Positions 1-64,000 of a stretch of DNA of 64,000 nt are shown one piece after another (position 1 is the first letter of the stretch; each line of letters begins with the position of its first letter). The notes below the pieces were generated by a model, which did not search any database, was not told where the DNA came from, and saw only the letters and a list, made by a program, of their open reading frames with translations. Made by a program: the position numbers and the translations under genes. The stretch is from an uncultured virus (IMG/VR IMGVR_UViG_3300034815_000029). Taxonomy: Duplodnaviria > Heunggongvirae > Uroviricota > Caudoviricetes. The stretch lies in the IMG/VR virus record IMGVR_UViG_3300034815_000029, one strand, 5' to 3'.

Positions 1-127
1 GAGCTATGTGCGGAGCATGACCGAATGGCTCATGCCCTGATGACGCTGCTCGGGGAAACCGAGGACAGCGACTACATGAGTGCGGCAGAACAGCGGGCGA
101 TGGCGCGGGATGCGCTGCCGCCTAACG
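1..127 (+). repeat. 127-bp exact direct repeat, copy 1 (3' part of cassette F)
   Basis: Identical to 35880-36006; diverges right after GCCTAACG. Confidence 0.97.
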
Positions 128-178
128 CTCTCAATGAGGGGCCGCCGAAGGCGGTCCCTCTCGATTGAGTGGTTGGCC
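120..178 (-). repeat. attC site 1 (59 bp)
   Basis: Minus strand reads GGCCAAC CACTC AAT[C]GAG[A]GGG[A]CCGCC TTCG GCGGCCCCTCATT GAGAGC GTTAGGC: R''/L''/L'/R' boxes with the canonical extrahelical bases. Confidence 0.9.
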
Positions 179-199
179 GGCAACGGAAAGGACGATGAC

Positions 200-691
200 A
201 TGAACGAACTGCAATACAACCGCTGGAAACAGATGAGCCTCGGCCTGGCGCGTACCTACACGAACCTGACGCCAGCGCGGAAGGCGAGGCTGCTCGACGA
301 GGTTGAGTGCTGCATCGACTGGGTAGTGTGCAACGGCCTGGAGACCGTGGCGGACTGGGACAGCGGCGTGCAGTACGGCAAGGGCTGGCGCGAGCGCTAC
401 GAGTCCGTGAGCGCACGGGTAGATACCTTCCTTTGGGACAACCGCTACAAGTTCGAGCGCGAGAACAAGCACGGCGTCGAGGTTGTGCGCGGGCGCTTCG
501 GAGACATGCTGTCAGCCTGCGTTCGCGCTGGTTTTGATGTGGCAGTGTCCCCTAGCGGAGGCGTGATCGGCTTCACGGTCGGCGACCTGCGCGACATCTT
601 CGACGGCTCGATACCGGATTGGGTGGCGTCGCACTTCGAGGACCCGGCGGCGGTGCTGGCTGCCGGCCGCGATGAGGGCGTGTGGCTTTGA
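200..691 (+). CDS. Hypothetical protein, cassette 1 (126-698)
   Basis: ATG at 200 after AAGGA; flanked by GTTGGCCG and CGGCCAAC. Confidence 0.75.
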   Translation: MNELQYNRWKQMSLGLARTYTNLTPARKARLLDEVECCIDWVVCNGLETVADWDSGVQYGKGWRERYESVSARVDTFLWDNRYKFERENKHGVEVVRGRFGDMLSACVRAGFDVAVSPSGGVIGFTVGDLRDIFDGSIPDWVASHFEDPAAVLAAGRDEGVWL

Positions 692-692
692 C

Positions 693-751
693 GGCCAACG
701 CAAAAAATGAGGGGCTTGCGCAGCAAGTCCCGCTCGATTGATGGGTTCGGC
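693..751 (-). repeat. attC site 2 (59 bp)
   Basis: GGCCAAC...AATGAGGGG...TCCCGCTCGATT...GTTCGGC imperfect palindrome. Confidence 0.9.
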
Positions 752-773
752 GGCACAGTTAAGCGGAGAGAAA

Positions 774-1040
774 ATGCGACCAACATTTACAGCAAAGAAC
801 ATGATTATTTTGGTAACAGTTCTGCCGATAAGGATAGCTGCTCTTGGTTTACTCTGGTTCATTTCTTGGATTGGCGAGTTGGCAGATGTTGCGGCAGATT
901 GGGTTAGCTACAAAATACCTGGCCTTGAATTTGTGAGAGAAACAGAGGCAGGACGGGAAGAAAGAATGAGGCGGATTGCTGGATTGAGAAAGACTTCGCA
1001 AGAGCGCATTGACGCTGAAATTGACATGATGCATCGGTGA
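774..1040 (+). CDS. Small membrane protein, cassette 2 (699-1047)
   Basis: GGAGA RBS, hydrophobic N-terminus; flanked by GTTCGGCG and CGCCGAAC. Confidence 0.7.
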   Translation: MRPTFTAKNMIILVTVLPIRIAALGLLWFISWIGELADVAADWVSYKIPGLEFVRETEAGREERMRRIAGLRKTSQERIDAEIDMMHR

Positions 1041-1047
1041 CGCCGAA

Positions 1048-1338
1048 CTTAAATTCTTTAAAGAAATGGGGCGTAGACCAGGCGCTGGTTATTCGCTCGA
1101 TAGAATAAATAATAATCTTGGTTACACCGCAGAAAATTGTAAGTGGGCAACCACCGCCGAGCAACAAAGAAATACCAGAACCACAAAGTTGACTTATGCA
1201 TCTGTTAACGCAATGAAGCTACGCAGAGAGGAAGGTGCAACATACAAACAAATTGCTGCCGAGTTTGGCGTTTCAAGAATGTGCGCCACTCACGCAATTA
1301 TCGGAAAAACATGGGCCAATCATGAAAAAACGGAATAA
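1048..1338 (+). pseudogene. N-terminally truncated HNH endonuclease with C-terminal HTH
   Basis: LKFFKEMGRRP..SLDRINNNLGY..ENCKWAT motif; the frame reaches the cassette crossover and no N-terminal half is present. Confidence 0.7.
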
Positions 1339-1801
1339 AAAGTACAAACCGCACCCGGTTTTATCATGGCTACACAATTCAGATCGCACAACGATTGAGA
1401 TTATGTCACGTGTCATGGTAAACAAATTGGTCAGCGGTACTTTTTCTGACATCGACGCCAACACCGTCGCCTACGAACTCAACATCACCCGGCGCCTCGC
1501 CGTGATCGGCGGGCACGAATCCGTCAGGCAAGCCGCCGACGAGTGCATGGCCGCCTACCTCGGCATCCGCGACCGCCAGATGAAAACCGGCAAGTGGGGC
1601 GCGAACGGGCAGGAATTCCAGACCTTCCGCCAGCACCTGGGCGGCTTGTCCGATTACTTCAGCCGCCAGCCCGTGCACCGCATCGAGTCGGCGCGGCAAT
1701 GGGTGCTTGCGATCAATCGGAAAATGCAGGAAGCCGGGGCGATGTCGGCGGATATTGGCGACGACATGAAGTTGGAAAACGTGGTGATGGTTGCGGCATG
1801 A
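1322..1801 (+). CDS. Phage hypothetical protein
   Basis: MKKRNKKYKP start, overlaps both neighbours. Confidence 0.7.
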   Translation: MKKRNKKYKPHPVLSWLHNSDRTTIEIMSRVMVNKLVSGTFSDIDANTVAYELNITRRLAVIGGHESVRQAADECMAAYLGIRDRQMKTGKWGANGQEFQTFRQHLGGLSDYFSRQPVHRIESARQWVLAINRKMQEAGAMSADIGDDMKLENVVMVAA

Positions 1802-2061
1802 CCACCCTGCTCCTCTTCGCCAGCAGCTTCCTCACCGTGTTCGCGCTCGGGTTCCAGCAGCAGAACGTCAGCGGCGGACACCATACCGCCGCCTTCGTCA
1901 CCAGCTTCCTGATCGGCACCGGCCAGCTCGGCATCCTCAAACTGGTGCCAAACACCGATGACCCGATGATGGTGCTGGCCTACCTCGCTGGCGGACCCGT
2001 CGCCATCGTCGCCAGCATGATCATCCACCCGAAAACCGTGGGAAGGAAGACCGCGCCGTGA
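1798..2061 (+). CDS. Small multi-TM phage membrane protein
   Basis: ATGA coupling, three hydrophobic segments. Confidence 0.7.
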   Translation: MTTLLLFASSFLTVFALGFQQQNVSGGHHTAAFVTSFLIGTGQLGILKLVPNTDDPMMVLAYLAGGPVAIVASMIIHPKTVGRKTAP

Positions 2062-2279
2062 GCATCTTCCTGGATTCCACAGAAATGCACGACCTGACCG
2101 GCTACGTGCGCCATGCCGATCAGCGCCGGTGGCTGACAGATCGCGGCTGGACATTCGAGCAGAACGCCAACGGACGCCCGATTGTGCTGCGATCCCACGC
2201 GGAATCCAGGATGGGTGGCGACACGGGGAAACAGGCGGAAAAACGCCCTAACTTTACTGCGATCAAGAAAGCAGCCTAA
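2058..2279 (+). CDS. DUF4224-like excisionase
   Basis: FL..EM.DLTGY....Q..WL...G......NGRP pattern directly upstream of the integrase. Confidence 0.8.
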   Translation: MSIFLDSTEMHDLTGYVRHADQRRWLTDRGWTFEQNANGRPIVLRSHAESRMGGDTGKQAEKRPNFTAIKKAA

Positions 2280-2282
2280 ACT

Positions 2283-3269
2283 ATGAGCATGGGCAGAACC
2301 AGACAATCGAATTTTGCACTCCCGCAACGCATGCACAAGAAGGGCGACGTCTACTATTACGTCACCTCCGGCACGCCGCGCAAGTGGATCAGGCTATCCG
2401 CCAGCCTGGCCGAAGCCAAGATGATGTGGGCACAACTGGAGGGCGGATATTCGGATGCGACCGGGTTGTTTTCTGCCTTGTCCGCGCGATACATCACCGA
2501 ATCACTCGACGCCCTGGCGGAATCCACCCGGCGCCAGTACCGCATCCAGGCCAACGTGCTGGAATCCGTGTTCGGCAGCATGAAGCTGTCCGAAATCAAG
2601 CCTATCCACATCGCCCAATACCTCGACAACCACAAGTCAAAAACCTCGGCCAACAACGAAATGGCGCTGATGTCAGCCATGTTCGAGAAAGCGCTGCGCT
2701 GGGGATTGACGGAAGCCAACCCGGTGAAAGGCGTCAAACGCAACACCGTGGGGAAACGCGACCGCTACATCACCGACGAGGAATTCAAGGCGATCCGGGA
2801 AGCCGCGCCGGACTACATCCGCTGCACCATGGACATCGGCTACCTGACCGGCATGCGGATCTCCGACATCCTGAATGTCTTGATGCAGGACGTGACGGCG
2901 GAAGGGCTGGCCGTCCGGCAAGAAAAAACCGGAAAGCGCCAGCTATTCACCCTGACACCAGAACTTGAAGGCGCCATCGCGGCGGCCAAAGGACTGCGCC
3001 GTACCGTCCGCAGCATGTACCTGATCTGCAACCGCAAGGGCCTGCAGGTAAATTACCGCACATTCCAGGAAGCCTTCGCCAAGGTATGCGCCAAGGTCGG
3101 CATCGAGGATGTCCACTTCCACGACATCCGGGCCAAAGCCGCCACCGACGCCAAAAAACTCGGCCAGGATTACCAGAGCCTGCTCGGCCACGCGAACCGG
3201 AACATGTCGGATCGGTACGTTAAAACAAGGGAAACTGAATCTGTTACACCGCTAAAACGGAAATTGTGA
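2283..3269 (+). CDS. int: Phage tyrosine integrase
   Basis: TGMRISD, HFHDIR, LLGH and Y catalytic motifs; N-terminal arm-binding-type region. Confidence 0.92.
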   Translation: MSMGRTRQSNFALPQRMHKKGDVYYYVTSGTPRKWIRLSASLAEAKMMWAQLEGGYSDATGLFSALSARYITESLDALAESTRRQYRIQANVLESVFGSMKLSEIKPIHIAQYLDNHKSKTSANNEMALMSAMFEKALRWGLTEANPVKGVKRNTVGKRDRYITDEEFKAIREAAPDYIRCTMDIGYLTGMRISDILNVLMQDVTAEGLAVRQEKTGKRQLFTLTPELEGAIAAAKGLRRTVRSMYLICNRKGLQVNYRTFQEAFAKVCAKVGIEDVHFHDIRAKAATDAKKLGQDYQSLLGHANRNMSDRYVKTRETESVTPLKRKL

Positions 3270-3293
3270 TTGTAAAATAATTTTAAAAACGGG

Positions 3294-3322
3294 TTGACTA
3301 ATACGTTCAATGCGCGTATATT
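3294..3322 (+). promoter_or_regulatory. sigma70-type promoter
   Basis: TTGACT-17 bp-TATATT. Confidence 0.7.
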
Positions 3323-3381
3323 TAAAACCGTCAGCACAACGCATGACACCGCGCCTCGGGAACCAGGGGCTGGAGAAGAAA

Positions 3382-3711
3382 ATGAAAGCCATTCACCGCG
3401 TCGCAATCGGCGGCACCCCACGGAACCCATCCCTGCAAGATCAACTTTTCGTCGGCTCGAATGTCTACGGAAAGCGCGGCGGGACGAGCGGGAATCCTGT
3501 TGACGCAGTGTGCGTTGCCACCGGAACCGCCTGCGGTCACCAAACCATCGCCAAGCTGCCAGAAGAAACCCTGCTGCGAATCACCGCCGCGATTGGCCCA
3601 ATCGATGGCCGCCGGGCTAAAAAACTGGCCGAACTCGGTCTGGAAAACGAACTTGTAGCCGAGGTGTTCATCATCAAACTCAACCAGGAGAACAGCTATG
3701 CCGGTATATAA
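3382..3711 (+). CDS. Hypothetical protein
   Basis: GGAGA RBS then ATG. Confidence 0.65.
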   Translation: MKAIHRVAIGGTPRNPSLQDQLFVGSNVYGKRGGTSGNPVDAVCVATGTACGHQTIAKLPEETLLRITAAIGPIDGRRAKKLAELGLENELVAEVFIIKLNQENSYAGI

Positions 3712-3955
3712 AATCGAAGGTGCCGTGGCCGACAAGTACCACGGCTGCGGTCAGGCGCTGGCCGCCGTTGCCGGCGGGCAGCTCGTTGACATTGTGTATT
3801 TGCGTGACGTGATCGATGAAATCGATGAAGAGGACGAGACTTCTGTCAGGCAGGCGCTAGACAGTGAGGAACTAGGCCCGACCGTGCGCTACCTGAGCGC
3901 CATCGGCGAGGTATTTGTCGGCATGTGTTCTTGCTACGAATTTGTGGTCCAGTAA
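3698..3955 (+). CDS. Hypothetical acidic protein
   Basis: AGGAG RBS, overlaps the previous ORF. Confidence 0.7.
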   Translation: MPVYKIEGAVADKYHGCGQALAAVAGGQLVDIVYLRDVIDEIDEEDETSVRQALDSEELGPTVRYLSAIGEVFVGMCSCYEFVVQ

Positions 3956-4182
3956 TGGCGAACCATCCCAACCGAAGCCGGTCAGGAAACTCATCCAGAA
4001 ACCCGGCGCCTGACGAAATCCGTGCCCACAGGGAAAGCGCCGGGCTATCCCAAACCGCAGCCGGTGAACTAGTGCATACCACCTGCAGAACCTGGCAACA
4101 GTGGGAAGCCGGAGACCGCAGAATGCATCCCGCGTTTTGGGAGCTATTCAGAATAAAATCATTACAGCCATCTACAAAATAG
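3955..4182 (+). CDS. XRE/Cro-like HTH protein
   Basis: IRAHRESAGLSQTAAGELV...WQQWEAGDRRM. Confidence 0.85.
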   Translation: MANHPNRSRSGNSSRNPAPDEIRAHRESAGLSQTAAGELVHTTCRTWQQWEAGDRRMHPAFWELFRIKSLQPSTK

Positions 4183-4378
4183 TAGAAAGCCGCCCGGAGA
4201 ACAAGCACTGGCGCGGTGCGCAGAAATTGCTTTATTTTGATACGAAAATGCTGCAACAGCATGAATTATAAACACAAAGACTATTTTTGCTTTCTACAAA
4301 AATCGCGTTTTCACGGTTTTTAATTCATTGTTTTATAAAACATAAAAAAGTTTTGTAGAAACTATTTGGCATATTTAG
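4171..4378. other. Putative attP region
   Basis: AT-rich intergenic DNA between convergent int-side and lysis genes; TCTACAAAA at 4171 and 4293, inverted copy TTTTGTAGA at 4351 (arm-type-like). Confidence 0.5.
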
Positions 4379-4867
4379 TCAAGGTCGCCCCACCTCAAAA
4401 TCAATCAGCGCGTTGATCCGCCAGGCGCAGGTTTCGTACTGTCCGCTGGCTTCGATGGCCCAGGCTTCGACATCGGTATCAGTGGCGGCAGGTGCTCCGG
4501 CATTTTCTGCAGGAGGTTGCCGGGCGGTTTCGCGCAGGGTGAGCTTGCCGGAACTGTTGAGCAGGCTGACAGCGTCAGCAGACAGGCAATCGCGGCCAGT
4601 GGTGACGTTTTTGACATGTTTTATCCTCTCGATGGTTTTTTCGTGGGTGATAGCTTCGGCGGCGGCGAGTCTGGCGGACAGGTCGTTTCCCCGTTCGACT
4701 TCGGCCCGGTATTTCAGGGTCGCCAGGCGCTCGGCGGCGATCTGTTCGGCGGCGTGGCGACCCTTGGTGACTTTGACGCCGTAGCCGAAGCCGGCGGCGA
4801 ACAGGGCGAGCACGATCAGCAATGCCCCGAGGATGCGGTACGGCAGCGGGATGAGTGAGAGCATCAT
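4379..4867 (-). CDS. Rz-like i-spanin
   Basis: N-terminal TM then coiled coil; last gene of the lysis cassette. Confidence 0.7.
   Translation of the reverse strand: MMLSLIPLPYRILGALLIVLALFAAGFGYGVKVTKGRHAAEQIAAERLATLKYRAEVERGNDLSARLAAAEAITHEKTIERIKHVKNVTTGRDCLSADAVSLLNSSGKLTLRETARQPPAENAGAPAATDTDVEAWAIEASGQYETCAWRINALIDFEVGRP
4405..4617 (-). CDS. Embedded Rz1-like o-spanin lipoprotein
   Basis: LTLSAC lipobox, Pro-rich, nested out of frame in Rz. Confidence 0.7.
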   Translation of the reverse strand: MSKTSPLAAIACLLTLSACSTVPASSPCAKPPGNLLQKMPEHLPPLIPMSKPGPSKPADSTKPAPGGSTR

Positions 4868-5079
4868 TTTTCTCCTTGTTCAACATCGCCATAAATCCAG
4901 GTGTATTCGTACTGCTGGCAGTCCCGGCGATAAGGGAACCCGGTCACGCTTTCAGAACAGAACTGTTCCGCCTGAGCCCACGACAGCGGCTTCGAAGTCA
5001 CGACCACGTCCCGTTTCGAACATGACCGGCACAGTACCGGGTGTGCATTGAACAGTGAGGCAAGCCACTCCGGGATCAT
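4864..5079 (-). CDS. Hypothetical protein
   Basis: Translationally coupled within the lysis operon. Confidence 0.5.
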   Translation of the reverse strand: MIPEWLASLFNAHPVLCRSCSKRDVVVTSKPLSWAQAEQFCSESVTGFPYRRDCQQYEYTWIYGDVEQGEK

Positions 5080-5489
5080 GGGTAGAAAATGTGACGACCA
5101 GATTTCGGCGCGCGAATCGACCAGTGGCTCCAGCCCTTGGTCGCGTCAGGATGCTCGATGTAGATCCCGCACAGTTCCAGCTTGTCCTGGTTGTCCAGGC
5201 ACCATTCATCGATGTTGCCCAGCGGGTCGAACAGGTCTACGGCCATCCCCTCTTTGTGGCTGGAATTCGGCGACCCTTGCGGACAATCCTGCGGCCTGAA
5301 CCCGCCGTACCGATGTCCGCTGACCCCTGATTTTGTTGCCGGGTTAGTCGGGAACGCGATCCCATCTGCGGCGGCCATGGCGGTCAGAAGCTCGCAGGCG
5401 ATGAGCAAGCGTTTGGCGTTGCCTTTTCTGGTTTCGTTGGCGTCTGGGTGGTCGATCCATTTACCAAAATATTGCTCGATGGTGATCAT
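5076..5489 (-). CDS. Endolysin, peptidase M15-like
   Basis: GFR...SSH..GMAVD...WSHW zinc peptidase motif. Confidence 0.8.
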   Translation of the reverse strand: MITIEQYFGKWIDHPDANETRKGNAKRLLIACELLTAMAAADGIAFPTNPATKSGVSGHRYGGFRPQDCPQGSPNSSHKEGMAVDLFDPLGNIDEWCLDNQDKLELCGIYIEHPDATKGWSHWSIRAPKSGRHIFYP

Positions 5490-5504
5490 CGGTTATCCCT
5501 CCAA

Positions 5505-5756
5505 TCAGGCATTTCCATTCCTCCGATCAGATACCAGTTTGACGGCCGCGCCGACAAGCAACAGCAAGGTGCCGTGATGCCAGCCCAGCACGATGCCGAC
5601 CGCACCGGCGGCGATAAGCGCATTGGCGGCGGCGATGCTGGCGAAGCGGAACAGGTGGCCGTTGAAATCGCGGGCGTTCATCTTCGCGGCCAGGCAGACG
5701 GTGCGCACCAGCACGATGCTGGCGGCGAGCAACATAATCGAGGCGGCGACGCTCAT
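5505..5756 (-). CDS. Membrane protein (holin/antiholin-like)
   Basis: About three TM segments, in the lysis cassette. Confidence 0.6.
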   Translation of the reverse strand: MSVAASIMLLAASIVLVRTVCLAAKMNARDFNGHLFRFASIAAANALIAAGAVGIVLGWHHGTLLLLVGAAVKLVSDRRNGNA

Positions 5757-6127
5757 GGCTTTGCCTCCCCGACTAGCTGCTTGAGTCTACGGACGGCCAC
5801 CGGGAACAGCGCCGGCGCCAGCGCGCCGATGCTCAGCGCCCCCAGCATGCGCAAACCGGATGATGCGCCGGCCATCCCCGCCACATGAGCAGCAGCCAGA
5901 TCGGCCAGCACAGGCGATCCATAACCCGCCAGCAAGGAGGAGAACAGCACCGCCGATCCGGCCTTGAGGCGGTTATCTATGGATTCCAGCCAGACCGAGA
6001 CGAACAGCGCGGCCAGCAACCCGGCCACCAGCGCGTCGATCTGCGCGCCGAGCAACAATCCCCCGCTGATGCTTATCCCTGCCCCGGCCAATGCCCCTAC
6101 TGCTATTGATGCGTGCGGCTCCGCCAT
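5753..6127 (-). CDS. Putative holin
   Basis: Several TM segments upstream of the endolysin; AGGAG RBS. Confidence 0.65.
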   Translation of the reverse strand: MAEPHASIAVGALAGAGISISGGLLLGAQIDALVAGLLAALFVSVWLESIDNRLKAGSAVLFSSLLAGYGSPVLADLAAAHVAGMAGASSGLRMLGALSIGALAPALFPVAVRRLKQLVGEAKP

Positions 6128-6142
6128 GTTTTCTCCTTTTTA

Positions 6143-6346
6143 TTAAACTTGCGCCACTATTCCCAGCACGCCGTCGCGCACCTCCCATTGGTGGGCATCC
6201 CTCCCCGCCCATTGCTGTTCGCTTGCCACTACCAGCTCGACGGTTCGGCGCGGCAAGGCGCTTACCGTTCCTGTCCTGTCTGGTTGGTCATACCATCCCA
6301 GCACGGGTGCCGGGTTGGTGCCTGGGCGGTAATAGGCGCACTTCAT
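6143..6346 (-). CDS. Small tail-fibre-associated protein
   Basis: Coupled to the upstream gene, downstream of the fibre. Confidence 0.5.
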   Translation of the reverse strand: MKCAYYRPGTNPAPVLGWYDQPDRTGTVSALPRRTVELVVASEQQWAGRDAHQWEVRDGVLGIVAQV

Positions 6347-6735
6347 TTGTTCCCGTCATCCATGAAAGTGGCCTGCCCGAAATTTGGGCCATCCATGCCA
6401 GCGGCAGAGCTTTCGTCGGTCTGAAAGCGGAGCAGAACCGCCAGCCTGCCGTTGCCCTTCCAGCCCGCCCCGCACTGAAAATATTTTTTAGTGAATGGCC
6501 GGATCTGAATCCCGATCCAGAAAGGCAGCCGCAACTGGAGGAATAAAACCCCGTTCATGAACAGGCTAGGGGGATCGCGGTAAATGACGCGCAGCAGATT
6601 AAAGCCGGGATAGATTAAATCGAAGAATCCGCATTGCAGGCTGATCAGGTGTACCGATCGCGCCTCCGGGATGGCGGTATGGTCGCCTAGCCAGTCGATT
6701 AATTTCCAGATTGGCGAACTTGCAAAGGGTCGCAT
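6343..6735 (-). CDS. Conserved hypothetical protein (homolog of 61368-61763)
   Basis: Shares WLGD.TAIPE, IYRDPPSLFMNG and ESSAAGMDGPN with the phage B copy. Confidence 0.85.
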   Translation of the reverse strand: MRPFASSPIWKLIDWLGDHTAIPEARSVHLISLQCGFFDLIYPGFNLLRVIYRDPPSLFMNGVLFLQLRLPFWIGIQIRPFTKKYFQCGAGWKGNGRLAVLLRFQTDESSAAGMDGPNFGQATFMDDGNK

Positions 6736-7595
6736 TACTGATCACCAAATACACTAAAACTGATTTGTGAAAAATCAGCGGCGACTACAGAGGAATTGTA
6801 CGTTTCAAGCCGGAATGTGCTGGCTGTCAATACCGTTGTCACACACGCAAAATAATTCCCACCAGGAATTACCGCATAGTTGGCAGATGACATTGCAGGG
6901 TTCAATGTGATTGTATATACACCTGGTCCACCATCGGTGATGGTTGCGCTTACACCAGACGAAATATCAAACGCAGGAGTGCCCGTACCGTTAAATCTTC
7001 CAAATGCCTTTGCAACCCCGGGATTGTGCTTTACCCCGCTCGGGGTGACGATGACAGCGGAGCTCGTTGCAGCCTCCATGTCGGCCTGAGATGCAAAGGC
7101 CATGGATTTCCCCACAGAAAAAAACGCCGTACCGTTGCAGATCAATATCCCGCTGTCGCCCGGCGCAACCGCCAGCGTCGCGGCGCCGTCTACCAGCTCG
7201 GTGGAATTCGGGTCGATGGTGATGGTGCCGCTGCCGGTGTTGCGGTAGAACACATGCCAGCCGTCGCCCAAAGTCGCGGCGGCGGTGAGGCCAAGCGGCC
7301 AGGTTCCGCTGCAATCGAGCAGTTTCGAGCGGTCTCCGGCGACCGCAGTATAGGCGCCAGTCTTGCTGGAGGTGGCAAATTTGAGTCGCAGCAGGTCGTT
7401 GTTTCCTGCTCCGGCCACGGTTTCGATTTCCACGCCGCCGCCGGTATCGAGCAGCGCCAGCGTGCCGAGTGCGGCCTTGAGCGCGTTGACCATGTCCACC
7501 ACGCCGGCCAGGTCGGTGAGCAGCGCCTGCTTGGGGTCGTCGGTGCTGGCGTCGCAGTTCGCTTTGGTGGCGTCAGCCGGGAGTGTCGTGCTCAT
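6735..7595 (-). CDS. Tail fibre protein
   Basis: Follows the J-like gene; ITIDPNSTELVDGA and ASQADMEAATS..VTP fibre motifs. Confidence 0.75.
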   Translation of the reverse strand: MSTTLPADATKANCDASTDDPKQALLTDLAGVVDMVNALKAALGTLALLDTGGGVEIETVAGAGNNDLLRLKFATSSKTGAYTAVAGDRSKLLDCSGTWPLGLTAAATLGDGWHVFYRNTGSGTITIDPNSTELVDGAATLAVAPGDSGILICNGTAFFSVGKSMAFASQADMEAATSSAVIVTPSGVKHNPGVAKAFGRFNGTGTPAFDISSGVSATITDGGPGVYTITLNPAMSSANYAVIPGGNYFACVTTVLTASTFRLETYNSSVVAADFSQISFSVFGDQ

Positions 7596-10411
7596 GATTT
7601 GGGTCCTTTTAATTCCACGTCGATGACGGCATTGGCCAGCGTGCCCGCGCTGTTATATACCTTGAATTCGGCGGCTGGCTGGCCGTTGACGGTGCTGGTT
7701 TTATTGATCAGCTCCCACGTCCACCCGGAACCGACGTTCTGGATGGCGCGAATGGTGGCGGAGGTGATGGAGGAAAGCTGACCGGAACTGCTGCCGATCT
7801 TGAAATGACCGGCGGCGGTGCTGGCGAACCAGGTGGCGGTCTCGGTGGCGGTGTTCACGTCCTCGAACTCGTCGATCTGGGTTTCGGCATCCAGCAGCAG
7901 CGTGGCGGTATCGATGCGCGGCGCGGTGTCGGCCATGCTGATCTTGAACTGCACGTAGCGCTTGCCGGTGACCGCAGCCAGCGCGGCATACGCCCCAACC
8001 ACCGTGCCGTCCGCCGTGGTGCCGGACTTCATGGTCAGGGTGGCGGAGCCGTTGCCAACCACGCTGAGGACGGGCGTGAAGCTGACGTCGGAGCCGATGT
8101 CGATCACCGGCGTCTCGTAGACGATCGGGCTGCGGTTGGTGCCGACATTGTCGATGGTCGCCGCCAGCGAACTGATCGCCGCGGCCAGTCCGGCGATGGT
8201 GGTGCTGCTCTTGGCCAGCAGCGAGCCGTTGTAGAGGAAGCAGTCGGTCAGCGTTCCGGGCCAGCCCAGGTCGTGCTCCATGCGCGACAGCAGCACGTTG
8301 CGCAGGCGAGGGTTGTCGAGCGTGACGGTGATGAATTTGGCGGTGGCGGACGGGTTACCGGAGCTGTCCACGGTCTTGATCGCCAGCGTCCAGGTGCCGG
8401 CGGCGAGCTCGTTGCTTTCGTAGGGACTGGCCAGCAGCAGGCCGGTATGGAGCGCGGTCATGGCATCCCAGTCCGAGGTGCTGCCGGACTTGTAGCGGAT
8501 CTGGTAGCCGCCGCCGGCGCGCACGTCGTTCGGCACTGTGCCCAGCGTCCAGGCATAGCGCCGGGTTCCGTCCGCCATCCGTGCCGCGGTGAAGGTGTCC
8601 GGAACAGGCGGGGCTTCGGTCTTGCCGATCACCACATGGTTGAGCGCATAAGCCCAGGTGGCGCTGCGCACGCCGATGGTGTTGACCGCGCGCACGCGCA
8701 CGTCGTATGAATTCCCGTCGCTGACCGGCGAGATGTAGACCGCGACCCCGTCCTTGACCGGCGGCGCGGGCGTCCATTCGGTGGCGGACGAGAGCTTGTA
8801 TTCCACGTCGAAATCGTTGGCAAAAGCATCATCCATCGCATTCCAGGTCGCATGGATGCGCGAGATCACCGAGCCGGTTCCGGTTTCAAGCAGGTGGGCC
8901 GAACCGGACGACAGGGTCAGGCCGGACACCGCGCCGACGGTGAACGGGTTGGGCAGGTTGGTATCCGGTGCCGGGTCGACCGTGGTTTCCTCGCCGCTGT
9001 TCCAGTCGAAGCAGGTGGAGGCGGTTTCGCGCAGAGACAGGTCGCAACCCATGCGCTCGCCGTCGAACACCAGTCCGGACTGGATCACCTCGAAGATTTT
9101 CTCCGACCAGCCCAGCATGGCGAAGGTGATCTTCACCGTGTCGCCGGCCTTGAGGCGGTAGCAGGTCATCTTCCCCGGCCATTCCACGCTGATCTGCTGG
9201 CGGATGCGCTCCAGCTCGATCTTGGCGATGCGCTGGGCGGTGGCGGCGGATTTGGTGAAAGGCAGATCGAGTTCGCGCCAGGATCGCTCGGCGCCGTCTT
9301 CCGACAAATAGGTGGCATTGGTGACCGGCGGAAAGTCGGTGGCCTGCCACAGGTTCCCCTCGCTGACGTAGACGCCCTTGACCGCGTTGGCGAGGTCGGA
9401 ACCGGACAGGCGCGGAGTGATCGACGGCACGCCGCGCAGGTCGGACTCGGTCAGGGTGATGGTCGGCACCACGTAAACCGCCGGTTCGAGGCGGAACAGG
9501 CCGCCGATGTAGCGCATCTTGCCGGCATTGGCGGTGAGCATCTTGCCGAGTATGCCGTTGGGGGTGTCGTTGACCTCGAAGGTGCCGTGCAGGGTGTAGC
9601 GGTCCTCGGTGCCTCCGGCGGCCAGCGCGACATTCTCGTCGTCGATATTCGCGGCGGCGATGAGCTGGGTCTCGTCGATTTCCTGGGCATACACCGCCGC
9701 ATAGCCGGCATGGTGGTCGCAGATGAAGTCGGCCTGGCACAGCGACGGATTGGCGCTGTATACGGTGGTGGCGATGCGCGGGTCGTAGACCTTCTTGCCC
9801 TTGATGATGGCGGTGATGTTGGGGACGCCAGCCGGGAACAGGTCGACGCTGGGCGCGAGGCGCACATAAATCTTGGTGCGGCCGGTCTGGCGGTGCGCGT
9901 CGGTCCACTTTCCCTCCGATTGCGCAACAAGGAAAGGGAACGGCTGGCCGGCTTCGTTGCCGAGCGACTTGTGAATCAGCACGTAGCCGGCCCATTTCCC
10001 GGTCCCCTCGCCGTTAATGTCCAGCGGAACGACCTCGTCATTGAACTGGATCGATTCGATTTCCTCGCAGACATGCCCGGCCAGGGTGATCACCATGTGG
10101 AAATAATCGTCGGCGGATTCGTGTGCGAAAGTCATCGCCCCGCCCACCCGCATCCGGCCGTAGATGTAGCGCCAGTGCGTGATCGGCTGGCGCACCGTGA
10201 CCATGTTGTCGCGCAGCTGCTGCTCGAACTGGGGAGAAGCCGAGTCGCCGCTGTCTGAAAAGGCGGAATTCAGGGTGGAGCTGACGGCCATGGCCGTGAC
10301 GGCGCCGCCGATCGTTGCTGCGATGGCTGAACCCGTCATCAGGCCGACATAAGCGGCACCGACCGCCATGGCTTCGCTAGCTGCGATGGCAATAACCACG
10401 GATGTCGGCAT
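7592..10411 (-). CDS. Central tail tip / host-specificity J-like protein
   Basis: IYGR.RVGG, KGKKVYDPR, FN3-like YDVRVRAVN. Confidence 0.85.
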   Translation of the reverse strand: MPTSVVIAIAASEAMAVGAAYVGLMTGSAIAATIGGAVTAMAVSSTLNSAFSDSGDSASPQFEQQLRDNMVTVRQPITHWRYIYGRMRVGGAMTFAHESADDYFHMVITLAGHVCEEIESIQFNDEVVPLDINGEGTGKWAGYVLIHKSLGNEAGQPFPFLVAQSEGKWTDAHRQTGRTKIYVRLAPSVDLFPAGVPNITAIIKGKKVYDPRIATTVYSANPSLCQADFICDHHAGYAAVYAQEIDETQLIAAANIDDENVALAAGGTEDRYTLHGTFEVNDTPNGILGKMLTANAGKMRYIGGLFRLEPAVYVVPTITLTESDLRGVPSITPRLSGSDLANAVKGVYVSEGNLWQATDFPPVTNATYLSEDGAERSWRELDLPFTKSAATAQRIAKIELERIRQQISVEWPGKMTCYRLKAGDTVKITFAMLGWSEKIFEVIQSGLVFDGERMGCDLSLRETASTCFDWNSGEETTVDPAPDTNLPNPFTVGAVSGLTLSSGSAHLLETGTGSVISRIHATWNAMDDAFANDFDVEYKLSSATEWTPAPPVKDGVAVYISPVSDGNSYDVRVRAVNTIGVRSATWAYALNHVVIGKTEAPPVPDTFTAARMADGTRRYAWTLGTVPNDVRAGGGYQIRYKSGSTSDWDAMTALHTGLLLASPYESNELAAGTWTLAIKTVDSSGNPSATAKFITVTLDNPRLRNVLLSRMEHDLGWPGTLTDCFLYNGSLLAKSSTTIAGLAAAISSLAATIDNVGTNRSPIVYETPVIDIGSDVSFTPVLSVVGNGSATLTMKSGTTADGTVVGAYAALAAVTGKRYVQFKISMADTAPRIDTATLLLDAETQIDEFEDVNTATETATWFASTAAGHFKIGSSSGQLSSITSATIRAIQNVGSGWTWELINKTSTVNGQPAAEFKVYNSAGTLANAVIDVELKGPKS

Positions 10412-10818
10412 CAGCCCACCCTCCATGCGCACAGGCAGGACAGCGTCGGCAGGTAAACCAGCCCGTCATCGGCGAGCAGCGCCACCTCGGCTCCGAGGCA
10501 CACGCCCAGGTGCTTCTCCCCGTCCGGCGTCTGCAAGGCGCAGATGTCGCCGCGCCGGGCATGGCGCACGTCGATCCTGTCAGCACCGAAGAACCAGTCG
10601 CCTGCTTCCTCGAAGGTCTTGCCGTGTTTGGCGATGCTCACCTTGGACTGGCGCCTGGTCTTGTAGCCGCACAGCTCCGGCCAGCGGTCCACGCCGGTCA
10701 GTGATGCCACCACCATGCAGGCGACGCGGAAGCAGTCGTGCGAGCCGAGCACGTAGGGCTGATGGCGGGCGAACTCGATGATCTCGACCAGGCGCGATTC
10801 CCATCCCTCGATCCTCAT
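10411..10818 (-). CDS. NlpC/P60-like tail protein
   Basis: GSHDCF...RRGDI...HLGVC. Confidence 0.75.
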   Translation of the reverse strand: MRIEGWESRLVEIIEFARHQPYVLGSHDCFRVACMVVASLTGVDRWPELCGYKTRRQSKVSIAKHGKTFEEAGDWFFGADRIDVRHARRGDICALQTPDGEKHLGVCLGAEVALLADDGLVYLPTLSCLCAWRVG

Positions 10819-11375
10819 CGCCGCCCCCAGGTGAAGACGGCGTCCTGCAGGGATGGCACGTAGTCGAATCCGAGGTCGCCCGGGTGGTCGATCTGCTGGT
10901 CTTCCGAGGTATACCTGCGCTCGCGCCGGCGCGCGCCGTCGATCAGGCGCGACTCGTAGGCCACCGACACCGTGGCGTGGCTCGGGTCGGGGATGATGCT
11001 GGGCTTGTCGGCGCGGCCCTTGAAGCACAGGAACGGGTCGGCTAGCAGCGCGCCGGAACTATCCAGCAGTCCGAGCCAGACGCTTCCCGGCTTGCCGCGC
11101 CGCACCTGCGACAGCGCGGCGGAGATCACCGCCGGCATTTCGCCGTTCAGCGATACGGTGAAGTTGATCGCCTGCAGCTCGCTCACTTCCTGGATGTCGG
11201 TGATCTGCATCATGCCGGCGTCGCCGGTCCAGGTGTAGCCGTTCCAGCTCATGGTTCCGTAGCCGGAGAACAGGCGCAGCCAGCCGCCGGTGAACTCGCC
11301 CTCGTAAAAAAATACCGGCCTGAGATCGCCGGTGACGATGGCGGCGAGCATGGCCGCTGAAAGCGCGCGTGCCAT
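10815..11375 (-). CDS. Minor tail/hub protein
   Basis: RRYTSEDQQ..HPGDLGFDYV motif, tail gene order. Confidence 0.75.
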   Translation of the reverse strand: MARALSAAMLAAIVTGDLRPVFFYEGEFTGGWLRLFSGYGTMSWNGYTWTGDAGMMQITDIQEVSELQAINFTVSLNGEMPAVISAALSQVRRGKPGSVWLGLLDSSGALLADPFLCFKGRADKPSIIPDPSHATVSVAYESRLIDGARRRERRYTSEDQQIDHPGDLGFDYVPSLQDAVFTWGRR

Positions 11376-11998
11376 TACAGGGCCTCCACGGCGGAAAAGC
11401 TGATGCCGAAGATCTGCGCGGTCTGGATATCGTAGCTGCGCTCGTTGCCGGTCAGTCGCCACACGCTTTTGGTCGAGGCCACCACGATCGCCGCGTTGTC
11501 CGCCGGCGCGGTGCGCGGCCCCGGCCACAGTTCCAGCGTGGCGTTGCCGCTGCCGTCGCTGTTGGCGTCCTGGAGCACCTTGTGCAGGCGCGAGGTCGAG
11601 CCGCTGCCGAGCTGTATCCAGTCGCCCGCCTTGAGGATGCCGGTGGTGCTGATGGTCCATCCGTCGGTGAGCAGGGTGCCGCCGGTCTGGCCGGCGCCCT
11701 TCACCAGCGGCGTGCCGGTGGCGATGCCGCGCGCCGTCTGCCCGACCGGGTCGCCCAGCAGGAAAGTTCCGCGCCTCCCGCGCAAGGCGGCCAGGAATGC
11801 CACCCACTGCTCGGCATCGGCGCGGCGCATCGGGATCAGGTCGACCTCGATAGCGAAACGCTTGCCGGCATGCTCGTAGGTTTCCTGCGACAGGGTGTAG
11901 GGCGACTCGTTGCCGCCGACTACGTCGAGCAGGGTGAAGCGCACGCTGCGGATATGGTTAAGGTTCGGGACCGCCAGCGGGAAGGTCATCGCCATCAT
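11375..11998 (-). CDS. Distal tail protein
   Basis: AFLAALRGRRGTF; follows the tape measure gene. Confidence 0.75.
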   Translation of the reverse strand: MMAMTFPLAVPNLNHIRSVRFTLLDVVGGNESPYTLSQETYEHAGKRFAIEVDLIPMRRADAEQWVAFLAALRGRRGTFLLGDPVGQTARGIATGTPLVKGAGQTGGTLLTDGWTISTTGILKAGDWIQLGSGSTSRLHKVLQDANSDGSGNATLELWPGPRTAPADNAAIVVASTKSVWRLTGNERSYDIQTAQIFGISFSAVEAL

Positions 11999-13827
11999 GA
12001 CACCCCGCGCACGCGAGCCTGCGACATGGCGGTCAGGGCGCGCCGCTCGATGCTGCCGTTGACCTGCGCCACCATCTGCTCCAGGCGCTGCACGGCTTCG
12101 ATCGAAGCGCCGCGCATGTCGACGGTGAAGTGGTTGGTGGTTCCGCCGCCACCGCCGCCGGCGTTGTACTTGGCCGGCACGATGGCCTCGCCCTTGTGCA
12201 CCTTGGCGATCATGTCGCGCGGCACGTAGTTGGTGCCGACATCGAAGCTCGGCAGGATGTTTTTGAACCAGTCTCCGATGCCGGAAGAGGACACCGCGCT
12301 GCTCACAGAATTGCCCAGCGGCTCGGTGATCGACTTGCGCACGACGATGCGGGCGATGTCGGCGCTCAGGCTTTTCAGCATATCGCCGAACTCGGCGCCC
12401 TTGACGATGGAATCCTCGAAGGCGCTGGAGAAGGTCAGACCCATTTCCTTGCCGAAGTCGGCGGCTTCCTTGGTGGCAACACTGACGTTGTTCAGCGCAT
12501 CGATCTGCTCGTTGATGGCGAAGCGCGCCTCCATCGCCTGGTCCGCGTTGAAAATTCCGGCCTCTTGCAGCCGGTCGATATCATCCAGTTTTTTGCGGTA
12601 TTGCTCGACCGGGTCGATCAGGGCGATGAATTCGCTTTTCAGCGTGGCCAGCTCGTCCCGGTTTTTGCGGATGGCGTCATCGGCGCCTTCGATATTGCCC
12701 CAGTCGATGTCGAACTCGACCTTGGCGTTGCGCTCGTCCTGTTTGCGGTTTTCGTCAAAGATTTTTTTGGCTTTGTCGGCAGCAGCTTTGGCGGATTTGT
12801 CGTCATCCAAAAACACGCCATCTTTCTTAACCGGTTTCACTGGCTCTGAAACCGGTTCTAAAAATGACTGACGAAGGGAATTAATCCCTCTCATTCGCTT
12901 TTCTACATCATCCACATAACGCTGCTGCCTTGTGATATCTGCATCAGTGATTAAAAAACCAGAAACCCCACCGGCATCTTGTGTCGATTTCATTTCCCCC
13001 AGTTTTCTCTTCGCGTCCAATAGTTCTTTGAACAGATCCCTGGATTTGTTTTCCATTCTTTCCAATGGATTGATGGCCCCACCAAATCCGGCGACGACGC
13101 TGGCTCCAAGTCCAATCCACAGGGCCTTTAGGAGACCGCCTTCTTTGGCGGCTTTATTCATCGCTTTGGCGATGTCATCCAATACCGGTAGCATGTTAAC
13201 TGTCATGGACATGCCGGCCTGAGACGCGCTCTGTTTCAGAAGCGCCAATTTGTCATTGAATGCGTCCGCCATCGGGGCCGCTTTTTCCATTTGCTCGGCG
13301 AAAGCCCTGCTATCAGATGCGGCTTTTTTTAGAGCGTCGCCGCCCTCCAGCAGTAATGGCATCAAATCCTGATAGCTTTTCCCCAATATTTTGTTGGCAG
13401 TATTCGCCCGTTGCTGAGGCGATTCAATTTTTGATAGAGCATCTGATAGCTGGATGAAAGCCTGCACCGGGTCTTTTGCCGTTATGCCAAGTCGCTTTGC
13501 CTGATCCGCATTTTCAGCCATGAAGATAGACATTTTGTTAATGCCTTTGCCGACCGCTTCAAGGCTGGTTCCTGACTGCTCCGAAATTAGCTTCAAGCTT
13601 GCCAGTGCTGAAACTGTGGTTCCGGTTGATTTCGCCAGGTCGTTCAGATTATCGGCTGCGTCTATCGACGACTTTATAAAGCCGACGAAGGCGGCTCCAG
13701 ACAGCGTCACGCCCAACCCGGCGGCGGCGCCTTTCAGAGATGCGATGGAAGCCTGCGCCGACTTGAACGCGTTAACGGTCAGATCGGAGGCGCTGAGGAT
13801 GATTTTGGTTTCGTTCATGGAGGCCAT
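11995..13827 (-). CDS. Tail tape measure protein
   Basis: Ala-rich helical protein with C-terminal FDVGT.YVPRDM.A.VHKGEAIVP. Confidence 0.88.
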   Translation of the reverse strand: MASMNETKIILSASDLTVNAFKSAQASIASLKGAAAGLGVTLSGAAFVGFIKSSIDAADNLNDLAKSTGTTVSALASLKLISEQSGTSLEAVGKGINKMSIFMAENADQAKRLGITAKDPVQAFIQLSDALSKIESPQQRANTANKILGKSYQDLMPLLLEGGDALKKAASDSRAFAEQMEKAAPMADAFNDKLALLKQSASQAGMSMTVNMLPVLDDIAKAMNKAAKEGGLLKALWIGLGASVVAGFGGAINPLERMENKSRDLFKELLDAKRKLGEMKSTQDAGGVSGFLITDADITRQQRYVDDVEKRMRGINSLRQSFLEPVSEPVKPVKKDGVFLDDDKSAKAAADKAKKIFDENRKQDERNAKVEFDIDWGNIEGADDAIRKNRDELATLKSEFIALIDPVEQYRKKLDDIDRLQEAGIFNADQAMEARFAINEQIDALNNVSVATKEAADFGKEMGLTFSSAFEDSIVKGAEFGDMLKSLSADIARIVVRKSITEPLGNSVSSAVSSSGIGDWFKNILPSFDVGTNYVPRDMIAKVHKGEAIVPAKYNAGGGGGGTTNHFTVDMRGASIEAVQRLEQMVAQVNGSIERRALTAMSQARVRGVS

Positions 13828-14054
13828 CAGTCGCGGCCCTTGCTCTGGCGGTCGCGGATGGCGGCGAGCTGGGTTATCAGGATTTCCACGTCTTTCACCC
13901 CATGCATTTCACAGATGACCGGCAATGCTTCCCAGTCGATTTCGCCGCCCATCAGGTTCCAGATGCGGATGGCGGCGCCGGTCTCGTGGTCTTGTCCGCC
14001 TGGCCGGATGCTTTCCGGCAACTGCTGCGCTTCCAGCCAGGCGATCAGTTTTTT
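13827..14054 (-). CDS. Tail assembly chaperone T part (-1 frameshift extension of G)
   Basis: Slippery A AAA AAC at 14048-14054 leads into LIAWLEAQQLPESIR... Confidence 0.75.
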   Translation of the reverse strand, partial: KKLIAWLEAQQLPESIRPGGQDHETGAAIRIWNLMGGEIDWEALPVICEMHGVKDVEILITQLAAIRDRQSKGRD

Positions 14055-14392
14055 ACGGCGGCCTCGCGGCGGGCGACATAGGCTGTATAGCCTTCCTTGA
14101 TGGCCTTGGACAGATCACCCCAGTCGTCGGGGCGGTCCAGCATCCATTCCACCAGCAGGTCGGCGTCGAAATCTGCCGGAACCGGGTTTCCGCCGGGCAC
14201 CAGGTCGATTTCCTTCAGGTCCCAGCCGACCACGAAGCGGCGCAGCAGCTCCTTGACCGGCAGCTTCCCGCCCATCCCGGCGATCTCCGCCATGTCCATG
14301 TCGGTCGGGCGGCGCACGGTGTAGGCATGGCCGCCGACGCTGACTTGCGTCTCGCGCGCCTTGCGCATTTTTTCGATCAGGGACTGGCTCAT
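14045..14392 (-). CDS. Tail assembly chaperone G
   Basis: Between tail tube and tape measure; ends GTA AAA AAC TGA. Confidence 0.8.
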   Translation of the reverse strand: MSQSLIEKMRKARETQVSVGGHAYTVRRPTDMDMAEIAGMGGKLPVKELLRRFVVGWDLKEIDLVPGGNPVPADFDADLLVEWMLDRPDDWGDLSKAIKEGYTAYVARREAAVKN

Positions 14393-14397
14393 TCCGG

Positions 14398-15057
14398 TCA
14401 GCTCGCGTAGTAGGTCGGCGAACCGAAGGCGGTGATGACGGCCGGCGACACCACCTTGTCCTGTCCAGAACCAGTCGGCGCGCCGGCGAATCCGACATAG
14501 CCGTTGCACACCATGATCGGGCCGCCGGTGCCGAAGGTGATCTTGAACGCGCGGGTCGCCTGCGCGTCCGAGGCCGCTTTCATGGCGATCTGCCCGGCAT
14601 CGGATGGGTCCCACAGGTTGTCGAAGCTGTACTTGAGGGGATTGGCTACGCCGGGGATCTCGCTCTTGACGTTGGCGTGGATGGTGGTCGTATCGATGAA
14701 ATCGAAATCGCCACCGGAAGCCGACATCGAAGTCGCGGTGGTGATCGAGGTGCCGAAAGTGATCTTGTTGCAGGTTCCGGAGGTGAAGGCGTCGAAGCCG
14801 GTCGTGTCCAGGCTGGCACCGCCGGTACCTTCGATCACGAAGCTGACGGTGGTGGAAACCGACAGAACGCGGTACACCTCGCCGTTGATCTGGTGCATGC
14901 CGAGCACGTTGAAGACGACATAATCGCCCGCGCTGAAATCGTGCGTGGCGGTGACGGTCGCCGTTGCGCCGACGGCGATGGCGGTGATGGTTTTGTTCGC
15001 GCCCAGGGCGGACTGCATTGCCACCGCCACGTTGGACCACTTGCGGGCTGTTGCCAT
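14398..15057 (-). CDS. Major tail tube protein
   Basis: AAGGAG RBS; GGDFDFIDTT motif. Confidence 0.85.
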   Translation of the reverse strand: MATARKWSNVAVAMQSALGANKTITAIAVGATATVTATHDFSAGDYVVFNVLGMHQINGEVYRVLSVSTTVSFVIEGTGGASLDTTGFDAFTSGTCNKITFGTSITTATSMSASGGDFDFIDTTTIHANVKSEIPGVANPLKYSFDNLWDPSDAGQIAMKAASDAQATRAFKITFGTGGPIMVCNGYVGFAGAPTGSGQDKVVSPAVITAFGSPTYYAS

Positions 15058-15074
15058 GATGTATCTCCTTTAGA

Positions 15075-15521
15075 TTAGCGCGCCACGGTAGGCGCGTTGG
15101 ATGCGGTAACGTAGGTAACGCGGTAACTCAGGGTGGCCATGCCGACCGGGCTTTCCAGCCCGTCCTCCATGTCGATGCGCAGGCCGCTCAGTTCGATGGA
15201 CTTGATCAGGGTAGTCATGACGCTGGCGGCGCCCAGCACGGTCTCGACTTCCTTGGCCATGGTGTCGAGCGTGTCGTCCAGGTTGGCGGCGGCCTTGGCC
15301 ACGCAGCGCACCGAGAGTTCCAGCGTGCGCTCGATGTCCGGCGTGCTGTGCATGGTCAGCTGCTGGATTTCTTCGCTGTCGGTGTTCACCAGCAGGCCGG
15401 GCAGGTTGCTGTCGCGCAGCGCGTGCAGGCGCGACTGGTAGACGCGCGCGCCGCTGGTGGCCAGGCCGGTGAGCAGCGTGGCGGCGGCTTCGCGGATCTG
15501 CTGGCGGACGTGGTTGGCCAT
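15075..15521 (-). CDS. Tail terminator/completion protein
   Basis: HVRQQIREA...DTLDTMAKEVE. Confidence 0.75.
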   Translation of the reverse strand: MANHVRQQIREAAATLLTGLATSGARVYQSRLHALRDSNLPGLLVNTDSEEIQQLTMHSTPDIERTLELSVRCVAKAAANLDDTLDTMAKEVETVLGAASVMTTLIKSIELSGLRIDMEDGLESPVGMATLSYRVTYVTASNAPTVAR

Positions 15522-15814
15522 CAGGCTTTTTCCAGGAGCAGGCGGGTGAAGCCGTTGCCGTCCGGCTTGATCGCGGCGACGGTGTAGTTCACGGCGTTGA
15601 TGGTGATGGCGCTGCCTTCCACCAGGCTGGCCACGTCCGCGCTGGCGCAGGTGAATTCCGGCGCGCTGCCGGACACCATCCCGCCCGGGAATTCCGCATA
15701 GGCGTCGCCCAGCAGGCCGACGGCGCTGCCGCCGCTGAAAGTGGCGGTGTAATTGCCCAGCAGCGCCAGCGTGGCGGCGTTAAGCGTGGGCAGGATGTTG
15801 GCGAAAGCGGTCAT
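15521..15814 (-). CDS. Head-tail joining protein (FII-like)
   Basis: YTVAAIKPDGNGFTRLLL. Confidence 0.75.
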   Translation of the reverse strand: MTAFANILPTLNAATLALLGNYTATFSGGSAVGLLGDAYAEFPGGMVSGSAPEFTCASADVASLVEGSAITINAVNYTVAAIKPDGNGFTRLLLEKA

Positions 15815-15821
15815 GCAGACA

Positions 15822-15869
15822 GCATGGCTGCTGCGCGTCAACTACTTGGGCCGGATGGGTTGCGTTTTT
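15822..15869 (-). promoter_or_regulatory. Putative activator-dependent late promoter, copy 1
   Basis: 36-bp repeat (15834-15869 = 22697-22732) followed by CATGCT-N6-ATG. Confidence 0.65.
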
Positions 15870-15875
15870 GCGATG

Positions 15876-15896
15876 AAAAAACCCGCGCAAGGCGGG
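15876..15896 (-). terminator. Intrinsic terminator
   Basis: CCCGC-cttgc-GCGGG followed by T6 on the minus strand. Confidence 0.7.
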
Positions 15897-15933
15897 CCAT
15901 GGGAATCCGCCATTCGGCGGTCTGGCGGTTTAT

Positions 15934-17514
15934 CTAGGTTCTCGCAGTTCTAGCAATCTGGATTGAATCTCCACTACTAGGCTCATATGCACCAATACTA
16001 GGCGGAACCTGTCTGCGCCGACCTCTGTAGTCCTTTAGGCCAAATCTCGCTTTGCCAGTTCTCCACATTGGCGAGCCAGTAGCCAACTTATAATCCCCGC
16101 CAACAAAATCACTAAACAAAGGATTTACATTAAGGGCAGACGATTCTCGTGCCGCTATCCAAGCAGCTATACTTGCGTAATTTGTTCCAGCATAATGGAA
16201 CGGATTGGCTGGTAACGCGGCTGTTGAATAGTAATTGTTATTGGCAAAAGTTGCACTGTCCCCTGTGGATACCTGCGCAAATTTGACCAACGTCGAATCA
16301 GTGTAAATGATGTTGTTCTCGAAGATGATTCCAGATGCCGCTGTAGCGCTGTCAGCAGTGGTATACATCCCCGTATCGGCATACCCTCCAGCCGACATTA
16401 CCACTGTATTGCCGATAAATTTATCATTCACCCCTGCTTTTGAATACATGCAGAAATCAGTGCATTTTTCAACGACATTGCCGTAGATAAAATTGCCAGA
16501 TGTACCGCCTTTTGACAATAGTCCTATAGAGCAGTAGGAGACTTTGTTTCCCCACATGATGCCGTTATTTACAGACCCAAACATAATTGCGTGATTTGCT
16601 CCTGAGATAGTGTTCTGGTAAATATCAGCTCGAGTTATATTCGGTGTAACAAAGCTGTTGTCGTCTCCAATTCTAATTCCGATGCCAGCGGCAATTGTTC
16701 CAGCCGAAGCCAATGATCCGGTAATGCCGTATGTCTTTGCCACTGCAACCGTAATTGTTGTCGATACCGGCATGGCTGAAGCACATACAGTTGTAAACCC
16801 GCTAATATCGAATGTATGACCTCTCGAAATTTGCGATACAGAGCAGGCTTTTATATTGACACCAGTAAAGTTACTCGATCCGCCGGCGCCTGTTCCCGTG
16901 AAGGCGACATTGTAAATGTCTGCGCTACACCCACTCGCCGTTGGGATGACATAAAAACCGTAGAACGTGCCAGACAAATTGCTTACCGCCACACTTCCCG
17001 TAAGCGAGATTGTGGAAGCGCCGTCAGGAGTCACATTAACCCCCCCAATAGCTGCACCAGTGGCAATTACATGAATTGTCCCGGTCATGTTGCGGAATTT
17101 TGACCCCTTCACACCATACTGCGTGAAGTTCTGTACCCTGACTCCACTGAAAGTAATGTCATTAATGGCTGTCGTGAACTCTGACCCGATGGCATATGTG
17201 GCAGATGAATTTGCATCAACAATAATGTCACCTAGTATCGTTCCGGTAGCAGTAGACTGGACATAAATAGCATTCGATGCGTGGGATGGGCCGCATTTCA
17301 AAGTTCCAGAGTAGGGAGTGTAAGATTGAATTGAGAGGTTGGATTTATCAAGAGAAAAATACCCAGTAGTAGCTAGTGCAATAACCCCATCTACGATTAT
17401 GGTTCCTCCATTCCCAGCCGCAGTATTTGCCGCAGAAAAAGATAGTTTTGATGCCCCGCGAGTTAGACCATTATTAACGTCTGCACCATCAGATGATAAG
17501 TATATGGTAGCCAT
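15934..17514 (-). CDS. Right-handed beta-helix (pectate-lyase-like) virion protein
   Basis: N/G/T-rich repeats; NPLF..GDYKL..GSP and PSIGAYE C-terminus; lower GC than flanks. Confidence 0.75.
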   Translation of the reverse strand: MATIYLSSDGADVNNGLTRGASKLSFSAANTAAGNGGTIIVDGVIALATTGYFSLDKSNLSIQSYTPYSGTLKCGPSHASNAIYVQSTATGTILGDIIVDANSSATYAIGSEFTTAINDITFSGVRVQNFTQYGVKGSKFRNMTGTIHVIATGAAIGGVNVTPDGASTISLTGSVAVSNLSGTFYGFYVIPTASGCSADIYNVAFTGTGAGGSSNFTGVNIKACSVSQISRGHTFDISGFTTVCASAMPVSTTITVAVAKTYGITGSLASAGTIAAGIGIRIGDDNSFVTPNITRADIYQNTISGANHAIMFGSVNNGIMWGNKVSYCSIGLLSKGGTSGNFIYGNVVEKCTDFCMYSKAGVNDKFIGNTVVMSAGGYADTGMYTTADSATAASGIIFENNIIYTDSTLVKFAQVSTGDSATFANNNYYSTAALPANPFHYAGTNYASIAAWIAARESSALNVNPLFSDFVGGDYKLATGSPMWRTGKARFGLKDYRGRRRQVPPSIGAYEPSSGDSIQIARTART

Positions 17515-17524
17515 GTCCTAACCC

Positions 17525-18022
17525 TTAAGAAAAGCGGCCAACGGCAGTGCAGGAAGTCGCCGCTGCCGTGGTGATATTCCACGCACCCACTACCGATACC
17601 AGATTAATAGGCCAGACACCTAATGCCCCGGCAGGAATTACAACAACAGCTGTCGCCCCATCGAAAATCGTAATTGTTCCTGTTGAAGCAGTGATAATTA
17701 TTGAGTGTAGGAAATCTCCTATCGCACCAACTGCGCCGAGTGCTTGGGTTGTTTGCGAAGCAGCGACAGTTTCATATTCAAACTGCTGCTCGACTGCGAT
17801 TACATCAGCGGTTACACGTTCCCCAGCAGTCAGGGTAGATTGGGTGACACACACCGCGCCGTTGATGCTTTTCAGTATCCACTCGGCGCCATTCCACTCA
17901 TATTCCGAATTCGTGTCCGTCTCGTAAAAAATGACGGCCACGCTTGCATACCCGGCGAAAGCCAAGCGGTCCGCATTCGTTCCATGCATTCTCTTGACTT
18001 CATTAACGGTCGTTATGGTCAT
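17525..18022 (-). CDS. Putative head fibre/decoration-associated protein
   Basis: FYETDT..EYEWNG.EW; head operon position. Confidence 0.55.
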   Translation of the reverse strand: MTITTVNEVKRMHGTNADRLAFAGYASVAVIFYETDTNSEYEWNGAEWILKSINGAVCVTQSTLTAGERVTADVIAVEQQFEYETVAASQTTQALGAVGAIGDFLHSIIITASTGTITIFDGATAVVVIPAGALGVWPINLVSVVGAWNITTAAATSCTAVGRFS

Positions 18023-18046
18023 GGCCTGGCCTCTTTGTGCTGGGGG

Positions 18047-18427
18047 TTAGATGATTTTCTTGGCGCCGATGGCGGACACGCCGACGATGGCCGGGCCGGT
18101 GGTGATGGTGCCGACGTAGCGCAGGTACTTTTTCAGGTTCGGCGCGAACACGGTGAGGCTGGCGGTGGCGAGGTCGGTCGCGGTGCCTACGCTGGTGAAG
18201 GCGGCGTCGGTGATGTCGGCGGCGTCGGAGCCGTCGGCGGCATCGCCGTGCTGCAGCTTGCCGACTATGGTGCCGGCGGTGACCACGCCGGTCTGCTGGG
18301 TGACGACGATGTAGCCGTCGTAATCCGTGATGTCCACCGCCGTGCCGGTGGCGGCGGCGGTGTTGGCGTGATCGGCCGGTGACAGCAGGGTGAAGGCGGT
18401 GACGCCGGTGGCGGAGTTCTGGATCAT
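18047..18427 (-). CDS. Capsid decoration/cement protein
   Basis: GTAVDITDY...KLQHGD...KKYLR; downstream of the capsid gene. Confidence 0.65.
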   Translation of the reverse strand: MIQNSATGVTAFTLLSPADHANTAAATGTAVDITDYDGYIVVTQQTGVVTAGTIVGKLQHGDAADGSDAADITDAAFTSVGTATDLATASLTVFAPNLKKYLRYVGTITTGPAIVGVSAIGAKKII

Positions 18428-18690
18428 GATTCTTTCCCTTCATGGGGCGCTGCTGCGGGCGGTTTCGCAGCGGCTGGTTTATTTGTTCCGGCTTTGGGCG
18501 CCTTGCCAGAAACCGCGCCGGCGGCGGTTTCTGTGGTCATCGGGCCGCGTTGTTCCACCGCTCCCACGTATGCGGCCTTCTGCTCGTGAACCAGGGCAGA
18601 GGCGAACACGCGGTCGTCGGTGGAGAACTCGGTGCCGACTTCCTGGCGCTGGCCCTTCACGAGGAAGGGCCGGAGCACGCGCAGCTTCAT
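18424..18690 (-). CDS. Small head-associated hypothetical protein
   Basis: MKLRVLRPF... directly after the capsid gene. Confidence 0.65.
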   Translation of the reverse strand: MKLRVLRPFLVKGQRQEVGTEFSTDDRVFASALVHEQKAAYVGAVEQRGPMTTETAAGAVSGKAPKAGTNKPAAAKPPAAAPHEGKES

Positions 18691-18692
18691 GA

Positions 18693-20558
18693 TCAGGTGA
18701 TCGAGGTGGCGACGCTGAAGGCGCCGGGAACCCGCACGCCCACGTCCATGGCGTAGAGGGCGCGGACGCCGATCAGGCCGGCCTGGAAGTTGGCGAACGG
18801 GTTGACCTCGATCGCCAGGCTGCCCCATTCGGCCATCACCAGCTGCGACCAGTCGCCGAACACCATGGCGGCGGCGGTCATCTGCGCCGAGGACATGCCG
18901 CGGAAGCCGCAGGCGTTGGCGTCCAGGATCGAACCGTCCCACAGCGGGCTGTAGGTGCTGGCGACCTTGACCCGCGCCATCAGCAGCGCGGCGACGGCGG
19001 CGGTAGTGACATAGCCGCAGGTCGGCGACAGGGCGTTGCCGATGTCGGTCTGGAATTCCAGCATGTCCGCATATTCCAGCGAGGTGCCGGTCACGCTGCC
19101 GACGCCGGAGGTGCCGATGATGCCGGTGGGCTGGCCGGAAGAACCGGAACCGGCGAGGCCGGCCAGGTCGGCGGCCAGCGCGACGGCCTTGGCGAGGTCG
19201 TTCATCACCAGGGATTCGGCGTCCGGCGAGGACTGCAGCGCCAGCAGGCGGCTGATCTCGGTATAGGCGCCGATGTGCTTGGGCGTCAGCGACAACTGGC
19301 CGATGGTGGGCTGGCTCTCGGTGATCGAGGTGCCTTCGTTGGTCAGCCAGTAGGTGGTGGCGGCGGCGGTTTCGCGCGGGATGGTGACGTTGCCCATCAG
19401 GCCGCCCATCTTGGTGGCGCCCATCTGCATGCACACCGAGCGGTTGCGCAGCAGGTCGATGAAGGACATGTTCTCCGTGCCGACCAGGTAGTTGGAACCG
19501 GACGCGCCGGCGACGGTCATGTCGCGGACTTCCTGGTGGCGCTTGATGGTCTGCGCCTCCACCGGGACGAAGAAGGTCTGCTCGTTGAGCGGGTTGCCGC
19601 CCAGGCGGCGCTGGATCTCCTGGTGGGCTTCCAGCTCCAGCCCGGCTTTCTGCCAGTTCTTGTCGAGGATGGCGCGCACCGCCTTGAACATCGAATATTC
19701 CTTGGCCTCGCGCTTGCTCAGGCCGAGTTCGCTCGGGTTGACGGCAGTCGGTCCGGAACCGGCGCGGGCGACCAGGATGTCCAGCACCGAGCGGGCGCCG
19801 TCGTCCGGCGTGAAGCGCTCGTTGTCGATCCAGCTGCGCACGGTCTGCTCGTCCACCTTGTGCTGGCGGCCGAGGTCGGTCAGGGTCTTGATGCGCAGGC
19901 GCTCCATCGAAGCGGAATCCGGCGCGCGGGGGTCGGCGGTAGCGCCCGCCTGGACGTTGGTATCTTGAGTCATGGTGATGCTCCTTGTGATAATGGCGGG
20001 TGCCGCCGGGGTGGGGTTTTCTTCGCTTGCCTGTTCTCCGCTGCGCGTCACGCGCACCGGCTTGATGCTGTCTTCATCGCTGCGGCCCAGCCCGACGGAC
20101 GGGTCGGCCGGCACGGTGACAATGCTGGTTTCCAGCAGCTGCCAGTCGGTGGCGGTGAAGGTGTTGGTCTTGGTGTTTTCCTCCACGGTGCGGATGTCGT
20201 AGCCGATGGACACGTTGCGCAGCCCGCCCTCGATCATGGCGCGCACTTCCTGCGCGCGCGGCGTGTCGAACAGGTGCGCGTCGACGATCAGGCGCCCGCC
20301 TTCCAGCCGGCCGCCGTCGAGCATGCCGATGGGGTCGCCCCAGTCGTGGTTGAACAGCAGCGGCGCGGCGCCGCTGTTCAGGCGCCCCATGTCCAGCGCG
20401 CCGGGCGCGTGGCTCAGGATCTCGGTGCCGAACCAGCGGTCCACCGGCAGCTCGGAGCTGGCGGCGAAGCTCAGGGTGTAGACCCCGGCGGCATCGCGCT
20501 TGGTGATCTCCGTGGCGCAGAAATCCCGCGCCAGGCGGGGCAGTTTGAGTTCGCTCAT
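18693..20558 (-). CDS. Prohead protease-major capsid fusion (HK97 fold)
   Basis: LLFNHD, NVSIGY and SIVTVPAD protease motifs followed by the capsid domain. Confidence 0.9.
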   Translation of the reverse strand: MSELKLPRLARDFCATEITKRDAAGVYTLSFAASSELPVDRWFGTEILSHAPGALDMGRLNSGAAPLLFNHDWGDPIGMLDGGRLEGGRLIVDAHLFDTPRAQEVRAMIEGGLRNVSIGYDIRTVEENTKTNTFTATDWQLLETSIVTVPADPSVGLGRSDEDSIKPVRVTRSGEQASEENPTPAAPAIITRSITMTQDTNVQAGATADPRAPDSASMERLRIKTLTDLGRQHKVDEQTVRSWIDNERFTPDDGARSVLDILVARAGSGPTAVNPSELGLSKREAKEYSMFKAVRAILDKNWQKAGLELEAHQEIQRRLGGNPLNEQTFFVPVEAQTIKRHQEVRDMTVAGASGSNYLVGTENMSFIDLLRNRSVCMQMGATKMGGLMGNVTIPRETAAATTYWLTNEGTSITESQPTIGQLSLTPKHIGAYTEISRLLALQSSPDAESLVMNDLAKAVALAADLAGLAGSGSSGQPTGIIGTSGVGSVTGTSLEYADMLEFQTDIGNALSPTCGYVTTAAVAALLMARVKVASTYSPLWDGSILDANACGFRGMSSAQMTAAAMVFGDWSQLVMAEWGSLAIEVNPFANFQAGLIGVRALYAMDVGVRVPGAFSVATSIT

Positions 20559-22126
20559 TCGTAGTCCCTCTTGAAATTGACCAGCCGTCCGCGCGCTTCC
20601 TCTTCGGCGGGGACGGCGGGCGGGTTGGACGGGTCAGCCTCGACTTGCTCCGCCAGCGGGTCGGTGTCGGTCTGGATGTCGGCGGCCCCCATCAGGTCCA
20701 GCTCGCGGCGGCGTTCCTTGATCACGTCTTCCAGGTCCTGGCCGCTGCCGGTCTGCGCGATCACCGCCGACACGGTGGTGAAGCCGCAGCGCACCGCTTC
20801 CTTGTAGGCGTTGACCTCCTTGGTGGGATCGACCCAGGACCAGCCGCGCGGCTTCCAGGTGACGGCGCGGAAATACTCGGGGTTGGCGACGTAGGCCGGC
20901 ACGCTGACGCGCGGCACGGCGCGGGACAGCACGGCGGCTTCGAGCCAGATTTTGTGCAGGCGGGCGCGGAACACGCGTATCCACCACTGCTGCAGCACGC
21001 GCCAGCCTTCGCGGTCGTCCACCAGCGCCATGCGGCTGCTGCTGTAGTTGCTCTGGCTGTAGTCGCGGCTGAGGGATTCGTAGCTGATGCCGAAGGCGGC
21101 GGCGATGTCGCGCAGCGCGGCGCGCACGAAGGGGTCGAAGTTCTCGTTCGGGTAGGTCGGGTTCCAGTCGGCCAGCTTGGTGCCTGACGGCAGGATGTCC
21201 ACCTGTCCCTTGGCGCTGTTCCAGGTCAGGGTGCCATCATTCTCGGAATCGTCGCCCAGGCTTTCGGCGAGCCCGCCGCCCTCGGTTTCTTCCAGCACCA
21301 TGACTTTTTCCGCGCCGATACGCGCCGCGACCACGGCGGCGTCCTGGAATTCTCCCAGCTGGTTGAGGCGCAGCATCGCCGCGTGCATCCACGGCACCCC
21401 GCGCACCTGCGGCCAGCGGTCGATCTGGCGCAGGTGGATGATGTCCTCCGCCGGGACGCGCACCAGCCGGTCGGACACGCGGTCGCGGCGCGGGTCGCCG
21501 GGGTGGTATTCGTGCAGCCAGTAGGCCACCGGGCGGTTGTAGCTGTCGCACTCGACGCCCTGGCGCACCAGGTTGCCGTTGACGCTGGGCGCTTCCCATT
21601 CGTCGGCCAGCCGTTCCGCCTCGATCACTTCCAGCGACAGCGGCACCTTGCCGCGCCCGCTGCGGTGGACGCGGATCAGTACGTCGCCGGCCTCGAACAC
21701 CTCCGCCATGCACAGCCGCTCCAGGTCGGAAAAGTGCAGGCTGCCGCCGATATGGCAGTGTTCCGCCTGCATCCAGTCTTCCCAGGCGGCCTCGATGTCG
21801 GTGTTGAATTCTTCCATCAGGCGCGCGCGGTTGTTGACGATGGCAGCCTGCATGCCGATGCCCTGGCCGATCACGTTGTTCACCACCACGGTGCGGGCGC
21901 GCTTGGCGTGGGCGTTGTCGCGCACCAGGGCGCGGGAGCGGTTGCGCAGCGCGGCCAGGCTGCTGACGGATTCCATGTCGGCGCTGCTGGTGCCGGAACT
22001 CCAGCCGCTGGTCAGGTTGGACTGGCGGGCGGCGGCAAACATGCGCTTGGAATGGCCGGCCACGGTAGAGCGCGGCTGGGCCTTGCCACGGAAATCGAAC
22101 AGGCGGCTGATCCAGTTTTTTGCCAT
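20555..22126 (-). CDS. Lambda-family portal protein
   Basis: LRNRSRALVRDN, QVRGVPW, NYSSSR, WVDPTKE. Confidence 0.92.
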   Translation of the reverse strand: MAKNWISRLFDFRGKAQPRSTVAGHSKRMFAAARQSNLTSGWSSGTSSADMESVSSLAALRNRSRALVRDNAHAKRARTVVVNNVIGQGIGMQAAIVNNRARLMEEFNTDIEAAWEDWMQAEHCHIGGSLHFSDLERLCMAEVFEAGDVLIRVHRSGRGKVPLSLEVIEAERLADEWEAPSVNGNLVRQGVECDSYNRPVAYWLHEYHPGDPRRDRVSDRLVRVPAEDIIHLRQIDRWPQVRGVPWMHAAMLRLNQLGEFQDAAVVAARIGAEKVMVLEETEGGGLAESLGDDSENDGTLTWNSAKGQVDILPSGTKLADWNPTYPNENFDPFVRAALRDIAAAFGISYESLSRDYSQSNYSSSRMALVDDREGWRVLQQWWIRVFRARLHKIWLEAAVLSRAVPRVSVPAYVANPEYFRAVTWKPRGWSWVDPTKEVNAYKEAVRCGFTTVSAVIAQTGSGQDLEDVIKERRRELDLMGAADIQTDTDPLAEQVEADPSNPPAVPAEEEARGRLVNFKRDYE

Positions 22127-22677
22127 CAGCCGAACCTCACCAGCACGCGACGCACGTCGGTGCCTTTTTGCGCCGCCGCCTCGCGCCGGACTTCAGTCAG
22201 CAGCCGGGAGCGCAGCGCCATCAGCGTGGCGGGGTTGTATTCCATGCTGCGATCGGCCAGCGCGGCCTTGACGATGTCGAGCTGCGAGGCCGTGGCCTTG
22301 GAGGTCAGCGCGGCCTCCACCGCATCCAGCATGGTGCGGGCGAAGCTGCGCGCGTCATAGACGGCGTCGGTCTCGAAGTTGTGCAGCACCCTGAGCCGGC
22401 CGGCATCCACCTGGACCCGCTCGCTCGCCGATTCCGCCAGCGCCACCCAGTCGTAGTCGCCGACCGTGTAGGCGGACGTGGTCGCCATGGCCACGGAAAC
22501 GGCATGGTTCACGCCGTCGGCGGCGGCGGCAATGGCAAATTTGGCGGTGGCGTTGCGGAAGTAATACGTCAGCACCCAGGTCGGGGCCGGGTAGTCAGCC
22601 AGATCCTCGCGGCGCCATTTCCAGGTGTCGCCAGCGCGCGCGGAGGTCGGTTCGGTAGTCGGGACGGTTGCGGTCAT
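22126..22677 (-). CDS. Head completion/joining protein
   Basis: AGDTWKW...; between terminase and portal. Confidence 0.65.
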   Translation of the reverse strand: MTATVPTTEPTSARAGDTWKWRREDLADYPAPTWVLTYYFRNATAKFAIAAAADGVNHAVSVAMATTSAYTVGDYDWVALAESASERVQVDAGRLRVLHNFETDAVYDARSFARTMLDAVEAALTSKATASQLDIVKAALADRSMEYNPATLMALRSRLLTEVRREAAAQKGTDVRRVLVRFG

Positions 22678-22684
22678 GTCGAAA

Positions 22685-22732
22685 GCATGGCCTCACCGCG
22701 TCAACTACTTGGGCCGGATGGGTTGCGTTTTT
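22685..22732 (-). promoter_or_regulatory. Putative activator-dependent late promoter, copy 2
   Basis: Same 36-bp element plus CATGCT-N6-ATG. Confidence 0.65.
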
Positions 22733-22761
22733 AGCAACTCCGGAATAGGGGCTATTTTAAG

Positions 22762-23517
22762 TTAGCCGTCAAAGCATCCGCACGGTATTTCGACCGCGCC
22801 CCTAAACATATCCATCTGTGCATCGTCGTACCTCACTAGGTCGGCCCACGCATACGAGCGGCCAAGACCTTTCACGCTGGTTAGTTTCGCGCCTGCTTCC
22901 ATCGCCAGCGCCCGCTGAATCAAATCCGGGTGCTGGCGCTTCAGTTCCAAAATCTCATGCGGCTTGCTGCTCGGGCAAAAGAAGCAGGCGCTTTTCCCCG
23001 GTTGCGGCAGTCCTGCGCGCCGGATCGCTTCCACACATTCATCGCGTCCCCAATCCCACTCAATCAACGGGTAGCGCGTTTCCTCGTACTTCGCTCGGTG
23101 CGCCTCGCCTGCATCAATGCCGACCCAAAACCACGGCGCGGCTATTCCCTGCGCTTTGAGCCACCGCTTCTGCGGCCTGATCTTGTAGTGGTCGCTGCAA
23201 CTCTTAAAGCCATACGCAATTCCAGGCAGTGCGCCGCGTGTAAGGCAGTCGGCTTCAAGGCTTACCGCTTCCGCTACAGTTACGATCCGAGGAAAACCAA
23301 CCCCTTCGCACCAATCGCTTACCGCGTCCTTGTGGCGGTAGGTTTCCGGCCTCTCGCCTCCGGTATCAGCGAACAAAATCAAGTCAGGTCGCTCGCCGCG
23401 TTCGTGCATGCCTATCAGCATGGCCGTGCTGTTCGTACCAGCTCCGTAGCTCACCACAATAGTCGGCGCTGGCAGTACGGCGGCGTTACTCTCAGTTTCT
23501 TGCAAGTTGTTCTCCAA
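22762..23517 (-). CDS. PAPS-reductase-like (PP-loop, Cys-rich) protein, solitary cassette K (22762-23575)
   Basis: SYGAGTNS, FADTGGE, KSACFFCP, CGCFDG; stop codon inside the GTTAGCC core; start codon uncertain. Confidence 0.8.
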   Translation of the reverse strand: MENNLQETESNAAVLPAPTIVVSYGAGTNSTAMLIGMHERGERPDLILFADTGGERPETYRHKDAVSDWCEGVGFPRIVTVAEAVSLEADCLTRGALPGIAYGFKSCSDHYKIRPQKRWLKAQGIAAPWFWVGIDAGEAHRAKYEETRYPLIEWDWGRDECVEAIRRAGLPQPGKSACFFCPSSKPHEILELKRQHPDLIQRALAMEAGAKLTSVKGLGRSYAWADLVRYDDAQMDMFRGAVEIPCGCFDG

Positions 23518-23521
23518 TGCC

Positions 23522-23581
23522 GGCTAACAAGTCATTCCACCGGACGGCCTTCGGCCGCGCGGTGAATTCCGAGCGTTATCG
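23522..23581 (+). repeat. attC site K (60 bp)
   Basis: GGCTAAC AAGTC ATT[C]CACCG...CGGTGAAT TCCGAGC GTTATCG; R'' complements GTTAGCCG at 22761. Confidence 0.88.
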
Positions 23582-23842
23582 GCGCCGGGTGATCTTGTGC
23601 ACGTACTGCCGGCTGACCCCGAAGCGTTCCACCACCACGGCGGTCGGCAACTTCTTGGCCGCCTCGACGATTTCGCGCTTCTTGCCGGTGTCCGGCGCCG
23701 GGATGTAGACCCGCTCGCCCGGCAGGCTGCGCCGGATGGTCTGCTCCAGCTCGCGCGCGCACTGCTCGCCGAAACTCACCGCCGGATGCCGGGCGCGCAG
23801 GAAATTGAGGATCAGGTCGATCTGTTCGTTCAGCGTCGCCAT
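23576..23842 (-). CDS. Mor/C-like transcription activator
   Basis: GERVYIP then C-terminal HTH (RFGVSRQYVHKI). Confidence 0.75.
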   Translation of the reverse strand: MATLNEQIDLILNFLRARHPAVSFGEQCARELEQTIRRSLPGERVYIPAPDTGKKREIVEAAKKLPTAVVVERFGVSRQYVHKITRRR

Positions 23843-23843
23843 C

Positions 23844-25829
23844 CTACCTCCTCCTCACGATGCCGCGCGGGCCGGGTTTTTGTTTTACTGCTGGCGGTGG
23901 TGGAGGGATATTTGTTACATCGAACAGGTCGCCGACCACAGGCTGGAAACGGGTCTCCAGATCGCTCCAGTATTTCGCGCTTTTTTTCGATAATTCAAAA
24001 TAGGTCTCCAGCCACACGGCGTAAACGGTGCAGTCCCAGGCTTCGACACGCTTCCTGATCGCCGTCCAGGTGGACTCCTCACCGCGCACGGTGCGGCGGG
24101 TGGTGCGGGCTTCGCCGGTGAATTGCCTGAAGAATTCGTCGCTGAGTTCGTTGCTGAAATGCATGTACCCGGGACCGGGACGGGTGATTTGCAGGCGCCC
24201 GTAGATCAGGTCTTTGGCGTGGTTGGTGCCGACCCACCACAGCACCAGTCCGTTTTTGCGCAGCCTGCCCTTCCAGTCGATGTCCACTTTGCTGGCGCCG
24301 TCGCGGATGTGTTTTTCACGCCCGGACCGTCCGCCAATGGCGAACACTTTGCGGCGGCTGTGCTTGGCGCAGAAATTGTAAACGGCGTGGGTGTTGTGGC
24401 CGCGAGTATCGATGGCCGTGCCGGATATGCGCAGGCGCTGTCCGCTGGCATGGTTGAATTCTGTCTCGAAGATGAATTCTTCCAGGTCTTGCCAGACTTC
24501 GTCCTCGTCCGGGTTGCCGAAGAAGATGCGGTGGGCGATGGCCCATTTCTCGCAGCCGCGCCCGTATCCCCATACGACGCACTCCAGACGGTTGGGCTGG
24601 GTGTCTACCCCGGCCAGCAACAGCACGGCTCCCATCGGGACGCGCTCCAGCGGGTAGGGTTCGGCGCGGGCGCGGAGTTCGTTTTCGTCCGACTTCTCGA
24701 AGGCTTCTGCCCAGTATTCGCCGAGGGTGGTGTTCCAGAATGCCTGGAGTTTTTCTTTCTTGCCCTCTCCGCCTTCGCGGTAGGCGGCGATAAAGTCGCG
24801 GGCAATGCTCACCCAGGAGACGTTCGGGCTGTAGGCGCTCCAGGTGTGGAAGGCGATGCGCGCCGGAGGGCGGACAAATTGTCCGGTGGCGTCCCTGAAT
24901 ATCCCGGAAGTGTCGCAGGTGGTGCCATCTTCGGACTGGTAGTGGCCCTGGTCGCAAATGGCCAGGTATTGTGCCTGCTCGATCAGCGCACCGCAGTGCG
25001 GGCACAGATGGCGGACCGTCTCCGGGTTGTCGTCTGTCCACTTGAATCCATGGGGCTCGTCCTTGCCGCCCCAGGTTAGCGGATGAAACTCGCCGCATTC
25101 CGGGCAGGGGATGTGCGGCTGCATGAACAGGTCCGCATCGCGCTCGCGCTTTTCGATGTTGGAGAAGCCCTTGAGCTTCGGTGTGCTGCCGATCACCAGC
25201 TTGGGGAAGGTGGCGCCCTCGATGCGCTTTGCCGCGAGCGTTCCGGGGTCTCCCTCCTTTTCGATGTTGCTGTCGAAGGCGTCGTATTCGTCCAGGTAGC
25301 CCGTATCGGCGCTGATGCGGCGGTAATTCTTGGCCGCCTTGCCGCCCTTCAGGTGGGCCATCGATCCGAGGAACTTCTTGGCCTGGAGCGTGTTGTCCTT
25401 GTCGCGCTTGAGGTAGGCAGGGAAAACGCCCTCCATCACCGCTACGTCGCGCAGCATAGGGTCGAGTTCGGTCTTGACAAACTCGTCGCGGTCGTCGTCG
25501 GTAGGCTGCCAAAGGACCTGATTCCGGCGCTTATGCTGGGCAAAGTAACCCATTGCCGCCAGAATGATCTTGGTATATCCGACCCGCGCTGATTTTCTCC
25601 AGATCACCTCGCGGATGTCGTCGTTGCTGATGCAGGCCATGATGGCGCGCTGGAACCACCAGGGCGTCCAGGACTGCTCGACGTAGGATGACTCAGCCGA
25701 TAGATAAAAATGCTTGCACGCCCACTCGTCCAGGCTCATCGGTTCAGGCACACCGAAAGCGGATAGCCCTTTCGCCAGGTGCAGCTGCATGGCAGGCAGA
25801 ATGAATCGGCTGTGCTCGCTCAGGTCCAT
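23844..25829 (-). CDS. Terminase large subunit, lambda gpA family
   Basis: KSARVGYTK Walker A, LDEYD, CPECGE, AGVDTQ. Confidence 0.95.
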   Translation of the reverse strand: MDLSEHSRFILPAMQLHLAKGLSAFGVPEPMSLDEWACKHFYLSAESSYVEQSWTPWWFQRAIMACISNDDIREVIWRKSARVGYTKIILAAMGYFAQHKRRNQVLWQPTDDDRDEFVKTELDPMLRDVAVMEGVFPAYLKRDKDNTLQAKKFLGSMAHLKGGKAAKNYRRISADTGYLDEYDAFDSNIEKEGDPGTLAAKRIEGATFPKLVIGSTPKLKGFSNIEKRERDADLFMQPHIPCPECGEFHPLTWGGKDEPHGFKWTDDNPETVRHLCPHCGALIEQAQYLAICDQGHYQSEDGTTCDTSGIFRDATGQFVRPPARIAFHTWSAYSPNVSWVSIARDFIAAYREGGEGKKEKLQAFWNTTLGEYWAEAFEKSDENELRARAEPYPLERVPMGAVLLLAGVDTQPNRLECVVWGYGRGCEKWAIAHRIFFGNPDEDEVWQDLEEFIFETEFNHASGQRLRISGTAIDTRGHNTHAVYNFCAKHSRRKVFAIGGRSGREKHIRDGASKVDIDWKGRLRKNGLVLWWVGTNHAKDLIYGRLQITRPGPGYMHFSNELSDEFFRQFTGEARTTRRTVRGEESTWTAIRKRVEAWDCTVYAVWLETYFELSKKSAKYWSDLETRFQPVVGDLFDVTNIPPPPPAVKQKPGPRGIVRRR

Positions 25830-26332
25830 CAGACTGGGGTTTCCTCGGTGAGTTCAGGCGCATCGGTATCCTCTGGCGCTTCGTCCAGATCAGCCAGCGA
25901 CATGGCGGCAACCGAGTTGCGCGCCTTGGCAATCTCTCCGGCGATAAGCTCGATGTCGCCAGCAGTCAGCAGCGGAACCCGGCGCCGGATCATGCCCGGT
26001 ATTGCATCCAGAACCCCCGCCACTTTCGACGCGGCCTTGGTCAACACCTCCTCGATCAAGATCACCGGCGCCAGCTCGCCGCGCGTCACGGCATTCTGCA
26101 TTTCGATCCGCACCCGCTGCTCCCGTGCCAACATCGCCCGCTCAGTCGCCAGGTCAAGATCGCCGGCAGCGGCACGGCCAGCCGCTTGCTCGCGGAGGCG
26201 GCGGATGTAAGCCACGCGGATCTGATCAAGTTCTGTCGTTTTCCAGTCAATGCCAAGCTCTGCCATCAGCGTGCTAACCGCCGCCTGGCTCATGTCAAGA
26301 TGCTCCGCAATGTCTAACTGAATCAACAACAT
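25829..26332 (-). CDS. Terminase small subunit (Nu1-like)
   Basis: N-terminal HTH; YIRRLREQAAGR...RGELAP. Confidence 0.85.
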   Translation of the reverse strand: MLLIQLDIAEHLDMSQAAVSTLMAELGIDWKTTELDQIRVAYIRRLREQAAGRAAAGDLDLATERAMLAREQRVRIEMQNAVTRGELAPVILIEEVLTKAASKVAGVLDAIPGMIRRRVPLLTAGDIELIAGEIAKARNSVAAMSLADLDEAPEDTDAPELTEETPV

Positions 26333-26414
26333 AACCCCCTTACAATAACCCCATATCTAGCGCCATGCCGCGCTGCTTCATACCCGTAAAACAAAGCATC
26401 AGGGAGTACCTTTT

Positions 26415-27038
26415 CTATCTGGCACGGTCCATCACCATCTTGATGGCGCGATCCACTTCGATTGGAAGATCACGGCTGATCTTATCCATCACACGCTTGC
26501 TGATGCGCTTCGAGTTGAACATCTGGGAGAATCCGATTACCTGCAGTGGCTTGATAGGCAAACGCCCATCACCTTCACGGGTGAATATGGTGCGGCCTTT
26601 ATTGCCAATGAACGCGCCGTTGATCTTCTTCATCCCTCCACCCTTTTTGATGAGGAATCCCAACTGCTTTTGCAGCGCGGCCAATTCAGACCTCCTACCC
26701 TTTGCCCCGCGCACCTTGATTGCCCTGCCTAATGCCTGAACTGAATTTAGGAAATGGATCATGTTCATTGATCTACCTCTGCGACTCTTCGACCCAAACA
26801 CGCTGATGACCGCCTCAAGCGTTCCACTCCTGGCCCTGCGCAGATCGATGGCGTTCCTCACCTCGCTGGCCTTGACGTTGAACTCTTGGGGAATCGCCCG
26901 GTTGATTTCTGCCCTGGCCTTATCCGCAACCTTGTTGATGGCCGGCTGTAAAACCTTTGGCCGAAGATCGCGCTGGATTGAGTTGAGCTTGCGTTTCACC
27001 TCATCGAATCCACGCACATCAATCTTCATGCCCATCAT
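26415..27038 (-). CDS. Phage minor tail Z-like basic protein
   Basis: AINKVADKAR..., GAFIGNKGRTIF.R. Confidence 0.6.
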   Translation of the reverse strand: MMGMKIDVRGFDEVKRKLNSIQRDLRPKVLQPAINKVADKARAEINRAIPQEFNVKASEVRNAIDLRRARSGTLEAVISVFGSKSRRGRSMNMIHFLNSVQALGRAIKVRGAKGRRSELAALQKQLGFLIKKGGGMKKINGAFIGNKGRTIFTREGDGRLPIKPLQVIGFSQMFNSKRISKRVMDKISRDLPIEVDRAIKMVMDRAR

Positions 27039-27694
27039 GCTTGCGGCCTCGCAACGAATTGGCCTTTACTCTGTGCCGCACGATCAGCGGCACGACTAAA
27101 CCAGTTCAACAGGAATCGGGAATAGTTTTTCTTGCGCTTCCTTGGATTAGCCTTCAGCCATGCCTCTGCTTTCTCAATTTCAGCCATCACATCGATTTTC
27201 TTGAACAAAGATTCCCACTCAATGAATTGGCTTTCAGAAATCTCTCTAAACTCGCCGGCAACAACATCGAAAACCATATTCCCATCGGGCGGTTTTTTAG
27301 TGGCCGAGCTTTTGCTCGGTGCACTATCTGATGATTCAACTGATGGTTCATCCTTATATGTAACCGGCACCGTGTTCCGGGGGGGGGTGGCACCTTGTGC
27401 CGGTAGGGGGGTGGCACCTTGTGCCGGTAGGGGGTGTTCTACCAATTTATACAGGTTGGTTTTTCTCTGACTGCCATCATATCTATGCTCTATGCAAAGC
27501 AGCCCCATTTCCTGAAGCTCTGACAGCGCCTTGCGCACTCCCCTATCACTCAAGCTGCACTTATCCGCCAAACTCTGTTGACCAGGCCAACATTCCCAGT
27601 CATCGTTGGCCCGATCTGCCAGAGCCACCATCACAATCTTTTGTGTGGCAGTCAGATTCAGCTTCCACGCCCAGTTCATCACCTCGATGCTCAT
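27035..27694 (-). CDS. Replication initiator (HTH, lambda O-like)
   Basis: K.VMVALADRAND..CWPGQ.SLA; internal 24-bp repeats. Confidence 0.8.
   Translation of the reverse strand: MSIEVMNWAWKLNLTATQKIVMVALADRANDDWECWPGQQSLADKCSLSDRGVRKALSELQEMGLLCIEHRYDGSQRKTNLYKLVEHPLPAQGATPLPAQGATPPRNTVPVTYKDEPSVESSDSAPSKSSATKKPPDGNMVFDVVAGEFREISESQFIEWESLFKKIDVMAEIEKAEAWLKANPRKRKKNYSRFLLNWFSRAADRAAQSKGQFVARPQA
27366..27434. repeat. Iteron-like 24-bp direct repeats inside the rep gene (putative ori)
   Basis: GGGGGGTGGCACCTTGTGCCGGTA twice plus a degenerate copy. Confidence 0.65.
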
Positions 27695-27948
27695 TTCTTT
27701 TCCTTCCCCTGCCTTCTGTTTTTCTGCTCGAACTCAATCAATTTGCTAATCCTTAACCACTGCTCAAACTTCATCGAAAACGTGCCAACCGGCCGGAAAT
27801 TTCCGATTTTTTTGCCGTTTTCTTCTGCATTAATCAGCTTCACATCACTGCCAAAAGCCGCACGAAACTCAGCCAATACCCCAGCCGCAAACGGAAAGTT
27901 GCGCCGGTTTTCGGCGGCCTGATCTTCCTTGTCACATGTCGACGCCAC
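27691..27948 (-). CDS. Hypothetical protein
   Basis: AGGAGG RBS with GTG start, between dnaB and rep. Confidence 0.6.
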   Translation of the reverse strand: MASTCDKEDQAAENRRNFPFAAGVLAEFRAAFGSDVKLINAEENGKKIGNFRPVGTFSMKFEQWLRISKLIEFEQKNRRQGKEKK

Positions 27949-29371
27949 CGCTGGCCTCCTGATACGGCCTGCCCGCCGAAGCGGTCCTACCGCGCATCTT
28001 CTCCATGCGCGCCAATTTCGACGGAACAGGGGCGCTTCTGTGCCGGTCGTCGAAACGGGTATACTCACCAGCAAAGGTCACATGCACCGTCCCCGTTGGG
28101 CCATTGCGTTGCTTGCCGATGATGATTTCGGCAATCCCCTTGTCCGGGCTGTCCTCGTTGTAAACTTCGTCGCGGTAGATGAACAAAACAATGTCCGCGT
28201 CCTGCTCGATGCTGCCGGAGTCGCGCAAATCGGAAAGAATCGGCCGCTTGTTGGGGCGGGATTCCAGGCCGCGATTGAGCTGAGCCAACGCGATCACCGG
28301 AATGTGCAGCTCCTTCGCCAGCAGCTTCAGCGCGCGGGAAATTTCCGCCATTTCATAGGCGCGGTTGTCCGACTTGCCGGAGCCTTCCATCAGTCCGATA
28401 TAGTCGATCACCACCATATGCAGCCCGCCGCACTCACGGTGCAGCCGCCGCGCCCGAGCGCGCAGCTCGTTGGCCGTCAAGGAGCCTTCCTCGTCCAGAA
28501 ACAGGTGGGTCTCGCGCAGATCACTGGAGGCTTTGTAGAGCTTGGCGAATTCGGCCTCATTCAGGCGCCCGATCTTCACCCGCTGCTGGTTCAGGCGCGC
28601 CACCGAAGCCAGCAGGCGCACGCCCAGTTGATTGTTGGCCATCTCCAGGGAGAAGAAAGCCACGTTCTTGCCGCTCTTCAGCGCCACGTGTTCCGCGATA
28701 TTCAGGGACAACGCCGTCTTGCCCATCGCCGGCCGCGCCGCCACGATGATCAGCTCGCCCGCCTGAAACCCCGTCGTCATCCGGTCCAGTTCCTCGAACC
28801 CCGTCGCCAGCCCGGTCACATCCGTCCGGTTCGGGTTGCCGGAAAGGTCATCGATCTGGCGCAACACATCATCCAGCACCGAACCCACATGCTGCGGACC
28901 CTCCGAACCATTGGCAGCCGACTCGCTCACCGCCATCACCTTGCTTTGCACAAAGTCGAGCAGATCCTTCGCACTGCGCCCGGCCCGGTTGGAAATCGCC
29001 TCCGCCCCCTCGCCCAAAGCCCTGCCCAGCGAACGGATCACCGAACGCTCGCGCACAATCTCCGCATAGCGCTTGATATTCGCCGCGCTCGGCGTGTTCT
29101 GCATCAGCCCGGCCAGAGAGGACAGCCCGCCCACATTCTCCAGCTCGTGGTGCGTTTCAAGGAACTCCGAAACCGTGATTACGTCGGCGGTCTTTCCGGC
29201 CTCCAGCAGGCGCGTGAAGGCCCGGTAAATCTTGCGGTTTTCGATAGCGTAGAAATCGCTCTCGCTGACCACATCCGCGATCTTGTCCCAGGCATTGTTG
29301 TCCAGAAAAAGACCTCCAAGAACAGAGTGTTCGGCATCCAGGCTGAATGAAGCATCCTGCTCATTCGCCAT
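27932..29371 (-). CDS. dnaB: Replicative DNA helicase
   Basis: AARPAMGKT, FSLEM, VIDYI, LRDSGSIEQDAD, KQRNGPTG. Confidence 0.97.
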   Translation of the reverse strand: MANEQDASFSLDAEHSVLGGLFLDNNAWDKIADVVSESDFYAIENRKIYRAFTRLLEAGKTADVITVSEFLETHHELENVGGLSSLAGLMQNTPSAANIKRYAEIVRERSVIRSLGRALGEGAEAISNRAGRSAKDLLDFVQSKVMAVSESAANGSEGPQHVGSVLDDVLRQIDDLSGNPNRTDVTGLATGFEELDRMTTGFQAGELIIVAARPAMGKTALSLNIAEHVALKSGKNVAFFSLEMANNQLGVRLLASVARLNQQRVKIGRLNEAEFAKLYKASSDLRETHLFLDEEGSLTANELRARARRLHRECGGLHMVVIDYIGLMEGSGKSDNRAYEMAEISRALKLLAKELHIPVIALAQLNRGLESRPNKRPILSDLRDSGSIEQDADIVLFIYRDEVYNEDSPDKGIAEIIIGKQRNGPTGTVHVTFAGEYTRFDDRHRSAPVPSKLARMEKMRGRTASAGRPYQEASGGVDM

Positions 29372-29561
29372 TGCGCGACCTCGCATCCTGCTGCTTCTGC
29401 CAGTCGTCCCTGCACTCCGGGCCGCAGAACTGTTCCTCGACGGGGGAGTGGCACCAGTGGCAGGCGCCGATTGACGGCAGGGAATGAATCGACCGGGCGG
29501 CTTTCAAGGCGCGATCCCGGTCGGCTTCCTCGCGGTCACTTGCTCGGTCGGCTTCGTCCAT
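29361..29561 (-). CDS. TraR/DksA-like C4 zinc-finger protein
   Basis: MDEADRA...CHWC...FCGPEC. Confidence 0.7.
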   Translation of the reverse strand: MDEADRASDREEADRDRALKAARSIHSLPSIGACHWCHSPVEEQFCGPECRDDWQKQQDARSRNGE

Positions 29562-29699
29562 GGTCTCTCCCCAGGTTGAGCAATGCCAGAAGGCGTTCGC
29601 ACACGGTATGCGCCGCCTGTTTCTTGTTGAGCTCGACGGGTATCCGCTTGGCCAGTGAGTTGGCCTTGCTGAATACGAAGGTCTCTTGTGCGCGGATGC

Positions 29700-30080
29700 T
29701 CACGCCATCCCCTTGCCCACTGCCTTGATCAGCGCCAGCACGTCCGGCAGCTGCTTCGCCAGTTCAGCCAGAGCGCGGCGCTGCTTCACATCCTCATCTG
29801 TCAGGTATTTCTCGACCAGGTAATAGATCGGGGTCATATCCCCGGTTGCGGCGATGAACTTCTCCAGATCCTCGACCGTAAACCGGCGGTGGTCTTCCGG
29901 ATTCCCGGATAGCTTCCGGGACAGCTCGGACTGGCTCAAGTCCATGTCCGCTGCGATGGTCTTGAGCGGGTTGCGATGCGTATAGGTCGCGGCCCTGACG
30001 CAATCCAGAATGGTCGCGTGGCGCTCGGAAAGTCCGGGCGTGAAATCAAGGGTAAGCTGGCTATTGGAAACTGTTGTCAT
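29700..30080 (-). CDS. CII-like regulator
   Basis: HTH (IAADMDLSQSELSRKL), downstream of cro. Confidence 0.65.
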   Translation of the reverse strand: MTTVSNSQLTLDFTPGLSERHATILDCVRAATYTHRNPLKTIAADMDLSQSELSRKLSGNPEDHRRFTVEDLEKFIAATGDMTPIYYLVEKYLTDEDVKQRRALAELAKQLPDVLALIKAVGKGMA

Positions 30081-30137
30081 GATTCTTTCCCTTACTTTCC
30101 TATAGGAAATCTGGCGAAAAAAAGAAGATAGCCTCAG

Positions 30138-30407
30138 TCATGCCGCAGCCCGTTGATTTGGGTTTTCGCCAAAAACATCCGAGCGCAGGTCATAGCGGGT
30201 TACTTGTCCGCCAGTCGCGTCCTCGATAGCACGGCAGTGCTCTGCGGGCGGCATTGGAGTCTTGGTGGTGTTCAGCCAGTTCCAGACGTGGCCCTGGGCA
30301 ACGCGCACTTCGCGCCCATTCGCCTGGTGCCATTCACGGATGGCGGTCGCCAATGCGACTTGACCTCCGACGAGTTCGATTGCTTTTTGGAGTGGGGTAA
30401 TCATCAT
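30138..30407 (-). CDS. Cro/YdaS-like regulator
   Basis: GGQVALA...AIEDATGGQVTRYDLRSDVFG. Confidence 0.85.
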   Translation of the reverse strand: MMITPLQKAIELVGGQVALATAIREWHQANGREVRVAQGHVWNWLNTTKTPMPPAEHCRAIEDATGGQVTRYDLRSDVFGENPNQRAAA

Positions 30408-30409
30408 GG

Positions 30410-30492
30410 AAACAAATTACCATCATCGTAGTAACGATGTCAACCATCATTGTTGTTTTACACAATACAAGCACGGTTGTATTGTTCAATCC
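30410..30492. promoter_or_regulatory. Divergent cro/cI operator region
   Basis: ACCATCATCGT and ACCATCATTGT near-palindromes; related ACAATCATCGT at ~31898. Confidence 0.6.
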
Positions 30493-30843
30493 ATGAATCT
30501 TGCAGAGCGGATACAGACAGCCAGAAAGCATGCCGCCCTTACACAGGGAGGATTAGCCGAAAAAGCGGGGATTTCTCAGCAGGCCATATCTCGCCTTGAA
30601 ACTGGCGAACAAAAAACCACCACCGATATTGTGCAGATCGCCGTTGCCTGCGGAGTCCGTCCTGAGTGGCTGGCAATGGAATCTGGCGATATGGTGGATG
30701 GGTTGTACGTGCATGACGAAAAGCTCAAGCAGTTGCTCAAAATCGCTCAGGAGTTGCCAGAGTACGGAAAAGACAAGGCGATACGGGAAGTTACTGAGAT
30801 TGTTGAATTCATCGAACAGGCAGCCAAGGCGGCGAAGCAATAA
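30493..30843 (+). CDS. CI-like XRE repressor without peptidase domain
   Basis: LAERIQTARK..LTQ.LAEKAGISQQAISRLE. Confidence 0.85.
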   Translation: MNLAERIQTARKHAALTQGGLAEKAGISQQAISRLETGEQKTTTDIVQIAVACGVRPEWLAMESGDMVDGLYVHDEKLKQLLKIAQELPEYGKDKAIREVTEIVEFIEQAAKAAKQ

Positions 30844-30945
30844 CGTGATCCAGCTTCAAATACAGCTCGCCTTTTGCTTCGACAAGGACACTTATGGCGC
30901 TTAAAAAGCGCGGAAGGCAGTAAACCGAAACGGAGGAATATCGTA

Positions 30946-31458
30946 ATGCGTAAAATTTGTTTCGTTATTTTATGTGCCATTTTAGGCGGCTGCGTTGCTC
31001 CTCAAAAGATAAGCATTTCATCACCGTTCGATCCCGTTCTAACGAAGAAATTGCTTGCGGATGGGATAAACACTATTCAGGGAAGCGCCCTTATCAGGCA
31101 AAGAGGGGGTGGCGTCGTCACCTGCGCAGGACAGGAGGTAACACTTACCCCTGCAACAGCTTACTCATCCGAAAGGGTAAAGGCGCTCTTTGGGTCATCG
31201 CTGGGCGGCTATGCCCCCGCTTTTGGTGGGCGACGAGTCGAATTTGAAAGTACAGCACCAGAATATTGGTCATCCTCAAGATCGACAATATGTGACGCTC
31301 AAGGTAATTTCAGGTTCGATAAAATGGCCGATGGATCATTTTATGTAAATACTCAAATCACCTGGAACGTCAGCCCTTACGCGACGGAAGGGGGAAGCAT
31401 AACCCGTTTAATCACATTATCCGGCGGGGAAACTAAGAATATCGTGCTTACCCCTTGA
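30946..31458 (+). CDS. Lipoprotein (moron)
   Basis: ILGGC lipobox; GGAGG RBS. Confidence 0.8.
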   Translation: MRKICFVILCAILGGCVAPQKISISSPFDPVLTKKLLADGINTIQGSALIRQRGGGVVTCAGQEVTLTPATAYSSERVKALFGSSLGGYAPAFGGRRVEFESTAPEYWSSSRSTICDAQGNFRFDKMADGSFYVNTQITWNVSPYATEGGSITRLITLSGGETKNIVLTP

Positions 31459-31539
31459 TGCTGAAATTGCCCACCAACCCCAGCAACATGCAATGGCAGA
31501 CCACCGCAGAGGCCAGGGCCAAGGATAAATGGGAATAAT

Positions 31540-31779
31540 ATGAGCGCTCATGACTATACGGTCGAGTTTGACTATCTGACTGGCGGGGCTATTTCGGCGA
31601 CTGCAACCCCGGACGGCAGCCTGGTTGCGATTGATTTTGTCCTGCTTCATGACCCATCAATGGCAGTCCGCCTCGCTGTCCCCGCAGAGAAATTAGAAAG
31701 TCTGACCAACGCTTTACTTCAGATTCAGAAGGCCCTGGACGATCCGGAAAGCGGAATACATATTCGCCCTTCGCATTAA
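31540..31779 (+). CDS. Hypothetical protein
   Basis: ORF followed by a terminator. Confidence 0.55.
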   Translation: MSAHDYTVEFDYLTGGAISATATPDGSLVAIDFVLLHDPSMAVRLAVPAEKLESLTNALLQIQKALDDPESGIHIRPSH

Positions 31780-31809
31780 TCTTCATATCTAGCATTTCAC
31801 TCTCCCCAT

Positions 31810-31834
31810 AACCCGCTTCGGCGGGTTTTTTGTT
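31810..31834 (+). terminator. Intrinsic terminator
   Basis: ACCCGC-TTCG-GCGGGT followed by a T run. Confidence 0.85.
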
Positions 31835-31885
31835 GCCCGCGATTTGCGGGTTTTTTCATTGTAGCAAATAAAACAATGATAATGG

Positions 31886-31915
31886 TTGACACATAAACAA
31901 TCATCGTTGTATATT
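31886..31915 (+). promoter_or_regulatory. PL-like early promoter upstream of the cassette array
   Basis: TTGACA-18 bp-TATATT with an operator-like motif in the spacer. Confidence 0.7.
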
Positions 31916-32135
31916 GAACCCCATCGCACCATGAACACCGCCCCTACCGGCAATGACCAGCACCAAGGCACGGCCCACGGGTAGACAGCGCGACAGGCCG
32001 CAGGGCGGGCAGCACAGAACTGAAGAACCCGGTAGGCCGGGCGGTAGCTGGACCGTAACAGCCGACTCGGGGGTCCGAAAAATCCCGCCCTGGCCAGGGA
32101 AAACGGCACCAGACAACCCATAACAGGAGAAAACC

Positions 32136-32522
32136 ATGAGCCTGCTACAAAAAACCCTCGACAGCATCGAAGCCGAAGCCGACAAGAAAAGCGCCATCGC
32201 CGTGGCTCACGCCGGGACCATCCATGAACTGGAAACGCTCACCGGAATCCTGAGCGGACTGGGAGCCGGAGAACTCCGGCCCGTCGTGACTTTTCATGAA
32301 CGCACAGAAGACATCCACTCCGCGATGGCGATCGATGTCCGCATCCTGGTGTTCCAGGATCAAGCCGCCACGCTCCGGGCGGTGGATAAATCGGGGCGTA
32401 GCCATACGCTGGAGATCGGCAAAGGCTATGACGGCAGACCCGAAACTACCGTGCGCTTCGAGGGACTGTCCAGCTACATCACGATAATCGACTACGTGCA
32501 CGCAATGGAACAGGCGGCCTGA
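32136..32522 (+). CDS. Early hypothetical protein
   Basis: AGGAG RBS. Confidence 0.7.
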   Translation: MSLLQKTLDSIEAEADKKSAIAVAHAGTIHELETLTGILSGLGAGELRPVVTFHERTEDIHSAMAIDVRILVFQDQAATLRAVDKSGRSHTLEIGKGYDGRPETTVRFEGLSSYITIIDYVHAMEQAA

Positions 32523-32720
32523 ATGCAGACCCTGATCGGCATCCTCGTCCAGCCCTACGAAGAACAGCGCATCAGCCTGCTGATCGAGGGTATGCAGGCG
32601 CAGAAGCACTGGCTGAGTGTGGATGATTGCCTATACGAGATTCTAAACAACGGAATCATCACCTCCGAGGCGCTTTACCGCGCATCGATTAAAAATATGG
32701 AGAACGACCATGCCTATTGA
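32523..32720 (+). CDS. Early hypothetical protein
   Basis: Abuts the previous ORF. Confidence 0.6.
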   Translation: MQTLIGILVQPYEEQRISLLIEGMQAQKHWLSVDDCLYEILNNGIITSEALYRASIKNMENDHAY

Positions 32721-32901
32721 CCAAGTCATCCCGCTCGGCACCGAAACCCGCCCTGAAATCGCGGCCCGCATGGCGCAGGCGCGCGGACTCATGCTGCTGG
32801 TAAAGCAAGCCACCGGACAGATGATCCTGTGCAGCCGCAAACTTCCCGGCTGGCAGCGCTGGATTGTCGCCATTCACACCTACTCACCGGAGGCCGCATG
32901 A
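32710..32901 (+). CDS. Early hypothetical protein
   Basis: GGAG RBS, coupled. Confidence 0.6.
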   Translation: MPIDQVIPLGTETRPEIAARMAQARGLMLLVKQATGQMILCSRKLPGWQRWIVAIHTYSPEAA

Positions 32902-33125
32902 AGCTCATCATCACCGGATTGATTGTTCTCGCCGTCGCTGCCGCCCTGATCGTCAAGAATGCCGATGCGATCGATAGCTATCAGCTCCACAACGACGGCG
33001 TCACCGCCTGCAAACCGCCGCGCAACGAAGCCGAGAAGCTCGTCGCTACGCTCTACAAAAGCGCCGATGGCGGGCCGCTTACGCTGCATTGCGCCTACCA
33101 CGCCACTGTGAGCTTTGCGCTATGA
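32898..33125 (+). CDS. Early protein with signal/TM segment
   Basis: GGAGG RBS, ATGA overlap. Confidence 0.6.
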   Translation: MKLIITGLIVLAVAAALIVKNADAIDSYQLHNDGVTACKPPRNEAEKLVATLYKSADGGPLTLHCAYHATVSFAL

Positions 33126-33346
33126 GCGTAACCCGCTTCCAGATGCTGACACAGGCACAGCGCAACTTGGACATGGCCGACCTGCTGGCAGCCAATGGAG
33201 ACTATGACGGCGCAGCCAGGAACACGGCCGCAGCCAGAGCACTGATTTTCACCGAGAGCACCAACCCGCCCAGCCGGAGCGTGGCGGCAAGCCCGAATAA
33301 CACCGGCAGCTGCAGCGCTGGCCGAGAAAGCCTCCTTACAGCGTGA
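33122..33346 (+). CDS. Early hypothetical protein
   Basis: ATGA overlap. Confidence 0.55.
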   Translation: MSVTRFQMLTQAQRNLDMADLLAANGDYDGAARNTAAARALIFTESTNPPSRSVAASPNNTGSCSAGRESLLTA

Positions 33347-33383
33347 TGCAACCGGCCGCCGGGAGCCGTAATCCCGGCACTTA

Positions 33384-33461
33384 TTTGAACGTAGAGCTAA
33401 CCGGCGGCGCTTTAGCGCCGTCCAGCGACCGAAGGGAGCGAGGTTGAGCGCCTTGTTAGGG
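33384..33461 (-). repeat. attC A (78 bp)
   Basis: Minus strand CCCTAAC AAGGC GCT[C]AACC...GGTTAGC TCTAC GTTCAAA. Confidence 0.88.
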
Positions 33462-33474
33462 GCCAACTGCACGG

Positions 33475-34173
33475 ATGATTGAACTGCTACACACCGACTG
33501 CATGACTTACATGGCGGCGCTGCCAGATGCGGCCTTTGACTTGGCGATTGTTGACCCGCCATACGGGCGCGGCGAGGACGGCGGCACAAACCGATGCCAC
33601 GGCGTGAAGCAGAAGAACGGCGCGGTGCTGCGGTGCCTCGATGGCGGCTACGCGAAGAAGGCTTGGGACAAGGAACCGCCACCGCCTGAGTATTTCGCGG
33701 AACTGCGCAGGGTGGCAAAGCACCAGATTGTTTGGGGTGCGAACTACATGCCGGTGAAACTGCAAGGCGGGGCAATTGTTTGGGACAAGGTGAATGACGG
33801 AGCCGACCAGAGCGGCGCGGAAATAGCCTACTGCAGCTTGAACGAGCGCGTGGACGTGGTGCGCTATATGTGGCGCGGGATGATGCAGGGAGAGGCGGTA
33901 GGCAGCCAACGCCAGCAGGGAAACAAGGCGCTGAACGAGCGCCGGATTCACCCGACACAGAAGCCGGTTAAGTTGTACGAATGGTTGCTGCAGCAGTACG
34001 CGCAGCCGGGAATGAAGGTTTTAGATACCCACCTTGGCAGCGGGAGCGCGGCGATTGCAGCGCACTACTACGGGGTGGATTTTGTGGGGTGCGAGATAGA
34101 TGCCGACTACTGGCTAGCAGCCAAGGAACGGTTTGAGGCTGAAACCCGGCAGATGGCGTTACTTGGCCCCTAA
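33475..34173 (+). CDS. N4C/N6A DNA methyltransferase, cassette A
   Basis: DPPY, HPTQKP, LDTHLGSGS. Confidence 0.9.
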   Translation: MIELLHTDCMTYMAALPDAAFDLAIVDPPYGRGEDGGTNRCHGVKQKNGAVLRCLDGGYAKKAWDKEPPPPEYFAELRRVAKHQIVWGANYMPVKLQGGAIVWDKVNDGADQSGAEIAYCSLNERVDVVRYMWRGMMQGEAVGSQRQQGNKALNERRIHPTQKPVKLYEWLLQQYAQPGMKVLDTHLGSGSAAIAAHYYGVDFVGCEIDADYWLAAKERFEAETRQMALLGP

Positions 34174-34229
34174 CGCATAGGTAAGGGGACTGAGCAACGC
34201 GAAGTTCCCGCTTGACCGCTGAGTTAGGC
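34168..34229 (-). repeat. attC B (62 bp)
   Basis: CCCTAAC...GGTAAGGGGA...TCCCGCTTGACC...GTTAGGC. Confidence 0.9.
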
Positions 34230-34253
34230 GGAATTTTGAAAAAGGAGATGGTC

Positions 34254-34427
34254 GTGGCAAAACTAATAACGTTGAACATTGAGCGATTTGTGGTTTGCAG
34301 CACTGGCGAGGAAATGGAAATACCAGAACCGGCAGACAGTCTTGAAGCCGCGATAAAACTTCGAGACGATAAGCAGGCTGGTGATGAATATGAGACATGG
34401 GAAATTGTGGCGGAAGTTGCCGCCTAA
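34254..34427 (+). CDS. Hypothetical protein, cassette B
   Basis: AAGGAG RBS; stop codon in GCCTAAC. Confidence 0.65.
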   Translation: MAKLITLNIERFVVCSTGEEMEIPEPADSLEAAIKLRDDKQAGDEYETWEIVAEVAA

Positions 34428-34512
34428 CGGCGAAGCTAAGGGGCGCGAGCGATGACAAAACAACGAAGTGAGCCGGATGTTCGAGCGTCACGCCTTGAGC
34501 GCCTTGTTGGGC
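34422..34512 (-). repeat. attC C (91 bp)
   Basis: GCCTAAC...GCTAAGG...CCTTGAGC...GTTGGGC. Confidence 0.82.
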
Positions 34513-34676
34513 GATTGTGGGCATTAGTCTGGAGGCGATGGATGACTGGCCCAGGTGGGCAACCTCGCCGTGTGGTGCGCGTGAAGGGGTGGCGCACTGC
34601 GATTATTGAGAGCGATTGGGAAATGCGGCAGACCATTACGCCATGTTTCTCGATTTTTGGATGGCGGTTTGATTGA
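34452..34676 (+). CDS. Hypothetical protein, cassette C (starts inside the attC loop)
   Basis: ATG at 34452 lies within attC C. Confidence 0.55.
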   Translation: MTKQRSEPDVRASRLERLVGRLWALVWRRWMTGPGGQPRRVVRVKGWRTAIIESDWEMRQTITPCFSIFGWRFD

Positions 34677-34680
34677 TGAC

Positions 34681-34747
34681 GCCCAACGCCTGATTTCACC
34701 GGCCTGAGCGGCTTTTTGCTCAGGTCCGGTGGAATGATTGGTTGGCC
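34681..34747 (-). repeat. attC D (67 bp)
   Basis: GCCCAAC...TTCACCGGCCTGAGC...GCTCAGGTCCGGTGGAA...GTTGGCC. Confidence 0.9.
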
Positions 34748-34775
34748 GGCTGGTAGCTACGAAGTGAGGAATTAA

Positions 34776-35483
34776 ATGGCTGAAAAAGTAACGATAGGGA
34801 CCGCTGAATTGTGGCACGGAGACTGCAGGGAAGTTCTGCCGTTGCTGCCAGACTGCGACCTGATTTTGACAGACCCGCCATACGGCCTGAACGAAGCGGC
34901 CGGAAAGAACCGAAGCCGTGGAAGCGCTGCAGGCGCGAACAAGTGGAAAGGCTCGCGCAACACGACAGGTGTTGGCGTTGCCTCGACGGACTTTGGCGAG
35001 CCGAGCGAATGGGATAGTGCGCCGCCCCCGACGTGGGTGATTGAGATGATGCGCGCCAAGGGGAAATGGCAAGTGATGTTCGGCGGCAACTATTACCCGC
35101 TGCCGCCGGCCAGGTGCTGGCTTGTGTGGGACAAGGACAACGGGGAAACCGATTTCGCGGACTGCGAACTTGCGTGGACGAACTTGCCGAAAGCGGTGCG
35201 CCGGCTGCGCTGGATGTGGAACGGCATGCTGCAGCAGGACATGGCGAACAAGGAAGAACGACAGCACCCGACGCAGAAGCCGGTGCCGGTGATGCGGTGG
35301 GCTTTGCTTCAAGTTCCCGACGCCGAGACGGTTTGCGACCCATTCATGGGCAGCGGAACAACAGGGGTGGCGTGTTGGATGGAAGGGCGGCGGTTCGTCG
35401 GCATTGAGCGCGAACGCCGGTATTTCGATATTGCTTGCGAGCGGATTGCCCGCGCACAGGCACAAGAGCGGCTGTTCGCATGA
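34776..35483 (+). CDS. N4C/N6A DNA methyltransferase, cassette D
   Basis: TDPPY, HPTQKP, DPFMGSGTTG. Confidence 0.92.
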   Translation: MAEKVTIGTAELWHGDCREVLPLLPDCDLILTDPPYGLNEAAGKNRSRGSAAGANKWKGSRNTTGVGVASTDFGEPSEWDSAPPPTWVIEMMRAKGKWQVMFGGNYYPLPPARCWLVWDKDNGETDFADCELAWTNLPKAVRRLRWMWNGMLQQDMANKEERQHPTQKPVPVMRWALLQVPDAETVCDPFMGSGTTGVACWMEGRRFVGIERERRYFDIACERIARAQAQERLFA

Positions 35484-35487
35484 AGAC

Positions 35488-35556
35488 GGCCAACGCAGAG
35501 GTAAGCCGATGACAAAAGCGCAGCTTTTGGCAGTCGGCTTGACCGCCGGGTTAGCC
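35488..35556 (-). repeat. attC E (69 bp)
   Basis: GGCCAAC...GGTAAGCCGA...TCGGCTTGACC...GTTAGCC. Confidence 0.9.
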
Positions 35557-35736
35557 GGGGGCCGAGCCGCACACGAACAATGGGAGCGCACCCGAGGCGA
35601 TGAAAACGAGTGCGATGCAGAGAAACGGCTACACGAAGAGGTTTCAGAAAGTGGCAACACGATACCGAGTGAGTGGTGGCATGGATGGCTCGAACGCTCC
35701 GATGAGTGGCGAGACGAAATCGAACATGCCGGCTAA
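35509..35736 (+). CDS. Hypothetical protein, cassette E (starts inside attC)
   Basis: GAGGT RBS and ATG within attC E; stop codon in GGCTAAC. Confidence 0.55.
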   Translation: MTKAQLLAVGLTAGLAGGRAAHEQWERTRGDENECDAEKRLHEEVSESGNTIPSEWWHGWLERSDEWRDEIEHAG

Positions 35737-35790
35737 CGATTAGCTTAAGGGGCGGCTGTTAAGCCGTCCCGCTTGAAGCGCCGGTTAGGC
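35731..35790 (-). repeat. attC F (60 bp)
   Basis: GGCTAAC...CTTAAGGGGCGGC...GCCGTCCCGCTTGAAG...GTTAGGC. Confidence 0.9.
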
Positions 35791-35804
35791 GCAGAAAGGT
35801 GAAT

Positions 35805-36047
35805 ATGACAGCAAGGCACGAAATAGGGAAGTGGCTGAATGAACAGCCGAACCGCGAGATTGACCGGCGGGTATTGGCCGAGCTATGTGCGGAGCATGAC
35901 CGAATGGCTCATGCCCTGATGACGCTGCTCGGGGAAACCGAGGACAGCGACTACATGAGTGCGGCAGAACAGCGGGCGATGGCGCGGGATGCGCTGCCGC
36001 CTAACGTCGGCGGTAACCGGCTTGCGCCCGCACAGGAGCAACGATGA
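35805..36047 (+). CDS. Hypothetical protein, cassette F (reads into the next attC)
   Basis: AAGGTG RBS; its 3' part is also present at 1-127. Confidence 0.7.
   Translation: MTARHEIGKWLNEQPNREIDRRVLAELCAEHDRMAHALMTLLGETEDSDYMSAAEQRAMARDALPPNVGGNRLAPAQEQR
35880..36006 (+). repeat. 127-bp exact direct repeat, copy 2
   Basis: Identical to 1-127. Confidence 0.97.
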
Positions 36048-36092
36048 AGAACACCCTTGCCGGCGCAAGTCCGGTTGACCAACCAGTTAGGG
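35999..36092 (-). repeat. attC G (94 bp)
   Basis: GCCTAAC...GGTAACCGGCTTGCGCC...GGCGCAAGTCCGGTTGACC...GTTAGGG. Confidence 0.88.
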
Positions 36093-36349
36093 CGCTGCCT
36101 GAGCCGTTGCCGTGCCCGTTTTGTGGGCGACAGCCGGAGCTAGACAACCCGGACACTCTTTACCCGAACGGCACCGGGTGGAAGCCTTGGCGAGGCTTCC
36201 GTTCTTATGTAGGGTTCCGCGAAGTGCCGAAGGAACAATGGTGCTACGGGATGCACTGCTGCGAGTGCTGCGGTGGATGCGGGGCAGAGATTCACGGCGA
36301 TAGTGCAGCCGAGGCGGTAGAGAAGTGGAACCGGCGCCCTAACGCATGA
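36044..36349 (+). CDS. Lar-family restriction alleviation protein, cassette G
   Basis: LPCPFCG...C..CGA...AVEKWNRR; AGGAG RBS and ATG in the attC loop. Confidence 0.8.
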   Translation: MKNTLAGASPVDQPVRALPEPLPCPFCGRQPELDNPDTLYPNGTGWKPWRGFRSYVGFREVPKEQWCYGMHCCECCGGCGAEIHGDSAAEAVEKWNRRPNA

Positions 36350-36401
36350 AATGAGGGGCAGCGCCGCTTTTGCGCTGTCCCGCTCGATTGACGGGTTGTG
36401 C
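36337..36401 (-). repeat. attC H (65 bp)
   Basis: CCCTAAC...AATGAGGGGCAGCGC...GCGCTGTCCCGCTCGATT...GTTGTGC. Confidence 0.9.
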
Positions 36402-36427
36402 GTCAAAACGTAACTACGGAGTGAGGA

Positions 36428-37432
36428 ATGAATGAGTTGGAGCTTTTCGCAGGCGCTGGTGGCGGAATACTCGGGTCAATGTTGCTCGGGCACAGAACCG
36501 TATGCGCCGTTGAATTCGATGCATATGCCAGATCAGTTTTATTGGCCAGACAAGCCGACGGAACATTCCCGACTTTCCCGGTTTGGGACGACGTGCGCAC
36601 CTTTGACGGAACACCGTGGCGCGGAATTGTTGACGTGGTTTCGGGAGGTTTCCCGTGCCAGGATTTGTCGGTTGCGGGGAAAGGGGCAGGACTTGATGGA
36701 AAGCGCAGCGGATTGTGGCGAGAAATGGCGCGGATCATTGGCGAAGTACGACCCCGCTACGCATTCATTGAAAACAGCCCAGCTCTCATTACTAGAGGAC
36801 TTGACCGGGTGCTCTGTGATCTTGCCGCGCTCGGGTTTGATGCGCGATGGGGTGTGCTCGGAGCTTCCGATGTTGGCGCTCCGCACAAGCGCGAGAGAAT
36901 CTGGATATTGGGCTACTCCCGCAGCTTCGGACGGGACACGGGGAGGAAAAATCACCGACAAGATGACGGGGCAATCATTGGTTCAGATGGTCAACACGCC
37001 AGCGAAGTGGCCGACACCAACGGCGAGCGACCACACGGGGCCGGGATATGCCGCGCAGGGCGGGTTGAATTTGAGGACGGCGGTTGCTCTATGGCCAACC
37101 CCGACAGTCTGCGGGAACTACAACCGCAATGGAGCGAGTGCATCGAGCGGGGATGGGTTGGCAACTGCTGTTCGGACGTGGCCAACAGCAACAGCATACA
37201 AGGGCTGGAGTCAGAAACACAACCGAGCGAACACGGACGACCGGCTGGATTATTCGGTGGAACGCGAGAATTTCAGCATTGGCCAGCAGACCCCGCCGAT
37301 GCGCCTGAATCCAAATTGGGTCGAGTGGTTGATGGGTTGGCCAATCGGGCAAACAGAATTAAAGCCATTGGAAACGGGCAGGTTCCGAGAGTTCGAGCAG
37401 CAGCATGGCGGATTTTGACGCACAACGGCTGA
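36428..37432 (+). CDS. C5 cytosine DNA methyltransferase (alpha polypeptide), cassette H
   Basis: LFAGAGG, GGFPCQD, IENS, HKRERIW, IGNGQVP. Confidence 0.92.
   Translation: MNELELFAGAGGGILGSMLLGHRTVCAVEFDAYARSVLLARQADGTFPTFPVWDDVRTFDGTPWRGIVDVVSGGFPCQDLSVAGKGAGLDGKRSGLWREMARIIGEVRPRYAFIENSPALITRGLDRVLCDLAALGFDARWGVLGASDVGAPHKRERIWILGYSRSFGRDTGRKNHRQDDGAIIGSDGQHASEVADTNGERPHGAGICRAGRVEFEDGGCSMANPDSLRELQPQWSECIERGWVGNCCSDVANSNSIQGLESETQPSEHGRPAGLFGGTREFQHWPADPADAPESKLGRVVDGLANRANRIKAIGNGQVPRVRAAAWRILTHNG
36432..37418 (+). CDS. Overlapping +1-frame ORF, putative beta polypeptide of the MTase
   Basis: Open along the whole gene; WPTP repeats; motif IX-like LNPNWVEWLMGWP. Confidence 0.65.
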   Translation: MSWSFSQALVAEYSGQCCSGTEPYAPLNSMHMPDQFYWPDKPTEHSRLSRFGTTCAPLTEHRGAELLTWFREVSRARICRLRGKGQDLMESAADCGEKWRGSLAKYDPATHSLKTAQLSLLEDLTGCSVILPRSGLMRDGVCSELPMLALRTSARESGYWATPAASDGTRGGKITDKMTGQSLVQMVNTPAKWPTPTASDHTGPGYAAQGGLNLRTAVALWPTPTVCGNYNRNGASASSGDGLATAVRTWPTATAYKGWSQKHNRANTDDRLDYSVERENFSIGQQTPPMRLNPNWVEWLMGWPIGQTELKPLETGRFREFEQQHGGF

Positions 37433-37504
37433 GGTAACCCGGCCGCGCCGCTTTTGGCGCGGTCCGGTGAGCGAAGCGAACGAAGGTTGACCGATGGGTT
37501 AGAA
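37420..37504 (-). repeat. attC I (85 bp)
   Basis: GCACAAC...GGTAACC...GGTTGACC...GTTAGAA. Confidence 0.85.
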
Positions 37505-37525
37505 GGCATTTTGATCGGAGCGAAC

Positions 37526-37864
37526 ATGAACATAGCAGAAGCGGCGGAGTGGCTTGAGCAAATGAGCAGCGAGAAGGCCGCACAGATTGTGCTTGAGCAC
37601 TACCACCTGAAACAGCACTTGTGCGCCCAACGCCTCGGCGTGCCGACCGGCTGCGACGATTGGGTTGCGCGCGCCATTGAACGCGGCGAACACCTGCGGG
37701 AATGCGAAATGCAACTGCGGCTGCTGCTCGACAAGGGGAGCGCGATGCTGGCGGAAGTGAAGTGGAAGACGCGCCACACGGAATGCACCAACTGCCGAGG
37801 CACCGGCCGCACTGGCGAAAATGCTTGCTGCATCTGTCGCGGGACGGGCGCTCGTGCCTTCTAA
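37526..37864 (+). CDS. Protein with DnaJ-type CxxCxGxG zinc finger, cassette I
   Basis: CTNCRGTG...CCICRGTG. Confidence 0.75.
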   Translation: MNIAEAAEWLEQMSSEKAAQIVLEHYHLKQHLCAQRLGVPTGCDDWVARAIERGEHLRECEMQLRLLLDKGSAMLAEVKWKTRHTECTNCRGTGRTGENACCICRGTGARAF

Positions 37865-37924
37865 CGCTGGCGTAACCGGCGCGGAGCCGAAGGCGGAGCG
37901 TCCGCGTTGACGCAAATGTTAGGC
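37859..37924 (-). repeat. attC J (66 bp)
   Basis: TTCTAAC...GCGTAAC...GTTGACGC...GTTAGGC. Confidence 0.85.
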
Positions 37925-37935
37925 ATGGAGTGACG

Positions 37936-38286
37936 ATGAAAGTAAAAGATTGGCACGAACCCAAAGACCAAATGTGCAACTTGGGGCGGCATAGTTGGAG
38001 CGTGCCGCGCCTGTTTGAGCTTGCGCGAGAACTCCCGGTGATGGACGTTCCGCTCAACCACCTGAGCCTGTACTACACCTACGAGAAGCTGACGCTTCGG
38101 GAAATGGTGATGCACATGCGTGCGGTCAATGACGCCGACCTAGAGAAGCCCATCATTTTGGACGAGGACGGGGAACTGATGGACGGACGGCATAGGCTGA
38201 TGAAGGCGATGCTGCTAGGAAACGAAACGATTAAGGCGGTACGGTTCGACGAAAACCCGTCGCCGTGCCAAGTGCGAGATGCCTAA
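37936..38286 (+). CDS. ParB/Srx N-terminal-like protein, cassette J
   Basis: PIILDEDGELMDGRHRL. Confidence 0.78.
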   Translation: MKVKDWHEPKDQMCNLGRHSWSVPRLFELARELPVMDVPLNHLSLYYTYEKLTLREMVMHMRAVNDADLEKPIILDEDGELMDGRHRLMKAMLLGNETIKAVRFDENPSPCQVRDA

Positions 38287-38346
38287 CTTAAAGTAGGCGT
38301 CATGCCGTGCATTAACTAATCGAGCAAAACCAATACAGGAGCCAAC

Positions 38347-38550
38347 ATGCCAAGCTTTAAGCCGGACTTGAGAATCACCGTACAAATTGGCGAAGCATCA
38401 TTCTCCATCGGCGGTTTGCTCCTGCCGGATGGCCGGTATCTTATCAAGCGAGGTCGGGTTATTTCCAAGAAAATGCCACGCGCCAGCCTGACAAAGATAT
38501 TTGAAGTGGCTCGTAAGTGGGCGGTTAATCAACGAAACATGGCTAGATAG
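38347..38550 (+). CDS. Hypothetical basic protein
   Basis: AGGAG RBS. Confidence 0.6.
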   Translation: MPSFKPDLRITVQIGEASFSIGGLLLPDGRYLIKRGRVISKKMPRASLTKIFEVARKWAVNQRNMAR

Positions 38551-38554
38551 TTTT

Positions 38555-38720
38555 CATGCTTACTTGATATATTGCCAGCTTGCTAGGCTGCCTTCTTGCT
38601 GGCTTGCAATCTTGCCAGCTTGCTGGTTGGCCTACTTACTGACTAGTTTTATTGCTTGCTGCATGGCTGGATTGCTGGCTTACAAAACGGCTTGCTTGTT
38701 ATCTGATTTGTCTGCTACAA
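38555..38720. repeat. Degenerate short-period repeat tract, putative parS centromere
   Basis: Many TTGC/TGCT/GGCT units directly upstream of parA. Confidence 0.6.
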
Positions 38721-38750
38721 ATACAGTATGTCGTCACCACTGGAAAAATA

Positions 38751-39395
38751 ATGGCTCAGATATTCGCCGTTGCAAACACCAAGGGGGGAGTGGGCAAGAC
38801 CACTACCGCCGTACATTTCGCCGCCTGGCTGTCGTACCGCGGCAGAACCCTGCTGATCGACACCGACAAGCAGGCCACGGCAGGCTCATGGTCGAGCTGG
38901 CGCCGGGATAACTCCCTGTCGCATAATCCCGACACCGTGCTGCTTCTCAATGACATGGTAGCCAAGGAGGGGAGGGCGCTGGCCAAGGGCTACGATTACG
39001 TGGTGATCGATGCCGGTGGCAAGGACAACCAGGGTATGCGCTACGCCATGCTGATCGCCGATAAGGTGATCGTGCCAATGTCGCACTCGAATTTCGATTC
39101 CGCAGCCTGGACCGACATGTCCGAGATCATCGAGGGCGCGAGGATCAATAACCCGAATCTGGCCGTTCAGGTGTTCATGTCCCGCATCGACACCCGGCGC
39201 CGGCCGCCGCAGGATCTGCGCGACTACCTGGCCGAGCAGCAGGTTTCCGTGGCTGATACACAGATCCCGGAGCGTGCCGCCGTCCTCGCCGCAACAGACC
39301 GGGGCATGGCTGTGTTCGAGATCCGCAAGTCGAGCCCGGAGGCGATCGCCTTCGATGATCTGTTCAACGAGATCATGGGAGGCCAGCATGGTTAA
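38751..39395 (+). CDS. parA: Short (type Ib) ParA ATPase
   Basis: KGGVGKTT, LIDTDKQ, YVVIDAGG; no N-terminal HTH. Confidence 0.9.
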   Translation: MAQIFAVANTKGGVGKTTTAVHFAAWLSYRGRTLLIDTDKQATAGSWSSWRRDNSLSHNPDTVLLLNDMVAKEGRALAKGYDYVVIDAGGKDNQGMRYAMLIADKVIVPMSHSNFDSAAWTDMSEIIEGARINNPNLAVQVFMSRIDTRRRPPQDLRDYLAEQQVSVADTQIPERAAVLAATDRGMAVFEIRKSSPEAIAFDDLFNEIMGGQHG

Positions 39396-39735
39396 GGGTA
39401 AGCCGGACTTATCGCACCTCACACCTTCAGCTATCGAGTTCGCCCAGGCCGCAGACAAGCCAATTATTCCGCCTCGAACAATGGCTGAGATTTTCTCTGC
39501 CGAAACAGAGCCGGCTGCGCGCAAGCACGATAAACAACAAGACCGCATTGCGCCACTCCAGGAGGGCAAGGTAGCCGCGCCGTTGCGTCTGGCCCCATCC
39601 GTACAGCAAAGAATCCGCCGGCTGGTATTCGAGCAGTCAGAGCGGCTAGGGGTGAGGGTGACGGCACAGGACTTCATGGAGTCGGCCATCATGGAAAGAT
39701 TGAGCCGGGAAGAAAAGAAGGTTGATCGTGCGTAG
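39388..39735 (+). CDS. Putative small centromere-binding protein (RHH-like)
   Basis: Overlaps the parA stop; flexible N-terminus and beta-alpha-alpha-like C-terminus. Confidence 0.6.
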   Translation: MVKGKPDLSHLTPSAIEFAQAADKPIIPPRTMAEIFSAETEPAARKHDKQQDRIAPLQEGKVAAPLRLAPSVQQRIRRLVFEQSERLGVRVTAQDFMESAIMERLSREEKKVDRA

Positions 39736-39739
39736 ACCG

Positions 39740-40033
39740 ATGGAGCGAAGCGAAATTATCAGGATGGCGCGCGAAGCTGGGATAAACTTTGACCCGGCCG
39801 GACCATCCGATGACGGTATAGATACTTGGTACGGAAACCAGTATCTACCAAGTGGGGCTATTCGGCGATTAATAGAAATCGCACAAGCAGCAGAGCGTGA
39901 GGCGTGTGCGAAGTTGTGCGAAGAACTGATTGCGCCACAGGGAACGGGCAGTCCAAGCGTGTACGAGGTTGCAACCATGGATTGCGCAGAGGCCATTCTG
40001 AATCGTGCGATGACCGATGATGTTCGGGCCTGA
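39740..40033 (+). CDS. Phage hypothetical protein
   Basis: IIRMAREAG...AEREACAKLCE...CAEAI. Confidence 0.7.
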   Translation: MERSEIIRMAREAGINFDPAGPSDDGIDTWYGNQYLPSGAIRRLIEIAQAAEREACAKLCEELIAPQGTGSPSVYEVATMDCAEAILNRAMTDDVRA

Positions 40034-40608
40034 GTCCATATTCGTCGTGCAACGACCGATATTCATCCGGGCAATGACCGATAAGGCTACAAGCCACAAG
40101 CCAGCAAGGGCAGGGCAGGGCGGTGAATTTTGAGTCACGCTAATCCGGTTTTAATACATCTTAATACCGGCGAACATCGGTCAACGCACGAAACATTGGA
40201 GAGCAACATGACAGACAGAGAACTGCTGGAATTGGCTGCAAAGGCATATTGGGGTGATGAAATAGGAGATGTAGTGTCGATCTGCTATAGCGAACTGGAT
40301 GAATCAATTGCATTCACTCATGGCGAAAACCAAGACCATAACGGGCATGACCGCACGCTTCTGTGGAACCCGCTCACAGATGACGGTGACGCGCTGAGGC
40401 TGGCTGTGAGGCTCAAGCTGGAGGTTGCTATCCATGAAACTGAATCCGGCGTAATCAACGGAAACCTGATCGGTGGAATAGAGAAACATGGCGACGACCC
40501 ATACGCCGCCACTCGCCGCGCAATCGTGCGAGCGGCAGCAGAGATTGGCAAAAGTGTAGTGGCGCCAAACTAACGGTCATTGCACGAAGATCAACGGTCA
40601 TTGCACGA
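40003..40608. repeat. Six 16-bp iterons, putative oriV
   Basis: Consensus AWCGGTCATTGCACGA: inverted at 40003, 40045, 40067; direct at 40176, 40572, 40593. Confidence 0.75.
40208..40573 (+). CDS. Phage hypothetical protein
   Basis: MTDRELLELAAKA...WNPLTDDGDALRLAV...ATRRAIVRAAAEIG. Confidence 0.8.
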   Translation: MTDRELLELAAKAYWGDEIGDVVSICYSELDESIAFTHGENQDHNGHDRTLLWNPLTDDGDALRLAVRLKLEVAIHETESGVINGNLIGGIEKHGDDPYAATRRAIVRAAAEIGKSVVAPN

Positions 40609-40659
40609 ATCCATGTCTTGCAGCTCTGCTATGATTCAGGCGTGAAGAAGGGGAGGGGT

Positions 40660-41496
40660 ATGGCATCGGAACTGGAAGAACGGGTTAAACAGATGGCCGC
40701 TCGTGCAAAGACCGTGGCTGTAGAGACTACGCTGCAGCTCCCGCTATGGCGCGAGGACGTGCGCGGACTGCCTAATTCGCTTGCCCGGTCCGCCCTGTTC
40801 AATGTCGCCAACAAGAAAAAACAGCGCGAGTTCTTCAAGAAGAAGCTGATCGCCTCGGTCAAGGGCGTCGAGATCGTCTACCAGGGCGAAGAGCTGCGCC
40901 AGATGGACGAGGATGTATTTCTGCAGATGCTGCACATATCCCGGATGCAACCGCTGGGCGAGTGGGTCGAGTTCAAGGCGCACGCCTTCCTGAAGGCCCT
41001 TGGCTGGTCACCGAACAGTCGATCCTATGACCGGCTGCGCGAGTGCCTGATACGCTTGTCTACCACGACTCTGACGGTGAAATTCGCGGACGGCAAGCAG
41101 GGCTACGGCGGCTCGCTGGTGCGGAAATTCGCCTGGACGGAAGAGGACGGCGCAACAAAGCTGCAATTCTGGCGCGTCTGGCTGGAAAAGGAAATCATCA
41201 GCCTGTTCGGGCCGGTTGATTACACCCGTCTGGATTGGGAGCAGCGCCTGAGTCTGCCGCCCCTGGCCAAGTGGTTACACGCTTTCTACTTCACCCACAG
41301 AGAACCGCTTCCGTACAAGGTGGAAACCCTGAAAACCCTGTGTGGATCTGACGCCAAGACGGTTTACCATTTCCGCAGCGACCTGAAAGCGGCACTGCAG
41401 ATCCTGAAGGACATCGCTTTCCTGTCAGACTGGCAGCTCGACAGCCGGACCGACACGGTACGCGTGGTGAGGAACTTCAAGAACCTCGTGCATTGA
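40660..41496 (+). CDS. trfA: TrfA-family plasmid replication initiator
   Basis: QLPLW clamp-type motif, PNSLARSALF, YQGEELRQ.DEDV, LAKWLHAFY.TH..P. Confidence 0.85.
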   Translation: MASELEERVKQMAARAKTVAVETTLQLPLWREDVRGLPNSLARSALFNVANKKKQREFFKKKLIASVKGVEIVYQGEELRQMDEDVFLQMLHISRMQPLGEWVEFKAHAFLKALGWSPNSRSYDRLRECLIRLSTTTLTVKFADGKQGYGGSLVRKFAWTEEDGATKLQFWRVWLEKEIISLFGPVDYTRLDWEQRLSLPPLAKWLHAFYFTHREPLPYKVETLKTLCGSDAKTVYHFRSDLKAALQILKDIAFLSDWQLDSRTDTVRVVRNFKNLVH

Positions 41497-41585
41497 CCGA
41501 GGCGGCGGTTTGTGTTAAAACAAGAAACGCATTTTTAATCAATTACTTAGTTCGTGTAATGTGCATTATGTTAAATGAGGTAAAA

Positions 41586-41852
41586 ATGAAAACGCTGCTG
41601 ATAACATCGCTCCTGATTTTGCTCGCCGGATGTGCGCCTGGCTTGCAACAAAAGCCCGTCACCTTGCCGAATGGGGCTCAAGGGTTATACATCTCTTGCA
41701 ATGGTTCGCGTTCTGACTGGACCATGTGCTATGAAATGGCGGCTAAATCCTGCGGCGGGAAATACACGATCATCGAGAAGAAGGAAACCAACACGCCTGA
41801 TGATGGCGGGCCTATCGTGAAGCGCTTCATGATGGTCGAGTGTCCAAGATAA
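41586..41852 (+). CDS. Small lipoprotein
   Basis: LLAGC lipobox; Cys pattern. Confidence 0.75.
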   Translation: MKTLLITSLLILLAGCAPGLQQKPVTLPNGAQGLYISCNGSRSDWTMCYEMAAKSCGGKYTIIEKKETNTPDDGGPIVKRFMMVECPR

Positions 41853-41857
41853 CGATC

Positions 41858-42046
41858 ATGGACAATGCCGTAATCCCGCTCTTTGTCGTCGCGTTTGCTG
41901 GCTATGTGTATTACGTGGCCAGGATGGACAAGAGCGACCAGGAGTCGCACCTGTTCAAAGTCTGGATAGGACTGGCCCTGATGGGCGTCGCTTCCCTGGT
42001 GCTGACAGCAATCTTCCCGGAATTACGGGGTAGCGGGGGTGGATAG
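41858..42046 (+). CDS. Small two-TM membrane protein
   Basis: Two hydrophobic segments. Confidence 0.5.
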   Translation: MDNAVIPLFVVAFAGYVYYVARMDKSDQESHLFKVWIGLALMGVASLVLTAIFPELRGSGGG

Positions 42047-45000
42047 CGCGCGCACCTTATCGTTGAACTTGGTCATCTTCGCGGTAATCTGCGCCTCGAT
42101 CTGCTTGATCTGCGCTCTCGGCGCTTCTTTTTCGATCAGCATCCGCTTCTGCTTGTTCAAGTGGCGCACAATATTCTCCGCTTCGTTGGCCGGTCCGATC
42201 AGTTTGGATTCTGGATTGTCGGTAATGTAGCTGCGGTACTCTTCGTGATGGGTGGCGCGCCCCTTGATTTCCGCTTCGTGGCCATTAATCCGCTTCAGGT
42301 TGTCGTAGAAGCGCCCAGCCTGGCTCGCGCCTTCTTCGGCGTCGCCGTATAACCTGCCCAGCAATGGGCGCTTGTAAGCCGGCAATTCCTCTCCACTGAA
42401 CATCGATTCCCCGGACTGTACTACCTTGGACGCCTCGCGTCCGACGCCGCCGGTTACCTGCCCGATCAGGTAGTCGATCTGGTCCGGCGTCGGGCTGGCC
42501 TTGCCGGGCTGGTAATCTGTGCCGCCGGTCAGGGTGTTGATCGCCTCCGCGGCCCAGCGCGCGTAGAAGCTGCTGGTATTTTTGGCACGGGTGAAGCCTG
42601 GCGTCGGGTTCATGCCGTTCCGTTCCTCACGGTAGATCGGCTTACCGGTCCAGTCCTTATTTTCAGCCAGCGCCGCAATCGGGTCGATCAGCGTCGGGGT
42701 GATGGTTTGCAATGCCGTTGCGCTGCCTATCGGGTTGAATGCGCTCATCAGTATACCGAGCAGCTGCGCCGCCTTGTCGCCTGGATGCCTGAATCCGCCC
42801 AGCGCCAGTTCGGTCGCCAGCCGTCCGATGTTGGGGATGACGTGCAGACCGAGCGGCATGGGGATAGTCAGGTAATTCTTTTTTCCGGATACCGGCGTGA
42901 GCGGAATAATGATGTTGCGCTCGCGCACGAATTCAGGTGGCTCGTCGTCATCGAATCCCGCCATCGCCAGCGCCAGCGCTTGCATCACGCCGATGGTCAG
43001 ACCGCCGAGGATGATCTTCTTACCGGCTGGCCCTTTGAGTGCTTCCGCCATCCGCGCCGTTCCCTGCATCGAGGCGTTGAAGAAGGCGTACAGCGCGCCG
43101 GCCTGTGAGCCCATTCTCCCCTTCCTATTAAAATTAACTGTCAGCGTCTTGGCCAGACTAGCGGCGCGCGGCTTGCTCATGCCGTTATCGATCGCCGTCT
43201 TGTAGGCTGCCAGGCGTACCGAGTTCTCCATGGTTTCGTTGTAGTCAGAAAGCCAATCAAATATCGCCCGGCCAGCGTGCTTGAGCTTTCCTTCGCTGAT
43301 CTGAGCAATCTCGCTTTGCAGCGCCTTGGCACGGTCCTCGCTGGTGCGGAACAGTTCGCTATAGCCAGTGGTGCCGCCTTCGTTCTGCATTTCTTCCCAC
43401 AGCGTCGCCCACTTCGAGGATGGGGTAACGCCCTTGCGGTGATCGCGGATATCCGAATAGATCCCGCGCATCGCAGACAGGGTGTGCTGCAGCACTTCTT
43501 TCTGGTGTCCGGCAATCGGCGTTGATGAAAGGTTGACCAGCGCCCCCTGGATGTCTCGGGTGACGTTCATCAGGCCGAAAATCGGATTGTATTGGGTATT
43601 GATGCTGGCGAAGTAGCGGGTACCCTTGGCGGCCAGCCCGAGTACATGGCCCAGGTCGTCCATGTCCAGGTTCTTCATCGCCGCCGCCATCCTCATGGCG
43701 CGCTCGTCGCGCTCGTTGAACACAACGGCATGCTCTTCCACCTTGCCGGTTTGCGGGTTGACCATGCGCGAAACCACGACATTCTCTCGGCTCTTGAATA
43801 GCGGGTCTGCCTGCGTTACAACGGTATTGGTATCCTCGTCCAGCACGCGCTGAGAGGGGGCCTTGTCGGCGGTCCAGAAGTCCGGGTTTGGGTTGGTCTT
43901 GGCCAGCCCGTACAGCGCCAGCGCCACCCGGTTCTTCTCGCCGCGGACTACGGCGCGCTCGCGCTGCATGGCGATGTTGCCGATGATGTCCACCACCTTG
44001 CGCTTGCTGCCCGTCCGCGCCTTGCTGGATGATCCGCGCACAGAGAAGCCCTGCCCGGTTCCCGGGCCACTGCCGACATCCTCGCGGAACAGCGGGACGT
44101 AATGCTGGTAGGCATCAGACCAGGATTGAATGGTATCGCCCGACTCGATCCGGTAGTCAACCAGTGTCTGGCGCGTCTTGGCGATCATCGCGTCCACCTT
44201 GCCGGCCAGCAGGGAGAGGGTTTTCTTGCGCTCCGGCGCCAGTCCATTCAGGTAGTCGTCGGCCTCCTGGTTGGTCATGCCTGAACCGCCGTCCTGCATA
44301 TCCGGGTTACCAGGATTGATGTCGGCAATGTGCTGGTTCGCTTCCTTGGCGTGGCGGGCGTGCAGATATTCCTCCATCTGCGCAATATCCACCCCGCGCT
44401 GAGTCATTTCCACCAGCAGCGGCTTCAGCTCCTGTGTCTGGAAATCGGAAACCCGCTTGGCGGTGCGTTTGTGGTACAACTCTTCCTGCAAGTAGGGGTC
44501 GAATGAATCCTTGATCTGTCCGTTCTTGTTGATCGCCTCGATCACGCGCTTGGTATCGACGTGCTTGTCCTGCAGCTCGTAGATGATGTTATCCATCTTC
44601 GACGCTTCAGGCGCATCCCAAGCGGATTGATTGACGTGAGGTGTTGCGTTGAGACCTAGACCGCCTTGACGCGGGGTAATGGGTGCAGGTTTGCCGGGGA
44701 TATTTAGGTTGGCTTGACGGCTGGCCAGCGCCACATTCTCCCCGCCAATAGCTTTCAGTTCGCCGCCATCGATGACGTGCCGCCCAGCTTTAGCCAGCAG
44801 CGCTATCACATCTGAATCCGTCCACTTGTCGGTAATGCCCCACTGGCGCAGCTTGCCCATGATGTAGGCAACAATCCTCTTCCAGCCGTTGAGCTTTTCG
44901 ATGGCGACTTCACCCGGCATGTCGGCCAAGACTTCTTCAGTGGCCAGCGCGGCATCATAGCCGTACTGCTTCATCAGCTTGTCAGCCTCGATGCGCACGC

Positions 45001-48000
45001 TCTTGTTGGTCAGGTAAATCTGGCGCATGACGGGCGCGATGCCGTCGCCGAATACCCCGCGCAGGCCGTGGTGGCCAATGGCCTCGTGGATTAGCACGAA
45101 CAAGGCACGTTGCGGCGTAGGAAGATGGTCGGCAACCAGATAGACCTGCTTGCTCTTTGGAAGATACACGCCTTCCATGTCGTTTTCGGCGTTGGCGGAA
45201 TAGACCTGATCGCGCAAGTCGGCAGGAAGATCCTCGATGGATTGAACCACCGTCAGGCTGGGCGCGTTCTTCCAGTGCGCCATGATCTTCTTGGCCATGG
45301 CTTCGACGGCCGCTTTGGGCTGGCCGCTTTGTGCGTTACCGCGCGACAACTTGGCTTCTTTATCTGCCGCAAGATCAATCAATTCTTGTGGCGTGTCATA
45401 GGCTCCGTCCAATGAATCAGCTTGCCCAATCTTTTCCCACTCTTTTATGATCGCAACCTGATAAGAGCCAACTCGAAGCTGTCCTGTTTTTTGAAGCCTA
45501 ACTTCGGCAAGTCCGAACGGTAAAGTTCTAGTGATTGTGGCGGCGCGTCCATCTGGAGTGCGGTACACATCACCCGGACGAACTGCATTGTCGCCTCTAC
45601 TATACAGCGCCGTGCCTTGGTCGGTTTCCTTGGCTACGTTGCTGCCAGAATACTCACGCAGCGCATCGCCGTAACCCATCTTCACCAGCTTGGCCTTTTG
45701 CGCCTCGATGCCGGCCGCCACGGCCGCCTTCTGTTCATCCGGTACGGCGGGGCCTTTCGCCATCAGTGCGCGCTGGACCTTCTTGTGTTCCTCCCGTGCG
45801 TGTTCCAGATCAGCCGACTGCGCAAACGGTTGCTTGGATTGCTCGACCATCGCTGCCGCGTCCTGCTTCGACTTCTCGATCTTGGCTTTGGAATCCTCCA
45901 GCGCAGCCGGCAGGCGGCCGGCATAGTTCACCAGTCGCTGAACGAATCCGCTGGCAGAGAACAATTCAGAGCCCGACCAGGTGCCGACACCACCGGTGGG
46001 GGAATCCAGAACCATGATATTAGCGTGCGGAGCGGACAGCCTGAACGATATGCCGCGGTAAACAATCGTCGCCGACTCGCGCAGCCCGGAGCGAACCAGC
46101 CCTGCAACACTTTCAATCTCCTTGATGGCCTTCTCTTTGTCGGCAAACTTCGAGGTGTTGACAGTGATTGGCGAGTAGCCATCCTTGTTCAGCGGGTGCT
46201 TCTTGATCTCGTCCAGCAGCTCCTGTAGCTCTGCCACATTCTTTGGACCGTAGGTATCGGCGTACTCCTGCGCTGCCTTGGCCTTGCGTGCCATCGCCAC
46301 CACTTCATCGGCGTGTCCGGCCTGCAATTGCTCCAGCCGGCGTACATCGTTGCGCAGTTTGGTTTCGTCCAGGATCAGCGGGTCGCCGGAAGCGGCTGCC
46401 TTCATGTCGGCTGAATTGGCGGCCTCGCCCTCGATGTCGTCGATCTCGTTGATGGTGCCGTCGAAATTGCGCAGTTGCTCGATGCCGCGAGCCTTGTGCT
46501 CCAGGATCTGCCAGCGCCGGGTGTCATAGGTCTGTTCGGTGGCATAGCGGCCGATGTAAATCTCGAAGCTGTCCGGGTTGCCGGCTTTGGCGGCGCGCTC
46601 GTAGAGCTTGTTGCCGCGGCGGATAATCCGCCCCTCGCGCTGCTCCAGATCAGACGGACGCCATGGCGCATCGATATGATGCAGGCCGACCAGCCGTTCC
46701 TGTACGTTGGTGCCGGCGCCCATCTTCGGGGTGGAGCCCAGCAGGAAGCGAATCGCGCCTTTGTTCACCGCCTTGAACAGTTTGTCCTTGGCGGCCGGTG
46801 TTGAGTAGTCATGAATGAAAGCGATTTCGCGTTCCGGTATCCCCTGCTTAATCAGCTTGGCCTTGATGTCATCGTACACGGAAAACCTGGAAGAACCGGA
46901 CATCCCGGCCACATCCTCGCGGCTGAAGAACTCGAAGCCTTCGGTTTCCACCTCGTTTTCATTGTTGTACTCGTCGATCTGCTCCTGGCTGATTTCGCCA
47001 AGCCGCTCGCGGTTTTCTATCCAGGTCTGGCGCTGGTCGGTGTTGGCCAGGATTTCATTGGCTCGGTCGCGCGCCTCCTGCTTGGTGCGCATGTCGCCGA
47101 ACAGCTTGCCGCCTGATACCGCATCGTAGGCATCGAAGCGCTTGGTATCCTTCTCGCCGCGCTGAACCACGAAGTAAGGCAGATCCTCATGCCCTTCCAG
47201 GGTGTGCAGGGTGCCGCGCTTCATTTCCAGCGCCTGATACTCGTCGCGCACATACAGCCGGCGCGCAGATGCGCCGAAGGTGGCACGGGCTGACAGGGGA
47301 ATCGACATGTCACAGAACACCAGTTGCGCGCCCTTGTCGGCGTCCCACTGGTGATAGACCTTGACCATTTTATCCACGGCCAGGTTGATCTTGCTGCCGG
47401 CGAAGTCTGGCGCGGACGGGTCAATCAGGCGATAATCCAGTCCCAGTTTGTTGGCTTCGCCCGTCAGTGACAGCGCATTGACCTTGCCCTTGGTGGCACG
47501 GGTCAGTTCGCGCAGTCTACCGAAGCGACCGAGGATAGATTCGGGGTCCACCGTCACCACCGGCGACAAGGCGCGCTCGACGATCTTCAGGCGCGCATCT
47601 TCTTCGGTGTCGAACTGGCCAATGTCGGTCAGGTATTCAATTCCTTCGCCGTTGATCTGCGTGGCCTTGGCGTGCCACTTGCCGGTATCCTTGACCTGCT
47701 CGATCTCCGGCAGCGCATTCGAGTTCAATGACAGGTCGAACTTGATGGCGCCGCTCTCGTCCTCTTCCGCGCGCGGTATGCCCATCCGTTCCGCCACCAT
47801 CGGCGAACGCTTGGCCACGACGATCTCCGGCCGGCCGCCAACCAGTTTCGGCACCGGGAAACGCTTGCCCTGCGCTTCTTCCTGCGCCTTCAAGTCGTCC
47901 AGCGTCACGGTGTCGGCGAAGGTGTTATACATGTTCATCAAGCCGGTCAGGTTGGTGAACTTGGCGAAGCGGGTAGACTGGCGATAGCCGCTGCCTGACG

Positions 48001-51000
48001 GCGAGACTTCGTAGACGTTTTCCACGCTGCCGAACTGCTTGGCCCAGGCGTCGAACACATGCAAGCCCTCTTTCTTCATGGTCGGGTACTGCATGTAACG
48101 CTGCATGTTATACATCTCGACCAGCGAGTTGGATACCGGCGTGCCAGTGGCCGAGATAAACGGCGTCTTGTCGCCGAAGGTGTCGAACAGCCAGCGCGTC
48201 TTGACGAACAGGTCGAAGGCTTTGGCTGATCCGGCCGGGTTGCCCATGCCGGGGTTGCGGTCCATCGTCGAATGGTAGGTAAGGTTCTTGAATTCGTGCA
48301 TTTCGTCGATGAACATGGCGTCTACGCCAAGCTCGTCGAACGTCACCATCTTGTCACGCTGCCCGATGTTGGCCAGCTTCTCCTTCATCTTGGCCTCCAG
48401 GTTCTTCCTGATCTTCTCCATGTCGCCGATGATGTTCCTGTCACCGCGGCCGCGCTTCATTTCCTCGATGGCCTCGGTGATCTCGTCAAGTTGCTCCTGC
48501 AATACTGCGCGCTCGGTGGCTTCAGGCAGGCCGATTTTCTTCAGAGAGGAATGGCCGATCACTACGGCGTCCCAATCCCCGGTGATGATCTTGGCGAACA
48601 TGCGCTCGCGGTTGCCCTTGCCGAAGTCCTCCGGCGTTGCCGCCAGGATATTCGAGCCGGGATACAGCCGGGTGAATTCGCTGCGCCATTGCAGGGTGAG
48701 GTGATTCGGCACCGCAAACAGCGGCTTGCGCGCAATCCCCATGCGGCGCATTTCCATCGCCAGTGCAGCCATTTCAAAGGTTTTGCCAGCCCCGACCACA
48801 TGGTCATAGAGCACCTGGTAGGATTGCAGCCCACGCCACACCCCGTTTTTCTGGTGCTCCAGCAGGGTGATGGCCGGGTTCATGCCGGGGAAAGTCATGT
48901 GTCCGCCGTCGAACTTGCGCTCCACGATACGGTTCATCTTGTCGTTGAAGATCGAGGCCACACGGTCGGCGCGTGCCGGTTCGCTCCATAGCCATTTCTG
49001 CCATTCGGCCTTGATCGCATTCTGCTTCTCGCGCGCAGCCTCAGTTTCCTTCTCCAGCAGGGTCGTCGTCGTTGAGCCGTCGCCGTTCTTGATGATCTTC
49101 TTGACCACGGCGCCGCGGCCCAACATGCTCAGACTGAACAGTTCCTGCGCGCTCAGGTGCGAGGTGCCGAACTTGCCGGTATTCAGCGCCGCATCCGCGC
49201 CGCCATGATAGGAAATCAGCCATTGCCCGGTTGCCTTGACGTAGGAGGCCGTCGCTGTGCCGCCAGATATCTGCTGGATGAACTGCTCGTAAATCTCGGC
49301 TGGGACGAAGGCCGCCCCGATAGCTGCCGAAATTTCGCTGGGTTTCTTGTCTGCGGGTATGACCGGTTCCAGCGCCTCGACGTTGCGCTTGTACTTGGGA
49401 TTGTCCAGGGCGGCCGCCTTGGCCTCGACCAGCTTGGTCTTGACATCGCCGGACAGGTATTCATCGGCGGTCACGATGCCGGATTGCGGGTCGTCAAACA
49501 CCACGTCGCCCAGCTCTTCGATAATCTCGTCGGCTGTCTTGTGGTAAACCTCAGTCATGTAATCACGGTCCACCTTGCCGCGGTAGTTGAGCGAGGCCAG
49601 CAGCGCATCCTTGGCCGTGGTCACGGTGATGAAGTCCTGCGGCGGGAAGGCGACGCGCTGCCTGAAGATATCCGCCTTGGTGGCGCTGGGCTCACGCAGC
49701 TCCAGATCTTCCTTGTCGGCAACGGCCTTGCTGATGCCCTTGTCGAAATCGAATTCCAGTCCTTGCATCAACGGCGCTTCGGTATCATCGAAGAACAGTT
49801 TGCGGTTGACCTGGCTGTTGACATGGCCGAACTGCTTGAGGAAAGTGTCGTACTGGTTGTTGAGGCGCTTGCGGTTCAGCTCGATTTCGTCCGCCGTCGC
49901 ATCAACCGATCGCTCCAGGCGCATCTGCTTGCGCATCGAATCACGCAGCCCGATCATGCCAGCCATGCGGTCCGTCGCCTTGCCATTGGGCGGGGTCCAT
50001 GGGGTTGCGGTCTTGTTGCCCATCACATCCTCGCCGCGCTGCATGATCTTGCCGCTGGCATCCATATAGTAGGAGCCCGGCTTGATCCCGTCGGGGATCG
50101 CCATATCGACGATGGCCTTGTCGGATTTGCGGTCGATGGTCTTGAAGATATCCTTCGGCAGCGTTTTTACCCATGCGTCGAGCTGGTCCTTCAGCTTGCC
50201 GCTGGCTTCGACGGTGTACTCATTGGCCGAATACATCGAACCAGCAGCAGATACCGTGCCAAGGATATTGTCAGGGTAGGCAATCAGGAACTTGTTGACC
50301 TTGTGGGTCACGGCCTCGCCGGTCTTGGGGTTGTGGTTGACCTGGTCCGCCACATCCACCCAATGCGCCGCGCCGCTAGCAGGCTCTCCGCTGTGTTTCT
50401 TCTGGAAGATCACGATGTCGGTCACAACCTCGGTGCCGGCGTTTTCCTTGAAGGCGGTATTCGGCAGGCGTGCCACCCCGATCAGGTTGGCGCGCTCGGC
50501 GATCCACTTGCGCGCGCGGTTATCCTGCGCGTCGAGGAAGTTGTGCGATACCACGACCTGCATAATTCCACCGGGACGCAGCTTGTCGATGGCCTTGGCG
50601 AGAAAGTAGTTATGGATTGAGAAACCGGAATACTGGCTGCGGTCACTGTCCACGATAGGCGAGCTGCCGAAAGGCGGATTTCCGACCACGACATCGAAGT
50701 ATTCAGCCGGGATATGGAAGTCCTCAAATCCGCTATGGGAGATTTTGGCTTTCGGGTACAGCGCCGTGACTAGCCGGCTGGTCAGAGAATCCAGTTCGAC
50801 GCCGTGCAGGTTGGACGCATTGCGCAGCGCGGCCGGCATCAGGCCGAAGAAGTTGCCCACACCGACGGAGGGCTCCAGGACGCGGCCGCCAGCAAACCCC
50901 ATGCGCTCAAGGCTGGAATACATCGCCTTGACCACATCCGGGCTGGTGTAGTGCGCGTCCAGGGTGGAAGCGCGAGCTGCTTTGAATTCAGCGTCGGTCA

Positions 51001-54000
51001 GCAGTCCTTTAAGTTCTTCGTGCTGCTTGGCCCACTGCTTGTTGGCAGGATCGAAAGCGCCCTTGAGTGCGCCCCATCCGGCATATTTGGCGATCAGCTT
51101 ACGTTCTTCTGGAGTGGCGACGCGGCTTTCTGCCTCCATCGCTTTGATGATCTTGATCGCGGCAATGTTGTCCCGGTACTTCTTGGTCAGTCCGCCCTTG
51201 CCGATTTCCTCGGCATCAATTACGAAGTCGTCGGTGGGCTCAGACTCAGGCCGTACTCCTGAATGATCTCGTGGCGCGCCAGGTGATTGTTCCCCGGATT
51301 GCTCAATACTTCCCGCTCCTGTTCCTCCTGGCTTTGCAGGGCTTCCAGATACTGCCCCGCTTCCACCAGCGCCTTCACGTCCTCCGGCCAGCCCAGCGCC
51401 CAGCGGTTGGCTATCTCGACTGCCAGTTGCGGCATCCGCTTGAGTTTCGCTTGCAGATCCTGCGGGTACTGACTCGGTTTGTATAGGGTTTGCATGGTCG
51501 TCACCATTGGTTGGTCCTGATTTGAGTGTAGCAGAATCAACGTGTTCTGCAATGTTTGCTGCATCCCATCCGCGATACCAGTCTTTTGGATTCTTACCAG
51601 ATGGCGTAGTGAAGTAGGACGGAAGCACGCGGGGCTTGCCGGCTTTGAAGTCAGCTTTTCCGGCTGCGTAGTGGGTGCCTTCGTTCGTGGCTGCTGGCTT
51701 TTGACCATCCTGCGCCAGTTCCTCGACCGTCTTGTACTCATCCTTGCGGTTGCGGATTTCAATGCCGCCGCCAGGGATGATACCGACTGACTCACTCACC
51801 CTGAATCCGCTGTCCGTGTAGAAGCGCACACCGCGCGCGTCCTGATAGATTGCCTTGCCATCCGTGTTGCGACCGACGAAGGTATCCTTGTCCGGTTCAT
51901 TCGCTGTTTGCGAACCGCGAACCTCTGGCCGGACCACATGCCGCATCCGGATGAACCAGCCGCCGTCTTTCTTGAACGTGCCGGTAGGGTCCAGCGTGCG
52001 CGCCTGCTTCTCGGTCAAGGTCTTGGCAATCACGCCTTTAATAGTCTTGCCGGCGCCGCCTTTGGTCACATGCTCGACTTCTGGCAGATTGGTTTCCAGC
52101 TTGTCGCCGACGATCTTCTCGATGTTCCCGAAGTTGGTTTCGGTAACATCCGTCTTGGATGGCGTTGTATCTTTAGTGAAATCATCAACCGGATTGGCCG
52201 CGGAATTAGCGCCATGCCAACCTGCGCTCCACTCATCCGCAGATTTTATTGTTTCACTTGCGCTTTTGCCTTTGATATAGGCGTCAATGTAATCCTTGTC
52301 CATGGCGGGTGAGGATAGCTTGCCAGCCTTGAATGCGGCGGCCCCCATTTCTCTGGCGGATAGCTTGGGTTTATCCTCTGCCTTTGGCTCCGGATTGATG
52401 GTTTTCGCGTAGGCGATAGCCGCCTCTTCCGTAGGGAATATCTTGGCCTCCAGCGTGAACTCGCCAGAATCCGTGTCCTTCTGGACCACATTGAACCGGC
52501 CATTCGTGCCGGTGACAACGTGAGACTCCATGCCGGTATCTTCATTGCGGAAGATATGGAGCGGCCCGGCAGGTTTATCTGCTTGCAGACTATCAACATC
52601 GACCGACTCGACCGAAGCAGCACTATCCATTTCACTTGAGAAGGCGGCAGCGCGTGGATCGAATTTAACCCCCAAAAACCAGCTTTTCAGGTAAGGCTTC
52701 ACCGCGTCGCCCAAATCCTCGATCATCGCCTTGGCGTAGGCCGTGAAGGTGCGTGCGCCTTTTTCTATATGATACCCGGCCAAAGTAATCCCGGCCTGCA
52801 TGACTTCCGGGTCCAGCCCGGTGTTGACCTGTCCGAGTTTCTTCTTCAGCAATGCGCGCGCAGCGGCGGCGGCATCTTCGGTGAATATGGTATTGGTAGA
52901 TGGCTTGCTAGATTGCTGGCTTGCTGGCTCATTGCGTAGATCAAACCCGCCCTGGGTGTTGAACATGTCCACTTGATCTGACGTAACGCTCGGACCGGTC
53001 GCCTTGTTGGCTTCGCGCTCGGCCTTGTCTGCGGCGGCTTTGGCTTTTCTTTCTGCTGCGGCTACCTGGCTTTCGGTTTGTCCTTCGAGGCTGAACTCTT
53101 GTGATGGGCTATCGACTCCTGCGCTTTCTCCAGGTGCTTCGCCCGGATGATCTTCTCCGCGACTTTCCGCGCCGCGGGTGTCAGCTTCGCCATGTCCGCC
53201 TTCAGTTCCTGTAGCCGTTCCTTCATCGGTGCTTTCATTGAAATCTCCAAAAATTGCCGCTTCTTCTTCCTCGATGGTCTTGAATTGCTTGCTGGTAATC
53301 TTGTTCGCCGTCCGGATGTCCATGAACGGGATGTCGTCCAGCATGTCCTCGTCGGCTGCGACCACTTCCGATACCGCGGACTGGTCCGCTTCGGTCAGGT
53401 CGTCGTAGCCATGGCGCACGCCTTCATGCTCCTGCTCCGGCTCTTCGCCGCGCTGGTGCTGTGCATACTTGCTGCCCTGATCCTTGTCATTATAGAGCTT
53501 GTCGAGCATGTCATTCATGTCGTGCTCATCCAGGTAGCCATGCTCATGCAGGGCGCCGGCCATGTCATCGGGCTTCTTGCCGTTCTTATTGAACAGGAAC
53601 ACCGGCAATCCGCTGCCGACCTGGATCTTCATGTTGCCCGTCACGCCCAGCAGGGTGCGGATATCGTTGGCTTCCACGCTGTCGGTATGGAATCCGCCCA
53701 GCTTGCCGATGGCGGTAATCAGGCTGTCGCGGGTATTATCCACGATGCGCTTGGCCTTGACCTTGGGCTTGGGCTCTTCCTTCTCGACGCCGAACACCTT
53801 GACGCCGCGGCCGATTGCGCCGGCTGCCTTCAGGGCATCGCGGATCTGCGCATTGCTCGCTCCCGGCTTGACAGTGATGTCCTCGCCAGTCTCGAAATGC
53901 TGCGCCGGATACTTTCCGATGAAGATCGCGCCGTCCTTGACGGTGATCGGCTCGGCATTGTTCGGCATGGTGCCGATAGACAAGACCTTGGGACCGGCTG

Positions 54001-55891
54001 GCACTTCGGCAACCGGTGCGGCTGCTTTCGGCGCTGGCGCTTTGGGCAGGTATTGACCTCCGGGCAAAGGTGCGGCAGGCGTTACTGTGTCATCCCGCAC
54101 TCCATTTCCAACAGGTCCACCCGCTCCAGCGCTTCCAGCATCCGGTCCGGCAATTCCAGGTCGTCCAGTTCCGTCAGCGACAGGAATTCCATTGCCATCC
54201 ACAGGAACGACATTTCCGCCAGTTCCTCCGGCGATATCGCTGCCTGCTGGTAGGCTTCCAGCATCCAGTCCTCCGTCTCCAGGTTCAGCAGTTGCGCCAT
54301 TTTGTTCCCCTTGGTAAGCGAGCCCTTGAACATCGGATAGCAGCGCGTCGTCTGCGGTTGTAACGGGCGCCGCTTGAGGCAATACGCCCGACCGTGCAGC
54401 CAGGTTCGCCGCTCGGGTAAGGATGCCGCGCTCCGGCACGATCTGGCCGGCGGGGACTTGCGGCGGGTTTGGTGACATCGAGGCGATCACACCGGCATCG
54501 ATGCCGCGCTTGGCAAAATTGGTGTTCCCGACTTCCTGATCGATAGCTTCGCCTATCTGCGCTCCCGCGCTCCGATCTTTGGTGGATTCTGTTGCCGCAC
54601 CACCAATGACGGCAGACCCGCCGCCCGCGATTGCGCCGATCAGCGCGGCCTCTCCGGCCCCTTCCATGAGCGGCCTGCCGGTCAGGTAGTTCTGAATCAT
54701 CTGCTGCGGCAATTCCTGCCAGGGGCCTTCTGATAATGCGCCGACGGCCCCCTTCTTGACGGCGTTGTCGAAAACGAACTTCCCGGCGTCATCAAACATC
54801 TTCAGGTCATTGAACAGGCCGATTTTGTTGGTGACGCCCAGCACGACCATGTTCGCCATGAAGCCTTTGTCTGCTTCGGCCATGGCCTGCTCATCGGTAT
54901 AGCCTTTGCGCTTTAGTTCCTTGAAAACGCCATCGGCCTCTGCTGCCGCCTCAATTGCCGACATTGTTCCGGCACCAGCCCATTTCGCCATCACCGGAGA
55001 AACGATAGATAGCGCACTGGCTCCCTTCATTACGCCGATGCCGGGAACGTAAAACGACGCCATCGATCCGACAGCGTTTACCAGCTTGTCTGTGAAATTC
55101 CCCTCTGCCGGTTGCTTCCCTTGCGCCCATGCGTCCATGCTGTCGCCGATATCGGACAGCGATTGCGCGTTGGTTTTTTTGCCTAGGTAGGACAGCGATG
55201 CGCCCGTAGAGCCGACAACACCACCGGTAAAGTCGTTCCAGTATCTTTCGACGCCACGCTGCGCCTCGAAATCCAGTTTTGAATTTTGAGCAATACCCGG
55301 CATGTCCACGGCGCTCCCCATGGCCACATCGGACCGCGCCTTGTTGTCTGCTGCTTCCGGCGTCATCCCGCCTGTCGTGATCAGGTTGCGACGGCGATCT
55401 TCAACACGGGCAGACATCCCATCGAGGGCTGGAAGCTCTGCCGCCATGGCATCCTGCTTCTGCCATGCCGCTACCTGCGGCGCGGCGACCTGGCCCACAT
55501 AATCAGGACGGCCCGCGATTTCTGCGCGCTTTTCTGGTGTGGCCGCTTCAAGGGTATGGGTGATACCAAGACGGGCTTCAGGTCGAACCGGGGCGCCAGC
55601 TGGGTAGGCGTTGCCTTTCTCTGCGGGCTTGCCGTGCATTACCGAGCCGGGAAGATTGATTGTTTCTGATTTTGCTTCTGCGGGTTGGTCAGACAGGCCG
55701 ACTGCATCCTTGAGATTGTCTATCGTGCCGCTTGCCGCTAGCTTGGCTGCAGATCCTACCTTGGACAGCAGGCTCTGCTTCGGAGCGAATTCTGGATACT
55801 CGCTCTGGATCGCGGTTTCGATATCCTTGTCCGCCATGCCATCAGGAAAATCAAGGTTATCGCCATTCGGCAAGACAATGCGTTGGGCCAT
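42023..55891 (-). CDS. Giant DarB-like polyvalent virion protein (N6 MTase, SNF2 helicase, metallopeptidase, LPD38-like C-terminus)
   Basis: VLEPSVGVGNF/NPPF; HVVGAGKT, DEMH, ATGTP, QREGRIIR; HEAIGHHGL; VNFNRKG. Confidence 0.9.
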   Translation of the reverse strand: MAQRIVLPNGDNLDFPDGMADKDIETAIQSEYPEFAPKQSLLSKVGSAAKLAASGTIDNLKDAVGLSDQPAEAKSETINLPGSVMHGKPAEKGNAYPAGAPVRPEARLGITHTLEAATPEKRAEIAGRPDYVGQVAAPQVAAWQKQDAMAAELPALDGMSARVEDRRRNLITTGGMTPEAADNKARSDVAMGSAVDMPGIAQNSKLDFEAQRGVERYWNDFTGGVVGSTGASLSYLGKKTNAQSLSDIGDSMDAWAQGKQPAEGNFTDKLVNAVGSMASFYVPGIGVMKGASALSIVSPVMAKWAGAGTMSAIEAAAEADGVFKELKRKGYTDEQAMAEADKGFMANMVVLGVTNKIGLFNDLKMFDDAGKFVFDNAVKKGAVGALSEGPWQELPQQMIQNYLTGRPLMEGAGEAALIGAIAGGGSAVIGGAATESTKDRSAGAQIGEAIDQEVGNTNFAKRGIDAGVIASMSPNPPQVPAGQIVPERGILTRAANLAARSGVLPQAAPVTTADDALLSDVQGLAYQGEQNGATAEPGDGGLDAGSLPAGSDIAGGTGGNVVPVDGNGIPVADGTGRPGIAGPDAGSAGAGGPVGNGVRDDTVTPAAPLPGGQYLPKAPAPKAAAPVAEVPAGPKVLSIGTMPNNAEPITVKDGAIFIGKYPAQHFETGEDITVKPGASNAQIRDALKAAGAIGRGVKVFGVEKEEPKPKVKAKRIVDNTRDSLITAIGKLGGFHTDSVEANDIRTLLGVTGNMKIQVGSGLPVFLFNKNGKKPDDMAGALHEHGYLDEHDMNDMLDKLYNDKDQGSKYAQHQRGEEPEQEHEGVRHGYDDLTEADQSAVSEVVAADEDMLDDIPFMDIRTANKITSKQFKTIEEEEAAIFGDFNESTDEGTATGTEGGHGEADTRGAESRGEDHPGEAPGESAGVDSPSQEFSLEGQTESQVAAAERKAKAAADKAEREANKATGPSVTSDQVDMFNTQGGFDLRNEPASQQSSKPSTNTIFTEDAAAAARALLKKKLGQVNTGLDPEVMQAGITLAGYHIEKGARTFTAYAKAMIEDLGDAVKPYLKSWFLGVKFDPRAAAFSSEMDSAASVESVDVDSLQADKPAGPLHIFRNEDTGMESHVVTGTNGRFNVVQKDTDSGEFTLEAKIFPTEEAAIAYAKTINPEPKAEDKPKLSAREMGAAAFKAGKLSSPAMDKDYIDAYIKGKSASETIKSADEWSAGWHGANSAANPVDDFTKDTTPSKTDVTETNFGNIEKIVGDKLETNLPEVEHVTKGGAGKTIKGVIAKTLTEKQARTLDPTGTFKKDGGWFIRMRHVVRPEVRGSQTANEPDKDTFVGRNTDGKAIYQDARGVRFYTDSGFRVSESVGIIPGGGIEIRNRKDEYKTVEELAQDGQKPAATNEGTHYAAGKADFKAGKPRVLPSYFTTPSGKNPKDWYRGWDAANIAEHVDSATLKSGPTNGDDHANPIQTESVPAGSASETQADAATGSRDSQPLGAGLAGGREGAGGSGAVSGSPAKPGGTGAGSIEQSGEQSPGAPRDHSGVRPESEPTDDFVIDAEEIGKGGLTKKYRDNIAAIKIIKAMEAESRVATPEERKLIAKYAGWGALKGAFDPANKQWAKQHEELKGLLTDAEFKAARASTLDAHYTSPDVVKAMYSSLERMGFAGGRVLEPSVGVGNFFGLMPAALRNASNLHGVELDSLTSRLVTALYPKAKISHSGFEDFHIPAEYFDVVVGNPPFGSSPIVDSDRSQYSGFSIHNYFLAKAIDKLRPGGIMQVVVSHNFLDAQDNRARKWIAERANLIGVARLPNTAFKENAGTEVVTDIVIFQKKHSGEPASGAAHWVDVADQVNHNPKTGEAVTHKVNKFLIAYPDNILGTVSAAGSMYSANEYTVEASGKLKDQLDAWVKTLPKDIFKTIDRKSDKAIVDMAIPDGIKPGSYYMDASGKIMQRGEDVMGNKTATPWTPPNGKATDRMAGMIGLRDSMRKQMRLERSVDATADEIELNRKRLNNQYDTFLKQFGHVNSQVNRKLFFDDTEAPLMQGLEFDFDKGISKAVADKEDLELREPSATKADIFRQRVAFPPQDFITVTTAKDALLASLNYRGKVDRDYMTEVYHKTADEIIEELGDVVFDDPQSGIVTADEYLSGDVKTKLVEAKAAALDNPKYKRNVEALEPVIPADKKPSEISAAIGAAFVPAEIYEQFIQQISGGTATASYVKATGQWLISYHGGADAALNTGKFGTSHLSAQELFSLSMLGRGAVVKKIIKNGDGSTTTTLLEKETEAAREKQNAIKAEWQKWLWSEPARADRVASIFNDKMNRIVERKFDGGHMTFPGMNPAITLLEHQKNGVWRGLQSYQVLYDHVVGAGKTFEMAALAMEMRRMGIARKPLFAVPNHLTLQWRSEFTRLYPGSNILAATPEDFGKGNRERMFAKIITGDWDAVVIGHSSLKKIGLPEATERAVLQEQLDEITEAIEEMKRGRGDRNIIGDMEKIRKNLEAKMKEKLANIGQRDKMVTFDELGVDAMFIDEMHEFKNLTYHSTMDRNPGMGNPAGSAKAFDLFVKTRWLFDTFGDKTPFISATGTPVSNSLVEMYNMQRYMQYPTMKKEGLHVFDAWAKQFGSVENVYEVSPSGSGYRQSTRFAKFTNLTGLMNMYNTFADTVTLDDLKAQEEAQGKRFPVPKLVGGRPEIVVAKRSPMVAERMGIPRAEEDESGAIKFDLSLNSNALPEIEQVKDTGKWHAKATQINGEGIEYLTDIGQFDTEEDARLKIVERALSPVVTVDPESILGRFGRLRELTRATKGKVNALSLTGEANKLGLDYRLIDPSAPDFAGSKINLAVDKMVKVYHQWDADKGAQLVFCDMSIPLSARATFGASARRLYVRDEYQALEMKRGTLHTLEGHEDLPYFVVQRGEKDTKRFDAYDAVSGGKLFGDMRTKQEARDRANEILANTDQRQTWIENRERLGEISQEQIDEYNNENEVETEGFEFFSREDVAGMSGSSRFSVYDDIKAKLIKQGIPEREIAFIHDYSTPAAKDKLFKAVNKGAIRFLLGSTPKMGAGTNVQERLVGLHHIDAPWRPSDLEQREGRIIRRGNKLYERAAKAGNPDSFEIYIGRYATEQTYDTRRWQILEHKARGIEQLRNFDGTINEIDDIEGEAANSADMKAAASGDPLILDETKLRNDVRRLEQLQAGHADEVVAMARKAKAAQEYADTYGPKNVAELQELLDEIKKHPLNKDGYSPITVNTSKFADKEKAIKEIESVAGLVRSGLRESATIVYRGISFRLSAPHANIMVLDSPTGGVGTWSGSELFSASGFVQRLVNYAGRLPAALEDSKAKIEKSKQDAAAMVEQSKQPFAQSADLEHAREEHKKVQRALMAKGPAVPDEQKAAVAAGIEAQKAKLVKMGYGDALREYSGSNVAKETDQGTALYSRGDNAVRPGDVYRTPDGRAATITRTLPFGLAEVRLQKTGQLRVGSYQVAIIKEWEKIGQADSLDGAYDTPQELIDLAADKEAKLSRGNAQSGQPKAAVEAMAKKIMAHWKNAPSLTVVQSIEDLPADLRDQVYSANAENDMEGVYLPKSKQVYLVADHLPTPQRALFVLIHEAIGHHGLRGVFGDGIAPVMRQIYLTNKSVRIEADKLMKQYGYDAALATEEVLADMPGEVAIEKLNGWKRIVAYIMGKLRQWGITDKWTDSDVIALLAKAGRHVIDGGELKAIGGENVALASRQANLNIPGKPAPITPRQGGLGLNATPHVNQSAWDAPEASKMDNIIYELQDKHVDTKRVIEAINKNGQIKDSFDPYLQEELYHKRTAKRVSDFQTQELKPLLVEMTQRGVDIAQMEEYLHARHAKEANQHIADINPGNPDMQDGGSGMTNQEADDYLNGLAPERKKTLSLLAGKVDAMIAKTRQTLVDYRIESGDTIQSWSDAYQHYVPLFREDVGSGPGTGQGFSVRGSSSKARTGSKRKVVDIIGNIAMQRERAVVRGEKNRVALALYGLAKTNPNPDFWTADKAPSQRVLDEDTNTVVTQADPLFKSRENVVVSRMVNPQTGKVEEHAVVFNERDERAMRMAAAMKNLDMDDLGHVLGLAAKGTRYFASINTQYNPIFGLMNVTRDIQGALVNLSSTPIAGHQKEVLQHTLSAMRGIYSDIRDHRKGVTPSSKWATLWEEMQNEGGTTGYSELFRTSEDRAKALQSEIAQISEGKLKHAGRAIFDWLSDYNETMENSVRLAAYKTAIDNGMSKPRAASLAKTLTVNFNRKGRMGSQAGALYAFFNASMQGTARMAEALKGPAGKKIILGGLTIGVMQALALAMAGFDDDEPPEFVRERNIIIPLTPVSGKKNYLTIPMPLGLHVIPNIGRLATELALGGFRHPGDKAAQLLGILMSAFNPIGSATALQTITPTLIDPIAALAENKDWTGKPIYREERNGMNPTPGFTRAKNTSSFYARWAAEAINTLTGGTDYQPGKASPTPDQIDYLIGQVTGGVGREASKVVQSGESMFSGEELPAYKRPLLGRLYGDAEEGASQAGRFYDNLKRINGHEAEIKGRATHHEEYRSYITDNPESKLIGPANEAENIVRHLNKQKRMLIEKEAPRAQIKQIEAQITAKMTKFNDKVRALSTPATP
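51220..51495 (-). CDS. Nested out-of-frame ORF in the giant gene
   Basis: Globular-looking IANRWALGWP...YLEAL over a low-complexity linker. Confidence 0.55.
   Translation of the reverse strand: MQTLYKPSQYPQDLQAKLKRMPQLAVEIANRWALGWPEDVKALVEAGQYLEALQSQEEQEREVLSNPGNNHLARHEIIQEYGLSLSPPTTS
53062..53238 (-). CDS. Nested out-of-frame ORF in the giant gene
   Basis: GGAG RBS; helical MKERLQELKADMAKLTP. Confidence 0.4.
   Translation of the reverse strand: MKAPMKERLQELKADMAKLTPAARKVAEKIIRAKHLEKAQESIAHHKSSASKDKPKAR
54082..54300 (-). CDS. Nested out-of-frame acidic ORF in the giant gene
   Basis: AAGGGG RBS; L/E-rich sequence. Confidence 0.5.
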   Translation of the reverse strand: MAQLLNLETEDWMLEAYQQAAISPEELAEMSFLWMAMEFLSLTELDDLELPDRMLEALERVDLLEMECGMTQ

Positions 55892-55960
55892 GCGGGACTC
55901 CAAAAGAAAATGGCGAGGTATCTACCCCGCCATTCTCCTGTTTAGGCCAGCATTGAAAGC

Positions 55961-57250
55961 CTACTTATCGACAAACCCCTTTCCTGGCACGTAGACTCGT
56001 GTTCTTGCTGCGGGTTGATCGGTTGGCGCTACAGCCACCCCGCCCTTCGCCTTGGTAGCCGGACGTACTACGGTCTTTGTTCCATCCGATGAAAAGCGAG
56101 TGATCTCCCCGGTCTGCGGGTCTGCCGTCGTGGTGTTGCCGTACTGGTCGGTCGTCACCTTCTCGTTGACCGCCTCGCCCAATTGGGTCGCCATCTTCCA
56201 GGCTTCCGCATCGGTCTTGGCGATTCCCCTCTCCTTCAGCCATTCCGCCGTGGCCACATGGGTAGGCTGCTTGCCGTTAAGCTCGCCGCGCTTGGCGCGT
56301 GTCTCAGCAACGCTCAACATGGCGGCGAACCGCTTGTCGTCACGCATGGCATTGGCGGTATTCCTCATTTCCTCTCGCGCCATCTTCCCGGCCTCGGTCT
56401 TGTCTAGCTGCGCCTGCTTCTGGGTCAATACCCCCATTTCCATATTATGCTTGGTAATCAGCTCGATGGCTTTTGCTGGCTCCAGGCCTTGTATTGCGCT
56501 GCCAGCAATTTCTTTCGCCGTGGCGGTTTTCGCGCCCAACTGATTGCCGGTCTCGTCGTACTGCGTCACCGTGAAAGCATCGCCTTCACCTTTAGTGACC
56601 TTGACGAATTTCCCGTCCGGCAGACTCTGGTTATATAACTTCTCCAACACCGGCAAAGCGGCCTCATAGTTTCCAGACTGGACGGCATTGTTCGCCGCCA
56701 TCCAGGTCTTGCCGTACTGCTGCAACTGGTTGCTCTCGCGCAGTTTCCTTACTGTTTCCGCTGCGGGTAGGTTGTTGTTCTTGATATGTTGCGCCTCAAG
56801 CCCTTGGGAGTATTCGTTCCAGAACATATCCTCCTTGGTGACTTTTGGCCGGTCGATGGTATCGGTGGCCGCTGAGGCAATCGGTGAGCGCAAATCCTGA
56901 GACACGCCAATCTGAGCCGCCATTGAACTGGGATTCGGTCCATAACTCGGCGCGTCAGGATTGGCCGCCATGGATTGAGGCGCGGAAACTGGCGACTCGG
57001 CATCTGGAGTTAAGGTTACGCGGGTCGATGAAGGCGACGGTAGCGCATTCCGCCTATTGGCCTCGGCCTCGGCATCGCTCATCGCCTTCTCGCTGGCGGC
57101 ATCTGCGGTATCCTCTTTGGCGTACTTCTTCTGCGCACGCTCGCGCTCGGTGCGCTTCCATTGGATATCTTCGTCCTGTGCCTGCATGTCCTTGGCAAAT
57201 TTGTACCCGGTGCCGGCGCCCCCGATGAAGGCAGCTAGATTGAAAGCCAT
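55961..57250 (-). CDS. Internal virion/ejection protein
   Basis: AFIGGAGTGY N-terminus, coiled coil, position in the operon. Confidence 0.65.
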   Translation of the reverse strand: MAFNLAAFIGGAGTGYKFAKDMQAQDEDIQWKRTERERAQKKYAKEDTADAASEKAMSDAEAEANRRNALPSPSSTRVTLTPDAESPVSAPQSMAANPDAPSYGPNPSSMAAQIGVSQDLRSPIASAATDTIDRPKVTKEDMFWNEYSQGLEAQHIKNNNLPAAETVRKLRESNQLQQYGKTWMAANNAVQSGNYEAALPVLEKLYNQSLPDGKFVKVTKGEGDAFTVTQYDETGNQLGAKTATAKEIAGSAIQGLEPAKAIELITKHNMEMGVLTQKQAQLDKTEAGKMAREEMRNTANAMRDDKRFAAMLSVAETRAKRGELNGKQPTHVATAEWLKERGIAKTDAEAWKMATQLGEAVNEKVTTDQYGNTTTADPQTGEITRFSSDGTKTVVRPATKAKGGVAVAPTDQPAARTRVYVPGKGFVDK

Positions 57251-57285
57251 ATTATTTTACCTCGCTCATTTTTCGCTAGTATTCT

Positions 57286-58155
57286 CTACCTGATCGATCC
57301 GCCGATTTTTGATCCGGCAGCAGCGCCGGCTGGTCCGCCAAAATAGAATCCTGCTGCGGTTCCGATTGCGGAACCAATTCCTGCGCTTGCCTGCCCGGAT
57401 GCCGCCGTGTTTGCCGCATAGCCGCGCATTTGTGCATCGTACTGGCCAAGATACAGATTCCCGCTTGCCGTATTCGCGCCGACTGAGGTGTTGAATCCTT
57501 GGTTCATCAACCCAGCACTGGCATTTGCCGCGGCACTTCCTGCGCCGACGTTCGCTGTCGCGCTGTTCCCGGCAGTCAAAGCCAGTCCGGCGCTGGTCGC
57601 CTGGCTGCTGGGCAGGTTGCGCCCAAGCCCGGCCGCGTCCATCTTCTTCGCCCAACTGATTTGCTTGGTAGCGAGCCGCGCCTTGTTCATCGCGTCGGCT
57701 TTGCTCGCCGCCTGCTGGTCGCCGGACTGCTGATTGACCGTCGCCCACTTTCCAGAATTCGGGTTGATCCCCAGCGAGGCCATGCCGCGCGCCGTGTTCT
57801 CGCGCTGCGCATTGAACTGCGTATCCACCCCAGCGCCTGCATCCGTGGCAGCCTGTTCCTGCTCGCCGGTCGTGTCCTTCATCGCCTCGCCAACAATGGC
57901 GCCTTCAACCGGCCGGAAGGTGCCTTTCATGTAGTCGGCGTAGTCCTTGGCCAGCGCGGTCGAACTGTCCATCGAAGCCAGCGAGGCGTCTGCCGCCTTG
58001 ATGCTGTATTCATCAGTCAGCGCCTGCCTTGGCTTGTTATCTTCGTAGACTTGCTTGTTGAAGGCTAGTGCTTCACGTCCGACCTCTGCATTGGCCTGGG
58101 CGGCGACTCCGATAGCTGGATCTGGTGCTGGTGCTGATGGGGTTGAGCTGCACAT
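57286..58155 (-). CDS. Internal virion/pilot protein
   Basis: APAPDP.IG, MASLGINPNSG, Gly/Ala-rich C-terminus. Confidence 0.7.
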   Translation of the reverse strand: MCSSTPSAPAPDPAIGVAAQANAEVGREALAFNKQVYEDNKPRQALTDEYSIKAADASLASMDSSTALAKDYADYMKGTFRPVEGAIVGEAMKDTTGEQEQAATDAGAGVDTQFNAQRENTARGMASLGINPNSGKWATVNQQSGDQQAASKADAMNKARLATKQISWAKKMDAAGLGRNLPSSQATSAGLALTAGNSATANVGAGSAAANASAGLMNQGFNTSVGANTASGNLYLGQYDAQMRGYAANTAASGQASAGIGSAIGTAAGFYFGGPAGAAAGSKIGGSIR

Positions 58156-58165
58156 AGTCTTTACC

Positions 58166-58651
58166 TCAAATAATCTTGCTGTACTGCACTGCGACGGCCT
58201 TGAATCCCATGCGCTCCAGTAGCACATTGGCCTTGTTCATGGTCTTGACGCTGACGATCACCTCCTTGACGCCAAAGGCTCTCAGTACGCGCTCGATATA
58301 TTTCTGGAACCGCAACGAGGCAAACCCGCCGCGGATTTCTTTCAGAAAAAACAGCGAATCCTCGGTCGCCATCGGAAGTTGCGTGTGCATACTTGTAGCC
58401 AGGTACATCGAGCAATCCCCTACCAGCCTTCCATCCTTGCGCACCGTGAACAGGATATAGCCGCCGTTCCGCTCGTAGGCGATCAGGCTTGCGTAGTTCG
58501 GGTTGAGTGCGATCCCCTGCATGTGGCCCTCGGTTTCTTCCCAATGCGCCAGGTGCAACGGCTTCAGTTCTTCAAGTACGGTTTCCATGCGCTCCACGGC
58601 GAACACCAGGCCGGAATACTCGGTACTCGGAATCTCGTCGTATGGAATCAT
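58166..58651 (-). CDS. GNAT-like acetyltransferase
   Basis: D.LFFLKEIRGG...LLERMGF; podovirus tail operon position. Confidence 0.7.
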   Translation of the reverse strand: MIPYDEIPSTEYSGLVFAVERMETVLEELKPLHLAHWEETEGHMQGIALNPNYASLIAYERNGGYILFTVRKDGRLVGDCSMYLATSMHTQLPMATEDSLFFLKEIRGGFASLRFQKYIERVLRAFGVKEVIVSVKTMNKANVLLERMGFKAVAVQYSKII

Positions 58652-58652
58652 G

Positions 58653-58832
58653 TCACCCCTGCAAAAGTTCGATTACCTCGTTCACTTTGGCTACGATATC
58701 AGCAAGGGTAGCATTAGCGGCCAATGGCGCGATTTTCACTCCAGCCCGACCGGTAATAATGTCCACGATCTGCGCAATCGCCTGGATGTTCTTCTTGGTC
58801 GGCTCGCTGCCTGGTATCGCTGGCTTCTTCAT
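58653..58832 (-). CDS. Small hypothetical virion protein (59 aa, below the ORF-track cutoff)
   Basis: MKKPAIP...IITGR...ATLADIVAKVNEVIELLQG fills the intergenic gap. Confidence 0.65.
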   Translation of the reverse strand: MKKPAIPGSEPTKKNIQAIAQIVDIITGRAGVKIAPLAANATLADIVAKVNEVIELLQG

Positions 58833-61030
58833 CAGGCGCCTTTCAGTCCGAGCATGGATTCGGCGGCGACCACCGCATAAACCCGGACATTCCCAGCCAG
58901 CCGGTGCGCCATCGTGTCGGACTTGTACCCGGCCGGCAACGAAAATGCCTTGCTGTCTACCACCTGCTTGGTGAACTTGAGCGCGCCCCCAATGTAAAGG
59001 CTGTACTGTAGCGAGTCGAACGTCAGCGGAGGCAGATCGGCCAGCGCGTCGCCTCCAAGCGGATAAGCGCCGATGGCAGAAGAGCCCAACGCACCGTACA
59101 GCAGCGCTGGATCGCCGAAGAATGCCAGCGTCGGAGTGGTCGAGGTCGTTGCCGCCGCGGTCAGGGTAATCTGCGTTGCGCTGTCCACGCTCTTGATCCG
59201 CGTGCTTGCCGGTATCCCAGAGCCAGTCACGTTAAGAGATGCGTATAGGTCCGCCGTGGTGGCCAGTCCCGTTACTATGGCGGTTGAGTTTGTCACGGCT
59301 GCGCGACTGATCGATGCCGCCCCGATTCTTACCTGGTTGGCCGTATAGACCGCATCGTAAGCTGTCTGCGCAGCCAGTTGCTCGGCTTCTGTCATGGTGA
59401 AGTCGGCATCAATCTTCACCGCTCCCATGTTGACTGGCGGGAGCGTCAGGAATTCCTTGCTCATCCAGTCGTACAATCGCCTTACCCCGGTATCGCCTTC
59501 CCATTCTAGGATCTCGATTCCGACTGCCACATACAGTTTTCCGGTTTCCGGGTCGTTCCATGCCGCGGTGATGGCATCATTGGCCTTGGCCAGAATCCCG
59601 TTTCCGCCGTCAAGGATCAGCATTCCGCTGACGGAGGCGCTTGCCTCGTAGTAAGCGTAATACTTGCTGTCATGCAGGGCGGCAATGAAAGAACTCGGAA
59701 CCAGCGGCAGCCACTCTGCCTGGGTGTAAAGCGGCTTTGTCAGAAGATTTGCGCCGCCCGCTCCAATAAACGCAATCCCGCTGTTGGTCGGATACATCAC
59801 CCCGCCATCACCGGACACCATGCCGCGCTTGGACAGGCACGGCCAGATATTGTCGATCCGGTCCATGCTCATCGCGTCCGGGCTCGATCCGCTCAGGGTG
59901 TAGGGCGTTCCGGTCGTGCCGATCACGATAGTCGTGCCAATCGAACCAAGTGCCACAATCGGGTAATCCGTGGTTTGCCGATACCCAACCGGCCAGGCAT
60001 TAGGATGCCACGGCTCGCACAGGCACATTTCATTGCCCGCGAATCCAGCCATCATGCCGTTTGGCAAGGAAATCAGCCCGAGCATGTCCGCGGGCGGCAT
60101 GTGGTAGCTGGTGCAGGTCATCTGCGCGCCGTTGGCCGTGCTGCCGGCCACGGTGTCGCTGGTCGTGGCGACGGCGATATTCTCTTTCACCAGCCAGTAG
60201 ACGCCATTATCTGACCAGTAGATGCGCTTGGTCATGCTGGCGATATTGTGCGGCGCCAACCGCGTCGACGTGCCGACACCATCCGTGACGGTGGGATCAA
60301 CTGCCATCGCCACGCGATAGGTGGTCGGGCTCGGCACGTCATAGACTTTCTGCTCGCCGTTGAGCGAGGCCGGCGCAAAGCCGGAATTGGTCACATACTC
60401 GTTCGCGCGCAAGCCGAAGGTGCTGGTGCAGGTGAAAGTCAGATAACCGCCCGACCATGCTACGCCAGTGACGACGTAGCTGTTCAGAGGCGCCGTGTCC
60501 ATGCTGGCAATGGTCCAGGTGCCGTCAACCTTGCCGGTAATCACTGCCGAAGCCGGTGACGGCGCGCTTTCCTCGCCCCATGCGGTGACGAAGGTATATT
60601 GAAACGATCTCGATACCGCCGCCCCCGTTCCACCCGCATGGCTGGGTGACGCCGCCGTAGTGGGCTGGAATACGCCCAGCACATAGAACGCCGTCGGGTA
60701 AGGCGCGGAAGATGTTGCCAGCGCGTAATTGGTGACACGGGGCTCGCCGGCACCGGTAAAGTAGGTACGGTACGACGTATCGCCGGCAATCGGTCCGCGG
60801 CAGGCGTTGACATCCTTGTTCCAGGCCACAAACTTGTCGTTGATGCGGAAAATCGACTTGATGATGCCGGAAATTCCTGGCGTATTGGCAACGGAATTCC
60901 CGTTAAGCGATTTCAACTCGCCGGACACCAGGTTGCAGTTGATGGCGACCTGCGCTTGGTTGTCAGCAAGCAGTCGCTTGGATAGGCGCGGTACTATACC
61001 GCCAAAACCGTGGACGCGGAAGGCTACCAT
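58832..61030 (-). CDS. Tail tubular B / DNA stabilisation protein
   Basis: FGGIVPRL, YTFVTAWGEES.PSP, CEPWHPNAWP. Confidence 0.78.
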   Translation of the reverse strand: MVAFRVHGFGGIVPRLSKRLLADNQAQVAINCNLVSGELKSLNGNSVANTPGISGIIKSIFRINDKFVAWNKDVNACRGPIAGDTSYRTYFTGAGEPRVTNYALATSSAPYPTAFYVLGVFQPTTAASPSHAGGTGAAVSRSFQYTFVTAWGEESAPSPASAVITGKVDGTWTIASMDTAPLNSYVVTGVAWSGGYLTFTCTSTFGLRANEYVTNSGFAPASLNGEQKVYDVPSPTTYRVAMAVDPTVTDGVGTSTRLAPHNIASMTKRIYWSDNGVYWLVKENIAVATTSDTVAGSTANGAQMTCTSYHMPPADMLGLISLPNGMMAGFAGNEMCLCEPWHPNAWPVGYRQTTDYPIVALGSIGTTIVIGTTGTPYTLSGSSPDAMSMDRIDNIWPCLSKRGMVSGDGGVMYPTNSGIAFIGAGGANLLTKPLYTQAEWLPLVPSSFIAALHDSKYYAYYEASASVSGMLILDGGNGILAKANDAITAAWNDPETGKLYVAVGIEILEWEGDTGVRRLYDWMSKEFLTLPPVNMGAVKIDADFTMTEAEQLAAQTAYDAVYTANQVRIGAASISRAAVTNSTAIVTGLATTADLYASLNVTGSGIPASTRIKSVDSATQITLTAAATTSTTPTLAFFGDPALLYGALGSSAIGAYPLGGDALADLPPLTFDSLQYSLYIGGALKFTKQVVDSKAFSLPAGYKSDTMAHRLAGNVRVYAVVAAESMLGLKGA

Positions 61031-61368
61031 CAGCGTTTCCCGCCTTCATACGGAACAGCCAGGCCCAGCGCCAGCATTTCCTGATTGATCGATCTCCACC
61101 CGCCATCAACCCGCTCCAGGATGTCTACCAGCCAGCGCCCGTATTTGTCCGCCTTGGCGGTTTCTACCTCTAGCCTGCTCAAGTCGTTGCCGATACGCCC
61201 GATCAGCCATTGCTTTGCCGCCTCGCCGCCGCTCGCCATTTCCGGCGTGTTAATATGTGCCATTCGGCAGATGGCCCGATAGCTCATTCTGAAACCACAA
61301 TCGAAGGTCATTTCTACGCTATCCCCGTCGATTACGCGAGCAGCAATGATTTTGTATCGGTAGGTCAC
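61030..61368 (-). CDS. Thermonuclease (SNase) family protein
   Basis: RVIDGDS, INTPE, DKYGRWL, YEGGKR. Confidence 0.85.
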   Translation of the reverse strand: MTYRYKIIAARVIDGDSVEMTFDCGFRMSYRAICRMAHINTPEMASGGEAAKQWLIGRIGNDLSRLEVETAKADKYGRWLVDILERVDGGWRSINQEMLALGLAVPYEGGKR

Positions 61369-61763
61369 TATTTTGCTCCGTCATTCATATATGTGGCCTG
61401 TCCATAATTTGGGCCGTCCATACCTGCTGCGCTGGATTCATCATGCTGAAACCGAATTGGGATGCCAAGCCTACCATTACCCTTCCACCCTATACCACAC
61501 TGGAAATAACGTTCTGTAAATGGGCGAATCTGAATCCCGATCCAGAATGGAAGGCGCATTTGCAGGAAGAAAACCCCATTCATGAACAGGCTGGGCGGAT
61601 CACGATAGATTAGTCGCGCCAACGTGAAACCCACATGGTCGAAGAACCCGCATTGCAGGCTCAACAGGTGGATGGAGTATCGTTCTGGTATAGCAGTGCG
61701 ATCACCGAGCCAGTCGATGATCTGCCAGAGCGTTGTAAGATTCTCGAATGGTCTGCTCATCAT
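61368..61763 (-). CDS. Conserved hypothetical protein (homolog of 6343-6735)
   Basis: Full-length similarity to the phage A gene. Confidence 0.85.
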   Translation of the reverse strand: MMSRPFENLTTLWQIIDWLGDRTAIPERYSIHLLSLQCGFFDHVGFTLARLIYRDPPSLFMNGVFFLQMRLPFWIGIQIRPFTERYFQCGIGWKGNGRLGIPIRFQHDESSAAGMDGPNYGQATYMNDGAK

Positions 61764-62830
61764 TGGTCGCCAAAGCAAACGAAATTAACATCCACAGGAT
61801 CAAAATACGCGCTGTCCGCTACGTTTCTGCAAAGAATTTGAAATGATCCTGCGGCGCGACTGGCATATATGACGAATCCGCTGTCGTGCATTGAAGCGAC
61901 AATGGTGTAATTCCCGCTAGACATATCGTCACCAAGTGTCACAGCGTAAATTCCAAGTGATGAGCGCACCACGCTGGTTATGTTGTGACCGGCTTGCAAT
62001 GTCCCAGCGCCAGTGAACATACCCCACGCCTTTGCTACACCGGGATTATGTTTTACTACGCTAGGTGTAACAACAACTGTTGCGCTAGTTGCCGCCTCCA
62101 TGTCGGCCTGAGATGCCACATTTGCAGTCAGTGCGCCCGCTGATAGCGATAGACCGGCTCCAACCGTCAATTCTTCAATAGCGCCTGTTGATGCTGTTGT
62201 CCGGCCAAGTATTCTCCCCGTTGCCTGCGTCAATCCAGACCCGGTTATTGCGCCAATGGCGGCGTACAGTGCATCGAAATAAGTCTTGAGCGTTGCCTTA
62301 ACATTTGCCCAGGTGACGTTCTTCAGCACACCGCCGACCATCACCGGCATTACGTTCGCATCGACAGGCGTTACCGCTGCGGCGGCCACAATATCCGCAT
62401 CCGTGATGACATTCCCGTCACGATCTGCAAAGGTATAGGTGCGTGCCGCCGTGTTGGTGTTAGTGAATACTGACTTGAAGGTCTTGGCCGCGTTGTAAAA
62501 ATTGTTCTTGAACTCGTACAGCAGATCCAGCAGCGAGGCGTTGACCGCGCACAACTCGATTACATCCCCAGCAACCCATGAAGCATAGGCCGTGCTGCCA
62601 TCAGCACCTCGTCCACCCGATGCGGGCGTCAGTGTGGTTCCAGCAATCGTGCCGATCTTGATGACTTCGCGCACTAGGGAAGAGTTCTTGATGACCACAT
62701 AGCACCAGTCGCCAGCGCCAAGAGTTGGCAGGTTTGAGGCGGAGGTGACGGTAAATGCGGCCTCGGTGGTGCCGGTCGGCGGTGTCGCAAGCGTCGTGGA
62801 AAAAAAGTTGCTGTGTTTGACTGCGCCCAT
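61760..62830 (-). CDS. Tail fibre protein
   Basis: C-terminal domain homologous to the phage A fibre (ASQADMEAATS...KHNPGVAKA...FGDQ). Confidence 0.78.
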   Translation of the reverse strand: MGAVKHSNFFSTTLATPPTGTTEAAFTVTSASNLPTLGAGDWCYVVIKNSSLVREVIKIGTIAGTTLTPASGGRGADGSTAYASWVAGDVIELCAVNASLLDLLYEFKNNFYNAAKTFKSVFTNTNTAARTYTFADRDGNVITDADIVAAAAVTPVDANVMPVMVGGVLKNVTWANVKATLKTYFDALYAAIGAITGSGLTQATGRILGRTTASTGAIEELTVGAGLSLSAGALTANVASQADMEAATSATVVVTPSVVKHNPGVAKAWGMFTGAGTLQAGHNITSVVRSSLGIYAVTLGDDMSSGNYTIVASMHDSGFVIYASRAAGSFQILCRNVADSAYFDPVDVNFVCFGDQ

Positions 62831-62840
62831 AACCTATCCC

Positions 62841-63485
62841 TTAGAAGTATTGCCCGCGCACGCGTAGCTTGGCGCGACCAAATCCAGTAGCGACTTTGTG
62901 CTTGGTGTTGTCGATCTCGGTATTGAAGAAAGCGAAGCACTGCGCCGCACCCGCGGGATCGGAATAGGGTTTGCCCACACTGATCTTCAGCCGATACAGC
63001 GCGCCGTTCTTGATCGCCTCCAAATACTCTTCATGGATGCGCTGCTCTATCGTTGTGGACGCGCGAGTCGGCTTGAGCGCAACCCGCATCTTCAACGCAC
63101 TGGCCAGGCTGGCAGAAGGGAATGGCACCAGCCGGATATTCGTTTCGTCGTCCTGGGTGTAATACAGCGGCGTCCCGGTTTCGTTGCGCCAGTCGCTCGA
63201 CGCATAGATGGCCTTCAGCTCGTCCGGCGTCTTGGGTGTAATCTCGATGCCGTTGTAGAACGCCTGCAGCACCTTGGCCACTACCGTTCCAGATGTCGGC
63301 ACAAAGGCATAGGTCGCCGTTGCCGCTACTGCGCTGATGGCCGGATGGTTGTAGATGTAGGCCAGTGTTTTCTGGCAAAACTCGATGGCCGCATTGCGAA
63401 TCGCATTCAGCGCGACGGCCTGCAGGCATCCCGGCACCTCGGGCAAGACCTCATCGTAAAAAGCCGTGTAGGCAACGGTCGTCAT
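62841..63485 (-). CDS. Head-tail adaptor / tail tubular A-like protein
   Basis: VPGC...AIRNAAIEFC...ALKPTR. Confidence 0.75.
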   Translation of the reverse strand: MTTVAYTAFYDEVLPEVPGCLQAVALNAIRNAAIEFCQKTLAYIYNHPAISAVAATATYAFVPTSGTVVAKVLQAFYNGIEITPKTPDELKAIYASSDWRNETGTPLYYTQDDETNIRLVPFPSASLASALKMRVALKPTRASTTIEQRIHEEYLEAIKNGALYRLKISVGKPYSDPAGAAQCFAFFNTEIDNTKHKVATGFGRAKLRVRGQYF

Positions 63486-63811
63486 ACTTGCCCCTTAACC
63501 AGATTGAAGAACAGGGCGGCACGCTCAGTCAGCACGCTCTCGTCGTTTTTCGTTTCTGCGCGCGCGGTCACGTAGTCGGCCAGCGCCGGCACAATCTCTG
63601 CATTCAGCGGGAAAGTGTCGTCCAGCGCCAGATTCTCAGTGGTTGACAGCGTGCCAAACAGCCCGAAGAACAGATCAGGGCGCTTGTTGCGCAGCAGCAG
63701 AATGCCGTCTTGGGCGAACACCAGCAGGGCCGCATCGGTGAAGCGCACCTTGTCGTCGTCGTTGATCGGGGTGCGTCCACGGTCAACGATATTTTGCATG
63801 GTGTAGCTCAT
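63482..63811 (-). CDS. Adaptor-like hypothetical protein
   Basis: RF.DA.LL...RPDLF...ALADYVTARA. Confidence 0.65.
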   Translation of the reverse strand: MSYTMQNIVDRGRTPINDDDKVRFTDAALLVFAQDGILLLRNKRPDLFFGLFGTLSTTENLALDDTFPLNAEIVPALADYVTARAETKNDESVLTERAALFFNLVKGQV

Positions 63812-64000
63812 GGCGCCCGCCCGTTCTCGAAGTCAATCAAGGTGTTCAGCCTGGTTGCGCAGGTATCGTAATATTGGCCGGCTTCGACGGCCCAAGTCGC
63901 AATGTCGGCGTCAGAGGCGGCAAGTGTTCTGGAACTTTCTGGCGTAGATTCCCCGGCGCCTCCACCTGTGGTGGTGCCGTTGGGCATGTCTCGCACCCCG
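63808..64000 (-). CDS. Rz-like spanin (5' end outside the window)
   Basis: C-terminus similar to 4379-4867 (WA.EA..Y.TCA.R.N.LIDFE.GR). Confidence 0.7.
   Translation of the reverse strand, partial: GVRDMPNGTTTGGGAGESTPESSRTLAASDADIATWAVEAGQYYDTCATRLNTLIDFENGRAP

Follow-up and report, generated by a model that had tools for sequence, protein, structure and literature searches.

Integrons are mainly known as bacterial gene-capture platforms, with few phage examples in print. Their docking site attI consists of L and R integrase-binding boxes that lie 4-5 bp apart and of accessory direct repeats, as outlined in PMC12614218 and PMC9892861. Class 1 integrons have an attI1 next to intI1 that is made up of R and L boxes and the direct repeats DR1 and DR2; recombination crosses over at G|TT (AA|C in intI sense). 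Phage integrons and CALINs (attC clusters without integrase) have been published before: Qi et al. (2023; PMC9892861) surveyed 10,705 phage genomes and list 17 CALINs and 1 In0 element next to 3 complete integrons, and phage attC recombined there with attI1 through IntI1. Furthermore, delta-attI sites (e.g., delta-attI1-11) of mobile-integron arrays are still used by IntI1, according to the passages on them in PMC12901181.

The DNA analyzed here, called the window, is a stretch of 64,000 nucleotides from an uncultured virus of the Caudoviricetes. It resembles the cases treated in PMC9892861 in its phage-borne attC arrays, some of them with DNA methyltransferase genes; in temperate phages a few integrons are complete. 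The sections of PMC9892861 consulted describe neither the attI family presented below, nor an early-operon integron ahead of xis-int, nor flipped cassette genes. A literature search on this attI family and on flipped cassette genes in integrons of phages returned this paper alone on phage integrons, with subscription journals mostly outside its scope. Based on comparison with relatives that carry intI, we consider it likely, with a probability of roughly 0.8, that three array-end sites of the window are attI-type junctions of integron cassette arrays, at which attI-derived sequence meets the attI-nearest cassette. Phages, we infer, trade anti-restriction genes by means of integron machinery in arrays shared with intI-bearing relatives, and the DNA at hand would have lost the enzyme.

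Assembly and cassette arrays of the window

Positions 1-127 are 100% identical to 35880-36006 (repeat D2), Logan contigs from three runs (X1, X2, and X4) join 36006 to window position 128 onward, and the depth falls about 4-fold at 36006. Thus, the window is a branching assembly of a phage, here termed phage A, and a second element. Run X3 contains the same continuation past 36006 as a loose end. Phage A is a 35,879-bp phage with one long array, which runs from 33394 to 36006, proceeds at 128-1040 and ends at site 1 (Table 1); single Logan contigs of runs X2 and X4 span 33419 to 36006. The single-cassette insertion that ends at site 2 belongs to phage A as well. Site 3 belongs to the second, rarer element (phage B), whose cargo comprises a Lar-like ORF, a C5 DNA methyltransferase and two unknown ORFs. 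Of the three arrays that had been predicted, the first and the left-hand portion of the third are consequently one and the same, while the three array-end sites stand.

Table 1. Coordinates of the features discussed, in positions of the window.
Feature	Position	Strand	Remarks
Phage A array, first part	33394..36006	+	two N6/N4 DNA methyltransferases among cargo
Phage A attC sites, first part	~33394-33461, 34168-34229, 34422-34512, 34681-34747, 35488-35556, 35731-35790	+	
Phage A array, continuation	1..1040	+	attC 120-178, 693-751; joined to 36006 in the real molecule
Shared cassette	35725..36006	+	attC 35731-35790, then ORF 35799-36005; bounds GGCTAA|C and GCCTAA|C
Second element (phage B) array	36007..38286	+	ends at site 3; Logan depth 12-19 in X1
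Second-element attC sites	35999-36092, 36337-36401, ~37421-37512, 37859-37924	+	
Single cassette	22762..23581	-	attC 23581-23522 and PAPS-reductase-like ORF 23517-22762
Site 1	1042..1056	+	GCCGAAC|TTAAATTC; end of the phage A main cassette array
Site 2	22750..22767	-	end of the single-cassette insertion; in gene sense GGCTAAC TTAA AATAGCC
Site 3 and putative attI-like leader	38281..38346	+	GCCTAAC TTAA AGTAGGC GTCATGCCGTGCATTAAC ..GGAG..
orf67	38347..38550	+	67 aa; in the position held by intI in relatives
DUF4224 xis-like gene	2058-2279		precedes phage A integrase
Phage A integrase	2283..3269	+	phage-type tyrosine recombinase; PF00589 73.9 bits

The attC sites were called by hand and with a home-made detector, which finds 9 of the 13 hand-called sites and makes 3 false calls in the window. 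This detector took the place of a covariance model because RNAalifold, applied to a MAFFT alignment of the 13 attC, gave the apical 6 pairs only. Population variants were visible in the Logan contigs, which are blind to rare ones: in run X2 an attC comes after the final second-element cassette, GCCTAAC|GCAGAGCTAAGGGG, the switch lying immediately behind GCCTAAC, and run X1 has an alternative attC after 34688.

The phage A integrase was considered as an IntI and rejected, since it reaches 30.4 bits with TIGR02249 (cut-off 265). A tblastn search of the 64-kb window with the IntI of locus L264, an intI-bearing relative, gave a best E of 0.43, while the element itself continues past position 64000. 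As the window lacks intI, its three sites would be orphan attI-type junctions. No match was found by megablast of 30000-42000 against named phages, and Rfam and tRNA scans of the window returned nothing. The search for a host integron with an attC 3'-arm 15-mer against genome contigs found none; it produced at least 120 single scattered matches in all phyla, as expected by chance. Cassette boundaries were also sought through near-identical segments between loci, with one internal segment of at least 93% identity as the only result.

The three array-end sites

The original prediction placed the string TTTAAG|TT at the end of every array, and all three copies were found in the window. It quoted them as top-strand sequence, which is right for site 2 (22750-22767); for site 1 (1042-1056) and site 3 (38281-38298) the bottom strand had been given, and the top strand reads GCCGAACTTAAATTC and GCCTAACTTAAAGTAGGC, respectively. 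The reverse complement of TTTAAG|TT is AACTTAAA. In gene orientation each site has the form [cassette end ..AAC]|TTAAA.. and lies downstream of the last ORF of its attC array. The core itself holds the TAA stop codon at sites 2 and 3; site 1 has its stop, TGA (1038-1040), 5 nt upstream. All three follow a cassette end ..AAC, as expected of attI, whose crossover is G|TT, or AA|C when the opposite strand is read; it is also precisely at this AAC core that the duplicated cassette and the population variants switch.

Beyond the core, the sites differ in what they seem to retain. At site 1 the boxes are limited to a probable R box, TTAA and ATTC; AAC|TTAAATTC agrees with the intI-linked attI consensus over its initial 8 nt (8/8), then the match stops and an AT-rich HTH gene (1066-1338) follows. 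Site 2 appears to be laid out as R box, 4-nt spacer and inverted L-like box (AATAGCC). Site 3 shows a similar putative order of R box, TTAA and inverted L-like box (AGTAGGC), plus one ..GTGCATTAAC repeat, and the ATG of orf67 is reached 62 nt after the start of AAC. Sites 2 and 3 match each other at 15 of 21 bases, as predicted; both share 5 nt identical to attI, and site 3 is collinear further on.

The absence of an attC hairpin from the array ends, likewise part of the prediction, was borne out. The detector called none of the sites, and their DNA minimum free energies of -6.4, -2.9, and -6.7 kcal/mol for sites 1-3 (51-56 nt) indicate weak folds, compared with -11.6 to -24.9 kcal/mol for the 13 hand-identified attC sites. 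As attC candidates they were rejected, for they have an R''-like core alone and folding and detector revealed no 3' arm. One could still regard them as decayed attC, i.e., as R''-spacer-L'' halves left by deletion and with no docking role, in which case the 5' half of the former hairpin would read TTAAAGTAGGC or TTAAAATAGCC. Indeed, the sites read AAC + 4-6 nt + (R)TAGSC and attC 5' halves AAC + GCATAG + GTAAGG, which by eye amounts to a likeness of about 11/17 with one gap. However, no partner arm is present up to 130 nt away, independent deletions would not be expected to produce one and the same TTAA spacer at three sites, and in 21-24 loci the junction adjoins intI and continues into conserved attI repeats instead of an attC 3' arm. 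We therefore regard decay of attC as very improbable.

Chance is an even poorer explanation. The prediction had called a recurrence of TTTAA by chance unlikely, and our counts agree: AACTTAAA occurs 4 times on both strands of the window (1046, 22756-, 38285, and 51008-) against 0.47 expected, and 0 of 100 shuffles reach 4. Three of these four matches are at hairpin-free ends of attC arrays. The fourth lies inside a 4626-aa ORF, and such a match within a coding region could speak for a motif unrelated to recombination, e.g., a promoter or terminator part of the downstream gene; TTTAAG/TTAAA is in fact AT-rich and promoter-like. The exact degenerate 18-mer GSCTAACTTAAARTAGSC, too narrow a probe for this purpose, was found among viral contigs only in the window's own contig and in one unrelated sequence (two contigs), where it lies inside a coding region, and this match within a gene of an unrelated contig family would fit the same view. 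Against it stand, besides the shuffles, the position of the motif at all three array ends in the same register as the cassette core, its rank as the commonest 8-mer upstream of intI, and the cassettes that switch exactly at it. A chance or regulatory motif is thus disfavoured, and is the least probable of the explanations considered.

The attI family of relatives with intI

An integron integrase is encoded at 71 IMG/VR loci. All 13 proteins tested passed TIGR02249, with 479 bits for L264 and 405-475 for the 12 others (cut-off 265). The IntI of L264 is 55-57% identical to IntI1 and starts 84 nt after the array end GACGGCTAAC|TTAAATTCAACGACACC. When 53 distinct regions upstream of intI were compared without any anchor, AACTTAAA emerged as the commonest 8-mer (21/53). 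It lies 61-151 nt upstream of the intI match, precisely at the boundary between the variable cassette end (RYYYAAC) and the conserved attI (TTAAATTC-ACGACACC..TGTCGC..TAAC). Of 58 loci, 49 have AAC-NNN-AATT in the 260 nt that precede the intI match, and by our own count 24 read AACTTAAATT. The resulting phage attI consensus on the intI-sense strand is AAC|TTAA ATTCAAC GACACC..TGTCGCGTGAAC..TGTCGCATAAC. Identical attI sequences are combined with different left cassettes in three sets of loci (L264/L408 vs. L407/L409, L410 vs. L411, and L457/L458 vs. L460). The original prediction had offered either a minimal attI or a target preference of the integrase and proposed to look for TTTAAG at array heads of other phages. 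It is enriched there as the top 8-mer, and since the motif marks attI upstream of intI, the prediction is supported.

Compared with class 1 integrons, the phage sites are alike in their crossover at G|TT (AA|C in intI sense), and like attI1 they are double-stranded, hairpin-free and flanked by the first cassette on one side and by the intI 5' end on the other. The layout, too, seems to resemble that of attI1: the cassette supplies an R box, which a 4-nt spacer separates from a second box, and ..GCRTAAC repeats follow, either one or two. In intI sense, the class 1 attI1 junction (L478) reads AAC|TTTG TTTTAGGGC GAC..GCGTAAC..CCATAAC, site 3 AAC|TTAA AGTAGGC GTC..GTGCATTAAC, and the phage consensus AAC|TTAA ATTCAAC GACACC..GCGTGAAC..GCATAAC. 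In contrast to attI1, the sites of the window have no adjacent intI, their sequence differs, and the neighbouring cassette genes face attI. Moreover, ATTCAAC, the second box of the commonest phage type, seems to repeat the R box in direct instead of inverted orientation.

A position weight matrix of 28 nt, built from 42 distinct attI sequences (training range 5.0-42.4 bits) and run over both strands of the window (128 kb), places site 3 first (18.7 bits), site 2 fourth and site 1 ninth among all positions, and these ranks favour the attI reading. Several observations count against an attI at every site. Site 2 scores 3.2 bits, short of the training minimum of 5.0, and site 1, which shares only AAC + 8 nt with attI, -0.2 bits. 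In L244 and L328, the site 3 homologues have AAC|GTGTGA in place of TTAAAG, and other intI-less arrays end differently as well (AAC|GTGAAGTAG, AAC|GTAAAGTAG, and AAC|GCATGATCG). In 569 kb of attC-bearing loci the bias of AACTTAAA is mild, with 6 copies on the attC-sense and 4 on the other strand, where a rough composition estimate predicts about 2 per strand. Integrons with more distant IntI (46-50% identity) possess other junction sequences. Based on these divergent junctions and on the 8 nt of site 1, what is conserved within this one attI family appears to be the arrangement box-spacer-box and not TTTAAG itself. A second class of array ends ('AAGTAG') was tried and dropped: 2.0 Mb of loci yielded no more than 5 distinct examples, of which one was a chance match, too few for a class.

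The genomic surroundings link the window to these relatives. Homologues of p1543, xis and int of phage A are found just 3' of intI in L413, L428, L450, L452, L457-L460, L418, and L448, and intI occurs together with a lambda-family portal gene on the contigs of L452/L079 and L431/L077. In L226, attI and about 35 nt of intI are fused to xis-int, so that this locus looks like a deletion intermediate. Taking the 8/8 match followed by the HTH gene, the xis-int synteny and the L226 intermediate together, site 1 is best read from its sequence as a truncated attI, i.e., a relic of the delta-attI type. As in delta-attI, few crossover-proximal attI bases are kept at a cassette boundary; the delta-attI sites treated in PMC12901181 differ in that they lie within clinical class 1/2 arrays with intI, whereas site 1 terminates an intI-less phage array. 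Downstream of site 3, orf67 gave no family match; its homologues follow array ends in L244 (64% identity) and L328.

Site 2 requires separate consideration. Its PAPS-reductase-like cassette is inserted between a small gene (23842-23576) and a 183-aa gene that adjoins the portal gene. One may suppose that IntI inserted cassettes at secondary, attG-like sites, i.e., into ordinary phage DNA at an attI-core-like GTT, so that TTTAAG would reflect target preference and not descent from attI; the uninterrupted target in the head region would then have read ..GATAA|CTTAAAATAGCCCC... Such non-classical attG insertion has been reported (Loot et al., 2024, as cited in PMC12614218 and PMC12901181), and site 2 with its single, GTT-bounded cassette in the head-gene region, far from an integron platform, resembles what these citing papers relate of attG. 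Relatives without the cassette (L004, L005, L011, and L042) read ..ATAA|CTTTAC.. at the homologous spot, which is already near AAC|TT.A. However, attG diverges from attI and attC in sequence and structure, as far as it is characterized in PMC12614218 and PMC12901181, while site 2 appears to have an attI1-like box-spacer-box order and shares TTAA(A) with the family attI. About 45 nt of its right flank are absent from the empty sites of the relatives, which would speak against a clean insertion; these relatives are distant (68-75% portal identity), and the flanks are not collinear with their sites. Comparison of the cassette boundary with L328 and L329 is sharp at the 3' end only. In other attC contexts, PAPS-reductase-like homologues end with ..GACGGCTAA|C, followed by attC or attI, and the gene is attI-proximal in L226, L363, L414, L347, and L354, as would fit a transfer of this cassette together with part of attI. 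Sites 1 and 3, for their part, sit where attI-intI stands in relatives, and about 60 nt of site 3 are collinear with attI-intI leaders of the short type in L428, L448, and L422. Secondary-site insertion is thus unlikely as an explanation for all three sites, though less so than decay of attC.

Proposed course of events

The attI reading would imply the following course of events. A temperate, lambda-like phage family would carry in its early operon a complete integron in the order cassettes, attI, intI, xis, and int. The attI-nearest cassette, with its end RYYYAA|C (G|TTRRRY on the other strand), would join the attI-derived, double-stranded docking end, and the TTTAAG of the original prediction would represent the spacer plus flanking bases. 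In the DNA of the window, intI was presumably lost. In phage A, 8 nt of attI may be left at site 1, where the AT-rich HTH gene would have replaced the remainder of attI and intI; the second element may have kept a diverged, yet collinear, short attI at site 3, with the 67-aa ORF in the place of intI. Site 2 could be an attI1-like simple site that holds a lone PAPS-reductase-like cassette among head genes. Gain and loss of cassettes would take place at AA|C, through recombination of attC with attI or with another attC while the gene-sense strand is folded; the catalyst would presumably be IntI supplied in trans by co-resident relatives. Indirectly, the junction variants among the Logan contigs point this way.

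A defined attI family would connect dozens of intI-bearing viral contigs to phages that retain the docking site only. It also provides a clonable target of 20-60 bp for asking if phages exchange counter-defence genes by integron recombination; the same target bears on the sufficiency of a truncated attI and on the reason for the opposite gene sense compared with classical integrons. For annotation, we caution that where a phage has attC arrays but no integrase, these may be what is left of a complete phage integron and not captures from a host chromosome.

Orientation of the cassette genes and the shared cassette

At 46 loci, 75 attC matches upstream of intI are on the intI strand and 2 on the opposite one, while downstream there are 2 vs. 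0; in the class 1 control, attC_aadA1 was called on the intI1-sense strand. Gene orientation was judged by Pfam matches, as longest-ORF strand counts (100 on the intI strand vs. 60 on the other) are uninformative in GC-rich DNA. The phage cassette genes are flipped compared with class 1 integrons: they face attI and intI. In this orientation they would be read with the phage early operon, and every ORF would have its TAA stop built into the crossover core.

One might speculate further that this phage lineage runs an early-operon integron of its own, whose flipped anti-restriction cargo (DNA methyltransferases, Mom, Lar, and PAPS-reductase-like genes) is read by phage transcription and not from Pc, while intI-less phages keep a minimal attI served in trans by co-infecting relatives and share a common community cassette pool. 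This idea is tentative, and we hold it somewhat less probable than its negation. If true, unrelated phages of one community would draw on a common pool of cassettes. A possible trace of such a pool is the shared cassette (35725/35739-36006), which is 100% identical in phage A and in the second element, with an approximately 4-fold difference in depth between both elements. In run X1 its depth (35725-36006) is 68.4, compared with 48.3 to the left and 12.5 to the right, and the contigs branch at both ends.

Array ends of the two elements

The contig is a branching assembly whose branch is marked by an exact repeat: positions 1-127 and 35880-36006 are identical over 127 nt, and the identity stops directly after CCTAACG. 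Logan contigs from four sediment-metagenome runs (X1-X4), of which one may be where the DNA came from, were aligned to window 33000-38700. Such contigs join 36006 to position 128 onward in X1, X2, and X4; in X3 this continuation is present as a loose end. In X1, contig depth is ~48-65 up to 36006 and ~12-19 past it, and segment 35725-36006 reaches 68.4, roughly the summed depths of both neighbors. From the repeat, the joins and the fall in depth it follows that phage A, by Pfam annotation a lambda-like temperate siphophage, is a circle of 35,879 bp. Its array comprises 33394-36006, then 128-1040, and ends at site 1. The remainder, 36007-64000, represents a second element, rarer than phage A, whose array ends at site 3. 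Consequently, the three arrays of the original prediction need to be recounted, since array 1 and the left part of array 3 form one phage A array. One cassette is common to both elements (attC 35731-35790 and ORF 35799-36005, both bounds ..CTAA|C). Thus the cassette unit is directly visible, with the attC first, its gene downstream and the stop codon of that gene at the far boundary.

By hand, 13 attC-like sites were called, among the plus-strand genes of 33394-38286 and 1-1040 and, on the minus strand, once at 23581-23522. In gene sense they start with YAAC-G, often overlapping the TAA stop of the upstream ORF, form an imperfect hairpin of 59-105 nt and end 3' with T.GA-N6-8-GTTRRRY (alignment A1; folds). 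It is the 3' arm of the gene-sense hairpin that carries their bulged bases (T, T, G). In two attC sites, the terminal loop contains the start codon of the following ORF (36044 in 35999-36092; ~35511 in 35488-35556).

Sites 1-3 all follow the last ORF of their array and none folds as a hairpin, as had been noticed before. The three strings quoted there all exist, yet the top-strand reading is true of site 2 only. The motif's occurrence is non-random: the window holds four copies of AACTTAAA, where 0.47 would be expected, a count that none of 100 shuffles reached. The fourth copy is located within a 4626-aa ORF.

The 'array' of site 2 holds only one cassette, in which a PAPS-reductase-like ORF comes after its attC; the neighbors are a small gene on one side and, on the other, a 183-aa gene adjoining the portal gene. 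This cassette is missing from four phages with 68-75% portal identity (L004, L005, L011, L042), in which the small gene ends with ..ATAA|CTTTAC.. or ..ATAA|GTTCAC..; collinearity with these flanks is too low to prove a clean insertion. PAPS-reductase-like genes (window 22762-23517) were repeatedly found as the attI-adjoining cassette (L226, L363, L414, L347, L354), and also next to a different attI in integrons with an IntI of just 47-49% identity.

Coordinates of the array-end sites and annotated genes; scores refer to the attI position weight matrix (PWM)
Feature	Coordinates	Strand	Basis and remarks
Site 1	1042-1056		gene sense GCCGAAC|TTAAATTC; PWM -0.2 bits (training minimum 5.0), rank 9, both strands
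Site 2	22750-22767		gene sense GGCTAAC|TTAAAATAGCC; PWM 3.2 bits (training minimum 5.0), rank 4, both strands
Site 3	38281-38346		gene sense GCCTAAC|TTAAAGTAGGC; PWM 18.7 bits, rank 1, both strands
Phage A tail and head genes	4379-22677	-	Pfam
Phage A portal gene	20555-22126	-	Pfam
Phage A gpA-type terminase	23844-25829	-	Pfam
Phage A Nu1	25829-26332	-	Pfam
Phage A DnaB	27932-29386	-	Pfam
Phage A cII-like and Cro-like genes	29700-30407	-	Pfam
Phage A cI-like repressor	30406-30843	+	Pfam; followed by long plus-strand operon
DUF4224 xis-like gene	2058-2279	+	window left end; same operon type leads into gene
Phage-type integrase	2283-3269	+	window left end, after xis-like gene
Second element ParA	38652-39395		Pfam
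Second element TrfA	40618-41496		Pfam

A phage attI family next to intI

The attC-arm pattern matched more than 123 IMG/VR contigs, and in these and related loci our home-made attC detector revealed arrays of up to 11 attC sites. For example, the array of locus L264 ends with GACGGCTAAC|TTAAATTCAACGACACCCGATGTCGCGTGAAC..CATGTCGCATAAC, and an integron integrase gene (intI) starts 84 nt past the AAC of this end on the same strand. Its product shares 55-57% identity with IntI1 and scored 479 bits on the IntI profile TIGR02249, whose cut-off is 265. IntI relatives are encoded at 71 viral loci of IMG/VR; all of 12 further ones tested scored 405-475 bits.

Among the 58 loci with DNA upstream of the intI match, 49 carry AAC-NNN-AATT within 260 nt, at a distance of 61-151 nt (42 distinct attI sequences), and 24 carry AACTTAAATT; one further copy of AAC-NNN-AATT, in L438, is located 2 nt from the start of the match. 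Without any anchor, no 8-mer of the 200 nt before intI was more frequent than AACTTAAA, ACTTAAAT, and CTTAAATT (each in 21 of 53 distinct regions), followed by TTAAATTC (20/53) and ACGACACC (18/53). TTTAAG is hence enriched at intI-linked array heads elsewhere, the opposite of what the original prediction had named as its refuting result. The intI-linked junctions are variable left of the AAC, as expected for cassette ends, and conserved right of it. In addition, within each of three sets of loci the attI is identical and the left-hand cassettes differ. Given the motif next to intI, the variable left and constant right side and the cassette turnover, TTTAAG|TT is the attI core. The earlier attI reading is thus supported, with TTTAAG|TT as the crossover-proximal core of an intI-linked phage attI family, and the motif of the window is identical with it.

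Among 10,705 phage genomes, Qi et al. (2023) counted three complete integrons, one In0 element and 17 CALINs (attC clusters without an integrase), and they showed recombination of phage attC sites with attI1 by IntI1 (PMC9892861). Cassette insertion at attG is already known (cited in PMC12614218, PMC12901181). Our literature search, over an incomplete library, revealed no account of the AAC|TTAA phage attI family and no description of an early-operon phage integron with flipped cassettes.

Probable loss of intI

In the 64-kb window, intI is absent. We built the attI PWM of 28 columns, four of them fixed by the anchor, from the 42 distinct attI sequences, which themselves scored 5.0-42.4 bits (median 33.8). 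Site 1 agrees with attI over AAC|TTAAATTC and then runs off into a low-GC HTH gene. At site 3, 62 nt separate the AAC from the ATG of orf67, a 67-aa ORF (38347-38550); the short-type leaders of L428, L448, and L422 run collinear with it (alignment A2), with 63 nt between AAC and intI ATG. Homologues of orf67 follow array ends in L244 and L328 as well, where the junction reads AAC|GTGTGATAGGC or AAC|GTGTGATATCC, and therefore TTAAAG itself is unconserved in this sub-lineage. Downstream of its orf67 homologue, L244 encodes a 386-aa Xer-like tyrosine recombinase (4635-5795) that is not an IntI (30.6 bits on TIGR02249). Sites 2 and 3 share their layout of putative R box, TTAA and inverted L-like box (AATAGCC, AGTAGGC).

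At least ten loci have homologues of the phage A genes p1543, xis and int immediately after intI, and two contigs hold both intI and a lambda-family portal gene (L452 with L079, L431 with L077). Judged by these neighborhoods, the intI-bearing integrons sit on phages related to phage A. Locus L226 (reverse strand, ~4640-5900) retains attI intact and ~35 nt from the start of intI, joined to a xis-like HTH gene and a phage int, and looks like an intermediate in intI loss. The window sites would descend from full attI sites through such loss, a derivation strongly indicated for sites 1 and 3 and more weakly for site 2. These putative attI sites may still be usable by IntI supplied in trans. In clinical integrons, some truncated attI sites are known to stay functional (PMC12901181).

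Flipped cassettes, cargo and signs of exchange

In 46 loci, the strand-specific home-made detector called 75 attC sites upstream of intI on the strand of intI versus 2 on the opposite one; downstream, the counts were 2 and 0, respectively. In the class 1 integron L478, attC_aadA1 is likewise called on the intI1-sense strand, and therefore the attC polarity relative to intI is canonical in the phage loci. On the same strand, attI1 of L478 reads AAC|TTTG TTTTAGGGC GAC..GCGTAAC..CCATAAC, an architecture that the phage sites share.

The genes differ: dfrA1 and aadA1 of L478 lie opposite to intI1, whereas upstream of intI in the phage loci Pfam matches were obtained for 17 of 71 intI-strand ORFs versus 0 of 77 opposite-strand ORFs (>=110 aa; 18 of 40 loci, i.e., the first 148 of 341 ORFs). 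Thus, the phage cassette genes are flipped. The attC of such cassettes is located 5' of the gene, with the TAA stop inside the crossover core GTTA/TAAC, and the genes must be expressed from the upstream phage operon. A putative promoter, TTGACA-N17-TATATT at ~31886-31920, might drive cassette expression in the window.

Cargo matches in the intI loci include C5, N6/N4, and Dam methyltransferases, Mom and PAPS-reductase-like genes, while upstream of the arrays the backbone phage genes Sipho_Gp157, AAA_24, Rha, and DUF2303 are found. Among the cargo of the window arrays are two N6/N4 methyltransferases, one C5 methyltransferase and a Lar-like ORF. Such cargo is compatible with putative anti-restriction roles.

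In place of site 3, run X2 continues from the last cassette of the second element into an attC, GCCTAAC|GCAGAGCTAAGGGG, and run X1 holds an alternative attC after 34688. Together with the cassette common to both elements, these variants are signs of ongoing exchange; as they were read from contigs, they demonstrate existence, not frequency.

Further features of both genomes

From 38300 on, the gene content differs in kind from that of phage A (Pfam annotation), with the 4626-aa ORF, a SU10-adaptor-like gene and iteron-like repeats besides ParA and TrfA. The repeats, of GCTTGCTGG type, precede ParA (38542-38681), with a similar copy in the region of the 4626-aa ORF (52891-52930). The virion-gene regions of both elements are linked by two stretches of ~73% nucleotide identity (6353-7094 versus 61378-62116). 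Between the head and head-tail genes of phage A, a two-gene insertion of low GC (~47%) at 15934-18022 on the minus strand (526 aa and 165 aa) lacks attC sites at its bounds, is followed by a terminator-like hairpin and represents a moron. Finally, the two copies of a 63-nt repeat (15807-15869 and 22670-22732, 89% identity) each directly precede a late gene and take in its first codons. In relatives, the homologous sequence consists of the end of the small gene and a TTGAC promoter-like element. The repeat may serve in late-operon regulation or mark a recombination boundary.
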